A stretch of DNA of 64,000 bases, from assembly GCA_051313645.2 (NCBI GenBank), contig JBNRSN020000001.1, positions 128,774,001 to 128,838,000 on the forward strand. The letters are read 5' to 3'. Of the stretch, positions 1-64,000 are shown in pieces; position 1 is the stretch's first letter; every line of letters begins with the position of its first letter. The notes under the pieces are model-generated. The model ran no database searches, was not told the origin of the DNA, and saw only the letters and a list, made by a program, of their open reading frames with translations. Both the position numbers and the translations under genes were made by a program. This stretch comes from Centroscyllium fabricii (Eukaryota).

Positions 1-2800
1 AGCCACTGCATTCCATACTGTTTGGGAGGGAGTTCCAGGATTTTGACCCAGCGATGATGAAGGAACGCCGATATATTTCCATGTCAGGATTATGTGGAAC
101 TTGGAGGGGAGCTTGCAGATAATGGTGTTCCTATGCGCCTGCTACCTTCTAGGTGGTAGAGGTCACGGGTTTTAGGGGCGCTGTCAAGCCTTGGCGAGTT
201 GCTGCAGTGCATCGTGTAGATGCTACACATTATAGCCACGGTGCGCCAGCGGTGGAGGGAGTGAACGTTTAAGGTGAGGGATGGAGTGCCAATCAAGTGG
301 GCTGCATTGCCATGTATGGTGTAGAGCTTCTTGAGTGTTGTTGGAGCTGCACTCATCCAGGCAAGTGGAGAGTATTCCATCTCGCTCCGTGTGCCTTATA
401 GATGATGGAAAGGCTTTGGGGAGTCAGGAGGTGAGACACTCGCTGCAGAATGCCCAGTCTCTGACCTGCTCTTGTAACCACAGTATTTATGTAGCTGGTC
501 CAGTTACATATCTGGTCAATGGTGACCCCTCAGGATGTTGATGGTGGGGGATTTGACGATGGTAATGTCATTGAATGTCAAGAGGTGGTGGTTAGACTCT
601 TGTTGGAGATAGTCATTGCCTGGCACTTGTGTGGCACAAATGTTACTTGCCACTTACCAGCCCAAGCCTGAATGTCGTTCAGGTCTTGCTGCATATGGGC
701 ATGGACTGCTTTGTTATCTGAGGACTTACAAATGGAACTGAACACTGCAATCATCAGCAAACATCCCCATGTCTGACCTTCGGATGGAGGGAAAGTCATT
801 GATGAAGCAGCTGATGATGGTTGAGCCTAGGACTCTGCCCTGAGGAATACCTGCAGCAATGTTCTGGGGCTGAGATGATTGACCTCCAACAACCACAACC
901 ATCTTCCTTTGTGCTAGGTATGACTTCAGCTGGTGGAAAGTATTCCCCTGATTCCCATTGACATCAATTTTACTGGGACTCCTTGATGCCACACTCGGTC
1001 AACTGCTGCCTTGATATCAAGGGCAGTCACTCTCACCTCAGCTCTGGAATTCAGCTCTTTTGTTAATGTTTGGACCAAGGCTGTAATGAACTCTGGAGCC
1101 GAGTGGTCCTGGTGGAACCCAAACTGAACGTCGATGAACAGGTTATTGGTGAGCAAGTGCTGCTTGATAGCACTGTCGATGACACCTTCCATCACTTGGC
1201 TGATGATTGAGAGTAGACTGATGGCACGGTAAATGGCCGGATTGAATTTGTCCTGCTTTTTGTGGACAGGACATACCTGGGCAGTTTTCCACATTGTCAG
1301 ATAGATGACAGTATTGCAGTCATACTGGAACAGCTTGGCTAGAGGCATGGCTAGTTCTGGAGCACAAATCTTCAGCACGACTGCTGGGATGTTGTCGGGG
1401 GCCCACAGCCTTTGCTGTATCCAGTGCACTCAGTCATCTCTTGATATCATGTGGAGTGAATCGAATTGGCTGGAAAATGATGATGGAGACCCCAGGAGGA
1501 TCATCCACTCAGCACTTATATGCTTCAGCCTTGTCTTTTTGCATTCGCGTGCTGGGCTCTGCCACCATTAAGGATGGGGATATTCATGGAGCCTTCTCCT
1601 CCCATTAGTTGTTTAATTGTCCATCACCATTCATGACTGGATGTGGCAGGACTGCAGAGCTTTGATCTAATCCGTTGGTTGTGGGAACGCTTAGCTCTGT
1701 CTATAGCACGCTGCTTTCACTGTATAGCATGCATTTAGCCCTGTGTTGCAGCTTCCCCAGGTTGGCACCTCATTTTTAGGTATGCCTGGTGCTGTTCCTG
1801 GCATATTCTTCTGCACTCCTTATTGAAGCAGGGTTGGTCCCCTGGCTTGATGGTAATGGTAGAATGAGGGATATGTCAGGCCATGAGGTTGCAGATCATG
1901 GTAGAATACAATTCTGCTGCTGCTGATGGCCAACAGTGGCTCATGGATGCCCAGTTTTGAGCTGCTAGATCTGTTCTGAATCAATCCCATTTAGCACGGT
2001 GGTAGTGCCACACAACACAATGGAGGGTGTCTTCAGTGTAAAGACGGGACTTCGTCTCCACAAGGACTGTGTGGTGGTTATTGCTGCCAATGCTGTCATG
2101 GACAGATGCATTTACGACAGTTAGATGGGTGAGGATGAGGTCAAGTAGGTTGTTCCCTCGTGTTGGTTCTCTCACCACCTGCCATAGCCCCAGTCTGGCA
2201 GCTAGTCCTTCAAGACGAGGCCAACTTGGTCAGTAGTGGTGCTACCAAGTGACTCTTGGTAATGGACATTGAAGTCGCTCACCTAGAGTACATTCTGTGC
2301 CCTTGCTACCTTCAATGTTTCTTCCAAGTGGTGTTCAACATGGAAGAGTACTGATTCATCAACCGAGGTTGGGTGGTAATCAGCAGGAGATTTCCTTGCT
2401 CAGGCTTGACCTGAAGCCATGAGACTTTATGGGGTACGGAGTCAATGTTAAGGACTCCCAGGGCTAGCCCCTGCTGACTGTATACCACTGTGCTGCCATC
2501 TCTGGTGGGTCTGTCCTGCTGGTGGGCTGGACATACCTAAGGATGGTGATGGAGGAGTCTGGGACATTGGCTGAATGGTATGATTCTGTGAGGATAACTT
2601 GTCAGGCTTGTTGCTTGGCTAGTCTGTGGGACAGCTCTCCCAATTTTGGCTCCGGTCCCCAGATATTAGTGAGGAGGACTTTGCAGGGCCTACTGAGCTG
2701 GGTGTGCCATTCTTGTGTCCAAAGCCGATGCCAGGTGGTCCATCCGGTTTTATTCTTACTGTTTTTCGTAGTAGTTTGCTGGGCCATTTCAGAGGGCAGT
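1..2800 (-). mobile_element. Degenerate CR1/L2-group non-LTR retrotransposon (LINE family A), ORF2 APE endonuclease + reverse transcriptase
   Basis: Minus-strand ORF fragments in the order APE (KVLLTNIWG..., VREPTRGNNLLDLIL), RT (YRAISLLSIISQVME, QFGF, LDIKAAVDRVWH, GIPQGRVLG, MFADD) and C-terminus (MEYSPLAWMSAAPTTLKKL). Many stops and frameshifts. Same family as 24429-29190. Confidence 0.9.
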
Positions 2801-2804
2801 TAAC

Positions 2805-3260
2805 ACATTGTTCCTACCAAAGTGAATAACCTCACTTTCCCCCACATTATACTCCATCTGCCAACTTATTGATCCCTTTGCAGGCTCTTTGTGTTCTCCT
2901 CACAGCTTACTTTCCCACCTAGCTTTGAATTGTCAGCAAACTTGGATACACTACATAAGAACATAAGAAATAGGAGCGAGTGTAGGCCATTCGGCCTCTC
3001 CAGCCTGCTCTGCCATTCAGTAAGATCATGGCTGATCTTCTACCTCAACTCCACTTTCCTGCGCTATCACCATATCCCTTGATTCCCTTAATATCCAAAA
3101 ATCTACCAATCTCTGTCTTTAAATATACTCAACAACTGAGTATCCACAGACCTCTAGGGTAGAGAATTCCAAAGATTCACCAGCCTCTGAGTGAAGAAAT
3201 GTTTCATCTCAGTCCTAAATGGCCAAACCCTTATTCTGAGATACAGACCCCTGGTTCTAG
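2805..3260 (-). mobile_element. CR1 LINE fragments including a 3' end
   Basis: Typical CR1 3' tail read in reverse at about 2955 (acataagaacataagaaataggag...ggccattcggcc), preceded by a short RT fragment. Confidence 0.8.
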
Positions 3261-3261
3261 A

Positions 3262-4380
3262 CATCAGACATTAAGTGGAGCCCGTCCCAACGGAACAGCT
3301 CCCTTTCCCCAATACTGGTGCCAGTGCCCCATGAATCGAAACCCCTTCCTCCCACACCACTCTTTGAACCACGCATTTAACTCTCTGATTTGCTTGTCCC
3401 TGTGTTAATTTGTGCGTGGCTCAGGTAACAATCCAGAGATTATTACTTTTGAAGTTCTCTATTTTAATTTGGACCTTAGCTCCTCAAACTCTCTCAGCAG
3501 AACCTCATTCCTACTTCTACCTATGTCGTTGGTTCCTACGTGGACCATGACAACTGGATCCTCCCACTCCAAATTATCTGCGAGGGGATATACTTAACCC
3601 TGGCACTGGGCAGGCAACGCAGCCTTTAGAACTCCTGGTTGCAGCTGCAGAGAACAGTATCTATCCCCCTTACTATACTGTCCCCTACCACAAATACATT
3701 CCTTTTCGCTCCCCCCACTTGAATGGCCACCTGTGCAGTGGACAGTTTGCTCATCCACTTTGCAGACTCTACCCTCATCCAAACAGGCAGCAAGAACCTC
3801 ATACCTGTTGAATAAGGGCCAAGGCCGACGCTCCTCCAGCACAGCACCTTGGATCCCCTTACCTGCCTGAGTCGCAGTTGCACCCTCCTGTCCATGACCA
3901 CTAACCACACCTGTACTACTACCTAACCTAAGGGGTGTGACTGCCTCCTGGATCAAAGTGTTCAGGTAACCTTTATCCTCCCTGATGCTCTGCAATGTCT
4001 GCACCTCAGACTCCAGCTCAACAACCCTGAACTGAAGTTCCTCAAGATGCAGACACTTATTGCAGACGTGGTCATCTGGGATCACAGTGCTCTCCACAAA
4101 CTCCCACATGCTACAGTTGCAGCACACCACCTGATTTATGTTTTTAATTTAAAACATTTTTTATTTAATTAACTTAGCTTATAGATTAGTTTTTTTTAAA
4201 CTAATTACTTGATCTAGTTGAAGTTATAGGTGGATTAAATTAATTATTTACCCGTAACAGGAAGCACTACAAGCATTGGAGGCAAAAAGCAGCAGCTCCT
4301 TCTCCGCACCGAATTCCCATTCTCTCGATATTTGCAACCACAACACTTTGTTTAGAAGCACTCTGTTTAAAACCACTCTG
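3262..4380 (-). mobile_element. CR1 LINE 5' region with degenerate ORF1 (zinc finger, coiled coil, SGNH esterase)
   Basis: ORFs 3594-4130 (CCNCSMWE...HVCNKC..LEELQFRVVELE..LFNRYEVL) and 3626-3910 (VVGDSIVRGID, GDSL/SGNH motif), typical of CR1 ORF1. Confidence 0.85.
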
Positions 4381-4737
4381 TGCGTCAGCAGATACTGTTT
4401 ACTTATATGCTAGCTTTTGGGTGGGGTGGCCGGGGTTGGGCGCTGTCCACAGCACAGCCTGTTTCATCAAAGCCCATCTTCCACTCAAACTTGGATTCTA
4501 ACCATGTTCTCAGAGAATCTCTGGAAAGCATATTGGCATTTGTATTTGAAATTCATTCATAATTTGTTTTGTTTTTACATGTTTGAATTTAGAATGGCCG
4601 AATGAAATTGTTAGCTTGAATATCTCAAAATCTTTTTCATAATGGAAAAATTGTGTGGAAGAGATCTTTTATTTAAGGTGTTGTTGGAAGTGCCATGAGG
4701 TGGATACTAAGTTTCTTTTTGTCTCATCCTTATTTAG

Positions 4738-4862
4738 GTACTTACACAAAAAACTACAGAAGTGGAGTCTGGTTTCCATTGTTTCCAGCTGTATGTTTTA
4801 CAAATTTTGAAGATGTGGCAATATGCAAAGACAAGTATCGGACCCACAGTGATCGATTTTAG
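4738..4862 (+). CDS. Putative last coding exon of an unidentified host gene (xTYTKNYRSGVWFPLFPAVCFTNFEDVAICKDKYRTHSDRF*)
   Basis: Branch-like TACTAAG at about 4705, polypyrimidine tract and TTTAG acceptor at 4733-4737. A 40-codon open frame ends in TAG at 4860-4862 in non-repetitive DNA and is followed by AT-rich UTR-like sequence. Confidence 0.6.
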
Positions 4863-7155
4863 TTCCACAATGTACAGCGTAAAGAACTTTTTGTACATGT
4901 AATAATTACATTTTAACCCTGTTAATTAAAATTGTAGTACATTGTGCTATCATTTTGCTTTCTAGTATTATTCAACTGCAATATTCTGTACCCCTACAAA
5001 ACTTTGTTTTACTAACTTAATTTTAGGTTTGGCTTCCTTTTAAAAGCACTTTGTAAAATTGGACAGTTGATATAAAAGCTTATCATTTATGCAAGGGTGA
5101 TGCACCCATGTGCCTTTTCAAGATCTGGTCCGAAACAATACAATAGAAAAAATGTGAGGGTGGGAACTAGGGGAAAAGTTTAGGGAAGGTTTTGGAAAAT
5201 TTAAGATGTTGATTTAAAATGTCCCCTTTTTCCCTTTTAAGTACGTTTTAAAGACATTACATTCAGAGTTTAACAGTTTTGGCAATAAACCACAAGCTAA
5301 AATGTAGCTCAAATATTAAATTCTTAGTGTATAAAAACTAGTAGATTCAATTTGCTTTCAGATTATGTATTGCTAGTGTAATTATTAAATATTCAAAAAT
5401 ATTTGAAAGTCTGGTTTCAGTGCTAAGTTGAATTCTTTGCAGCTCCATTCCCTTCTTTCTTTCAAAAAAACATTTTTTTTTAAACTACAATTTTCAACAA
5501 TTTGGACTTGTACCAGTTTAGTTAGAGGAACGTACATTTACTCATTTATTCTATTGAATCTTTAGACATTCTGGGATGAAACAATCCCAAAGATTTGACT
5601 TTGAAAAGAGAAACTAGAAGAAAATGAAAGGCAAAAAAAAAATGGAAGTTAGTGAAATGTTGGGGCAGTAACATAGCTGTCATGGGTGAGTGGAGATTTG
5701 TACCCTTCAATAGGTAGTCACCTCATTCAATGATGAATGGTGAAAATATTTACAGGACCTTAAGTGTAGTTTATAAATTTAAAAACTAAATTCTTTGGTT
5801 ATGCCAGCTCACAGTACTTAATGACTGAACCTAATTGCATTGTGGTAATTTTGTGTTTGGTGGAAATGGCGCTTCTGGAACAAGAAATTGCACCCAAATA
5901 GATTTTTAATGCCTAGGACGTGATTTTTTAAAAATGTAAATGGTGCACCACAGATTTAGTGCTGCACACATCACTAAATATTGGTATGTTTTATGTGGAG
6001 CATAAACACCGGCAGAGACCAGTTGGGCCTAATGGCCTGTTTCTTTGCTGTAAATTCTATGTATTTGCTGCCCAGAAAGTACAAATATGCTTCAGCAAGA
6101 TGAACTTTACACCACCATTCTGGCAACCTCGGGGTGCATGAAATATTCTTAGTGCAAATATTTCCTGATTTACAGGACATTGTTTATTTGCCTAAACTTT
6201 TAATATATGTATAAAGCATATTGGGGTAAAAACTTGGTTGCTTTGCACCTCCCGTTGGCGCCCTCTTAGGGCGCTAACGGGGCACAAAGCAACTAGCGCC
6301 TGGACGCGGCACTGCCCACATCTCCTGCGAAATTCAGTGGGAGGTTTGTGGCGGCGCTAACTGGTAGCACCCTGCGGCACTGCACCGCCGGCGATGACAT
6401 CATTGCTGTGCGCAGCACCCCGGCTGCGACTCCTGACTTATCACCGAACGCTATGTCTGACGGGGTCAGGGGGGCCTACCTGCACCCAGGGAGGCGCTAT
6501 TTAAAGGCAAGGTGTGGGGCGGCCATTTTTGTTGCTGGCTGCCTGCTAGCACCTGCCTGCGCTCCCATCCCCAGCCTCCTGAACTTCCCTCCTCCGCGGT
6601 GTGCCGGCTGCGCTCCAAGAGCCTGGCGCTTCTCTTGAGTGAATGGCTCTTTTGCCGGCACTCCCAATCCCCGGGGGCCCAGCTGGGCCCTGGGTCACGC
6701 TGCGTAAGGCCCTTCCACTTTAAGAAGGGGAGGAAGTCCTGCAGTACCACAGCATGTAGCGCTGCGATATTCCCTCGCAGCGCCCCGCTTCCAACTTGGG
6801 GCACTACCACTCAATTTCTGTCGCAGGGGTGCTAATTGTTCCAGGATGTTAAAAGTAGTGCCCCGGCAAAGGTAGCACCCGAAATGGGGCGCTACTCAAT
6901 TTTTAGCCCATTATGTTGGATCATTTTTGTCAATTTAAATTGAGCCTTTTTATATACAATTACTTTTTAAAGTATTGTTGTATTAATTTTATTTTCTCCG
7001 GTTGCTTTGACATTTTCTTTACATTGAAGTGCTGACTTTTTAATTCAAGTTTCGTTATTCTAGTAACCTCTGTGGACGTGCGTTGTGCTTGTCTGTGAGA
7101 TCTGAGCTCCAACAAAAGTAAAACCATTCAAATAAAGGTTGTTGCTTTCAGTGCA
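4863..7155 (+). other. Putative 3' UTR with polyadenylation signal
   Basis: Unique AT/U-rich sequence after the stop codon. AATAAA at 7131-7136, followed by GT-rich sequence. Confidence 0.45.
6223..6909. mobile_element. PIF/Harbinger-type non-autonomous DNA transposon (MITE)
   Basis: Imperfect TIRs GGGGTAAAAA.../...AATTTTTAGCCC, 3-bp TSD ATT (6220-6222 and 6910-6912), GC-rich island in AT-rich flanks. Confidence 0.75.
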
Positions 7156-7899
7156 TCAGTACAGGCCATACATCTGAGTCTTAAGCACTTTGAGCCCCCA
7201 TCATGTCCTTGTGCAGAAATGTCTAATTCTCTGCCTTTTTTTAAAGGCACTTAACAATGCTGGTAATGGGTTTGGAAGTATGGATCTCACCCTCTGATAC
7301 CTATTACGAACAGTGGATGGTCTTACCACTCAATTGTTTTGAGCCTAGGGTTACCCAGTTTTATTTGATGCAGCATAATTTCACATAGCTTTCGTTTGTG
7401 ATTTATTGCACAAATTGTATTTAATTCTGGGTGCTCATGGCAGACTCGAAGGATGTAATAAATATGTTAGAGCCTGCATTAACAGCCACCTGAAGGCAGG
7501 CTGAATAGGATACCAACCCCATGCCCAGACTATAAGCAACTAATGCAGGCTTGCAGTGTCGGCAGATCGTTTTGCTTCCTCTCCTACCACTTCTTTCATT
7601 TGCTCCCCTTCAATTGTGACCCTTCACCCAGTGCCTCGTACTCAAACTCACTAACTGTTAGCTCTAGGATGCTCTTAAATGGACGGCAGGTGGTGTACTT
7701 GATGCAATATGCTGCAAGGGGCCATGCTCCGTGCTGCCACTCATACTTGCACCAGACTGGGAAACACTATAAGAAGGGAAAAGGATGAACATGTACAATG
7801 CATCATCAAGACAGTGCCTTCAAAATGAGGTAGGCCAATAGGCATTCTGAACGTCATGCAGCTGCTTAGTAAATGCAGCCCAAGTGGGAAGGCTAATAG

Positions 7900-9330
7900 T
7901 TATCACCATGCTTCCAAACTCATCCTTGCAAATCCCTTTCACAGCTCTTGGCTAAAAAGGACGAGGACCATCTCCTCATTGGATAAGCTGCTCTATTGTG
8001 TCCTGGTCTTCTCCTCGTGGTTGTCTGCAGCCTTTGTAAGCAGAACACGTAAAAATATAATACCAAATACCCCAAACAGCACCTACCTCCTGGGAATCCA
8101 AAAATTGGAGGTCAAATCTAAAGGTAATATTAGAAGTATTGTAAGTAATATGAGTGAAACAGTGATTCACTTCATACAATGGGAAAAATCTAGTCAACTA
8201 ACTGCTTATGAATTATGAGTATGTACTGTGATAAATTGAAGCAGAATAAATGTCCAGCATATAGTAAAAAAAATGAACCATTTTGCTGAAGAATGCAAAG
8301 CCAAAGCAAAACCAACCTCGTCAGACAAGCAAAGAACAAAGAAAATTCAAAGTGGAATATCCGTATGAGAGTAAGAATAATTCTAGTTTATGGCTGCAAT
8401 TTAGACAGGAAATGGCATTGAATGGATGGTCCCTTTGAAAATAAATGCCAGAACTTTTAAGTTTAAATTAGATATGGGAGTTTAGTGTTTCATGCCACAG
8501 TTATTTTATACGAAGTGAAGTACAAAATTGAGCAAATCTCTTGAAAACTATATGCTAGACTATAGCCATAGCATCAAGCTGATAGGAAAATATAAAGACA
8601 GATGTAAAAAGTAATTCTGGAACCATGAATGCAGCTTGTCCTTGGCCTTTGCGCATGCCAGTAGTTTGGACTGATCAAAGGCGCTAAAGTGGTCATTAAT
8701 GACAAATGCCCAAAAGTAATACACAAGTATGCTGATATGCTTAAGTCTAATGCACAGAAAAAAAGCAGAGATTCAACTAAAGCCAGATATTGAACCAATA
8801 TAGGGTGGGATATGTGTTGATGCAGGCTCGAGGGATATGGGGAGAGGGCAGGGGTGGGATACTGGGTTTGGATGATCAGCCGTGATCTCATTGAATGGCG
8901 GAGCAGGCTCGAATGGCCTACTCCTGCTCCTAGTTTCTATGTTTCAATCATATAACAAGAACAGTGCCAGGAACACTGCTTGATATGAGCAAGATCGAAT
9001 GGTGAAACTTGGTGCAATAAAGTCAAAGGACACCCTCACAGTACGACTTAAAGCTGAAGGAAACAAGGTGGAAGCAATCAAACGTGAGAAAAAAACAAGC
9101 AAGAAGCCCCCCAACACAATTTTGGCATAGTGAGCCATTCAGGCAAATTCCTGTCTCATTTGTCAGGTGTTGCAAAACTGCTAAGGAAGCTTTTTAAAGA
9201 TGTGGTAATGGTGTTGGACTTAGGTGTTGAAAACTCCAATCATACTTCTGACGATAGAAGCCAGTTCAGAAATACACTAAACAAGCTGGTGAAGATTGGT
9301 ATCAATACATCCAGTTCAGGAAAGAGCACA
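7900..9330 (+). mobile_element. Highly degenerate Gypsy gag-pol relic
   Basis: Decayed protease motif (TTTAAATTAGATATGGGA = FKLDMG, from FKLDTG) at about 8462 and an RT-thumb-like GKFLSHLS at about 9140. Confidence 0.45.
8800..8945 (+). mobile_element. 3' fragment of HE1-like V-SINE
   Basis: Reverse complement of the SINE tail seen at 26274-26430, ending in the CR1-derived tail ctcctgctcctagtttctatgttt. Confidence 0.75.
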
Positions 9331-9331
9331 G

Positions 9332-9597
9332 TATTACCACAGGAGGACGATCCCATAAAATATTACCACAGGAGGACGATCCCATAAAATATTACCACAG
9401 GAGGACGATCCCATAAAATATTACCACAGGAAGACTATCCCATAAAATATTACCACAGGAAGACGATCCATTAAAATCTTACATCAAGAGGACTATCCCA
9501 TAAAGTATAACGCCAGGAGGACGATCCCATAAAGTCTTATGCCAGGAGGACGAGCCCAAAACGTATTACGACAGGAGGACGATCCCATAAAGTCTTA
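9332..9597. repeat. 29-bp minisatellite, about 9 copies
   Basis: Unit TATTACCACAGGAGGACGATCCCATAAAA. The first three copies are identical and later copies diverge. Confidence 0.95.
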
Positions 9598-9648
9598 CTC
9601 ATGAGCACTTGCATCAACACAATACTGAAAAACTACGTCCCCGATATT

Positions 9649-10388
9649 GGCCCAGAAATTCGGGTTGGAGGCTTCCCGCGTGTGCAAGCCTCCAACCTGC
9701 ACTTACCTACTGCGCCGGCCGTTGAGCTGTGGGCCCGCATGGAATTCCAATGCGGGGCCTTACTCAACTGACGGCGCGCCACGCTCACGTATCCTAGCGG
9801 CAAAGATAGTGCGAGGGAACACGTGGGCCACGGAGAGCCAATCAGAGCACAGAATGCGCCATTCATAAGTTTGATGGGAAGACCTGTCAAAAGTATGAAT
9901 ACGACAAGCCCCAAAACATCACTAAATCTTCAAATAAATGTAAAAAAAATCACATTTTTTAAAATAACTACCAATTAAATTAAATAACTATTTTAAACAA
10001 TTTAAATTTTTGAAAAAATTTATTAGTTTTGAACGAGGCTAAAAATAAACTTACCTTTCTTTAAAGTATTTAAAAATAATAAACGTGTGGAAAAAATGTT
10101 TTAATTTGAATTAATTCACCACTTACCTTCTTAAAACCAGTCTTTGCACATTAAAATAGCAGCCGTAACTTTTTCATACTTAGCCGCACACAGAATCTTC
10201 CCCAAAAATCGGAAGTGCATTGCGTACACGCTCCTGCGCCCACGTTCTGACCCCTGAACCCTTCTGTCGGGATCGGAAGTGCCGGTTTCGCACGCATGCG
10301 CAGGGCATGCACGAAACCGCCACTTTGGATGGGCCTATGGGTGAGTACCCAGCGCGTACTCACGCATTGGGATCCGAATTTTTGACCC
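9649..10388. mobile_element. Harbinger-type MITE (same family as 34255-34992 and 43160-43574)
   Basis: TIRs GGCCCAGAAATTCGG / CCGAATTTTTGACCC, preceded by ATT. The subterminal GGAGGCTTCCC...GCCTCC block and the GCGCATGCGC/CCGGAACTT-like block are shared with the other copies. Confidence 0.75.
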
Positions 10389-10620
10389 ATAAATTCAGAG
10401 ACGCAGGGGGGGGGGATGTGAGTCTGATATTGTGTAGGAATTCGGGAAGTAAGTTCAGTGCGTCTGGCTTTTAAACTCGGCCAGCTCATTATCATTTTAC
10501 TTCCAGGTTTTGCGTCCTGTGCACGGCATGATGAGGACCCACATGATGCAATCTCAATTCCAGTATTTAAAGTGCCAATCGGAAGATGGAGTCGGGAGGA
10601 AGAGAAGAGGAATTGTGATA

Positions 10621-11320
10621 ATGGATTCCGGATGGTCAAAGGCTGCACTGCGGTTCCACGACGCCTTGGTTGATGTGCTGCTGTGGTCAGTGAGGAGCTG
10701 AAGAGAGATACTCTTCCCTAGCAATGGGAGGAAGAAACCTGCTGATTACACCAAGAAGGCGTGACTGGAGGTGGCCCAGGATGTCAACAGCAGGAGCATT
10801 GTGCCATGCTCATGGATTCAGTGCAGGAAGTGCTTTAATGGCCTAACCAGGTCAGGAAAGGTGAGTACAGTTGCATATTCACTAACATCCTGATGTGTGT
10901 ATCACCCCACCCACTTACTCTGCCTTAGCAAGCTTATTCCATCACATCGCTCCTCACACCCACTTACCTTGCACGCTCACCCATCCTTCTCTTCCTATGC
11001 ACTTCCTCACATCCCCAACTATCCATGAACCACTGCCACTCGCCCTCATCCTTGTGCAGTTTCATGCCTCTCCCTGATAGTCACCCTCACCAAATGCACT
11101 CCATCCAATGGGTGAACACATGCCATTGCAGTCATTCATAGTTCTGTTCTTTTCTCCTGTTGCAGGGGGAGACAGTACAGAACACCAGAGAGAGGGAGAG
11201 AACCAGAGGTGGGCCTATACAGATCTTACAGCTCACAACTGCAGATGAGGAGGCACTGGAGATCAATGGCATTTCAGCATCCCTCTCTGTCAGAGATGGG
11301 GAGCTCCCAGCTACTTGGTG
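10621..11320 (+). pseudogene. Harbinger Myb/SANT-like (trihelix) DNA-binding protein gene, spliced, inactivated
   Basis: Exon 10621-10860 reads MDSGWSKAALRFHDALVDVLL...EILFP...KKA*LEVAQDVNSRSIVPCSWIQCRKCFNGLTRSGK with 2 stops, then a GTGAGT donor at 10861. After the acceptor TGTTGCAG at 11165 the frame reads GETVQNTRERERTRGGPIQILQLTTADEEALEI. The element probably continues to about 12060 and resumes at 14900-15285. Confidence 0.8.
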
Positions 11321-12061
11321 ACACAATTAAATACCAGCGACCCTGGTTAGGCAATTAAAGCACTTCCTGCAATGAATCCAGGAGCTTGGCACAATGCTCC
11401 TGTTGTTAACCTCCTGGGCCACCTCCATATGGCACTCAGTCATGTCGATTTGATTTTAACAGCGAGTGAAATATAATCATCTACATAATGATAAGTAGCA
11501 ACATTCATATCTTGCCAGTACTTAATCATACCTTTTATCTCCAACAGAGCCTTCACGTGTGCAGCAGAAATCAGTGGAGGTGTCAGAGGAGCTGAGTCAT
11601 TCTGAGGGTGCACCGTCATAGGACTCATGCATACTCACACTCTGGTGGGACCAGTTAGACAGGTAATTGGGTTTTCACCTGGTGACACTGCACAAGTGAG
11701 CAAGAGCAGATAGTGATGGCAGGGACACTAGTGGAGAGTCCACATTGGAGGGCACAGCCCTCTCCAGGCTCTGCTCAGCTGGACACAGATGCTGTACCAC
11801 GGGGGCCGTTGATGAAAAGGAGAACCATTGAGCAGAAGCAGATAATGTGTGATGCAGTGGTAGGCTCACTATGATTCAGAAAGAATGGAGGAGATTGCGT
11901 CAAGCTTGAGTGGGTTAATGTCGCAAGGCATTGATATGATCTGTTCTTCCATTGATAGAGTGCCCAGCTCCATGGAACATCAAAAGCTGCAATCAAATGA
12001 GCCCATGTGTGCCTTGAACACGACTCTGCACACTTGACGCCAACATGTCCGCCATATTAAA

Positions 12062-14900
12062 TAGAATCATAGAATGGTTACAGCACAGCAAAGAAGGAGG
12101 CCATTTGGCCCGTTGAGCCCATGCCGGCTCTCTGCAAGAGTACTTCACCTAGTCCCACACCCCTGCCGATTCCCTGTAGGCCTGCCAATTGGTTTCCTTC
12201 AGGTACTATCCAATTTCCTTTTTAAAGCCATGATTGAATTTTCCTCCACCACCCTCTCAGGCAGTGCATTCCAGATCCTAACCACTCGCTGCGTAAAAAT
12301 GTTTTTCCTCATGTCGCCTTTGGCTCTTCCGCCAATCACCTTAAATCTGTGTCCTCTGGTTCTCAATCCTTCTACCAATGGGAACAGTTTCACTCTATCT
12401 ACTCTGTCTAGACCCCTCATGATTTTGAACACCTCTATCAAATCTCATCTCAACCATCTCTGCTCCAGCCCCAGCTTCTCCAGTCTATCCACATAACTGA
12501 TGTCCCTCATCCCTGGAACGATTCTCGTAAATCTTTTTTGCACTCTCTCTAAGGCCTTCACATCCTTCCTAAAGTGCGGTGCCCAGAATTGGACACAACA
12601 CTCCAGTTGAGACTGAACCAGTGAACCTCCTTGCTTTTGTACTCTATGCCTCTATTAATGAAGCCCAGGATCCCGTAAGCTTTTTTAACTGTTTTCTCAA
12701 CCTGCCCTGCCACCTTCAACGATTTGTGCACATGTACCCCCAGGTCTCTCTGTTCATGCACCCCCTTTAAAATTGTACTCTTTATTTATATTGCCCCTCC
12801 TCGTTCTTCCTACCAAAATGTATCACTTCCCACTTTTCTGCATTAAATTTCATCTGCCACATGTTCACCCATCCCATCAGCCTGTCTGTCCTCTTGAAGT
12901 CGATCACTATCCTCTTCACTATTCACTATATTTCCAGGTTTTGTGTCATGTGCAAATTTTGAAATTATGCCCTGGACACCCAAGTCCAAGTCATTAATAT
13001 ATGTCAAGAAAAGCAGTGGCCCTAGTACCGACCCCTGGGGAACACTGCTGTCTACCTTCCTCCAGTCTGAAAACAACTGTTCACCACTGTTACGTCCTTA
13101 CAGCGGGTAAGGTAAGTAAGCAAAACAACAGACTTCCAAATACAGGTACAGAGATCTTTATTCAACCGTCGGTAACTCAGGAGTGGCTTAGGTAGCTCCA
13201 CGCTGCCTCTTTTGTACAAGCTGTGGCCAAGCATGGTATTGCACCTAAGGGAGTTGTGTGTGTCACCTGACCTCCCCTATGGTGTCGTGTGCATACACCA
13301 CAACCACTACTCTCTGTTTCCTGTCACTTAGCCAATTTCGTATCATGTTGCCATTGTCCTTTTTATTCCATGGGCTTCAACTTTGCTGGCAAGCCTTTAT
13401 CAAATGCCTTTTGAAAGTCCATGTACACCACATCAACTGCATTGCTCTCATCAACCCTCTCTATTACCTCATCAAAAAACTCAATCAAGTTAGTTAAACA
13501 TAATTTGCCTTTAACAAATCCATGCTGGCTTTCCTTAATTAATCCACACTTGTCCAAGTGACTGTTAATTTTGTCCCCGATTATCATTTCTAAAAGCTTT
13601 ACCATTACTGAGGTTAAACTGACTGGCCTGTCACTGCTGGGTTTATCCTTACACCCTTTTCCGAATAAGGGTGTAATATTTGCAATTCTCCAGTCCTCTC
13701 GTACCACCCCCGTATCTAAGGAGGATTGGAAGATTGTGGCCAGTACCTCCGCAATTTCCACCTTTACTTCCCTCAGCATCCTAATATGCATCCCATCCGG
13801 TCCTGGTGACTTATCTACTTTAAGTACAGCAAGCCTTTTCTACTACCTCTTTATCAATTTTTATCTCATCCAGTAACTCCACTACCTCCTCTTTCACTAT
13901 GACTTTGGCAGCATCTTCTTACTTGGTGAAGACAGATGCAATGTACTCATTTAGTATCACAGCCATGCGCTCTGCCTCCATGCATAGGTCTCCTTTTTGG
14001 TTCCTCATTGCCCCAACCCCTTCCTTTTTATTATTTATATGCCTATAGAAGACTTTTGGATTCACTTTTATGTTAGCTGCCAATCTATTGTCATACTCTC
14101 TCTTTGCTCCTCATTTCTTTTTTCACTTCCCCTCTGAACTTTTTCTATTCGGCCTGGTTCTCACTTGTATTCTCAACCTGACATCTGTCATTCACCCCCT
14201 TTTTCTGCTTCATCTTACTCTATCTCTTTTGTCATCCAGGAACCACTGACTTTATTTGCCCTCCCTTTCCCCCTCGTGGGAATGCACCTCGAGCGTAACC
14301 GAACCATCTCTTTAAAGGCAGCCCATTGTTCTATTACAGCTTTGCCTGCCAATCTTTGATTCCAATTTACCCAGGCCAGATCCAGTCTCAACCCACTGAA
14401 ATGGACCCCCCTCCAATTAAGTATTTTTACTCTAGATTGCTCGCTGTCCTTTTCCATAGCTAATCTAAATCTTATGATCACTGTTCACTAAATTTTCCCC
14501 GACTGACACTTGCTCCACTTGACCCACCTCATTCCCCAGAACAAGATCCAGCAATGCCTCCTTCCTCGTGGGCTGGAAACGTACTGATCAAGTATGTTCT
14601 CCTGAATACACTTCTGAAGTTCTTCCCCCTCTTTGCCTTTTACACTATTACTATCCCAATCTACATTAGGATAACTGACAACCCCCATTATCACTACTCT
14701 ATAGTTCTTGCACCTCACCGTAATTTCTCTGCAAATTTGCTCCTCTATATCCTTCCAACTAGTTGGTGGCCGAGAGAATACACCTAGTAGTGTAAAGGCA
14801 CCTGTATTGTTTCTTAGCTCTGACCAAATTGATGCTGTCCTTGACTCCTCCAGAACATTCTCTCCAGCACAGTAATATTCTCCTTAATCAATGCTGCCAT
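12062..14900 (-). mobile_element. CR1 LINE, 5'-truncated ORF2, degenerate
   Basis: APE C-terminus and RT motifs ([45 protein letters not shown]). 3' tail atagaatcatagaat at about 12062. Confidence 0.92.
13088..13302 (-). mobile_element. Solo LTR (215 bp) inserted in CR1
   Basis: TG...CA termini, 5-bp TSD ACCAC (13083-13087 and 13303-13307), minus-strand AATAAA at about 13157. Removing it restores the CR1 sequence. Confidence 0.88.
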
Positions 14901-15285
14901 TTCCTGCACACAGGGTGACAGATACCTCAGCCTTGGCCTTACAGCGTTGCACTGATCTGCACTAAAGTGCTCTCCAACAGAGGAGTAGCAGTGAAATGCA
15001 ATTGGGCCATGAGAGGGATGATGGCATAGGGGACATGGATATGGGGACTCCACTCAAATTGCTTTCACTTGTCACCCCCCCCCCCCCCCCCCCAGGTAGT
15101 CACCTCCATGCCTTATGTCCCAGTGGCCAAGTCTGCCCATGTGCAGGTGGAGCAGTCTTTGACAGGGCCCTCACCGGCTCCAAAGGCCATCGGCCAAGAG
15201 CATCTCAGCAATCAGGGCAGGGATATGAGCAGCCTGCCTCTACCTCTGCTGAAGCCACAGGGGTTACACCACGTAGGAGGGACTA

Positions 15286-15880
15286 GAACTGTGTACAGTG
15301 TTCCAAATGAGGCCTAATCAAGACCTTATACAAAGACAGTATAGTATTTTTTTCTTTTGTATTTAATGGTCCTGACAATACATCTTAATGCTCTATTTGC
15401 TGTTGCAATAGCCTTGTGGCACTGACCATAGACCTCCAGTGATTCATGTACAATACTAACCAAGTCTTTCTCCCACTCAACAGTTTTGAGTGCGCAACCC
15501 TGCGTGGTGTAGAGGTACTTCCATTGGCACAACCCAGGTGCATTACGCTATATTTATTTATATTATATGACATCTGCCAGATGCGGGCTCATTCCCCATC
15601 ACATCTAGAGCCACATCTAATCTATTTTCCTTCTAAGATCCTAATAACAGAAAAGATCTGTGTATCATATGCAAACTTGCAAACACTTCCTCCAATGCCT
15701 TCATCCAGATCATTGATAAGGATAGTGAAGAGCACCAGCCCTAACAGTGATCTCTGCAGGACTCTACTAGTAACTTGTCCCAACACAGAACAACTACCAT
15801 TATTCTGTCTATAAAAACATAACCAATTCCTTATCCACCTCAAAATCTGCCTGCTAATTCCACAGCATATTGTGAAGCAC
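15286..15880 (-). mobile_element. CR1-group LINE RT fragment
   Basis: ORFs WIRNWL...VTSRVLQRSLLGLVLFTILINDL...KFAYDT and EKDLVSIV...KAIATANRAL. Confidence 0.8.
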
Positions 15881-16246
15881 TTGTGATATATCTAAGAATG
15901 ATCACACAGAGCCTTCATGAACGTCGACTGGTTTATTCAATAGCAGCCATTACACAACTCCAGCATGCTGTGGTTACCCAGCATGCTTTGGGGATGGAAC
16001 ATTCCAAGTGCCACAGCCCTTAAGGGGAGTGCAGACTCTACCAATATATAACATCTCCTCCCCCCTTACAATCAACGTCCATATTTAACAACATTACAAT
16101 TAACAAAAGTAACATACCAATTAACAAAACATTATTATACATATATACATTATTTCCCGCACCTGGGGTGAGGGTACCCGACTTCCTCAGACCCCGGCAA
16201 TTCCCATGGGGATTATTCTGCCCCAGTTGTTTTGGGTATGCCTCTA

Positions 16247-18855
16247 TTAGTAACTCAGTCGTTCAGGGGGCCGCCGCTGTCTAGCAGGATATCGGCGGTC
16301 ATTCGGAACATTGTCTTCGCTTGTTGGCGATGGTGAATCTGGGCAAACTGGAGAGGCGACAGGAGGAAGAATGTCTTCCTCGGCGGGCAGGTCCGGAACC
16401 ACAGGGTCAGGCTGAGGCAACACTGGGGGCACGCTCTGCGAGGACTGGCCAACGGGTGGAACCTCACATTGGATCTCCGGGCGAATCTCGTAAGGTAGCC
16501 CTGAGGGCTGAACCGTGTGTAGCAGTTGGTCCACATGCCGTCTCCAGACAGTACCAGTAGTCGTCTGGACTGTATATGAAACTGGTCCCGTCTGAGCAAC
16601 AATAGCGGCCGGAATCCAGTTGGGCCCACTGACGTAACTTCGTACCAACACTGATGCCCCTGGTGCGAAAGCTCTGGGCTTCGCATGCTGGTCTCTTCTA
16701 ATAATTTGGGACTTCACTGATGGTGGCTTCAGGAGGTCAAAATGAGACCGCAGCTCTCTTTTGAGTAATAGGCGAGCTGGTGATACTTTGGTCGTAGCAT
16801 GGGCCGTATTACGGTAGGTCAGTAAGAACCTATGCAATCTTTGATGCAAGGTTCCTTGGCCTTGGGATGCTCTCAGGGCGTGCTTCATCGTTTGCACAAA
16901 CCTTTCAGCGAGGCCATTGGTTGCAGGATGATATGGGGCGGACCTGATATGCTGCACTCCATTTACTTGCAAGAAGGCAGCCATCTCCTGCGATACAAAC
17001 TGTGGGCCATTGTCAGATACAAGCTGGACGGGAGCTCCAAACCGACTGAACATTTCCCCCAACTTCTCAATGGTCCTTTCTGCCGTGGTGGAACGCATGA
17101 TTGCCACTTCAGACCATTTGCTGTGTGCATCAACAGCGACAAGAAACATCTTTTCTTCAAACGGTCCTGCAAAATCAACATGGACCCTGTGCCATGGTTC
17201 TTCAGAGAAACTCCATGGGTGTAGAGTAGAGGAGCCAACTGTGGACGATTTCTAACCTTCTGGCATGAAGAGCATGTCTTCGCAATGCTCTCGATCTGAC
17301 CATCCATGCCTGGCCACCAGAAATAGCTTCTTGCTATTTCCTTCATTCGGACAATTCCGCTGTGCCCTGAGTGGAGTTGTTGCAACACTGGTTTGCGTAA
17401 TGATGGTGGAATGACCACCCTCCTTCCCCATAGCAAACATCCCGACTGTACTGACAATTCCATTTTCTTTGACAGGTAGGGCTGTAAGTTGCTGTCCCCG
17501 TTACCAACGGTGCCCTTTACAATGATCTCCACAACAGCCGATAAGATGGGATCGGTGCGCGTAGCACCTCGTACTTGAGAAGCGGAGACAGGAGCATTGT
17601 CCACCTGGCTAAAATAAAAGACTTCTGCCTTATGGAATTCGGGTTTAGTGACAGGAAGTGGCAATCTAGATAAACCATCGGCGTTGCAGTGTGACTCTGC
17701 CTTACGATATTTTATGTCATAAGAATGAGCGGACAATAATAAAGCCCAACGTTGCAGACGACTTGCAGCAAGAGACGGTATCCCAGTGTGTGGACCCAGG
17801 ATGGTTGTGAGAGGCCGATGGTCTGTAAGAAGTGTGAACCTCCGCCCATATAAATACTGGTGGAATTTACGAACCCCAAAGACGATACTTAAAGCTTCTC
17901 GCTCCAGTTGAGCATAGTTGGCCTCTGCTTTATTCAGTGTCCTTGACGCAAAAGCGATGGGTCTTTCCTCCCCATTTGACAGGACATGCGAAAGAACTGC
18001 ACCTACCCCATATGGAGATGCATCACAGGCCAGTTGAAGAGGAAGTGAAGGGTCAAAATGAGTCAAGACATCTGAACGAACTAGCAGCTCTTTAGCCTTT
18101 TTAAAAGCTTCTTGACATGCAGTACTCCATTTCCATGTTCTGTCTTGGCACAGCAATTCATGGAGTGGCTTCAACAACGATGCTAGATTTGGCATAAACC
18201 GACCATAATAATTAAGTAGACCTAGAAAAGAACGCAGTTGACTGACGTTCTGTGGTGGTGGCGCATCCACAATGGCTGCGGTTTTAGATGGGGCAGTATG
18301 CAACCCCTCAGCATCAATGACATGCCCCAAGTACTCTACCGATGCTTTGAAAAATTCACACTTGTCTTTACGAACTCTGAGTCCATACTGTTTAAGACGA
18401 TTTAGCATCGCATCCAAATTCTGAAGGTGTTGCTCATCAGTGACTCCAGTACAAAGAATATCATCCAGGTAACACTGGACCCCGGACAGTCCGCTAAGAA
18501 TTTGATCCATGGCACGCTGGAACAGCGCTGGAGCTGAGGTAATACCGAAAGGCAACCGACGATAACGAAAAAGACCCCTGTGCGTGGTAATGGTGAGCAA
18601 TTCACGCGAGTCTTTGTGGACATGCATTTGTAAATAGGCTTGACATAGGTCTATTTTACTGAACTTTTGTCCCCCACTGAGTCCAGCAAACAAATCATCG
18701 ATGTGGGGAAGCAGGTACTGTTCTGCACATAACACTGGGTTAAGTGTTACCTTGAAATCCCCACAGGTTCGGATGCCTCCATCTTTTTTTGGTACTGGAA
18801 CTATCGGTGTAGCCCAATCACTAACAGTGACCGGTTCCAATACTCCATTTTCCAC
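16247..18855 (-). pseudogene. pol: Element A pol (RT-RNase H-integrase), frameshifted near 17200
   Basis: ORFs 16963-18855 (RT, RNase H, HHCC) and 16247-17149 (integrase core VDAHSKW...SDNGPQF...NGLAERF). Confidence 0.9.
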
Positions 18856-18936
18856 GAGAGCATCTAGATCCGCTTCTACTTTCGGTTTGATAGCGTATGG
18901 CCTTCATGAACACCGGCCTGCTGTCTGGCTTAACAT

Positions 18937-21900
18937 TGTGGCGGCACGCCCACTGGGACATCGAATCCGCCACGGGAACTCCGCGGAGCAAAGCCCCGCT
19001 CATCCGGGTGACGCGACGACGTCACCACGTCAGCCGACGCGATGACGTCACCAACCGCGGGACTGTTTAAATACGCTTGTTGCGAGTGGTTCACTCTCTT
19101 TCTTGTTTTGTTTAGTATATTAAAGCTGTGTTTTCTCTAGCTCTGGCTCACGTGTGGTTCCTAGGCCCTGCCGGCGCTACAGTGGTGACCCCGAATTGGA
19201 ACGACTTCCAAAGAAGAAAAGCTGCCGCAGGATCTGGGACCACCAGCCAAAGAACTTTTTAAATAAGAAAACATGGTAAACCCAAGGAACCAAGCTCCAC
19301 GAACGCAAGGACTTGGCCAGAACGCCGGACGTGGACTAACTCTACCCGAGTTCTGGGAGCAACGGCCAGCGGCCTGGTTTATGTGCATCGAGACCAGCTG
19401 CCGCACACATGGCATCCAGGGGGACGACCGCTACGACCTGGTGTTCTCAGCCCTACCACAGTCGACGATCGATCGGATGTGGTCAAAAATACAGCGTGTG
19501 CCCACCGCAGGCAGGTATGAATCACTCAAGGCCGCGCTTATAAAAAAATTTACCCCCTCTCAATTTGAGCGCGACTGCCAGCTCCTCGACCTCCCCGAAC
19601 TCGGGGACGCAGACCCATCGGACCTCTTAGGTCAGATGCAAGCGCTCACACCCAACCCGGCCTCCCTCTTCCGCACCGTCTTCCTCCTTAAACTGCCCCA
19701 CGCCATCAGACCGGCCTTGGCGGCCCTTGGCCAACGGAGCGATGACGAGCTCGGAGAGGAAGCCGACAGGCTCATGGAGGCGCAGCGCACCCGCTCAACC
19801 ACGTGCGACCCTAACTCCGCATCGGTAGAGCGCAGCCAATCACCCCCCAGGCATAACTTTACGCCTGAACCTAGGGCCCCGCGCCCACCTAGGCAACCGC
19901 GTCCCTCTAGCACCGGCTGGTGCTACTACCACACGCGGTTCGAGCACAAAGTGCACCGCTGCGTCCAGCCATGCGCGTTCAAGCCACGGCCCAACTCAGC
20001 CCCCACCATGTCTGTAGGCCACACAGGAGCACTGCTCTTTGCTACAGACAGCGGCACAGGCCTCAGGTTCCTCTGCGACACAGGCGCGCAGCACAGCATC
20101 GTGCCAGCCTCCCCTGCAGAAACCAAACAAGGCACCCGGGGCCCGCCACTAGCGGCGGCCAACGGCTCCAGTATAAAAACGTACGGCACCCGCAAGCTTA
20201 CAATTACCCTTGCAAGCCACGCGTACACCTGGGATTTCGTAACGGCCCAGGTCACATCGCCCCTCCTCGGGGCAGATTTCCTCTGCGCCTACGGCCTACT
20301 GGTCGACGTAACCCGGCGCCGCTTGGTCAACATAAATACCATGACGACCATCCCATGCTCCACAGGGCCCGCACTCCTGGCCCACGCGGCAGCCCAATGC
20401 CGCTCCCGGGACTCCGATGCCTACGGCATACTCCTTGCAGAGTTCCCCGCCCTAACCAACCCCACGTTCACCGCCCGACAGGCCAAACACGGGGTGGAGC
20501 ATTTTATAACGACCACAGGCCCTCCCGTCCATGCCCACGCCCGTAGGCTCGACCCGGCCAAGCAGGAGATAGCGCGCACCGAGTTCCGCACCATGGAGCA
20601 ACTCGGTATAATCCGCCGCTCCAACAGCCCCTGGGCCTCTCCTCTCCACATAGCCCCCAAGCCCGACGGAGGTTGGCGCCCCTGCAGCGACTACCGCCGC
20701 CTAAACAACGCCACCACCCCGGATAGGTACCCCGTACCCCACATCCAGGATTTTTCCGCCAGATTAGCGGGCTGTACGATCTTTTCCAAGATCGACCTGG
20801 TGCGTGGCTACCACCAGGTGCCGGTACACCCGGCAGACATTCCTAAAACGGCCGTTATTACCCCCTTCGGGCTCTTCGAGTTCCTTAGGATGCCCTTCGG
20901 CCTTAAAAACGCGGCCCAGGCCTTCCAGCGCCTCATGGACTCAATCCTGCGGGACTTGAAGTTCATTTTCATCTATTTAGACGACATCCTCGTGGCCAGC
21001 ACCTCCCCCCAGGAACACCTCCTGCACCTCAGGACCCTGTTCCAGCGCCTTACCGAACACGGCCTTATCTTAAGCCCCACCAAGTGCAAATTCGGCCTCG
21101 AGACTATTGACTTCCTCGGCCACCGCATTTCCCAAACAGGGGCCATACCCCTGCCCTCCAAGGTGCAGGCGATACAGGAATTCCCCCGCCCGCACTCCAT
21201 TAAAGGGCTGCAGGAATTCTTAGGCATGGTTAATTTTTATAACCGCTTTATCTCGGGAGCAGCCGCTCTCATGGCCCCCTTATACCAGGCCACCCATGGG
21301 CAGTCCAACAAGGCTGCGGTCGAGTGGACGGCCGACGCCGCCACCGCCTTCACCGCAACTAAAACCACCCTGGCAAACGCCACCCTCCTAGCCCACCCTA
21401 GGCCCAAAGCCAGAGTAGCCCTCACCACCGACGCCTCCGACCATGCGGTCGGGGCCGTATTTGAGCAGTGGACCGGCAACTCGTGGCAGCCCCTGGCCTT
21501 TTTCAGCCGGCAACTCCGGCCCCCAGAGGTTAAATACAGCGCCTTCGATAGGGAGCTACTCGCTCTCCATCTGGCAGTGCGACACTTTCGTTTCCTCTTG
21601 GAGGGCCGCCACTTCACAGCCTTCAGCGACCATAAGCCACTCACGTTTGCGATGGCTAAGGTCGCCGAACCCTGGTCGGCCAGGCAGCAGCGCCAACTCG
21701 TGGCCGTGTCGGAATTTACAACCGACATCCAGCACATTTCCGGCCGCGACAACGTGGTCGCTGACTGCCTCTCACGCCCCACCATTAACGCCGCCCAAAT
21801 GGCGGTCGATTACGCCCAGCTGGCCGCGGACCAGCTAGCCGACCCCGACCTGCTCAATGCAGCAGCTAATCTCCCCGGCCTCCACTTGGCCAATATCGCG

Positions 21901-22944
21901 CACGGCCCCGCTGCCACCGTCGTCTGCTGTGACGTATCCTTGCCGCAACCCAGGCCAGTCGTACCCCACGCTTGGAGGCGACACATATTTAGGACCCTCC
22001 ATGACCTGTCCCACCCCGGCGCCCGCGCGTCCATCAAATTAATCTCGGCCCGGTTCGTATGGCGCGGCCTGCGCAAGGATGTCTGCGCCTGGGCCAGCTC
22101 CTGCATAGCCTGCCAGCGCTCCAAAGTGCATAAGCACATCAAGGCACCGCTGGAAACGTTTAAAGTGCCGGCCAGACGCTTTGACCACGTCCATATCGAT
22201 CTCGTCGGGCCACTACCGCCATCCCGGGGCCACATGCACCTAATAACCATGGTCGACCGCAACACTCGCTGGCCAGAAGCAGTCCCCCTCACCGCCACCG
22301 GCACCACGGACTTGGCCAGGGCGTTCATCGCCACCTGGGTCGCCCGCTTCGGCGTGCCCACAGACATCACCTCCGACAGAGGACCCCAGTTTACGTCGGC
22401 ATTATGGGCGGCCATCGCCCGCGACCTTAGGGTAACACTACATCGAACCACCGCATACCACCCACAAGCGAACGGGCTATGCGAACGGTTCCACTGCTCA
22501 ATGAAGGCATCGCTACGAGCCACGCTCAAGGACGCGTCGTGGACCAACCGCCTTCCATGGGTTCTCCTCGGGCTGCGCTTGGCAGTCAAGGAAGACCTAA
22601 ACGCCTCGGCAGCAGAGCTCATCTACGGCCAAACTTTAACAGTGCCGGGCGAGTTCCTGGCTGAGCCCAACATTCCCTGGTCAGCCGACCAGTATTTAAC
22701 AGACTTCGCCAACCCGGCACGAGCTTTCCAGCCACTACCAGTGGCCCGGCATGGAGAGCCATGGGAACTCCGCGGAGCAAAGCCCCGCTCATCCGGGTGA
22801 CGCGATGACGTCACCAACCGCGGGACTGTTTAAATACGCTTGTTGCGAGTGGTTCACTCTCTTTCTTGTTTTGTTTAGTATATTAAAGCTGTGTTTTCTC
22901 TACCTCTGGCTCACGTGTGGTTCCTAGGCCCTGCCGGCGCTACA
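18937..22944 (+). mobile_element. Gypsy LTR retrotransposon B (CsRN1-like clade) nested in A
   Basis: 5' LTR 18937-19181 and PBS TGGTGACCCCGA (tRNA-Trp complement) at 19183. The 3' LTR (about 22758-22944) is truncated. 4-bp TSD ACAT; excision restores the A frame TVKLHVKPDS. Confidence 0.96.
19273..22800 (+). CDS. gag-pol: Uninterrupted Gag-Pol polyprotein (1175 aa) of element B
   Basis: Gag LPEFW...WF and CYYH...C...C knuckle, protease FLCDTGA, RT YLDDILV, RNase H TDAS/DRELLA/DHKPL, integrase HDLSH...CIAC with D-D-E. The C-terminus runs into the 3' LTR. Confidence 0.93.
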
Positions 22945-23237
22945 ACATGTAATTTAACTGTTATGCCCTTCATGCTTCCCAGCTCATCTCGAAAAATTTC
23001 GCTGTGTTTCTCCAAAATGGCCTGCAGCTCTGTGGAGTGCTTTGATACAATGTGTATTGCCTGCCAGTCCAGCTTTATCTTTTTCAGCCACGTGCGCCCC
23101 ATAATGGCAGGGTAGTTCCCTTGCGTTACGTATAGTGGAAGTTTTTCGGTTCTGCCGCCATACTGAACTATGGCATCAGTCATCCCCTTCATGGGTACCG
23201 ATTGCCCCGTAAATGTTTTGAAAACCGTATCAGAGGG

Positions 23238-24213
23238 TCACAGCTTTAGGTGCCTCAAGGATTTGTAAAAGACCTTGGCCGAAATAATTGAGGCCCGTGA
23301 CCCGGTATCAATCTGCATTCTAACTGCATGTCCCTCTAACTTGGGTGAGACCCAGTATCCATCTGAACCCTCATCTATGTTCCGTATTTTAAGGGTGTTT
23401 ACCTGCAGTTCCTCCCCTGAGGAGTCACTTGATTTGTTCTCTTGCTCCATTGTATGAACGTATTTCTTTGTCCTAGCCCCGTACTTCGATGGGGTGCCCG
23501 TGCTTTTCTTACTGCGACATGCCCGTTCTATGTGGCCCTTTTTCCCGCAGCTGCGGCATTCCAAATCCCTGCACCAACAAGAAGGTGCCAGGTGTCCCTT
23601 TTGTCCACAACGGAAGCACTGACCTTGACTGCTCGGTCCTTGGCCACTTAGCTTATTACCGTCAACCTTATATACACGACTTGTCGTCACCTGCAGCTGC
23701 TGAGCTTCCTTCGAAGCCATTTCCATGCTCACCGCAATATTTAGGGCTTGCTCCCATGTTAAATCATTCTCTGTTAACAATTTCTTCTGAGCGGCCTCGT
23801 TGTTTAAGCCGCATACTAGCCGGTCTCTCAGTGTGTCATTCAGCGATTGCCCAAAATTGCAATGCTCTGTGAGCTTCCGCAATGCTGCTGCAAACTTTGT
23901 AACCGCCTCGCCATCTCCTTGGCTGCGTCTATGAAAAGTGTAACCGTTCCGCGATGACCAAGGGTTTGGGTGCAAAATGGTTGGCCAGTGTCTCTACGAT
24001 TAATTCATATGTTTGGGTCCCCGGTTTATCTGGCTGCAGTAAATCACGCAGTAGATTATATGTTCTCGGGCCCATCACGCTCAAAAATGTGGCGGAAATT
24101 CTTTCTTCCTTGATGTCATTGGCTTTGACGAAACAGTCAAATCGCTCCGTATACCCAGACCACTGCTCTGTTCCTTCATCATAGGGCCCAATCGTTCCGT
24201 AGACTGCAGCCAT
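23238..24213 (-). pseudogene. gag: Element A gag-protease, frameshifted
   Basis: IGPYDEGTEQWSGYTERF..., LRDRLVCGL, CFRCGQKGH...CRSCGKKGH, IDTGS. Confidence 0.88.
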
Positions 24214-25042
24214 TGTTCACCCCTTTTCGCGCCTTTTTTTTTTCTTTAAAATATTTAACGGCTTCGCGTTCTGTTCGCGCCCTTTTTCTTTAACGGCCTC
24301 GCGTTCTGTTCGCGCTCTCTTTTATGTAAAAAAACCCAGCTTCGCGTTCTTCTTTAATGGCTCTCTCTCTTACCTCCTTTTTGAGGTACCTGGTGGTCGA
24401 CTCCGTTGTCCGTTTTCTGGCACCGCCATGTTGAACACCACTTGGAAGAAGCACTGAGAGTAGCAAGAGCACAGAATGTACTCTGGGTGGGGGACTTCAA
24501 TGTCCATCACTAAGAGTGGCTCGGTAGCACCACTACTGACCGAGCTGGCCAAGTCCTGAAGGACATACCTGCCAGTCTGGGCCAGCGACAGGTGGTGAGA
24601 GAACCAACATAAGGGAAAAAGCTACTTGACCTTGACCTCACCAATCTACTTGTCACAGATGCATCTGTCCATGACAGTATTGGTAGCAGTGACCACCGCA
24701 CTGTCATTGTGGTGACAAAGTTGTGTTGCGTGGCACCACCACCGTGCTAAATGGGATAGACTCAGAACAAATCTAGTAGTTCAAAACTGGGCATCGATGA
24801 GGTGCTGTGGGCCATCAGCAGCAGCAGAACTGTATTCCGACATAATCTATAACCTCGTGGCACGGCATATCCCTCACTCTACCATTACCATCAAGCCAGT
24901 GGACCAACCCTGGTTCAATAAGGAGTATAGAAGAGCATGCCAGGAGCAGCACCAGGTGTACCTAAAAATGAAGTGCCAACCTGGGAAAGCTGCAACACAG
25001 GACTACATGCATGTTTAAAAGCAGAAGCAGCATGCTATAGAC

Positions 25043-25480
25043 TGTTCAGGACAGGAAGGCCATCCAGAGGGTTGTGAAGACGGCAGGAAAAATCATCGGG
25101 TGTACACTCCCATCAATCGAAGAGATCTTCCAGACTAGATGTCGGAACAAGGCCCGCGCCATTATCAAAGACCCCAACCACCCTGGGCACGAACTGTTCT
25201 CCCTCCTGCGATCCGGCCGTCGGTACCGCAGCATCCGAACCAGGACCAGCAGATTCAATAACAGTTTTTATCCACAGGCAGTGCGCCTACTGAACTGCTA
25301 ACGGCAATTGTTATCTATCTGTTTCTCTGTTTACTAATTTGTTACTATATTTACACTTGTTTTTACCTTTTTACCTTGTGCTTTTCTTCATTTCATAAGT
25401 GTGGGAGTGAATGGGGAGTAAGCATTCCATTGTACTAGTTACATATGGCGAATAAAATGATCTTGTATCTTGTATCTTGA
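25043..25480 (+). mobile_element. Rex1/Babar-type LINE 3' fragment
   Basis: QRVVKTAGKIIGCTLPSIEEI...IIKDPNHPGHELFSLLRSGRRYRSIRTRTSRFNNSFYPQAVRLLN, then AATAAA and a (TCTTGTA)n tail. Confidence 0.85.
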
Positions 25481-25843
25481 ATGGTGGTGGACTATTAAAC
25501 GACCAATGGGAGGAGGAGGCTCCATAAATATCCCCATCCTTAATGATGGTGCAGCCCAGTACGTGAGTGCAAAAGAATAGGCTGAAGCATTTGCAACCAT
25601 CTTCAGCCAGAAATGCCAAGTGGATGATCCATATTGGCCTCCTCCTGAGGTCCCCACCATCACAGAAGCCAGTCTTCAGCCAATTTGATTCACTCCTCGT
25701 GATATCAAGAAATAGCTCAGCGCACTGGATACAGCAAAGGCTATGGGCCCTGACAACATTCCAGCTATCGTGCTTAAGATTTGTGCTCCAGAACAAGCTG
25801 CACCTCTAGCCAAGCTGTTCCAGTACATCTACAACACTGGCAT

Positions 25844-27750
25844 AACTTAATCGGACAGAGTCAGCATGGTTTTACGAAGGGGAAGTCATGTTTGACTAAT
25901 TTGCTCGAATTCTTTGAGGAAGTAACATCTCGGGTGGATAAAGGGGAACTGGTGGATGTGGTATACTTGGACTTCCAAAAGGCTTTTGACAAGGTGCCAC
26001 ATAAGAGACTATTGCTGAAGATAAAAAAATCACGGGATTGGGGGTAATATATTAGCATGGGTAGAAGATTGGCTTTCAAACAGGAAGCAGAGAGTTGGGA
26101 TAAATGGTTCATACTCGGGATGGCAATCGGTGACTAGTGGTGTTCCGCAGGGGTCGGTGCTGGGACCCCAGCTGTTTACAATCTATATAAATGATTTGGA
26201 GGAGGGGACCAAGTGTAATATATCAAAGTTCGCAGATGACACAAAAATGGGAGGAAAAGCAGGGAGTGAGGAAAACATAGAAACATAGGAGCAGGAGTAG
26301 GCCATTCGGCCCTTCGAGCCTGCTCCGCCATTCAATGAGATCATGGCTGATCATCCAAACCCAGTACCCTGTCCCTGCCCTCTCCCCATATCCCTCGATC
26401 CCTATCGAGCCCGCACCGACACATATCCCACCCTATCCCCGTAACCCCACATATTCAATCCCCCTAACACTAAGGGTCAATTTATCCTGGCCAATCAACC
26501 TAACCCGCACATCTTTGGACTGTGGGAGGAAACCGGAGCACCCGGAGGAAACTCACGCAGACACGGGGAGAATGTGCAAACTCCACACAGATAGTACCTG
26601 AGGCCGGATTTGAACCCGGGTCTCCAGTGCTGTGAGGCAACAGTGCTAACCACTATGCCACCGTGCCGGAGGACAGAAATAGCCTGCAAAAGGATATAGA
26701 TAAGCTAGGTGAGTGGGCAGCGATTTGGCAGATGAAATTTAATACTGGTAAATGTGAAGTTATACATTTTGGAAAAAAAAATCAGAGAGCAAGTTATTTT
26801 CTAAATGGGGAGGAGCTGCGTGGTAATACAACGCAAAGGGACCTGGGGGTACTAGTGCATGAATCACAAAAAGTTAGTATGCAGGTGCAGCAAGTGATTA
26901 GGAAGGCCAATGGAGTCTTAGCCTTTATTGCTAGGGGGATAGAGTATAAAAGCAGGGAGGTTTTGCTGCAGCTGTATACAGTATTGGTGAGACCGCATTT
27001 GGAATACTGTGTGCAGTTTTGGTGTCCATATTTAAGAAAGGATGTACTTGCTCTGGAAGCAGTACAGAGAAGGTTTACATGGTTAATTCCAGGGATGAGG
27101 GGGTTGACATATGAGGAAAGGTTAAGTAGGTTGGGACTTTACTCATTAGAGTTCAGAAGAATGAGAGGCGATCTTATTGAAACGTATAAGATCGTGAGGG
27201 GCCTTGATCGGGTGGATGCGCTAAAGATGTTTCCAATGATCGGGGAGACCAGAACTAGGGGGCATAGTCTTAGAATAAGGGGGGGCTCTTTTAAAACTGA
27301 GATGAGGAGAAACTTCTTCACTCAGAGGGTGGTTAATCTGTGGAATTTGCTGCCTCAGGGAGCTGTGGAAGCGGGAACGTTAAATAAATTTAAAATGGAA
27401 ATAGACTGCTTTTTAGCAGACAAGGGAATTAGGGGTTACGGGGAGTGGGCAGGGAAGTGGACCTGAGCTATTGTCAGTATAGTAAGACCTGAGTGATCTC
27501 CTGGACAAGTTTCGATCGCCTAGATTGGGGTCGGAGAGGAATTTCCCAGATTTTTTTCCCAAATTGGCCTGGGTTTTTATCCGGTTTTTCGCCTCTCCCA
27601 GGAGATCACATGGTTTTTTCGGGTGGGATGAAGGGTGATAGTGGGAAGAAGGTTAGGGTAGGATCAGCCATGATCTTATTGAATGGCGGAGCAGGCTGGA
27701 GGGGCCGATTGGCCTACTCCTGCTCCTATTTCTTATGTTCTTATGTTCTT
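25844..27750 (+). mobile_element. CR1 LINE, 5'-truncated, relatively young
   Basis: RT motifs QHGFTKGKSCLTNL and VPQGSVLGP, a 267-aa C-terminal ORF at 26663-27466, and a (TTCTTATG)n tail. Confidence 0.93.
26274..26667 (-). mobile_element. Full-length tRNA-derived V-SINE (HE1-like)
   Basis: The minus strand has an A box (TGGCATAGTGG), a B box (GGTTCAAATCC), the V-core (GTGTGGAGTTTGCACATTCTCCCCGTG) and a CR1-derived tail. Confidence 0.92.
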
Positions 27751-29214
27751 ATCTATCCGACAATGTGAAAAACTGCCTAGGTATGTCCTGTCCACAAAAA
27801 GCAGGACAAATCCAATCTGTCCAATTACCGCCCCATCAGTCCACTCTCAATCATCAGCAAAGTGATGGAAGGTGTAATTGACAGTTCTATCAAGTGGCAC
27901 TTACCAATAACCTGCACACTGATGCCCAGTTTGGGTTCCATCAAGACCACTCTGCTCCCGACCTCATTACAGCCTTGGTCCAAACATGGACAAAGGAGAT
28001 GAATTCCAGAGGTGAGGTGAGAGTGACTGTCCTTGACATCAAGGCAGCATTTGACCGAGTGTGGCATCAAGGAGCTCTAGTGAAACTGAGTCAATGGGAA
28101 TCGGGGGGAAAACTCTCCACTGGCTGGAGTCATACCTAGTAGAAAGAAAGATGGTTGAGATGATTGAAGGTCAATCATCACAGCCCCAGGACATCGCTGC
28201 AGGAGTTCCTCGGGGCAGTGTTCTAGGCCCAAGCATCTTCAGCTGCTTCATCAATGAACTTCCCTCCAATATAAGGTCAGAAATTGGGATGTTTGTTGGT
28301 GACTGCACAGTGTTCAGCGCCATTCACAACTCCTCAGATAATGAAGCAGTCTGTGCCCGCATGCAACAAGACCTGGACGACATTCAGGCTTAGGCTGATA
28401 AGTGGCAGGTAATATTCGCACCCCAGATGTGCCAGGCAATGACTATCTCCAACAAGTGAGAGTCTAACTACCGCCCCTTGACATTCAATGGCATTACCAT
28501 CACCAAATCCCCCACCATCAACATCCTGGGGTCACTATTGACCAAAAACTTAACTGGACCAGCCACTTAAATAGTGTGGCAACAAAAGCAGGTCAGAGGT
28601 TAGGTATTCTGTGGCGAGTGTCTCACCTCCTCACTCCCCAAATCCTTTCTACCATCTACAAGGCACAAGTAAGGAGTGTGATGGAATATTCTCCACTTGC
28701 CTGGATGAGTGCAGCTCCAACAACACTTAAGAAGCTTGACACCATACATGACAATGCAGCCCGTTTGATTGGCACCCCATCTACCACCTTAAACATTCAT
28801 TCCCTCCACCACCGGTGTACCGTGGCTGCAGTATGTACCATCTGCTCCTATTTCTTATGTCCTTGTGTTCTTATCTACAAGATGAACTGCAGCAACTCAC
28901 CAAGGCTTCTTCGGCAGCACCTCTCAAACCCACAACCTCTTCCACCTAGAAGGATAAGAGCAGGCAGATGGGAACACCACCACCTCCAAGTTCCCCTCCA
29001 AGTCACACACTATCCTGACTTGAAAGTACATCGCCATTCCTTCATCATCGCTTGGTCAAAATCCTGGAACTCCCTCCCAGTCAGTACTGTGGGAGTACCT
29101 TCACTAGATGGACAGCAGCGGTTCAGGGGCAATTAGGGATGAGCAATAAATGCTGGCCTTGCCAGTGATGCCCACATCCCATAAAAAAGATGAATAAATT
29201 TAGCTGAGATTGAT

Positions 29215-29410
29215 ACATAGAAACATAGAAGATAGGAGCAGGAGTAGGCCATTTGGCCCTTCGAGCCTGCTCCGCCATTCAATGAGATTATGGCTGATCA
29301 TCCAAACCCAGTACCCCGCCTCTGCCCTCTCCCCATATCCCTCGATCCCTATCGAGCCTACACCAACACATATCCCACCCTATCCCCGTAACCCCATACA
29401 TATCCCTGTT
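29215..29410 (-). mobile_element. HE1-like SINE 3' fragment
   Basis: Near-identical to 26274-26470. Confidence 0.85.
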
Positions 29411-29656
29411 CCCCTGAGAACTATTTTCTTCAAGCCTTTAAAAAATATTTCTACATAAGTCTCATTGTCTTTGAGCATGACTTGTTAGCCAGTTTGATTT
29501 TCTTTTACCATGTGTCCTTATTTTAACTTCAGCAGCATACATGGCTTCACTTTACATAAGGATAATTTTGAAGGCATTCCATTTTTCTTCTATGTTGCTA
29601 ATCTTCTGACCTAGAAGTTATGCTAAACCTATGAAGTAACCAAAGCATGGACCCAG

Positions 29657-30112
29657 TGATATATAGGGTCGACACACTGGCTTGTTGAAAGAGAGACAGA
29701 CCCAGTAGTTGAAGTCAAAACGGTTTAATTACAGGCCTGGAGAACTGATCTACATCTGACGTGACCTCAGTTCTGCTGGACCTTGATGAGGTTATACAGA
29801 AATTAGCTGCCCCTCCACCCCAAGGGTCCAACCATTTTACAGAGTTACACATTCATCTTTACTCAGGGGAGGGGTTATTGACATCTTTAAAGATAACAGA
29901 CAATGCTCCCTTCTCTTTAGTCCTTTGTCTGTTAAGTTTTGTTTCTGCTGAAATGTGTCACAGCTCATAGGATTTGTTTCCTCTGGTCTGAAAGCTGAAC
30001 ACAACACTGTTAGTGTGTTAACCCTTTGTGAGCTCATCTACTATAGATCTACCTTTCTTACAACTAAACCTTAATACTTGCCCTCTACCTTAATACTTGC
30101 CCTCTATATGTG
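29657..30112 (-). mobile_element. Possible solo LTR-like insert
   Basis: Weak terminal inverted similarity (TGATATATAGGG / CCCTCTATAT), minus-strand ATTAAA, and a 19-bp tandem duplication at about 30068-30106. No TSD confirmed. Confidence 0.3.
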
Positions 30113-30124
30113 TTCAATTTCTAA

Positions 30125-31930
30125 TATTCTACTTCACCTATATAAAACACTAGTCTGGCCCTAGCTGGAGTATTGAGTCCAATTCTGGGCACAACACTTT
30201 AGGAAGGTTGTGAAGGCTTTAGAGAGGATACAAAAGAGATTTACTGGGTTCCAGGGATGAGATTTACAGTTACGTTGATAGACTGGAGAAGCTGGGGTTA
30301 TTCTCCTTTGAGCAGAGAAGGCTAAGAGGCGATTTGATAGAGGTGTTCAAAATCATGAAGGGTTTAGATAGAGTAAATAAAGAGAAACTGTTTCCATTGG
30401 CTGAAAGGTCGATAACAAAAAGGCACAGATTGAAGGTGATTGGCAAAAGAACCAGAGGCAACAGGAGAAACAACTTTAGAATGCCCTGCCTTATAGGGTG
30501 GGCGGATACAGATTCAATAGTAGCTTCACAATGGAATTAGATCAATACTTGATGCAGAAATAATTTCAGGGATGTGGGGAAAAAGCTAGGAGTGGGTCTA
30601 ACTGGATTGCTCCTTAAAAGAGCTGGCACAGACTTGATGGGCTGGATTTTCATTCAAGAGTCGGTTAGGAGGCGGGACTACAACTTTCAGGGTTGTAATC
30701 CTGCCTCCATCGAGATGTGGCCAATCCACGCGATTTCAACTTGATTGACCTTGTTGAGCCCACCCAGCAGGCTCAGCAGGTCAATTAAGGGCCACCCGGC
30801 AACAGGTGACGTCACAGACTGAAATTTCATCTGTCAGGAGGTATTGACAAATGAAATATCAGTGTTTCACAGCTGTTTGAAGCTGTCAAACACTGACAGT
30901 CTTACTTCTAACATGATTCCTTCTCCACAGACTCAGTTAGAAATCTCTCCTGCACAGAAAGCTGAAGGCTGTCACTTTTGACAGTTCGCAGCCATTCTGC
31001 TTTCTGTGCCGGTGAGATGAGGGACATAGAAATATAGAAGATAGGAGCAGGAGTAGGCCATTCGCCATTCAATGAGATCATGGCTGATCATCCAAACCCA
31101 GTACCCTGCCCCTGCCCTCTCCCCATATCCCTCTCGAACCTGCACCGACACATATCCCACCCTATCCCCATAACCCCACATATTCAATCCCCCTAACACT
31201 AAGGGTCAATTTATCCTGGCCAATCAACCTAACCCGCACATCTTTGGACTGTGGGAGGAAACCGGAGCACCCGGAGGAAAACCACGCAGACACGAGGAGA
31301 ATGTGCAAACTCCACACAGATAGTCACCTGAGGCTGGATTTGAACCCGGGTCTCTAGTGCTGTAAGGCAACAGTGCTAACCACTATGTCACCGTGCCACC
31401 CTCCTGAGACCTGAAGAAAGGAAGGCTGAAAAGGTAAGTACATGTAAGGAAAACTTCTTTAAACACTTTACACACACCAAACACACTTACCTTTGCACTC
31501 ATGCACACATCACTCACCTGAACACCGACATCTGGACCCCTCCAAGTCCTTCAACCCGACGGCCCACCTCGGAAACTTGCCGTGATTTGGAGCCATCGGC
31601 AATCCCACACTTCAACATTAAAAATAGGTATTATGCTAAAAACTGCCTGTTAATTACCCGTTAACAGACAGTTCATTGCAAATCAAACCCTCTTAAAATC
31701 TAGTGCATCCCTTCCCACCTCAGGTAGGCAGGTTCCAGTGCAGGGCGGGTACCCGCCTCCTTTGAAACTGACATGGAGGCGGGTTGGGTGCGGGATGGTG
31801 TCGGGACCCCCAAATTCAGGATTTTAACCCCCCGCATGCCTCCAATCCCGACTCCATGGCCCAATAAAAATCCTGCCTGATGGCTTGAATGGCCTCCTTC
31901 TGTGCTGTACTATTCTATCATTCGATGATT
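30125..31930 (+). mobile_element. CR1 3' fragment interrupted by a Harbinger-type MITE (30639-31878)
   Basis: The CR1 C-terminus reads IEVFKIMKGLDRV. The MITE has TIRs GGGCTGGATTTT / AAAATCCTGCCT and TSD GAT. The CR1 tail resumes at 31879. Confidence 0.8.
31023..31398 (-). mobile_element. Full-length HE1-like V-SINE inside the MITE
   Basis: Near-identical to 26274-26667. Confidence 0.9.
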
Positions 31931-32822
31931 TGATGACTGACCAGTAAATCTGGTTCAAGTCATTTGCAAATCAAACCCTCTTAAAATCTAGTGCTAGCAC
32001 TAAATTTTGAGCAGCTTTGGTTTGGCTGTATCTAATAATACTGTGATCACAGCTCCTGCGAGGAGTTGTGAAAATAGGCTGCAAACCTTTATACCATCTA
32101 CTTACTTCATTACCCAGCCTGCTTGTGGAAATGAGTGAGAATGTGAATTCACTGAACAACGTGTACTCCATAAGTAATGACCTTTTACCTTTGTGGAACA
32201 GAAATGAATGAACATTACTGGGTGGTTTCACAGTGCTTATTGTATACAATTACAGATAGACATCAAAAATATTGTATTGGAGGTTATAGACGAGTCACTT
32301 TTACATTTTTATATACTTTTATTAAATCTCTGTATGTACTTTAAAGCATAACTTCTTTTATTTGTCTGGGTATTTTTAGCTGTAGTGAGGGACATTTTTT
32401 AATTTTTTTGGCAGAACAAATACAGTTTTTCATATACATCTTCCTGTTTATCTTGCAACCTAATATACCTGCATATTATCATGCTTTATTCTATATGCAT
32501 GACAACTTCAATCATTTAGTTGGAATATCTGTCTCATCTGTGGAATGCAGTTGGTCAGGGTTGAATAATGAGTAAAAAGACAGATTGATATCCTGGAATA
32601 TTCGCTCAATTACCTGTTGAGATTTGTCGTGAATTTTTTTTACTTTCTGTTATTCACCACCTATTATGACATCAAATAAGTTAGGAAAATTACATGACTT
32701 TCTGCAAAATATACACGGCCTGTTAGTTTTGCAACCTCAGTGTGGTGAATGGCTATTTCTCATTGTATACTTTACCTTTGTTGAATATAAACCTTAACCT
32801 GTAATTGAACTGGTACTTAGAA

Positions 32823-32930
32823 GTTCAAGAAGGAGGCTCACCACCACCTTCTCAAGGGCAGTCAGGGATGGGCAATAAATGCTGGCCTTGCCAACAACGT
32901 CCACATCCCATGAATGAATTTTTTTAAATT
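32823..32930 (+). mobile_element. LINE family A extreme 3' end
   Basis: Matches 29120-29190 (gggcaataaatgctggccttgcc...cacatcccat). Confidence 0.75.
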
Positions 32931-33309
32931 ACAAGTTCACCATTTTTATATCTTCTAACTGCATTATTTGATGTTGGATGCACTTTGCACCAATTCTCAC
33001 CATTCTTATCAAGAAGTTTTTGTCTCTAAACATTTATTTCCATCTGACGTCCATGATTCGTAGACTAACAGACTCATGTTTATGGTTAGCAAGGAATAGA
33101 ATGTATTATTATGGTTAGTTACAGGTAACTTAAGCTCTAAATGTAAAGAATGTGTATCCTGGCCCAGAAGTTAGCTGCTCATGACCTCTGTATGGAAATT
33201 GTACCATTAACCATTTGAAGATTTCCAAGTTTTCAAATTTGAAGGTTAATATAAAAAATGGAACTTAATACAAGTGGATTTATTTACTATATCTTGATTC
33301 TGATCTCTA

Positions 33310-33560
33310 GCATATCCCCTTGCACTTGGCTTATGACTCCTCTAGGAACCCACATTTGGCAGCTGAACTGCGTAATAATCAGATCCACTAGAGCTCTCCT
33401 CAAGCAGACCCCTCATTGAGCAGAACATTGGAATCCTCAAGCAACAACTCCGCTGCTTGGACAGGTCTGCTGGCTTCCTTTAATACAGCCCAGGAAGAGG
33501 TCACATATGATAGCAGTTTGCTGTATGCTGTATAACTTTGCCATGTCACGGGGACAACAC
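33310..33560 (+). pseudogene. Harbinger (HARBI1-like DDE) transposase C-terminal relic
   Basis: Decayed YPL..WLMTPL...IEQNIGILKQQLRCLDRSAG..YSP...MIAVCCMLYNFAM. Confidence 0.8.
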
Positions 33561-34044
33561 ATTAAGCTACCATTGAATGATGACCTTCAGCATTATTTAC
33601 AGTGCTTGATTAATCAAATCAATCCAATTTTCCCTGAGCCCCAGAACCTTAGTTTGGCTTTCTGTGGTGGGGTGAGGCCATTTATGATGGCAACGTTCTT
33701 GCTGGGTAAGCAGTGTTGGTAGTATACCTCCAAAGCCTTGCACCTAAGACAACTGTGAAGAAAGTAAATTGAAACAAAAAGGTAACAGAAATTTAAAACA
33801 AAAGAGTAATTTGTAAAACCAGAACAAAGACCTATTGCAGAAGCCTAACTTCACAGGATAGTAAGTGGGATCACTGTTGAAAAAGAGTCTAGCCATATTA
33901 GGGATATGTGGTAATCCTAATGCATGTCAGAATGTACAGGAGGAAGCTACTGAGAGGAGTTGGTGGCTAGGAAGTAAATAAGATCACAGCTTAGTTTTGA
34001 TAAGTTTTCAAGTATCTGTTTCATTGCAAGTATGTTGCTCAGTA

Positions 34045-34230
34045 TTCAATTCAATTCAAGTTTTATTGTCATTGCAGAGTACTAATACAATACAACGAGA
34101 TGAAGACTCGCTGCTCCCGAGAGTAGTGCAAATAAATTACATGCAAATTGCATACAGTAAAGTACATTTTTAGGTGTGCAGGTACCAGAGTTTTTTTTAG
34201 AGTTCAGGAGGCTGACAGCCCTGGGGAAGT
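34045..34230 (-). mobile_element. LINE 3' end with (TTGAA)n tail (Rex1-like)
   Basis: The minus strand reads AATAAAAC followed by TTGAATTGAATTGAA. A similar tail occurs on + at about 35428-35457. Confidence 0.5.
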
Positions 34231-34254
34231 ATGCCATACTAAACAAGATTCATT

Positions 34255-34992
34255 GGCCTGGATTTTCCAGGGCCTATGACGGCATACGCAGTGCGTATGT
34301 GGCCATAATGGTCCCGCAAGTTCCGGGTTTCCACACGTGATGCGCATGCGCGAAAACCCGGAACTTGAGATCTGTCAAGAATCTTGTCCATTTCCCAAGG
34401 ATGCGGAGGATCTGTCATTTGTTGGTGGAGAGTATAGCTATTTGCCCAACTACTGCCCAGCGAATGCTTGTGAAACTCTTATGCCTGGTAAAAGCAGGCG
34501 TAGGGGCTTCTTTTACCAGCATAAGAGTAATTTAAAAAAATTATTTAAACATAAGAAAACTTTAAAATTAGTTAGAGGTTATTTTTAGCCCCTTTAAAAT
34601 GTTTCAATATATTTTTTCAAAAAATTAATTTTTGTTTTAAATGTTTAATTAAATTGTATTTTAATCAATTTTAAATGTTTAATTTTTTTTTATGTCAGTG
34701 TTGTGTACATGTGTTTTTTAGGGGATTCCTATTCATGCTCATGAGGATTCTGTATGTAAATGAAATCCCCATAAGCATAATGGAAATCCCCTTTCTGATT
34801 GGTTGGGCTGGCCCATGTGATCCCACGTGAAGCGTATGCACCCCTGGGATACGTGGGTCGCTGCGCAAGTCTACGCATAGAGGCCCAGGAGCGCGAGTTT
34901 CCGTAGATCCAGGAGCATCAGGTGGATTCGTAGTTTTATTGTGGTTCGGAGGCATCTGCCCACGGGAAGCCTCCGACCGCAAATTCAGGCCC
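34255..34992. mobile_element. Harbinger-type MITE
   Basis: TIRs GGCCTGGATTTT / AAATTCAGGCCC, flanks ATT/AAT. Homologous to 9649-10388 in reverse. Confidence 0.8.
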
Positions 34993-36500
34993 AATGTTAT
35001 CCTGAATATTGTGTGTATTCACAGACATCTTTGATGTCACATATGCAAACTACTCAGTATTATTATTAAAATGCTCTGAGGAAAACTGTGGAACAGGATT
35101 GACTATTAAGGTTTCCAAGGGTGAAATCTGTAGAAGCAACAGCATAAGCTGTTTCAAAAATTTGAACGACCACCAAAAATTCCCATATCTATTGGGGGAA
35201 CAGAGGGACTGTGTAAAATTAGCGCCAAACTACGTCACAGCTTGCCATAAGCAGAGGGACAACCAGTGACCACTGAAGCTAAGAAGAGCATAGGAGATTT
35301 ATATGCGGGTATATATGTATGTGTTTGCATAATTATCCATTCACTATGTCTAGTTATGCATTTGTATGTTCAATTGTATATGTCCTTTTTCTGTGCTTTT
35401 GCAACATTAGATGTATCTTGTCATGCCAATAAAGCAATTTGAATTGAATTGAATTGATAAGCCCAATCCACAGTGTTTGCAGTACACGACAAGTATTTAC
35501 CAGTGCCAGAAGGTGTCGACAAATTTTTTAAGAATTTGAAACCAGAGTTTACAGACACAAAGGATAATGACAAAGTGCAAATAGGTCTCCTTGCTCTTAC
35601 CTTCAGGGAATTCATTCTATCATGTGGGAGTGTAGGCGTTGGAGATGTTTGGCATTTTACGCAGTAAAGCATGTAAGAATTTAAAAGCTCTTTAATTGAT
35701 GTGGATGCTGCATATGGATTTAATTGATCAGGAATTCAGTCTATCATGTAGGTTAGACATGGGGACTATATTGTGATCTGCTATGCAGATTATTGTGATG
35801 AACATGGGTGCTGCATTCTAATTACTGTGTGCATTAATCACAATGATACAGTTTGATTTGGAATCCTGAGGCAAATCCATTCTTCATATTATTTAAAATG
35901 GTAACTGAAGTTATTTTGCATTCCTGTGAGATGGCAGAAGACCTTAATGCAGAGACAACAATCCATAACTATCCCTTTGTATTCACAATCTGTGGATTGG
36001 ATAGTTCTGCACCCTTCACTGGTATTATCACCATTGCTCGCACAAACATGTTTCAGATAAATATAAATGAATACAAACTGAGAGGGCTTAGGAAATTGAC
36101 AGCCACATGTCATTTTCTTTTGGCTCTATTTATTATTACAAAGATTACTGCCATCCTAATGTTTCTGATGGTTTTCAACTTTTACGTGTTGATAATATGT
36201 TTTTATTGAGTGTTTGAATCAACTTTTGATTTCCAAACCTGGGAACAAACAATGGGCGATTGGGGAGTAATTGCATTTTTATAGTAAGATGTCCACTGTG
36301 CCAGAAATAGCTGGGTGAGTGTGGAAATATAACAGAGTAAGGGGCACTTCTGCACCTCTCATATCCACATTCAAGATACAGGTACACAATCCTTTATCCG
36401 CAACTCCAAAAACCGAAAAGCTCCAAAAAGCGAAATTTCAAAATGACCTGAGTTGCGCCAAACCTGACCGGTTTTAAAAGCTAATTTGAATCATACCGGT

Positions 36501-39500
36501 TCATGTAATAAAGACTTACCAAGATTTTAGTGAACATAAAGCTAGGCTTTATTCAACTTATGATACAACATAAAGATAGTAAGCTAGTTCAGTCACTAGC
36601 CTCCAACTTCCAAAGTGTCTCAGTCCAACTGGTGCATAAATCCCAGTATTTATACTTCATGGTCAGTTGCCCTCAGCTGGCCGACTAGTAACTGTTCCTG
36701 GGTTGGTTGGAAGTCCAACCAATAACTCTTCCTAGATTTATTTAGGAAGTCGTATTATACGACATTCTTCCTCCCTAGGTTTGGGAGGCCAGTCTTGCTT
36801 TAGTGGACCAAGCGAACCAAAAACAGTCGTAGTCATTTCGCTCTCTGCTTGTGACTAGAAGGTACGTCACCCCGGACCGTGTCCTGGTCCCAGGGTCTCT
36901 TGATCCGCACTGGTGGGCCGGTAGAGTCTGTGTTATCTTGATCATCCGGTGGAGGACAGGGAATATCGTGACACCTGGGTCGCTTGGCCCGTACTGGTGG
37001 GCCGGTCGAGTCTGTGTCGTCTTGATCGTCCTGTGGAGGACGGAAAATATCATGACTGCGGGTGCGGGTCCCCACAGGTGCCGAGCTGGCGTCATCCTGA
37101 GTTGTTACCGGCAGATCCTTCGATGTCCCAGGTTGTGCGTCAATTCCGTAAGGGGATAGGATGTTATTATCGTGGGATCCCTCTTCAATTTGACCCGTGT
37201 GACCGGATGGGCAGGGAGCCAGATCCCTGAGTGAGACAGTGGGCTCCCGACCATCAGGGTACCGCACGTGTGCATATGTGGGGTTTACCTATGTTAGTTC
37301 CACCTCATCCACGAGAGGGTCATTCTTGGCCAATCGGACGAATCTCCGGAGTAGCACGGAGCCTGGGGCCACCAACCATGATGGTAGAGATGTCCCATGT
37401 GTGGAGCGACGTCGAAAGTTAAAGAATCGCTCATGAGGCATGACATTAGTAGCCGTAGAAAGGAGCGACCTAATAGAGTGTAATACGTCGGGGAGCACAG
37501 TTTCCCATTGCTGATCGGGTAAATTGCGTGGCCGCAGTGCCAGGCGGACAGCGTTCCAGATGATGGCGTTGTACTGCTCGACCTGCCCGTTGCCAATTGG
37601 GTGATATGGTGTTGTCTTACTCATGGCGATTTCTCATTGGGAGAGATAGTTTTTAAGTTCACCAGACATAAGGAGGTACCTCGATCAGAATGGATGAAAT
37701 TTGTCGTACCACAAAGAGAAAAGACGTGATTGAGGGATTTGATAACCGTAGAGGTAAGCATATTAGGGCAGGGAAAGGCAAAGAGAATGCGCAAATATTC
37801 ATCTGCCATCGTAAGGAGGTAGGTATTCCATGTAGAAGAGAGCGATGGCCCTTTAAAGTCTATGCTAAGTCACTGCATGGGCTGCATAGCGTGTATGAGT
37901 ACGCTGTCTGATGGGCGGAAGAATTGTGGTTTCAATTCCGCACAAGTCCTGCAGGAGGAGCAAGCTTTTCTGACATCTTCCGTGGAGAATGGTAGATTTT
38001 TGCATCGCACAAAGTGCAGCATGTGCGTTACGCCCAGATGGCATAAGTCCATATGGAGATCCGCCAGGGTTGATGATGACTTTGAAGAACAGAATGCCCG
38101 TGTGAAGGTATCAGGGGCCACATTCTGTTTGCCGGGTCGGTAATGGATAGTATAACCAAAGGCAGCCAACTCCATTCCCCAAAGTTGAATTTTATTATTT
38201 TTGATTTTGGTGCGTTTCCGGTTGTCCGGCATGAAGGCTACGGAACGCTGATTGGTTATGAGGGTAAAATGACGCCGAGCAAGAAAATGGCTCCATTGGC
38301 GCACAGCTTCGATGATGGCTGTGGCCTCCTTCTCGACAGGGGGATAATGGAGCTCGCTACCCTGCCAAGTTCTGGATAGAAATGCCACCGGTCGCCCACC
38401 TTGATTCAGGGTAGCCGAGATCGCTTCCTCCGATGCATCACACTTGACCACAAAGGGAAGGTTCTCATCGATGGAGCGAAGCGTGGCTTTCTCCAGCAGC
38501 CGTTTGAGGAGGTCAAAGGCTGAAAGAGCCGTTGTGTCTAATGGAAAGGACTTCGCATGAAGCAGGGGCTGTATTTTATCCGAAAAGTGAGGTATCCACT
38601 TTGCGTAGTAAGCAAACATGCCAAGTGCCCAACGAAGAGCGCCAAGATTTGTAGGAGGAGGAAGCTCCTGAAGTGGATGAAGTCGCTCTGGGTCTGGTTT
38701 AATGACCCCGTTGCCCACCCAGTAGCCAAGAATATTAACTGACGGTACCGATTTCACTGATTTAGAGTCGTTCAACGTTAAGTGGCGATGACAGAGGATG
38801 TCAAAAAAGTGCCGCAGGTTGGTGTCATGTTCCTTCTGATCATGGCCGGCAATCGTGATATTGTCCAAATACGGAAAAGTATCCGTCATGTTCTCTTGCC
38901 TGACCAAGCCATCCATGGCTTGCTGAAAGAGAGCCACTCCATTGGTGACCCCAAATGGAAGGCGACGAAACTGATAAAGCCGACCATTGGCCTCAAAGGC
39001 CGTATACTTCTTGTCGGAATCTTTCAGTGGCACCTGATGGTACGCGCTTTTTAAGTCGAAAGTTGAAAATACCTTGTACTTAGCAAGGTTGTTGACCATA
39101 TCATCTATGTGTGGGAGTGGGTAGGCATCTAGATCAGTATATTGGTTAACCGTTTGTGAATAGTCGATACATAGATGTTTCTTATGTGGCTTTAAGGAGT
39201 TCTTCACAATGACGACTTGAGCCCGCCAGGGTGACGAACATGGTTCAATGATCCCCTCAGCTAAGAGGCGAAAATTTTCTGTCCCAATAAATGCTTCATC
39301 ATCCTGGCTGAAACGTCATGATCTGGTGGCGATGGGTTTACAGCGGGGGGAGAGATTGGGAAATAAGGAGGGTTCGCTGAGCAAGGCCGCTGAAAGTGCA
39401 CAAAACGGCGCCTTAGAAATGGTAAGCTCCTGCCTCGACCCTCCAAACTCAAAAGTGAGTCTCTTGTGTTGCTTCTGAAAATCTTGCCCCAGAAGCACAT

Positions 39501-41098
39501 CGCTGCATAAATTCTCGAGTATTCCAAGCCGGGTGGAGGAATAGGTGGGGCCATGGAGGATGAGAGTGACAAGGCAGAATCCAGCAGAATTGGTAGTCAA
39601 AGTCGTCAAAGCCATCGCAATCTCTCTATCCGAAGGGTAAATGTGCAGGTTTAACCTGCTGACAGCCCACTTACTGATGAAGCTATCAGAGCTGCAGGAG
39701 TCAATGCGCTCAGAGTGTGTCCATTGATCGAAACTTTCGTGGCTGCATAGGACAGACTTTGTGGAAATGCAGCCCTGATAGGGGAAGAAGGGGCAGTTGT
39801 ATCGTTGCCAGCTGTAGTCGCCGTAGTGTTTCTTGGGGGAGAAGCAGTTCCATAGAGGGCAGCTGTGAAGCTGACAGGAGCTCTCACCCGGTATGCTCTA
39901 GGGCAGCGGCCTCTCTTGTTAGCAGAGGCTTTCGACTGGCATACTTTGGAGAAATTTCCTTTTTTGTTGCAGTAGTTGCAGGTTACATTCCGAGCCGGAC
40001 AAAATTTTCGGTAATGAAATGTACTGCCACAAAAAAACCACCATTTGTTTGATCGCCAGGATGCTGCTAGGGCGGGGTCAACATCAGGGAAGGCCTCGGG
40101 GGTAGGGTCATCATCTGTTAGAGTAGAGTCATCATCAGTGGGATCTTCCGCCCGAGACCTATCAAAGAATTCTTTCCTAGCGATAGCCACCGCCCGTGCA
40201 CGCGGTAGGAGATACGTGTCTGCATTTTTTTTTGCTCGATCCAAGGCGCATGCCTGGTCGTAGGCCGCCTGTAACTCAAGGGTTTTATTTTCCAGTAATC
40301 GCTGCCGTATAAAAGGAGCCGCAATTCCATTGATAAAGGAATCGCGGATGAGTTCCTCTTGATACTTCTCAGCTGAAATAGCCTTAAAGTTACAGTCTTT
40401 ACTAAGCCTACAAAGTTTCTGGAGGAATTCATCGAGTGATTCCTCCGGCTGCTGGCGAGTTGTGGCCAGTAGGTGTCGCGCAAAGATTTCATTCGGAGAT
40501 TTGACAAACAACTGCTGTAAAGTTTCGATAGCAGTGTCGTAATCTGTACAGTCCTCAATATAATCATACACGTGCGGTGATACGTAGTTGATAAGCATTT
40601 GTAATTTAATAGAGGCATCCACCTCATATTCTTCAAGGAAGTTGTTGAAAGTACGAAACCAATGTTTCCATACCTTTGCTGCTGCAGGTCCATTCGGTTC
40701 CAAGTCCAGGCGAGCAGGCCTCAGGAGTTTTTCCATGATGGATTAAGTTCCTTGCCAAATTCCTTCCTAAGGTTGAGTTGCAACTGGTTGTTCTGAATCA
40801 CCCCAGCGTGGAGACGATATTAAGTTGAATAAATTGATGTAATAAAGACTTACCAAGCTTTTAGTGAACATAAAGCAAGGCTTTATTCAACTTCTAATAC
40901 AACATAAAGATAGTAAGCTAGTTCAGTCACTAGCCTCCAACTTCCAGAGTGTCTCAGTCAAACTGCTGCATAAATCCCAGTATTTATACTTTCTGGTCAG
41001 GTGCCCTCAGCTGGCCAACCAGTAACTATTCCTGGGTTGGTTGGAAGTCCAACCAATAACTCTTCCTAGATTTATTTAGGAAGTCGTATTTTACGACA
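36501..41098 (-). mobile_element. Full-length Gypsy LTR retrotransposon C, degenerate ORFs, no tRNA PBS
   Basis: 264-bp LTRs at 40835-41098 and 36501-36764, TSD CCGGT, PPT at 36765-36775. Gag MEKLLRPARLDL (39651-40736), RT YLDN, RNase H CDAS (37870-39207), integrase HSDRG/GNGQVE. Confidence 0.95.
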
Positions 41099-41435
41099 CC
41101 GGTGTAGTAAGTATTACATTCCTATTCCATTCCTTGCACTGCTCGATAGGAAATGTAATAACTGTGGGGTGAGCCCTCCCTCAGCTGAGCCCGGCATTTC
41201 CCTCTAGTGCCAGGCTTGTTCTCCGGCTCCTGCTCCCCCGGCGGGGTGAGCCCTCCCTCAGCTGAGCCCAGCACTTCCCTCGAGTGCCGGGCTCGTTCTC
41301 CGCCTCCCGGTCCCTCGGCGGCCCCGCGGGGCTCTGGCCGCAGCCGCGCTAGTCCGCGGGCCGCCGCTGCGGCCTCCCTCGCACAGCGCTGCACCCGAGC
41401 CCCAGTATCAATGGCCCACAATCTCCTTTTTTAAA

Positions 41436-41520
41436 AAGGTCTTCCACCTGAAACGTCAACTCTGCTCCTCTCTCCACCGATGCTGCCTGGCCTGCTGAGT
41501 TTCTCCAGTGTTTTCTGTTA
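41436..41520 (+). mobile_element. Penelope-like terminal repeat fragment
   Basis: The sequence aaggtcttccacctgaaacgtcaactctg...gatgctgcctggcctgctgagtttctccag resembles a chondrichthyan Penelope terminal repeat (recalled, not searched). Confidence 0.55.
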
Positions 41521-42834
41521 GCCGACAATCTCCTACCGGTTCAGAGGCACAATCGGTCGGCAACACGGCAATGCACATGCGCACTGGGCACCATCCCGAT
41601 AACCGAAATTATCCGAAAACCGAAGACAGCCCGGTCCCGAGGTTTTTGGATAAAGGATTGTGTACCTGTAGTACATTTTAAAAACTTACCTTTTTGGTGG
41701 TGACATGCAGCAGTTCCTTTAAGGATCTCTGCTTAGGCTGCCTGTAAACCATATTTTCCTGAATGCAACCAGTATTAGCATGAATTCTTTATCAAATTCA
41801 TGATATAACAGTACTGAATACAAAATTGGCACACGTAGACTGCCTGCAGTGAGACTGCCTGGAGTAGTGATCTTGAGACTCCAGTGTAACAGCTGGAGCC
41901 AGCTCAGCACCCCAGAAATTGATGTATCCTAATAGCCAAAGAAATGGTATCATTTTCTTCCCAGCATAAGTCCACCCAACCCCTCTCCCACCTAGAACTG
42001 CATGGATAAATCAAATGTAACTGCAGTTAGGTGAGATGGACTCTATTCACTTTGTACTTCAGTTTCTTTAGAAACTTGAATCGCCACTGTACATGTGCAG
42101 TTGTATGTGGAACACTGCCTGGGAAGTGTCCTCATTGCATAGTTAGGTGATGCTAATAACCTATAGTAACTTTATTTACACTCACTTTATTTTCATCAGT
42201 TAATAATCTGGAGAAAGACTTCCACAGAAACTTAAAGGTGTTTGGCCATTTTGGCAGACCAATTACTCTACATAGTTCTCAGTTTTTCTTATTTGGTATC
42301 TGATATCTAATTTTTCAGAATATAGCCCAGTTTAGTGTTAGCACTTGAGATATGTGATTCAGCTTTAGTAGCCCTGTCACCAAACTCACATCAGTTTATA
42401 CTGACTGCAACTTTGTGCTTATTCCTCCAATTTAGCTTAAAATGTGGCTTTTAAATTTTACACATTTTTCAGCAAATCATCCCACTCCAGTATTGATTTT
42501 CCAGGTAACAAGGAAAGAGAGAGAGATGGGGATAGAGATCAGCCAGAGGATTATCATCCTTTACTCTGCACTTCACCATTTAGCAATCGATGGTAATTAA
42601 AATCCTGAATGCTTTGTGTTGTGCCAAGTAATTAGTATCAGCAATCTCTTTGGTCTGTTGTAAACCACAGACTCATTTTAAGCTTCGAAGGGATGGTGAA
42701 GGATCAGAAGTAGCAAGAGCTTAAAGAAATCATGCATTAAGTGTAAGTTGAATGCAGAAGGATTAAGTTAGAATAAAAACAAAGTTCTGGAATCTGTAGC
42801 TAAAACATACCTTACACCCTTGCGTCACATGAAG

Positions 42835-43893
42835 AAAGACTTGCACTTCTATAGCGCCTTTCACAACCTCAGGCTGTCCCAAAGCGCTTTACAGCCAATG
42901 AAGTACTTTTGAAGTTTAGCCACTGTTGTAATATGGGAAATGTGGCAGCCAATTTGCACGCAGCAAGCTCCCACAAACCACAAGCTCCCTCAGTCCAAAG
43001 ATGTGCGGGTTAGGTTGATTGGCCAGGATAAATTGACCCTTAGTGTTAGGGGGATTAAGTATGTGGGGTTACGGAGATAGGGTGAGATATGTGTCGGTGC
43101 AGGCTCGATGGGCCGAAATGGCCTCTATCTGCACTGTAGGGATTCTATGAAACAGCAATAGGCCATAATTTGCTGCCCCTACGGCTGCATATGCGCCCGT
43201 AAGGGCTGCGCAACTTCCGGGTTTAGGCATGCGCTGCGCATGCATGAAAACCCGGAACTTGCGATCTGTCAAGTATGAATCTTGACAGATTGTAGCCATC
43301 ACCGGGATAAGGGCATCTGCGGGCAGAGAGTTGGGCTATTTGCCTAACTTCTGCCCAGCGAATGCCCATGAAATTCTTACGGAATACTTACGGAATCCCC
43401 ATAAGCATGACTGGTGATTCACTTCTTTCATTCATTGGGCTGGCCCACATGATCTCGGGGGCGTCTGTGAACTGTCTGTGCCTGGCACCTCCCGGACCAC
43501 CAGGTACGCGGGCATATTATTTGCGGGTTGTAGGCATTTCCCCGCAGGAAGCCTCCGACCGCAAATTCAGGGCCATTGTGATAATCACCAGATAATCTGT
43601 TTCAGTGATGTTGATTAAAGGATAAATATTGGCCAGTACACCGGGGATAACTTCCTGCTCTTCTTCAAAATAATGCCGTGGTATCTTTTACGTCCACCTG
43701 AGAGAGCAGACAGGACCTTGGTTTAATGTCTCATCCGAAAGACAGCACTTCCAACAGTGCAGCACTCCCTCAGTACTGCTCTGGAGTGTCGGCCTAGATT
43801 TTTGTGTTGAAGTCTCTGGAGTGGGACTATGAACCCACAACCTTTTGAATTCCAGAGGTGAGAGTGCTGCCCACTGAACCACAGCTGACACCA
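42835..43893 (-). mobile_element. Deu-domain SINE (SacSINE1-like), split by a V-SINE fragment (about 42990-43150) and a Harbinger MITE (43160-43574)
   Basis: tRNA-like head on the minus strand at about 43830-43893, Deu-like core (actgagggagtgctgcactg...ctttcggatgagac), and tail tatagcgcctttcaca. Confidence 0.75.
43160..43574. mobile_element. Harbinger-type MITE, internally deleted member of the 34255 family
   Basis: TIRs AGGCCATAATTT / AAATTCAGGGCC, flanks AAT/ATT, shared subterminal blocks. Confidence 0.8.
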
Positions 43894-46800
43894 TGATCCA
43901 ATCTCTCTTCTGGTTGTGGTTGATTAGCTCCTGATGATGAGAAACCTGTTGAGGTGAGAGTTGAGCAGGCTTTGCTAATCTCCACAGGATCAGCAGCCAG
44001 TTTTTCCCAGTTCTATCGGAGCATGTCTAGATAAGCAAGATATTTTTGCAAACAAGAATTTTATTGTATTCAGTGTAATCAAAACTTCATCTGGGCTGTT
44101 GTAAACTTATCAGGAGTTATTTAGAAAATGGAATATATATCATGATTTGCTCTCTGGGTGAGAACAAAACATTTACTGTAGTTAGGTGGTGTCAACAAAA
44201 CTGAAAATTAAATTATCTTAATACAAGATCAACTCTTATAGAATGATATGATGCATGTGCACATTCAGGATACGATATGAGCTTAAAATAAAGCATATTA
44301 CAATTTGACACAAATATGTTAACCAGTCTATTATAATTAGTATACTGACCCCCAAACAGTAATGTGGAGGTCGGGGATGGCATTAAACGGGAAATTATAG
44401 AAGCGTGCAATAAGGACACAGCAGTTATCATGAGTGACTTTAATCTACATATAGATTTGGATAACCAAATCACTAACAATGCTGTGGAGGAGGAATTCCT
44501 AGAGTGTATACGGGATGGTTTCCTGGACCAATATGTCGAGGAACCAACTGGAGATCAGGCCATCTTTGACTGGGTATTATGCAATGAGAAAGGATTAATT
44601 AGCAATGTTGTTGTGTGAGGCCCCTTGGGGAGGCGTGATCATAATATGATCGAATTCTTCATTAAGATGGAGAGTGAAGGAGTTGACTCAGACTAGGGTC
44701 CTGAATTTAAATAAACGAAACTACGATGGTATGAGGCACGAGTTGGCTAGGATTGATTGGGGGACATTACTTAAAGGGTTGATGGTGGATAGGCAATGGC
44801 AAACATTTAAAGATCGCATGGATGAACTACAGAATGTGTTCACCCCTGTTTGGCATAACAATAAAACAAAAAGGGTGACTCAACCGTGGCCAACAAGGAA
44901 AATTAGGGATAGCATAAAATCCAAGGAGAGGACATATAAATTGGCCAGAAAAAGCAGCAAACCTGAGGATTGGAAGCAGTTTAGGATTCAGCAAAGGAGG
45001 ACAAAGGGATTAATTAACAGGGGTAAGCTTGCAAGAAACATAAAAACTGACTGTAAAAGCTTCTATAGATATATGAAAAGAAATAGATTTGTGAAGTCAA
45101 GCATAGGTCCCTTGATGTCAGAATCAGGGGAATTTATAATGGGGTACAAAGAAATGGCAGACCAATTAAATGTATATTTTGGTTCTGTTTTCACAAAGGA
45201 GGACACAAACAACCTTCCTGGAACGGTAAAGACAGGGAACATAGGGACTAATGAGAGGGAGGAATTGAATGAAATCAGTGTTTGTAAGGAAATGGTGTTA
45301 GGGAAATTGATGGCATTGAAGGCCGATAAATCCCCAGGGCCTGATAATCTACATCCTAGGGTACATAAGTAACTGGCCCTAGAAATAGTAGATGCATTGC
45401 TGGTCATCTTCCAAAATTCTATAGACTCTGGAATAGTTCCCGTGGATTGGAGGGTAGCTAATGTTACCCCACTACTTAAAAAAGGTGGTAGAGAGAAAAC
45501 GGGGAATTATAGACTGGTAAGCCTGACATCGGTAGTGGGGAAAATGCTAGAGTCCATTATAAAAGATGTAATAGCAGAGCACTTGGAAAACAGTGACAGA
45601 ATCGCACAAAGTTAACATGGATTTACAGAAGGTAATCTACTGGAATTATTTGAGGATGTAACTGGTGGAATAGATAAGGGAGAATCAGTTGATGTGATGT
45701 ATTTGGACTTTCAGAAGGCTTTCGATAAAGTCCCGCATAAGAGATTGGCGTGCAAATTTAAAGCACATGGGATTGGAGGTAAGGTACTGACTTGGATAGA
45801 TAACTGGTTGGCAGACAGGAAGCAAAGAGTTGGAATAAATGGATCTTTTTCCAAGTGGCAGGCAGTGACTAGTGGGGTACTGCAAGGATCAGTGCGAGGA
45901 CCTCAGCTATTCACAATATATATTAATGATCTAGACAAGGGAACTAGATGTCATATCTCCAAGTTTGCAGACGACACAAAGCTGGGTGGGTGTGTGTGCT
46001 GTGAGGAGGATGCAGAGAAACTGTAGTATGATTTGGACAGGTTGGGTGATTGGGCAGATGCATGGCAGATGCAGTATAATGTGGATAAATGCGAGGTTAT
46101 CCACTTTGGTGGCAAAAACAGGAAGGTAGATTATTATCTGAACGGCAATAGATTGGGAAAAGTGGAAGTGCAATGAGACCTGGGTGTCCTTGTGCACCAG
46201 TCGCTGAAGGTAGGCATGCAGGAGCAGCAGGCGGTTAGGAAGCAAATGCTATGTTGGCCTTTGTAGCAAGAGGATTTGCGTACAGGAGCAAGGATATCTT
46301 GCTGTATTTGTACACGGCCTTAGTGAGACTACTCCTTGAGTATTGTGTGCAGTTTTGGTCACCTTATCTGAGGAAGAATATTCTTGCCATGGAGGGAGTG
46401 CTGCAAAGATTTACGAAACTGATACCTGGGATGGCAGGAATGACGTATGAGGAGAGACTGGGACGATTAGGCTTACATTCACTAGAGTTTAGAAGAATGA
46501 GAGTGTAATGATTAGATGTGGTTACACGTTCTGTCCACTAGGTGGAGAGTTCCACTAGGTGGAGAGTTCAGAGTTCAGAGTACAGAGTTGGGTACAAGGC
46601 AAACTGAAACTAAGCAGACATGTTGGATTCTGTGAGACTGCTGCAAGCTGCTGAACTTGCTATGAAAATAAAGTGATTACTTGTATATTAAATCAAGCCT
46701 CATTCTTCAGAACACGAACATAACATGGTACCAGGAGTAAAATCTAAGTGAGTAAACATAACAAATGAGCGACGACATCATGGATTTTAAACCACCTGAC

Positions 46801-47199
46801 GTATCGTCAATAATCTAATAAAACTAAAGACGTGTAGTTACCTTAACTAAAGGCTTTTATTAGCTTTACAAAGGAGCTACGCTCCGATCGAACATCAGGT
46901 ACAGAATGAATGGGGGCAGGTCAGACCCCACCTATAAGGCACTCACCTGAGGGGAGGAGTTAGAGGTGTGGCTGACCTGACCCCGCGACAGTGTCGCAAT
47001 ACAAAGCTGTGTATAGTGCACCCAGCCGCTATACATGCTGGTTAATATTGTGCCACAATATTACGGTGGAAATAAGCACATACAACGGTTACCACTTTCA
47101 CCCCTTCTTTGAAAATTAAGTCCGGCGGGGTGAATGGACAGAGCAGTTCATAATGAGTCTCTCCGGCGGTCGCGTCTGCCTTGAGGACCGTCGGGTCTC

Positions 47200-47470
47200 T
47201 GTCAGCGGCGCTGGTGCCTGCAGTGTCGGCGGCGCTGGTGCCGTTAATGTCGGCGGTGCTGGTGCCGGTAGTGTCGGCGGCGCTGGTGCCGGTAGTGTTG
47301 GTGCTGGTGCCGGTAGTGGCGGTGGGGCCGGGCTCTCCGGTTGCTGGTGTGCCTGCGGTGCATCGTCCTGTTCTTGGTCCTCAGCTGGCAGTGGCGGGGG
47401 CTCCGGTGTGTATGTGTGTATCGGCCAAAATCCCGGGGGCTCTGGTGTGTGTGTGTGTATCGGCCAAAGT
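47200..47470. repeat. 24-bp and 45-bp proline-rich coding repeats at the D integrase C-terminus
   Basis: (PAPAPPTL)n and (HTxTPEPPGxWPI)n in ORF 47116-48690. Confidence 0.85.
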
Positions 47471-50090
47471 CCGGTGGGTTGTGGTTGATATGTAGGCCAG
47501 TGGTCGATAGGTAGTGGCTGGTCGGGCTGAGGCTCGGCCAGGGGCTCTGCTGTGGTGCTCCCGGCGGGCGCTAGGTACCTGATGGAGACGGTGTCCTCGC
47601 GCCCGTCCAGGAACTGCAGGTATGCGTACTGCGGGTTGGCGTTCAGCAGCTGCACCTTCTCCACCAGGGTGTCGGTCTTATGGCCGCGGACATGCTTTCT
47701 AAGTAAGACCGGCCCCGGCATCGTGAGCCATGGTGGAAGCGCTGTCTCCGAAGTCGACTTCCTGGGGAAGGAAAAGAGCAGTTCGTGAGGTGTGGCGTTG
47801 GTAGCCGTACACAGCAGAGAGCGGATCGAGTGCAGCGCGTCTGGGAGGACTGCCTGCCAACGGGACACTGGAAGGCCTCTGGACTTTAGGGCCAGGCTGA
47901 CCGCCTTCCAGATGATCCCATTCTCCCTTTCTACCTGGCCGTTCCCCCGGGGGTTGTAACTGGTCGTTCTGCTGGAGGCAACCCCTTTCTGAAGCAGAAA
48001 CTGACGCAGTTCGTCGCTCATGAACAACGACCCCCGGTCGCTGTGGATGTAGCTGGGGAGACCGAAAATGGCGAACAGCATGGTGAAGTGTTTGATCACC
48101 GTTGCGCTCATTATATCTGGGCAGGGGAAGGCGAAGGGGAAGCGGGAGAACTCGTCTACGACCGTGAGGAAGTATGAGTTGCAGTCGGTGGAGGGGAGGG
48201 GGCCTTTGAAGTCCACGCTTAGATGTTCAAAGGGGCAGGTGGCCTTAATGAGGTGCGCCGTGTCTGGCCTGTAAAATTGGGGTTTGCACTCGGCGCAAAC
48301 AGGGCACTCTCGGGTCATAGCCTTGATCTCCGTGATGGAGTAGGGGAGGCTACGAGATTTAACGAAATGGGCATGTCTGGTGATACCCGGGTGGCAGAGG
48401 CGATCGTGGAGTTCCTTCAGCCGGTCTAGCTGGGCACTGGCGCACGTTCCCCTGGACAGTGCGTCCGGGGGTTCATTGAGTTTGCCTGGTCGGTAAAGAA
48501 TGTCGTACTCGTAAGTCGAGAGCTCGATCCGCCACCGCAGGATCTTATCATTCTTGATTATACCCTTTTGTTTATTGTTAAACATAAGCGCGACCGACCA
48601 TTGGTCGGTGAGCAGGGTAAAACGCTTACCGGCCAGGTAATGACGCCAGTAGCGCACGGCCTCCACGATGGCCTGGGCCTCCTTTTCCACTGCAGAGTGG
48701 CGAGTTTTGGGTCCCTGTAGGGTGCGGGAGAAAAACGCTACGGGCGAACGCCATGTGGGCTTCTACCGAGAGGGGGAAGATGGCAGCCTTGAGGAGCGGT
48801 CTGGCCTTATCCGCGAACTGGGGAACCCATTGCGCGTAATAAGAGAAAAATCCCAGACATCTCTTCAGGGCTTTGGGGTTGTGAGGAAGGGGCAGTTCCT
48901 GTAAGGGGCGCATACGCTGTGGGTCGGGGCCGAGGACCCCGTTTTCCACCACGTATCCGAGGATGGCGAGCCGATCTGTACTAAAGACGCGCTTATCTTT
49001 ATTGTACGTGAGATCGAGCCATTTCGCCGTGTGGAGAAATTTGGCCAGGTTGGCATCGTGGTCCTGCTGGTCATGGCCGCAGATGGTCACGTTGTCCAGG
49101 TAGGGGAAAGTGGCCTGCAACCCGTTCTGGTCAACCATGCGGTCCATCTCCCTCTGGAATACCGACACTCCGTTGGTCACGCCGAAGGGGACCCGGAGGA
49201 AGTGGTAGAGCCGACCGTTCGCCTCGAAGGCGGTGTACGGGCGATCAGCTTTCCGGATCGGGAGCTGGTGATACGCTGACTTAAGGTCGATTGTGGAGAA
49301 CACCTTGTACTGGGTGATCTGGTTAACCATATCGGAGATGCGGGGGAGGGGGTAGGCGTCGAGCCCGGTGTAGCGGTTAATGGTCTGGCTGTAGTCGATC
49401 ACCATCCGCGGTTTCTCGCCAGCCTTAACCACTACGACCTGGGCCCGCCAGGGGCTGGTACTGGCTTCAATTATCCCCTCCTTCAGCATACGCCCGACCT
49501 CCGACCTGATAAATGTCCGATCCTCTGCACTGTAACGCCAACTCTTATTAGCTATGGGCTTGCAGTTTGGGTCGAGGTTGGCGAACAGTGAGGGGGGGTC
49601 GACTTTCAGGGTGGAGAGGCCGCAGGTTGGGCTCCGCTTTAGGAAGGGATTGTCCCAGCTACTGATGGTGAGGGGGGCCAGGGTCCCGCCGAACTCCATT
49701 GTCACGCTCTTAAGGTCTCACTGGAAATCCACTCCCAGTAAGACTGGGGCGCACAACTGCTTGAGTATGTACAATTTAAAATTACGGTACACGCAGTCCC
49801 TAACTGTGAGCGTGATGGAGCAGTAGCCGGTGACGTCTGCTGTGTGGGACTGTGAAGCAAGGGAGACTTGGTAGCGCGTGGGCAGGATCTGCAGTCCGTA
49901 GCACTGCGCTGTATCGGGGTGGATGAAGCTCTCTGTGCTTCCGGTGTCGAACAGGCAGTTAGTGGCATGGCCGTTGACTTTAATCCCCATCATGGAATTT
50001 GATAGGGTGTGCGGCCTAGCCTGGTCGACCGTGGCTGAGGCCGAAGTGTGTGTGTTTGTGTGGGAGCCCTCCGCTGGCCAGGGCCGTGCA

Positions 50091-50400
50091 CAAGATGGCG
50101 GCGCCCGTGATTCGCACATGGTCGGCCGCTGTGGACAAAATGGCGGCGCCGGGGAGGCGCTCATGGCTGGCCGCTGAAGACAAGATGGCGGCGGCGGGGG
50201 GTCGCACATGGCTGGCCGCTGCGGACAAGATGGCGGCACCCGTGATTCGCACGTGGCAGGCCGCTGTGGATGCGGTGGTGGTGCCCGTGGTTCATATGCA
50301 GCGGGCCACGGTGGCTGGGTTGGCGGTGCCCGTGATTCGCACGCAGCGGGCCACGCTGGGCGAGATGCCGGCGTTGGGGGGTCGCACATGGCCGGCCGTG
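50091..50400. repeat. 45-bp coding minisatellite (about 7 copies) between gag and protease of D
   Basis: Unit approximately CAAGATGGCGGCGCCCGTGATTCGCACATGGTCGGCCGCTGTGGA, encoding PPSCPQRPAMCESRA-like 15-aa repeats on the minus strand. Confidence 0.88.
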
Positions 50401-52813
50401 GCTGAGTTTGGCGTGTCGTGTGCGCGGCTGGCCTCTGCCGCATCAGGTTGGGAGACGGGGGCGCTTGTACCCTACCCCCGGACCGTCGCTGGGTCGCGCT
50501 GCAGCTGCAGCCAAGGGCCGGTGTTGGAGCTTTCGCAGGCCGCGCTGTTGTGTCTGGAGTTGGACGCCGGGGCCGATTTGTAGGCCCTGGCGTAGTGTCC
50601 CTTTTTCGAGCACTTCTCGCAGGTCACGGTCCTCGCGGGGCATTTCGCTCTTGGGTGTAGTCCCTGGCCGCAGAAATAACATTTTTTCTCCGCCGGCGTC
50701 TTCGCAGCTGCCGCTGCCATTGTGGGGGTCTCGACCCGTTGCGGGGCCACCCAGGAGTCGAAGGTAGCGTGTGGGTTTTGGCCGCTGTACGCCCGTAGTC
50801 TGTGGCGCGCGCCATCCACAGCGTTGGAGAGGGAGATCGCCTCTTCCAGCGTTAGTGTCTCTTTCTCCAGCAGCCGCTGGCGGGCCTGGGCGGACCTGAC
50901 CCCCGTTACATAGGCGTCCCGGACAAGGAGATTCGCCTCCTCTTGTGCCGTCCATGGTTTGCAGTCACAGGCCCGGACAAGGGCTTGGAGCGCCAACAGG
51001 TACTGTTCATTAGACTCACCCACTAGTTGTGGTCTGGTCGCTAGCACATGTTTGGCGTAGACTGAGTGGACCGGGTGCACGTAGCATGCCTTCAGTTTTT
51101 CCACGGCTTCTGTGTACGTCTTAGCGTTGCGGATGAAGGAGTATACCCGGCTGGAGATCCTTGAAGTGAGAACATGCAGCTTGTTCCCGTCGGTTGTCAC
51201 CTTGGCGGCCTCCATGTAGGCCTCGACGAGACTGAACCAGTGTTCAAAGGTATTGGCGGTGGATGGGTCCTGTGGACTAATGTCCAGCTTTTCGGGTTTC
51301 ACAGCGCCGCTCTCGATTTTAAATTTTAAAGCTAATAAAATTGACGTATCGTCAATAATCTAATAAAAACTAAAGACGCGTAGTTACTTTAACTAAAGAC
51401 TTTTATTAGCTTTACAAAGGAGCTACGCTCCGATCGAACATCAGGTACAGAATGAATGGGGGCAGGTCAGACCCCACCTATAAGGCACTCACCTGAGGGG
51501 AGGCGTTAGAGGTGTGGCTGACCTGACCCCGCGACAGTGTCGCAATACAAAGCTGTGTATAGTGCACCCAGCCGCTATACATGCTGGTTAATATTGTGCC
51601 ACAATATTACGGTGGTAATAAGCATATACAACGGTTACCACACCACCGGAGAGTTTGAAACTAACGGGGAATGTTGACGGAAATTGGCACACCTTCAAAC
51701 AGCAGTTCTGCCTCTACGTTGCGGACATGGGACTGGAAACGGAGCTTGATGCTAGGAAGGTAGCGTTATTGCTAACAATAGCAGGGCCACAGGCCCTGGA
51801 AGTATTTAATACTTTCGTGTTTGCCAATCAAAATGATAATGAAAAACTGGATGTAGTGCTTGATAAATTTGATGCTCACTGCTCTCAAAAGAAGAACGAT
51901 ACGTATTTCGATCTCGGATGCAGGAACAGCTCGAGCCCTTTGATAGCTTTCTGATGGACTTGAGGCATAAAAGCACAGTCATGCAACTTTGCAACACTAA
52001 AAGACTCCATGATCAGGGACCAGATCGTTTTTGGTGTGGAGGATAAAAAGATCAGAGGGAAACGGAGCTGACACTGGAAGCAGCCATCAGGATCTGCAAG
52101 GCAAGTGAACTGTCTCACAAGCAAGTGAAAACGTTCTGCGAAATGGCGGCAGGCACAACGGCGCGTGTGAGTGACAGTGCGGCAGCGGTTGGTGCGGTGT
52201 CATACCAGGGGAGGAGGCGCCCACAGACCCGGCCTGCCCAGCGAGCAGATGACGGGATGTTCAACTGCATGCGCTGTGCCTCACAGCACAAGCCAAAACA
52301 GTGCCCAGCCTTTGGTAAGCAATGCTCAAATTGCCAGGGTAAAAACCATTTTGCTAGACAATGCTTCTCAAAAAGAAAAGAGGGGAAGAAAGGAAGATAT
52401 GTAAACATAGTGGAGGAAACTGATCTCAGTGACACGGTTTTCATTGGCATGGTGAACTGTGAAAATGAGTCAGAAAGTGAGCAACAAATAGAAAATAATG
52501 CCACTAAAGAAGATAAATGGATAGCACCATTGCAAATAAATGGGACTCTAGTCACAATGAGATTAGACACTGGTGCAGAAGCAAATCTCAGAAGCATGTC
52601 TGATATCAAGGAAATGAAAGATAAGCCACAAATAAAGAGGAAAATGTCAGGACTGAAAGACTACAATGGACAGCCTATTCAGTGTTTAGGCACATGCAGA
52701 CTGAACATCACAGTGAAAGAAAAAGTGCATCATCTACTCTTCTCTGTCGTGGCTGAAGGACGCTAATCACTGCTGGGTGATAAATCATGTGAAGATTTAG
52801 GGCTGGTGAAAGA

Positions 52814-55524
52814 GTGTATCGCATCAACACAGCCGTGAGTACATCAAGTGACTCCATTGACTCTATAGTACAAAACTTTGAAGACGTTTTCAAGGGGTTT
52901 GGTGTACTGCCATTCACATATAAAATCCAGCTGAAAGAAGACGCACAGACAGTGGTGCATGCTCCATGCAGAGTCCCAGCACCACTGAGAGACCGCTTAA
53001 AGAAAGAGCTTGATAGGATGACCACGCTGGGTGTGATACAGAAGGTAGAGGAGCCTACAGATTGGGTGAACTCGATGGTGGCCACAAAGAAAAAGAATGG
53101 CGTGTTGAGAATATGTATGGACCCAAAAGATCTGAATGAGAACATAAAGCGTGAACACTATCAAATACCCACACGTGAAGAAATCACCAGCGAAATGGCG
53201 AGCGCCGGTTACTTCACAAAGCTCGACGCATCACAAGGCTTCTGGCAACTAAAATTGGACGAAAGCAGCACCAAATACTGCACCTTTAACATGCCCTTCG
53301 GCAGATATTGCTTTCTCAGACTGCCTTTTGGAATAAAATCAGCACCTGAAATATTTCATAGAGCAATGGAACAGACCACCGAGGGGTTGGGTGGCGTTCG
53401 GGTCTACATTGATGACATCATCATCTGGGGCTGTACAGTCCAAGAACACAATCAGAGGCTGAACAAAGTGATGGAGCGCATACGAAAATATGGACTGAAA
53501 CTCAACAAGAGCAAATGCCAGTTTGGAGTTCAAGAACTCATCTTTCTGGGAGACAGGCTCTCTGCACAAGGTGTCCAGCCGGACAAAGAAAAAATACATG
53601 CCATACAGAACATGCCCAGGCCCACGGACAAGACAGGTGTGCTACGCATCATTGGGATGGTCAACTTCATAGGTAAATTCATTCCCAATTTGACTGCGAA
53701 AACATCATGCATCCGTGAACTCCTGCACAATGAGACTGAGTTCAAATGGACAGACAAACTTGAAAATGAGTGGAAAAAGCTCAAAAACACACTGACCACC
53801 GCGCCAGTGTTGACATTTTATGACCACACGAAAAGGATCAAAGTGTCGACAGACGCCTCCAAGGACGGAATTGGTGCAGTTCTCTTACAGGCTGAGGGCG
53901 AGCACTGGAAACCTGTAGCCTATGCATCCAGGGCCATGACTGAAGCTGAGCGTCATTACGCTCAGATCGAAAAAGAATGCCTAGGACTGGCATATGGCCT
54001 AGAGAGATTCCACAGCTATATATATGGCTTACCCTCTTTTACGGTAGAGACAGATCATCGTCCACTAGTCGCCATCATCAAAAAGAATCTAAACGAAATG
54101 TCCCCACGGATTCAACGTCTAATGATGAGAATGCAGCGATACGACTTTGAATTGATCTGCACACCAGGAAAACACCTGATACTCGCCGATGCACTCTCAA
54201 GAGCAACTACTGGAAACTGTGTGAGTGTAACTGATGAGGATGTTCAAAGTCATGTGAACTTGGTGTCTGCTACGCTGCCTGTGTCAGACACTAAGTCCAG
54301 ACAAATAGCTGAAGCAACAGCAAAAGACACAGAGCTACAACGTGTCATTCAAAACATGGATGAAGGATGGCCGGTGGGTTCCTGTCCACTGTTCTACCAT
54401 ATCAGAAGTGAACTCAGTGTAGTCGATGGAATGTTACTGAAGAAAAGCAGGATTGTCATTCCACGAGAGTTAAGAGAGGAAATACTGCACAGGATCCATG
54501 AAGGACATCTCAGTGTCGAAAAGTGTAAAAGGAGGGCGAGAGACACAGTATTCTGGCCTGGAATTAACAAAGACATTGAGACACTGATAAGCAAATGTGA
54601 CACATGCCAGAAACACAGAAACAAGCAAAGCAAAGAACCTATGGTGGTAGCTGATGTGCCAATAGCACCATGGCAAAAAGTAGGAATGGACTTGTTTCAT
54701 CAGACTATTTAGTGATCATTGACTATTACTCAAACTTCCTTGAGATGGCATTGCTATCAAACACAACATCAGCCTGTGTCATAACGCACACAAAATCCAT
54801 CTTTGCCAGGCATGGCATTCCAAACACAGTGGTGAGTGACAACGGCCCATGTTTCAACAGTGCAGACTGGCAGAGGTTTGCAGAGCAGTATGACTTCATG
54901 CATGTCACGTCAAGCCCTCTGTATGCACAGTCCAATGGGAAAGCTGAAAAGGGAGTTCACATTCTCAAGCAACTCCTAAAGAAAGCAGCTGACGGTGACT
55001 CAGATCCATACCTTGCTCTACTCAGCTACAGAGCATCACCTCTCGAGTGCGGGCTATCACCGGCTGAGCTGCTGATGCATCGAAAGCTGCGTACTACACT
55101 GCCGAGTCACTCAAAACCAAAGAAATGTCCAAAGCTAGACTACAAGCTAAAACAACAGAAAATGAAACAGAAGTCATTCTACGACAGGACAGCCAAGCAC
55201 CTTCCATCACTGTCAAGCAGTGACACAGTCAGGATAGAGGATGCTGATGGATGGAGGACAAGAGCCACTGTTCTTCAAGAAGTAGCTCCACGGTCGTTCA
55301 CTGTGAGGACCAAGGAAGGACAAATCCTCAGACGCAATTGCCGCAGTTTGTTAAAGACTCCACCAGAGACTGTTCGAGAGGTCAGTGAAACACACAGTGA
55401 GTCTCAGTCCATCGCTCCAACCCCTACAGACTGTAACACCAATACAAACACTCCAAGTGAACCTGTGGTAAGGAAATCCACAAGAGAAATCAGGAAACCC
55501 GAAAGACTGATTGCTAATTGTTGA
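52814..55524 (+). pseudogene. pol: Element E pol (RT-RNase H-integrase), frameshifted near 54700
   Basis: ORFs 52814-54712 and 54670-55524. Confidence 0.9.
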
Positions 55525-56921
55525 TTATTGTAAACAAAGTGTGTAATTTGTTGATGTTTCTTACAGGTTAATTCATGCCACATATATGGAGAATTGGTGT
55601 ATGTTGCAAGATAACGTTTCAATGAGAAATGGTTCAGATAACTGACACCTGTGATTTGTTAGTTTACCTGTATTGCATTTTGCCTCAAAGAAAGGGGGAT
55701 GTAATGATTAGATGTGGTTACACGTTCTGTCCACTAGGTGGAGAGTTCCACTAGGTGGAGAGTTCAGAGTTCAGAGTACAGAGTTGGGTACAAGGGAAAC
55801 TGAAACTAAGCAGACATGTTGGATTCTGTGAGACTGCTGAAATCTGCAAGCTGCTGAACTTGCTATGAAAATAAAGTGATTACTTGTTTATTAAATCAAG
55901 CCTCATTCTTCAGAACACGAACATAACAGAGAGGGGATCTCATTGAAACTTATAAAATTCTAACAGGACTGGACAGACTAGATGCAGGAAGAATGTTCCC
56001 AATGGTGGGGGAGTGCAGAATCAGGGGTCACAGTCTAAGGATAAGGGGTAAGCTATTTAGGACAGAGATGAGGAGGAATTTCTTCACCCAAAGAGTGGTG
56101 AACCTGTGGAATCCTCTACCACAGAAGACAGTTGAGGCCAATTCATTAAATATATTCAAGAAGGAGTTAAATATATTCAAGAAGGAGTTAAATATATGTG
56201 GAGTCATAGGTTCATAGAGTTATACAGCACAGAAAGAGGCCCTTCGGCCCATCGTATCCGCGCCGTCCATCAAGACCTGTCTATTCGAATCCCATTTTCC
56301 TGCATTTGGTCTGTAGCCTTGTATGCTGTGGCATTTCAAGTGCTCATCTAAATGCTTCTTGAATGTTGTGAGGGTTCGTGCCTCTACCACCCTTTCAGGC
56401 AGTGAATTCCAGATTTCAACCACCCTCTGAGTGGAAAGGTTCTTCCTCAAATCCCCTCTAAACCTCCTGCCCCTTACCTTGAAACTATGCCCCCTTGTTA
56501 TTGACCCCTCTACTAAGGGAAAAAGTTCCTTTCTATCGACCCTATCTATGCCCTTCATAATTTTGTATCAGGTCCCCCCTCAGTCTTCTCTGCTCCAAGG
56601 AAAACAACCCCAGTCTGTCCAGTCTTTCTTCATAGCTGAAGCACTCTAGCCCAGGTAACATCCTGGTGAATCTCCTCTGCACCCTCTCCAAAGCAATCAC
56701 ATCCTTCCTATAGTGTGGCGACCAGAACTGCACACAGTACTCCAAGTGTGGCCTCACCAGCGTTTTGTACAGCTCCATCATAACCTCGGCTAATGAAGGC
56801 AAGTATCCCATATGCCTTTTTAACCACCTTATTCACCTGTCCTGCTGCCTTCAGGGATCTATGTACATGCACACCAAGGTCCCTCTGATCCTCTGTCTTT
56901 CCTAGGGTCTTACCATTCATT

Positions 56922-57872
56922 GGGCCCTGTCTTCCTGTGGCCTGATTACTGTGGGTGCGTGCAGATTTGCACCCGTCCGAGATTTTTTATTTTTTTATCT
57001 GCTGGACTTCCTGTGTGAAATGTCGATTTTTTTTCGTGGGCAGGGGTCTGGTTTTTTTTGGTGCGTAGTGCTTTGTGCGTTGGTCGGGTGCAGGACACGC
57101 CCCCTGAGGTCGGCTTTTTGAGACCACGCCCCCACAGAACGCACAGATCAAAGAAAATCAAGTGTTCAACTAAAGAAAAGAACAGGTAAGGAAGAAGTTT
57201 TTCTTTGTTTTTTTTCAGTTTGTAGGAAGCTGGTCTTACAGCTTGTAAATCTGATGGTTTTTATATTTTTTGGTGACAGGTCAAAAATCGGCGATTTCAA
57301 CCCCTTGCAGCTCTCAGCTCAAACAGCTCTCCCTCACAGCTCTCAGCTGGAATCGCGTAGAAATCGGCGATTTTTTAACTATCACCAAAAAATATATAAA
57401 GCTTCATGTTTGTGGTCTTACATCTTGTAAATCTGATGGTTTATATATTTTTTTGTGAAAGTTAAAAAAATCGGGAATTTGAGCTGTTCAAATTCCCGAT
57501 TTTTTTAACTTTCACAAAAAAATATAAAAACCATCAGATTTACAAGCTGTAAGACCACAAACAAATATCTCCAAAGGAATAATTTAAAAAAAAACTTTAA
57601 ACCTGTTTTTTTCACTTTTCAAACCTGCCTGCACTCTCTTAAGACTGGTAATTACGTGGGCAGAAAAATGGAGGCTTCCCCACGTTGTACACCTGAATAT
57701 TGAGCATCAGAGTACAGGAAGTCTGCAGCTCAAAGTGCTTCATGGGGAGGAAGCTGAAGCCCCTTGCCCATCAGCACAGGAAGTTCACGTTTCTGGTAAG
57801 CACCTGAGCTGCCTCCCCACGAAGCATTTTCGTGGGGGGGCAGCTCTTCTGGAGCACAGGAAGACAGGGCCC
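56922..57872. mobile_element. Harbinger-type MITE
   Basis: 18-bp perfect TIR GGGCCCTGTCTTCCTGTG and TSD ATT. Confidence 0.92.
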
Positions 57873-58809
57873 ATTGTGTATTCCCTTGCCTTGTTAATCC
57901 TTTCAAAATGCATCACCTCACACTTTTCAGGGTTAAATTCCATTTGCCACTGTTCCGCCCATCTGACCAACCCATCTATATTGTCCTGAAGGCTGAGGCT
58001 TCCCTCCTTGCTATTTACCACCCCACTAATTTTTGTGTCATCAGCGAACTTACTGATCATACCTTTTACATTCATATCCAAATCATTAATGTAGACTACA
58101 AAGAGCAAGGGACCCAGCACCGATCCCTGCAGTCCCCCACTGGATACAGGCTTCCAGTCACAAAAACAAACTTCTACCATCACCCTCTGCCTTCTGCCAC
58201 CAAGCCAGTTTTAGATCCAATGTGCCAAGGTGCCCTGGATCCCATGGGCTCTTACCTTCTTGACCAGTCTCCTATGCAGGACTTTATCAAAAGCCTTACT
58301 GAAATCCATGTATACCACATCCACTGCACTACCCTCATCCACACACCTAGTCACCCCCTCGAAAAATTCAATCAAGTTGGTCAGACATGATCTTCCCTTG
58401 ACAAAGCCATGCTGACTATCCTTGATTAATCCTTGCCTCTCCAAGTGGAGACTAATTCTGTTCCTCAGAAATGTTTCCAATAATTTTCCTACCACTGATG
58501 TTAGGCTCACTGGCCTGTAATTCCCTGGTTTATCCCTACTACCCTTCTTGAATAATGGTACTATGTTAGCTGTTCTCCAGTCCTCTGGCACATCCCCTGT
58601 GGCCAGAGAGGTTCTGAAAATTTGTGTCAGAGCTCCTGCAATCTCCTCCTTTGCCTCACACAGCAGCCTGGGATACATCTCGTCCGGGCCCGGGGATTTA
58701 TCCACTTTTAAGCCCGCTAAAACCGCTAGTGCCTCCTCCCTCTCGATGCTAATATATTCAAGTATATCACAGTCCCCTTGCCTGATTTCTATGTCTACAT
58801 CGTCCTTTG

Positions 58810-59178
58810 ACACGGTGGTGCAGTGGTTAGCACTGCTGCCTCGCAATAAGGAGCTCCTGGGTTCGAATCCTGCTTGGCCCGGGACTTCTCCGCGTGGAGT
58901 TTGCATGTTCTCCCCGTGTTCATGTGGGTTTCCTCCGGGTACTCTGGTTTCCTCCCACCACCCAAAAGACATGCAGGTTAGGTGAATTGGAGATACTAAA
59001 AATTGCCCATGAGTATGTGTGTGAGATATAGTTCTTAGAGTTGGGGGTGTCGGGGGATATGGGGAGAGGGTAGGAGGGGGGTGCTGGGTTTGGATGATCA
59101 GCCATGATATCATCAAAATGGCGGAGCAGGCTCAAAGGGCCGAATGGCCAACTCCTATCTTCTGTGTTTCTGTGTTTC
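58810..59178 (+). mobile_element. Full-length V-SINE (HE1-like subfamily)
   Basis: A box TGGTGCAGTGG, B box GGTTCGAATCC, V-core, CR1-like tail. Confidence 0.88.
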
Positions 59179-59671
59179 TCCATAGTGAACACAGATGCAA
59201 AAAATTCATTTAAAACCCCACCTACATCTTTTGGCTCTACACACAGATTGCCACTTTGGTCCCTAATGGGCCCTACTCTTTCCCTAGTTATCCTCTTGCC
59301 CTTAATATACTTATAAAACACCTTAGGATTTTCAATTATTCTGCTCGCCAGTGTTATTTCATGGCCCCTCCTCGCTCTCCTAATTTCTTTTTTAAGTACA
59401 CCCCTGCACTTTTTATACTCCTCTAGGGCTTCCTCTGTCTTTAGTCCTTTGTATCTGCCAAAAGCACCCCTTTTTTTCTAATCCATTCTCATATATCCCT
59501 TGACATCCAAGGTTCCCTGGGCATGTTGGTCCCATCCTTGATCTTTACGGGAACATGTTTCCATTGTACTCTCTCAATTTCCTTTCTGAAAGACTCCCAC
59601 TGCTCTGATGTGGATTTTCCTGCAAGTAGCTGATCCCAGTACACGTTGGCCAGATCCTGCCTTAGCACACT

Positions 59672-60511
59672 GGGCCCTGTTTTCCTGTGCTCCAGAGGAG
59701 CTGCACCCCCACGAAGGGGGGTCAGAAATGCCTCGTGGGGGTGCAGCACGGGGGATGCCCACGAACAGGAATTTCCTGTGCTGATGGGCAAGGCCCTTCA
59801 GCTCCCAACGCAGGAAGACCTTGCACTGACGATTTCCTGTCAGAACGGGTGATTTTTAGAGAGTAATTCCGTGTGCAACTGGCTCACAAGCTGCCCACGA
59901 AAAAACCAGGAGTAAGAGGGAGAAGATTTAGTTTTTGAAGCAGGTAAGTTAATTTTTTAACTTTAATTTTAAGTTTTTACAGTTTTGGGGAGTAGTGTGG
60001 CCAGATTGGTAGCGTTAAATTTTTAAGTTAAAGTTTTTTTTAAAATGTAACAAATCCGATTTTAAGTTAATTTACCTGTTTCAAATCGCTAATTTTTAAA
60101 GTTACATTTCTGAAATTTTTAACTCTCTAGTTAATTTTAAAAATTTAAAAATCTAAGAGGAAAAAACCGCTGACTTACCTTCCGTTTCTTCCTCTGAGAA
60201 GCTGCTGTGCCCCCGCGCTGCTCCCCACGAGTCTGTTGTGCAGCTCCGCACTTCCCTGCTCTCACTAAGGTCCGACTCGGGATCTCGTCATTTAAATTAG
60301 GGATCTGGGGGGCGTTTCTTATTTAAATTTGGGATCTGTGGGGGCGTGGCTGGACACGCACCAACAAAAGCCAGACCCCTACGCAGCTCCTGAAGACGTT
60401 TTTTTAAACAGGAAATTGACGTTCTGTTTTCTGAAAAAAGTTGGTGCGTGCGATTAGGCATCCCCAGGGTCCTAGCGCACGCACTAACCGGCACACAGGA
60501 AAACAGGGCCA
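59672..60511. mobile_element. Harbinger-type MITE related to 56922-57872, opposite orientation
   Basis: TIRs GGGCCCTGTTTTCCTGTG / CACAGGAAAACAGGGCC, flanks ACT/ATT. Confidence 0.88.
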
Positions 60512-62124
60512 ATTAAAATCGGCCTTTCCCCAATTTAGAACCTTTATTTCCGGTCCATCTTTGTCCTTTTCTATGACTACCTTAAATCTCGCCGAATTAT
60601 GGTCACTGTCACTAAAGTGCTCTCTACTAATACTTCTACCACTTGCCCAGCCACATTCCCTAGAATTAGGTCCAGTACCGCCCCCTCCCTTGTTGGACTT
60701 TCTACATACTGGCTCAAAAAGCTCTCCTTGATGCACTTTAAGCATTCTGCACCCTATAATCCTTTCACACTCTGACTATCCCAGTTAATATTGGGGAAGT
60801 TGAAATCCCATACTATTATTACCCTATTATTTTCACACTTTGAGGTTTGCCTACATATCTTTTCCTCTATCTCCCCCTGACTGTTTGGGGGCCTATAGTA
60901 CATTCCCAGCAAAGTGCTTGCCCCCTTTTTGTTTTTAAGTTCTACCCATATGGCCTCATTAGAGGAACCTGTTAATATATCATCCCTCCTTACAGCAGTA
61001 ATTGACTCCTTAATTAATATTGTGAAACCCCCTCCTCTTTGACCCACCCCCGTCTCGCCTGAAGATTCTATACCCCGCAATATTGAGCTGCCAGTCCTGC
61101 CCCTCCCTCAACCATGTCTCCGTGATAGCAACAATATCATACTCCCATGTGTTCATCAACACCTTCAATTCATCCACCTTATTCGCAAGACTCCTTGCAT
61201 TAAAATAAAAGCCATCCAGCCTTGCCCTACTCCCTTGTGCCATTACATATTTGCTCTGCCTTCCAAGCTGACTTGTTTTTCCCTCTATATTTGGCTGTGC
61301 ATCACCCCCTACTATAGTTCCACTCTGTATCCCATCCCCCTGCCAAGTTAGTTTAACCCCCCCCCCCTCTCCCAACAGTACAAGCAAACCACCCCGCAAG
61401 GATATTGGGCCCGTTCTGGCTCAGGTGCAAACCGTTCAACTTGTACAAGTCCCACCTCCCCAGAAGCAGACCCAGTGATCCAGGAAACTAAAGCCCTCCC
61501 TCCTGCACCAACTCTTTAGCCATGCATTCATCTGCTCTATCCTTCTATTCCTATGCTCACTAGCACGTGGCACTGGGAGTAATCCAGATATTACAACCTT
61601 TGAGGTCCTGCTGTTTAATCTGCTACATAGCTCCCTAAATTCTTGTTGCAGCACCTCATCCCTCTTCCTACCCATGTCATTGATACCAATGTGAACCACA
61701 ACCTCTGACTGTTTGCCCATCCCCTTCAGAATGCCCTGCTGCCGTTCAGTGACATCCTTGACCCTGGCACCAGGGAGGCAAAATACCATCCTGGAGTCAC
61801 GTCTACGGCCACAGAAATGCCGAACAGTTCTCCTTACGATAGAATTCCCTATCACTATTGCTCTCCCACTCTTTTTCCTCCTCTCCTGAGCAGCAGAATC
61901 ACCCCTGGTGCCAGGAAGTTGGCTGATGTTGCCTTCCCCTGGTAAGTCATCCCCCTCAACAGTATCCAAATTGGTATACTGTTTGAGAGGGGGATGGCCA
62001 CAGGGGTGCCCTGCACTACCTGCCTGCCTCTACCACTCCGCCTTATGGTCACCCATTTCCCTTCTGCCTGTGCAGCCCTTACCTGCGGTGTGGCCAGTTC
62101 ACTAAACGTGCTATCCATGACCCA

Positions 62125-62872
62125 TGCAACAGTTGCCATCAGACTTTTTATGCACAAGAACGAACTGATGGCATTTTTACAATATACACAACATTTCACC
62201 CAAGTGACAACCTTTGTGACTACTTGTGCTTTATTTTCCTCTTACGCGTGCTCCTACATAGTGGTTCCCCTGTGGATTCAGCAGATGTGGAGGCCCCTTG
62301 CTCACTTTCCTGCTGCTCCTGTCTTGACATCTTTGGCGGGCGTCCTCTGAGGTGGCGAGCCTGTGAGGGCTTGTCAGCTGTCTGCTACTCCTGCGGCTGT
62401 GCAGTAGTTGAGATGTCTATCTCACTTGGGTGTGGACTCCGGCGGGGCTCTGACCGAGGGCTCTGCAGTGGCATGGAAGTGTGAGCGCTTGGAGAGGAAC
62501 CCCCACTTCCTTGAGGTCTGCTCCCTCTCATTGGTAAAGATCTCATCGGCTCAATCCAGATGCATGACTCTTCCTGGCTGCAAAGTTATTTCACTAAAGA
62601 TGTCTTCTGGGTCACTCTCAGGGTCTTGGACTTCCTTTAACTAGGGTTGGGCCAGTCGCCTCCTGGTCCTTGCATGTGCTGCATGATTTGGCCTATCTGG
62701 ATACCAAGGTTGTGTAGCATGTAGCAGAGAATGAAGACTCTGGCAGGATTGTACTATAACAACTCTCTGTCCAGGCATTTGCAACAAAGGAATCTTGACT
62801 GCTGGCAACTCTCTGGTTCATGAAGGCCACGGCATTCTATGTCGGAGCCTGGATGGTGACATGGTACCATCA
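62125..62872 (-). mobile_element. Degenerate Harbinger relic (transposase C-terminus)
   Basis: The minus strand at about 62700-62790 reads CKCLDRELL*YNPARVFILCYMLHNLGI, resembling the FRCLD...YSP...CCMLHN motif. Confidence 0.55.
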
Positions 62873-62875
62873 ATA

Positions 62876-63515
62876 ACATAATAACATAAGAACATATATA
62901 AGAAATAGGAACAGGAGTAGGCCATTCGGCCCTTCAAGCCTGCACCACCATTCAATGAGATCATGGCTAATCTTCTGCCTTAACTCTATTCACCGGCCCT
63001 ATCGCCACATCCCTTGATGCACTTACTGGTCAGAAATCTATCGACTTCTGTTTTGAATATACCCAATGACTGAGCCTCCACACCCCTCTGGGGTAGAGAA
63101 TTCCAAAGATTCACCACCCTTTCTGTGGTCTTTGGAGAATCGTACAATGTGGAAAAATTATACTAGTGCTTAAAGGGTCAAATTATGAGAATAGGTTGCT
63201 TAAACTTGACTTGTTTTCCTTTGGGTTTATAAGGTTGAGGGATTATCTAATTGTGATATTTAAAATGAGAAAACGATTTGATAAAGTAAATACAGAGAAG
63301 CTATTTTCTCTAGTGGGGGAATCCAGATCAAGAAGGCATAATCCTAAAAATAGACCTAGGCCATTTAAGGGTGAAATCAGGAAGCACTTTTTCACCCAAA
63401 GGGAAGTGGAATTCTGGAATTCTCACCCCCAAAAGGCTGTGGATGCTGATTCAATTGAAATTTAGCAAGACTGAGATTGACAGATTTCTGTTAAGTAAGG
63501 GTATCAAGAAGATAT
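62876..63515. mobile_element. Two CR1 3' fragments (minus 62876-63122, plus about 63125-63515)
   Basis: Tail ataacataagaacat...ggccattcggcc, and ORF 63166-63465 (YENRL...RLRDYLI...RKHFFTQR). Confidence 0.8.
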
Positions 63516-63519
63516 GTGT

Positions 63520-64000
63520 AGTCCTTGACCGACTTGAAGAGGCGGGGCTGAAAATATCGCTGGACAAGTGTCAGTTTTGCCAACCCAAGGTAAAATATCT
63601 TGGACATATTGTGTCAGCGTATGGTGTTTCCCCGGATCCAGGGAAGATTGAGGCAGTCACCACTTGGCCTCAGCCTTCTGACCTGAGGACTCTGAGGTCC
63701 TTTTTAGGTTTCTGCGGATACTACCGAAGATTTATAGCCGATTATGCTGCCATCGTCAAACCACTCACTGAGTTAACCAAAGGATATGCTCCTACGCAGA
63801 AGAGTAGGAAGCATGACAAAGATCCGAGTAAGACCTACTGGAAAGAGTCAGAACCTTTTGGAGAGAGATGGGACCAGTCCTGCACTGATGCGTTTCACCA
63901 GATCATCTCTTGTCTGACTCATGCGCCAGTGTTGGCATTTGCTGACCCTAAAAAGCCATATACCTTACATGTGGACGCAAGTTTAAGAGGGATCGGGGCG
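63520..64000 (+). mobile_element. pol: Gypsy pol fragment (RT thumb to RNase H, Barthez-like), open to the window end
   Basis: Open frame VLDRLEEAGLKISLDKCQF...YLGHIVS...DPGKIEAV...LRSFLGFCGYYRRFI...HAPVLAFADPKKPYTLHVDASLRGIG. Confidence 0.9.

Follow-up and report, generated by a model that had tools for sequence, protein, structure and literature searches.

The window analysed here, a stretch of 64,000 nt from Centroscyllium fabricii, carries on its minus strand an LTR retrotransposon that we refer to as element C. Two 264-nt LTRs that are 94.3% identical (5' LTR, TG...CA, 40835-41098; 3' LTR, 36501-36764), are flanked by the two copies of a 5-bp target-site duplication (TSD), ACCGG (left copy 41099-41103, right copy 36496-36500). 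Between the LTRs lie, all on the minus strand, a gag frame (39651-40736), a frame with remains of the protease that is broken off from gag (39316-39897), a frame comprising the RT, the RNase H and the start of the integrase (37870-39315), interrupted remains of the integrase located by tblastn with the integrase of a second element, D (37205-37869, bounds approximate), and a polypurine tract (PPT, 36765-36777). The domain order (LTR-gag-PR-RT-RH-IN-PPT-LTR), the TG..CA ends and the TSD define a Ty3/Gypsy LTR retrotransposon, the best solved relative of its RT is that of Ty3 (E 1e-45), and its broken frames mark it as a decayed copy. A YLDN motif replaces YxDD in the RT of C and in that at 48626-49717; among 120 homologs listed, 57 carried YLDN alone and 23 YLDD alone, with both states scattered over the tree.

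Past the 5' LTR end (...ACATCA) and a one-base spacer (A, 40834), the minus strand of C reads TTTATTCAACTTA (40821-40833). This primer-binding site (PBS) has no TGG and is complementary to the LTR itself, pairing with 13 nt of the 3' LTR (36548-36560) and with 12 nt of the 5' LTR (40882-40893), the 13th base being mismatched solely in the 5' LTR of this copy. The 5' LTR segment, a predicted self-primer, contains AATAAA and ends in AAA before GCC; at the first base past it begins a predicted hairpin (GCC...GGT, 40852-40881) that would stack on the primer duplex. A TATA-like motif lies 94 nt upstream of the segment (40981-40989) and has the highest TATA score among the 22 families of the clade described below; from its position, a transcription start is predicted roughly 64 nt 5' of the segment. 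These positions and pairing lengths agree with those of the initial annotation, made from the sequence alone, which had drawn attention to the self-complementary site. About 2.5e-4 such matches would be expected by chance given the LTR composition and three allowed spacer lengths, and none of 100 dinucleotide shuffles equalled the pairing (longest shuffled match 9 nt). From LTR end to gag, the leader of C measures 98 nt, longer than in most families of the clade; in most of these, gag starts only 17-46 nt past the LTR end and the PBS nearly abuts the start codon (e.g. L066, L106, L302).

Element D, also on the minus strand, has the same layout as C with a 14-nt pairing of different sequence (5' LTR 51342-51642, TSD GGTGG; predicted self-primer segment 51401-51414; PBS, the complement of that segment, 51327-51340; 3' LTR 46797-47096). 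The two elements had been described as related in protein with LTRs that do not align by eye, and this holds: their identity is 31% in Gag and 59% in RT-RH, and a blastn comparison of the C and D LTRs gave no significant match (best E 0.11). D lies within a further Gypsy element, E (46504-55928), about 70 nt past the latter's 5' LTR; E is on the plus strand and has a TGG-type PBS, and the two run in opposite directions.

In the 7.2-Gb genome, the Gag of C and that of D each had at least 150 close matches. We retrieved 90 copies of family C, of which 79 covered the LTR-PBS junction. None of the 79 had a TGG at a distance of up to 7 nt from the LTR end, a PBS type whose occurrence in copies of C would have contradicted the initial annotation. 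A perfect duplex of 12-18 nt was found at the expected distance in 56 copies and one of 8-11 nt in 11 more, while 12 had none there. The segment and the PBS together showed the lowest variability across copies (0.016, versus 0.028-0.072 in other regions). No mutation hotspot was seen at the proposed cut, at the PBS end or at the predicted start, and the variable sites near TATA+29 in C are CpG-linked. We considered whether the base after the PBS (48 A, 21 T, 9 G) is a mark of non-templated addition and rejected this, as that base tracks the subfamily tree, with 7 changes versus 26.9 when shuffled, like other diagnostic sites.

The junction was covered in 29 of 30 copies of family D, and in all 29 a one-base indel in the LTR segment was mirrored in the PBS, with the short form in 10 and the long form in 19; a single inherited event is the probable origin. 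Two runs of a search of the same genome with divergent Gag proteins returned further family C copies and a third family, F (25 loci), with a 15-nt duplex, one copy of which (L298) carries a compensated substitution between segment and PBS. At locus L303, a family F LTR has a D-type LTR end directly inside its paired segment. The 3' LTR of an otherwise normal D copy is interrupted just past the hairpin by a truncated LINE whose 5' junction carries an A-run (L320:7200-7950). A poly(A)-site search for polyadenylated retrocopies gave no match for C and one for D, and the latter was discarded because it is this LINE insertion.

As controls we examined other Gypsy elements. TGG sites, with a self-complement of no more than 8 nt, are present in two from the window, which we tentatively take to be CsRN1-like and Mag-like, and in three outgroup loci; three further outgroup loci had unclear boundaries. 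A PBS that starts with TGG and matches a tRNA 3' end is the mark of the tRNA-primed Mag and CsRN1 clades; the TGG is found in the controls and in none of the 79 C copies. Among 16 chromodomain-bearing stretches of the same genome, 7 had a usable LTR-PBS junction and fell into three families (L252/260/263/267, L253/264, L259). In all seven, a TATA precedes an 11-nt self-primer with a purine start by about 30 nt, or by 36 nt in one copy that has a short duplication. The PBS of each is followed by a non-complementary C, which has no template in the LTR and is possibly a copied cap. Their leader-U5 helix measures 6-8 bp (p 0.03, 0.03, 0.07 and 0.35), their primer segment lies 169-460 nt from the LTR end, and in the L252 family the poly(A) signal is about 340 nt downstream of the primer. 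They share with C the one-base spacer past CA, PBS differences between their families are compensated, and their RTs are 31-33% identical to that of C. This layout matches that of Tf1 as described in earlier reports (PMC7175516, PMC4600332, PMC10085805, PMC5341516).

Named Gag and RT relatives came from Xenia, Nematostella, Hydra, shrimps and other crustaceans, an aphid, a spider, tunicates and a catshark; none were found among viral contigs. Metagenome and metagenome-assembled genome (MAG) contigs contributed 111 loci, with a Gag start in 37 and at least 130 nt upstream of it in 33. At 24 of these 33 loci we found a perfect complement of 12-18 nt that none of 100 shuffles reached, with a one-base spacer past CA in 23 of the 24; of the others, 1 was marginal and 8 had no complement (single mismatches, deletions or a missing LTR). 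The 3' end of the segment faces the LTR end, the orientation required of a primer. Among the contigs, 33 (L139-L171) are filed under bacterial genome records and contain animal-type Gypsy elements, probably through host contamination.

To align the duplexes, we anchored loci by motifs only, one at the junction and one at the LTR end, which succeeded for 31 of 38 inputs; the anchor motifs were picked after the data had been seen and fix positions 1-3. Positions 4-13 are Watson-Crick in 305 of 310 cells. The loci were then grouped by hand into 22 families, each represented by its best-pairing member. With the caveat that the families are related and the cells not independent, positions 4-13 pair in 217 of 220 cells, versus 122.7±7.0 when PBSs were permuted (maximum 155 over 20,000 permutations). 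Over positions 1-13, 282 of 286 pairs are Watson-Crick and none is G-U; position 12 is paired in 22 families and position 13 in 20, with four pair types each, and pairing then drops to 15, 12, 13, 8 and 4 of 22 families at positions 14-18. The segment lies about 23-65 nt from the PBS and LTR end across the clade, and predicted folds form the duplex with a mean pair probability of 0.74-0.99. The covariation that the initial annotation had anticipated is thus present as compensatory change, and these alignments confirm a pairing that is conserved and clade-wide in one non-chromoviral Gypsy clade. One basal member (L068) has a 15-nt pairing with a two-base spacer and another junction without RCC.

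The segments are AT-rich (230 of 286 bases), which would suit a fortuitous pairing of AT-rich sequence, and half-tRNA primers are described for some copia lineages (PMC6317226), which leaves room for a primer made of an unrecognised tRNA fragment. Both possibilities are set against a PBS that tracks each family's own LTR, and chance also against the 24 of 33 metagenome loci that beat every shuffle and the permutation maximum of 155 for 217 observed; we regard them as almost certainly wrong.

The segment ends in AAA in the clade families (AGA in one, matched by TCT in the PBS), and RCC follows directly in 18 of 22. An AGGY lies downstream of the junction in 13 of 22 families (shuffled mean 2.9, maximum 9), forming with RCCT a hairpin that spans up to about 40 nt and stacks on the duplex in predicted folds; its 48 pairs include 6 G-U, versus none in the adjoining duplex positions 1-13. 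A canonical poly(A) hexamer occurs in the segment of 13 of 22 families and CATAAA in one, and 8 have neither. The common feature of the clade, read from these alignments, is the AAA^RCC junction and not AATAAA: complementarity to AATAAA, taken as the defining feature by the initial annotation, did not hold across families, and the junction and hairpin had escaped it. No Rfam match near a cut-off was obtained. A hairpin upstream of the segment that could stop primer copying is present in C (z -3.5) and is not general (mean z -0.54). We also considered an HDV-like ribozyme fold and set it aside; a U5 that can be as short as 23 nt speaks against a fold of that size.

The overlap with the poly(A) signal raises the question of whether the duplex mainly masks this signal in the 5' LTR against early termination while another RNA primes. 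The hexamer is indeed within the duplex in 13-14 of 22 families, and only the 5' LTR has the masking strand downstream of it. However, 8 families pair a hexamer-free segment, 5 of them with a hexamer or variant further downstream in U5, so that AATAAA is not required and masking is not the main function; moreover, masking would need neither the fixed one-base offset from CA nor the exclusion of G-U pairs, and it leaves no primer site. We therefore consider this reading very improbable, and hiding of the 5' poly(A) signal is likely a side benefit in about 60% of families. The initial annotation had offered priming or termination as the role of the pairing: priming is the best reading, and termination becomes secondary.

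A strict Watson-Crick duplex, a fixed offset from the LTR end, a segment whose 3' end points toward U5 and the lack of a tRNA site are together what self-priming predicts, and this is very probably the function of the pairing when its three variants (an excised internal primer, a 5'-terminal primer, or a primer from the RNA 3' end or a second RNA) are counted together. A primer made by splicing is unnecessary, as the PBS matches contiguous LTR sequence.

Where the primer lies in the RNA can be judged by comparison with Tf1, whose first 11 bases pair with the PBS and are cut by RNase H between bases 11 and 12 (PMC7175516, PMC4600332). If the clade worked in the same way, a promoter mostly devoid of TATA would start transcription at the segment or within it, the capped 5' end would be the primer, and a short R would account for the poly(A) overlap. 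One family, L086, fits this fully: its TATA lies at about -30, its start is a purine, and a C follows its PBS. The short LTR of L073 carries GATAAG some 31 nt upstream, and here too a C comes after the PBS. An initiator-like YAGTY with its A at position 11, from which an 11-nt primer like that of Tf1 would result, is found in 5 of 22 families. L086 and the YAGTY motif count against an internal primer, and the sharp length of the duplex suits cleavage measured from an RNA 5' end.

Other signs point away from a 5'-terminal primer. Positions 12 and 13, which are paired in nearly all families with four pair types, must belong to the RNA. A TATA-like motif precedes the segment by 62-94 nt in C, D and L130, and in the latter two an initiator-like motif follows it about 30 nt later. 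A TATA at the Tf1 distance was found in 1 of 22 families and one only farther upstream in 6, which equals the expectation of random placement, and the count is weak because 15 families have no recognisable TATA. The 5' boundary of the segment is mostly a pyrimidine, and no fixed pyrimidine-purine start was seen (at most 9 of 22 families). A C follows the PBS in 5 of 22 families (absent in 17) versus a background of 18/119, the control for this feature being three related chromovirus families. Stems like those of the Tf1 pretzel are absent, the leader-U5 helix being significant in 0 of 22 families and the upstream helix in 2 of 22. As the clade mostly lacks the start features of chromoviruses and Tf1, an internal primer is weakly favoured on these sequence grounds, and we judge Tf1-type self-priming possible and on balance unlikely. 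The initial annotation had likewise placed the likely start upstream of the paired segment, unlike the 5'-terminal pairing of Tf1; the sequence signs lean this way, the start site itself being a prediction. Contigs from four sequencing runs, placed on C and D, displayed neither an RNA start nor an RNA end.

We thus somewhat favour a model in which the clade would prime reverse transcription with an LTR segment excised inside the 5' R and not with the capped RNA start. The segment and the PBS would form the 12-18 bp duplex, often stacked on the short RCCT..AGGY hairpin that is predicted to begin at the next base. By analogy with Tf1, in which RNase H cleavage yields a self-primer whose sequence is afterwards copied into the end of the cDNA (PMC7175516, PMC11042837), the element's RNase H may cut AAA^RCC and leave a 3'-OH one base from the LTR end. 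The RT would then copy U5, with the 15-25 nt from the cut to the poly(A) site presumably serving the first strand transfer. Plus-strand synthesis would copy the RNA primer, so that the PBS would be rewritten in each cycle and would stay strictly Watson-Crick. More speculatively, the 13-nt core may reflect an RNase H that trails the polymerase by 11-13 nt and releases the primer; the distance from RNase H cut to polymerase site is given as 11-12 nt for Ty3 and 11-13 nt for CaMV (PMC11363490).

The primer might also come from the segment copy at the RNA 3' end, or on the second packaged RNA, after cutting or trimming of the 3' end to AAA. Such an origin would account for the location of the segment at the poly(A) region, and it agrees with the presence of the segment in both LTRs and with the canonical hexamer found in 13 families out of 22; for strand transfer, 40-90 nt of homology would be available in the upstream part of R. 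Against it, the 5' copy lies only 23-65 nt from the PBS, which it is predicted to occupy (pair probability 0.74-0.99), and the hairpin of up to about 40 nt probably runs past the poly(A) site, so that it would be whole only at the 5' end. We consider a 3' or trans primer improbable.

To place the clade, we built a quick, unrooted RT-RH tree of 52 rows, with 10 short sources dropped, no named references and a long-branch warning; in it, a branch with SH-aLRT 100 separates the 30 clade rows from the chromoviruses and the other Gypsy elements of the window, and four chromodomain-bearing elements form their own group. No chromodomain (PF00385) was found in the scanned frames of C and D or among the domains listed for 120 + 120 homolog rows. 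Like Tf1/Tf2 of Schizosaccharomyces pombe, Tj1 and Tf1/sushi elements, the clade has the Ty3/Gypsy order, no tRNA site and a PBS directly past the 5' LTR that is complementary to an LTR segment priming into U5. Unlike Tf1/sushi elements, its RT is separate and it has no chromodomain; its duplex measures 12-18 nt with a 13-nt core where the Tf1 primer has 11 nt, a local RCCT..AGGY hairpin is predicted in place of the three-duplex Tf1 pretzel (PMC10085805), its primer is probably not 5'-terminal, and its segment lies 23-65 nt from the LTR end versus 169-460 nt in the chromoviruses of the same genome. By these sequence features, the clade would work like Tf1 self-priming and is not a member of Tf1/sushi.

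In the literature covered, self-priming is described only for Tf1/sushi, Tcn1 and plant TAR copia elements (PMC6317226): it is shown for Tf1 and regarded as a hallmark of the Tf1/sushi chromoviruses, and for TAR (Ty1/copia) and Tcn1 it was predicted from an LTR-complementary PBS. As in TAR, self-priming would here have arisen outside chromoviruses; TAR, unlike the clade, is a copia lineage of plants, and Tcn1 is chromoviral. PBS-less elements with hairpins have been described (PMC5445492, PMC6934838), and Cigr-1 (Ciona; molluscs, annelids) is listed as a distinct Ty3/Gypsy clade (PMC6238403, PMC8556966), the term "PBS" being absent from the main text of these two mollusc and annelid surveys; tunicates are also represented among the relatives named above. 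We found no description of the clade layout in literature that included few subscription papers and few Repbase and GyDB entries.

We tentatively propose, as a scenario that taken whole falls somewhat short of probable, that priming without a tRNA arose a second time, separately from Tf1/sushi, in a Gypsy lineage that is old and spread across animals: an internal primer would be excised at the conserved AAA^RCC helix junction beside the poly(A) signal with no need for a 5'-terminal one, the PBS would be rewritten from that primer each cycle, the duplex length would be set by the polymerase-RNase H distance, and the same duplex would silence the 5' poly(A) signal in most families. A second large self-priming lineage in animals (cnidarians, crustaceans, insects, spiders, tunicates, shark) would mean that the phenomenon is neither rare nor bound to one clade, and it bears on the proposal that tRNA priming came late in LTR evolution (PMC3601003). 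An internal primer, if true, would be an exception to the rule by which the RNA 5' end serves as self-primer. The clade would also offer a defined short RNA substrate for RNase H cutting of an RNA-RNA junction. Its elements would be expected to escape tRNA-fragment silencing at the PBS, and annotation tools requiring a tRNA site would probably miss them.

Elsewhere in the window, Gypsy element A (about 19000-22975, plus strand, 1177-aa open frame, TGG-type PBS) is flanked by minus-strand frames at 16247-18903 and 23238-23993 and is probably nested in another element, B, for which no LTR pair was found in the window. A tandem array with a period of 29 nt is located at 9276-9627.
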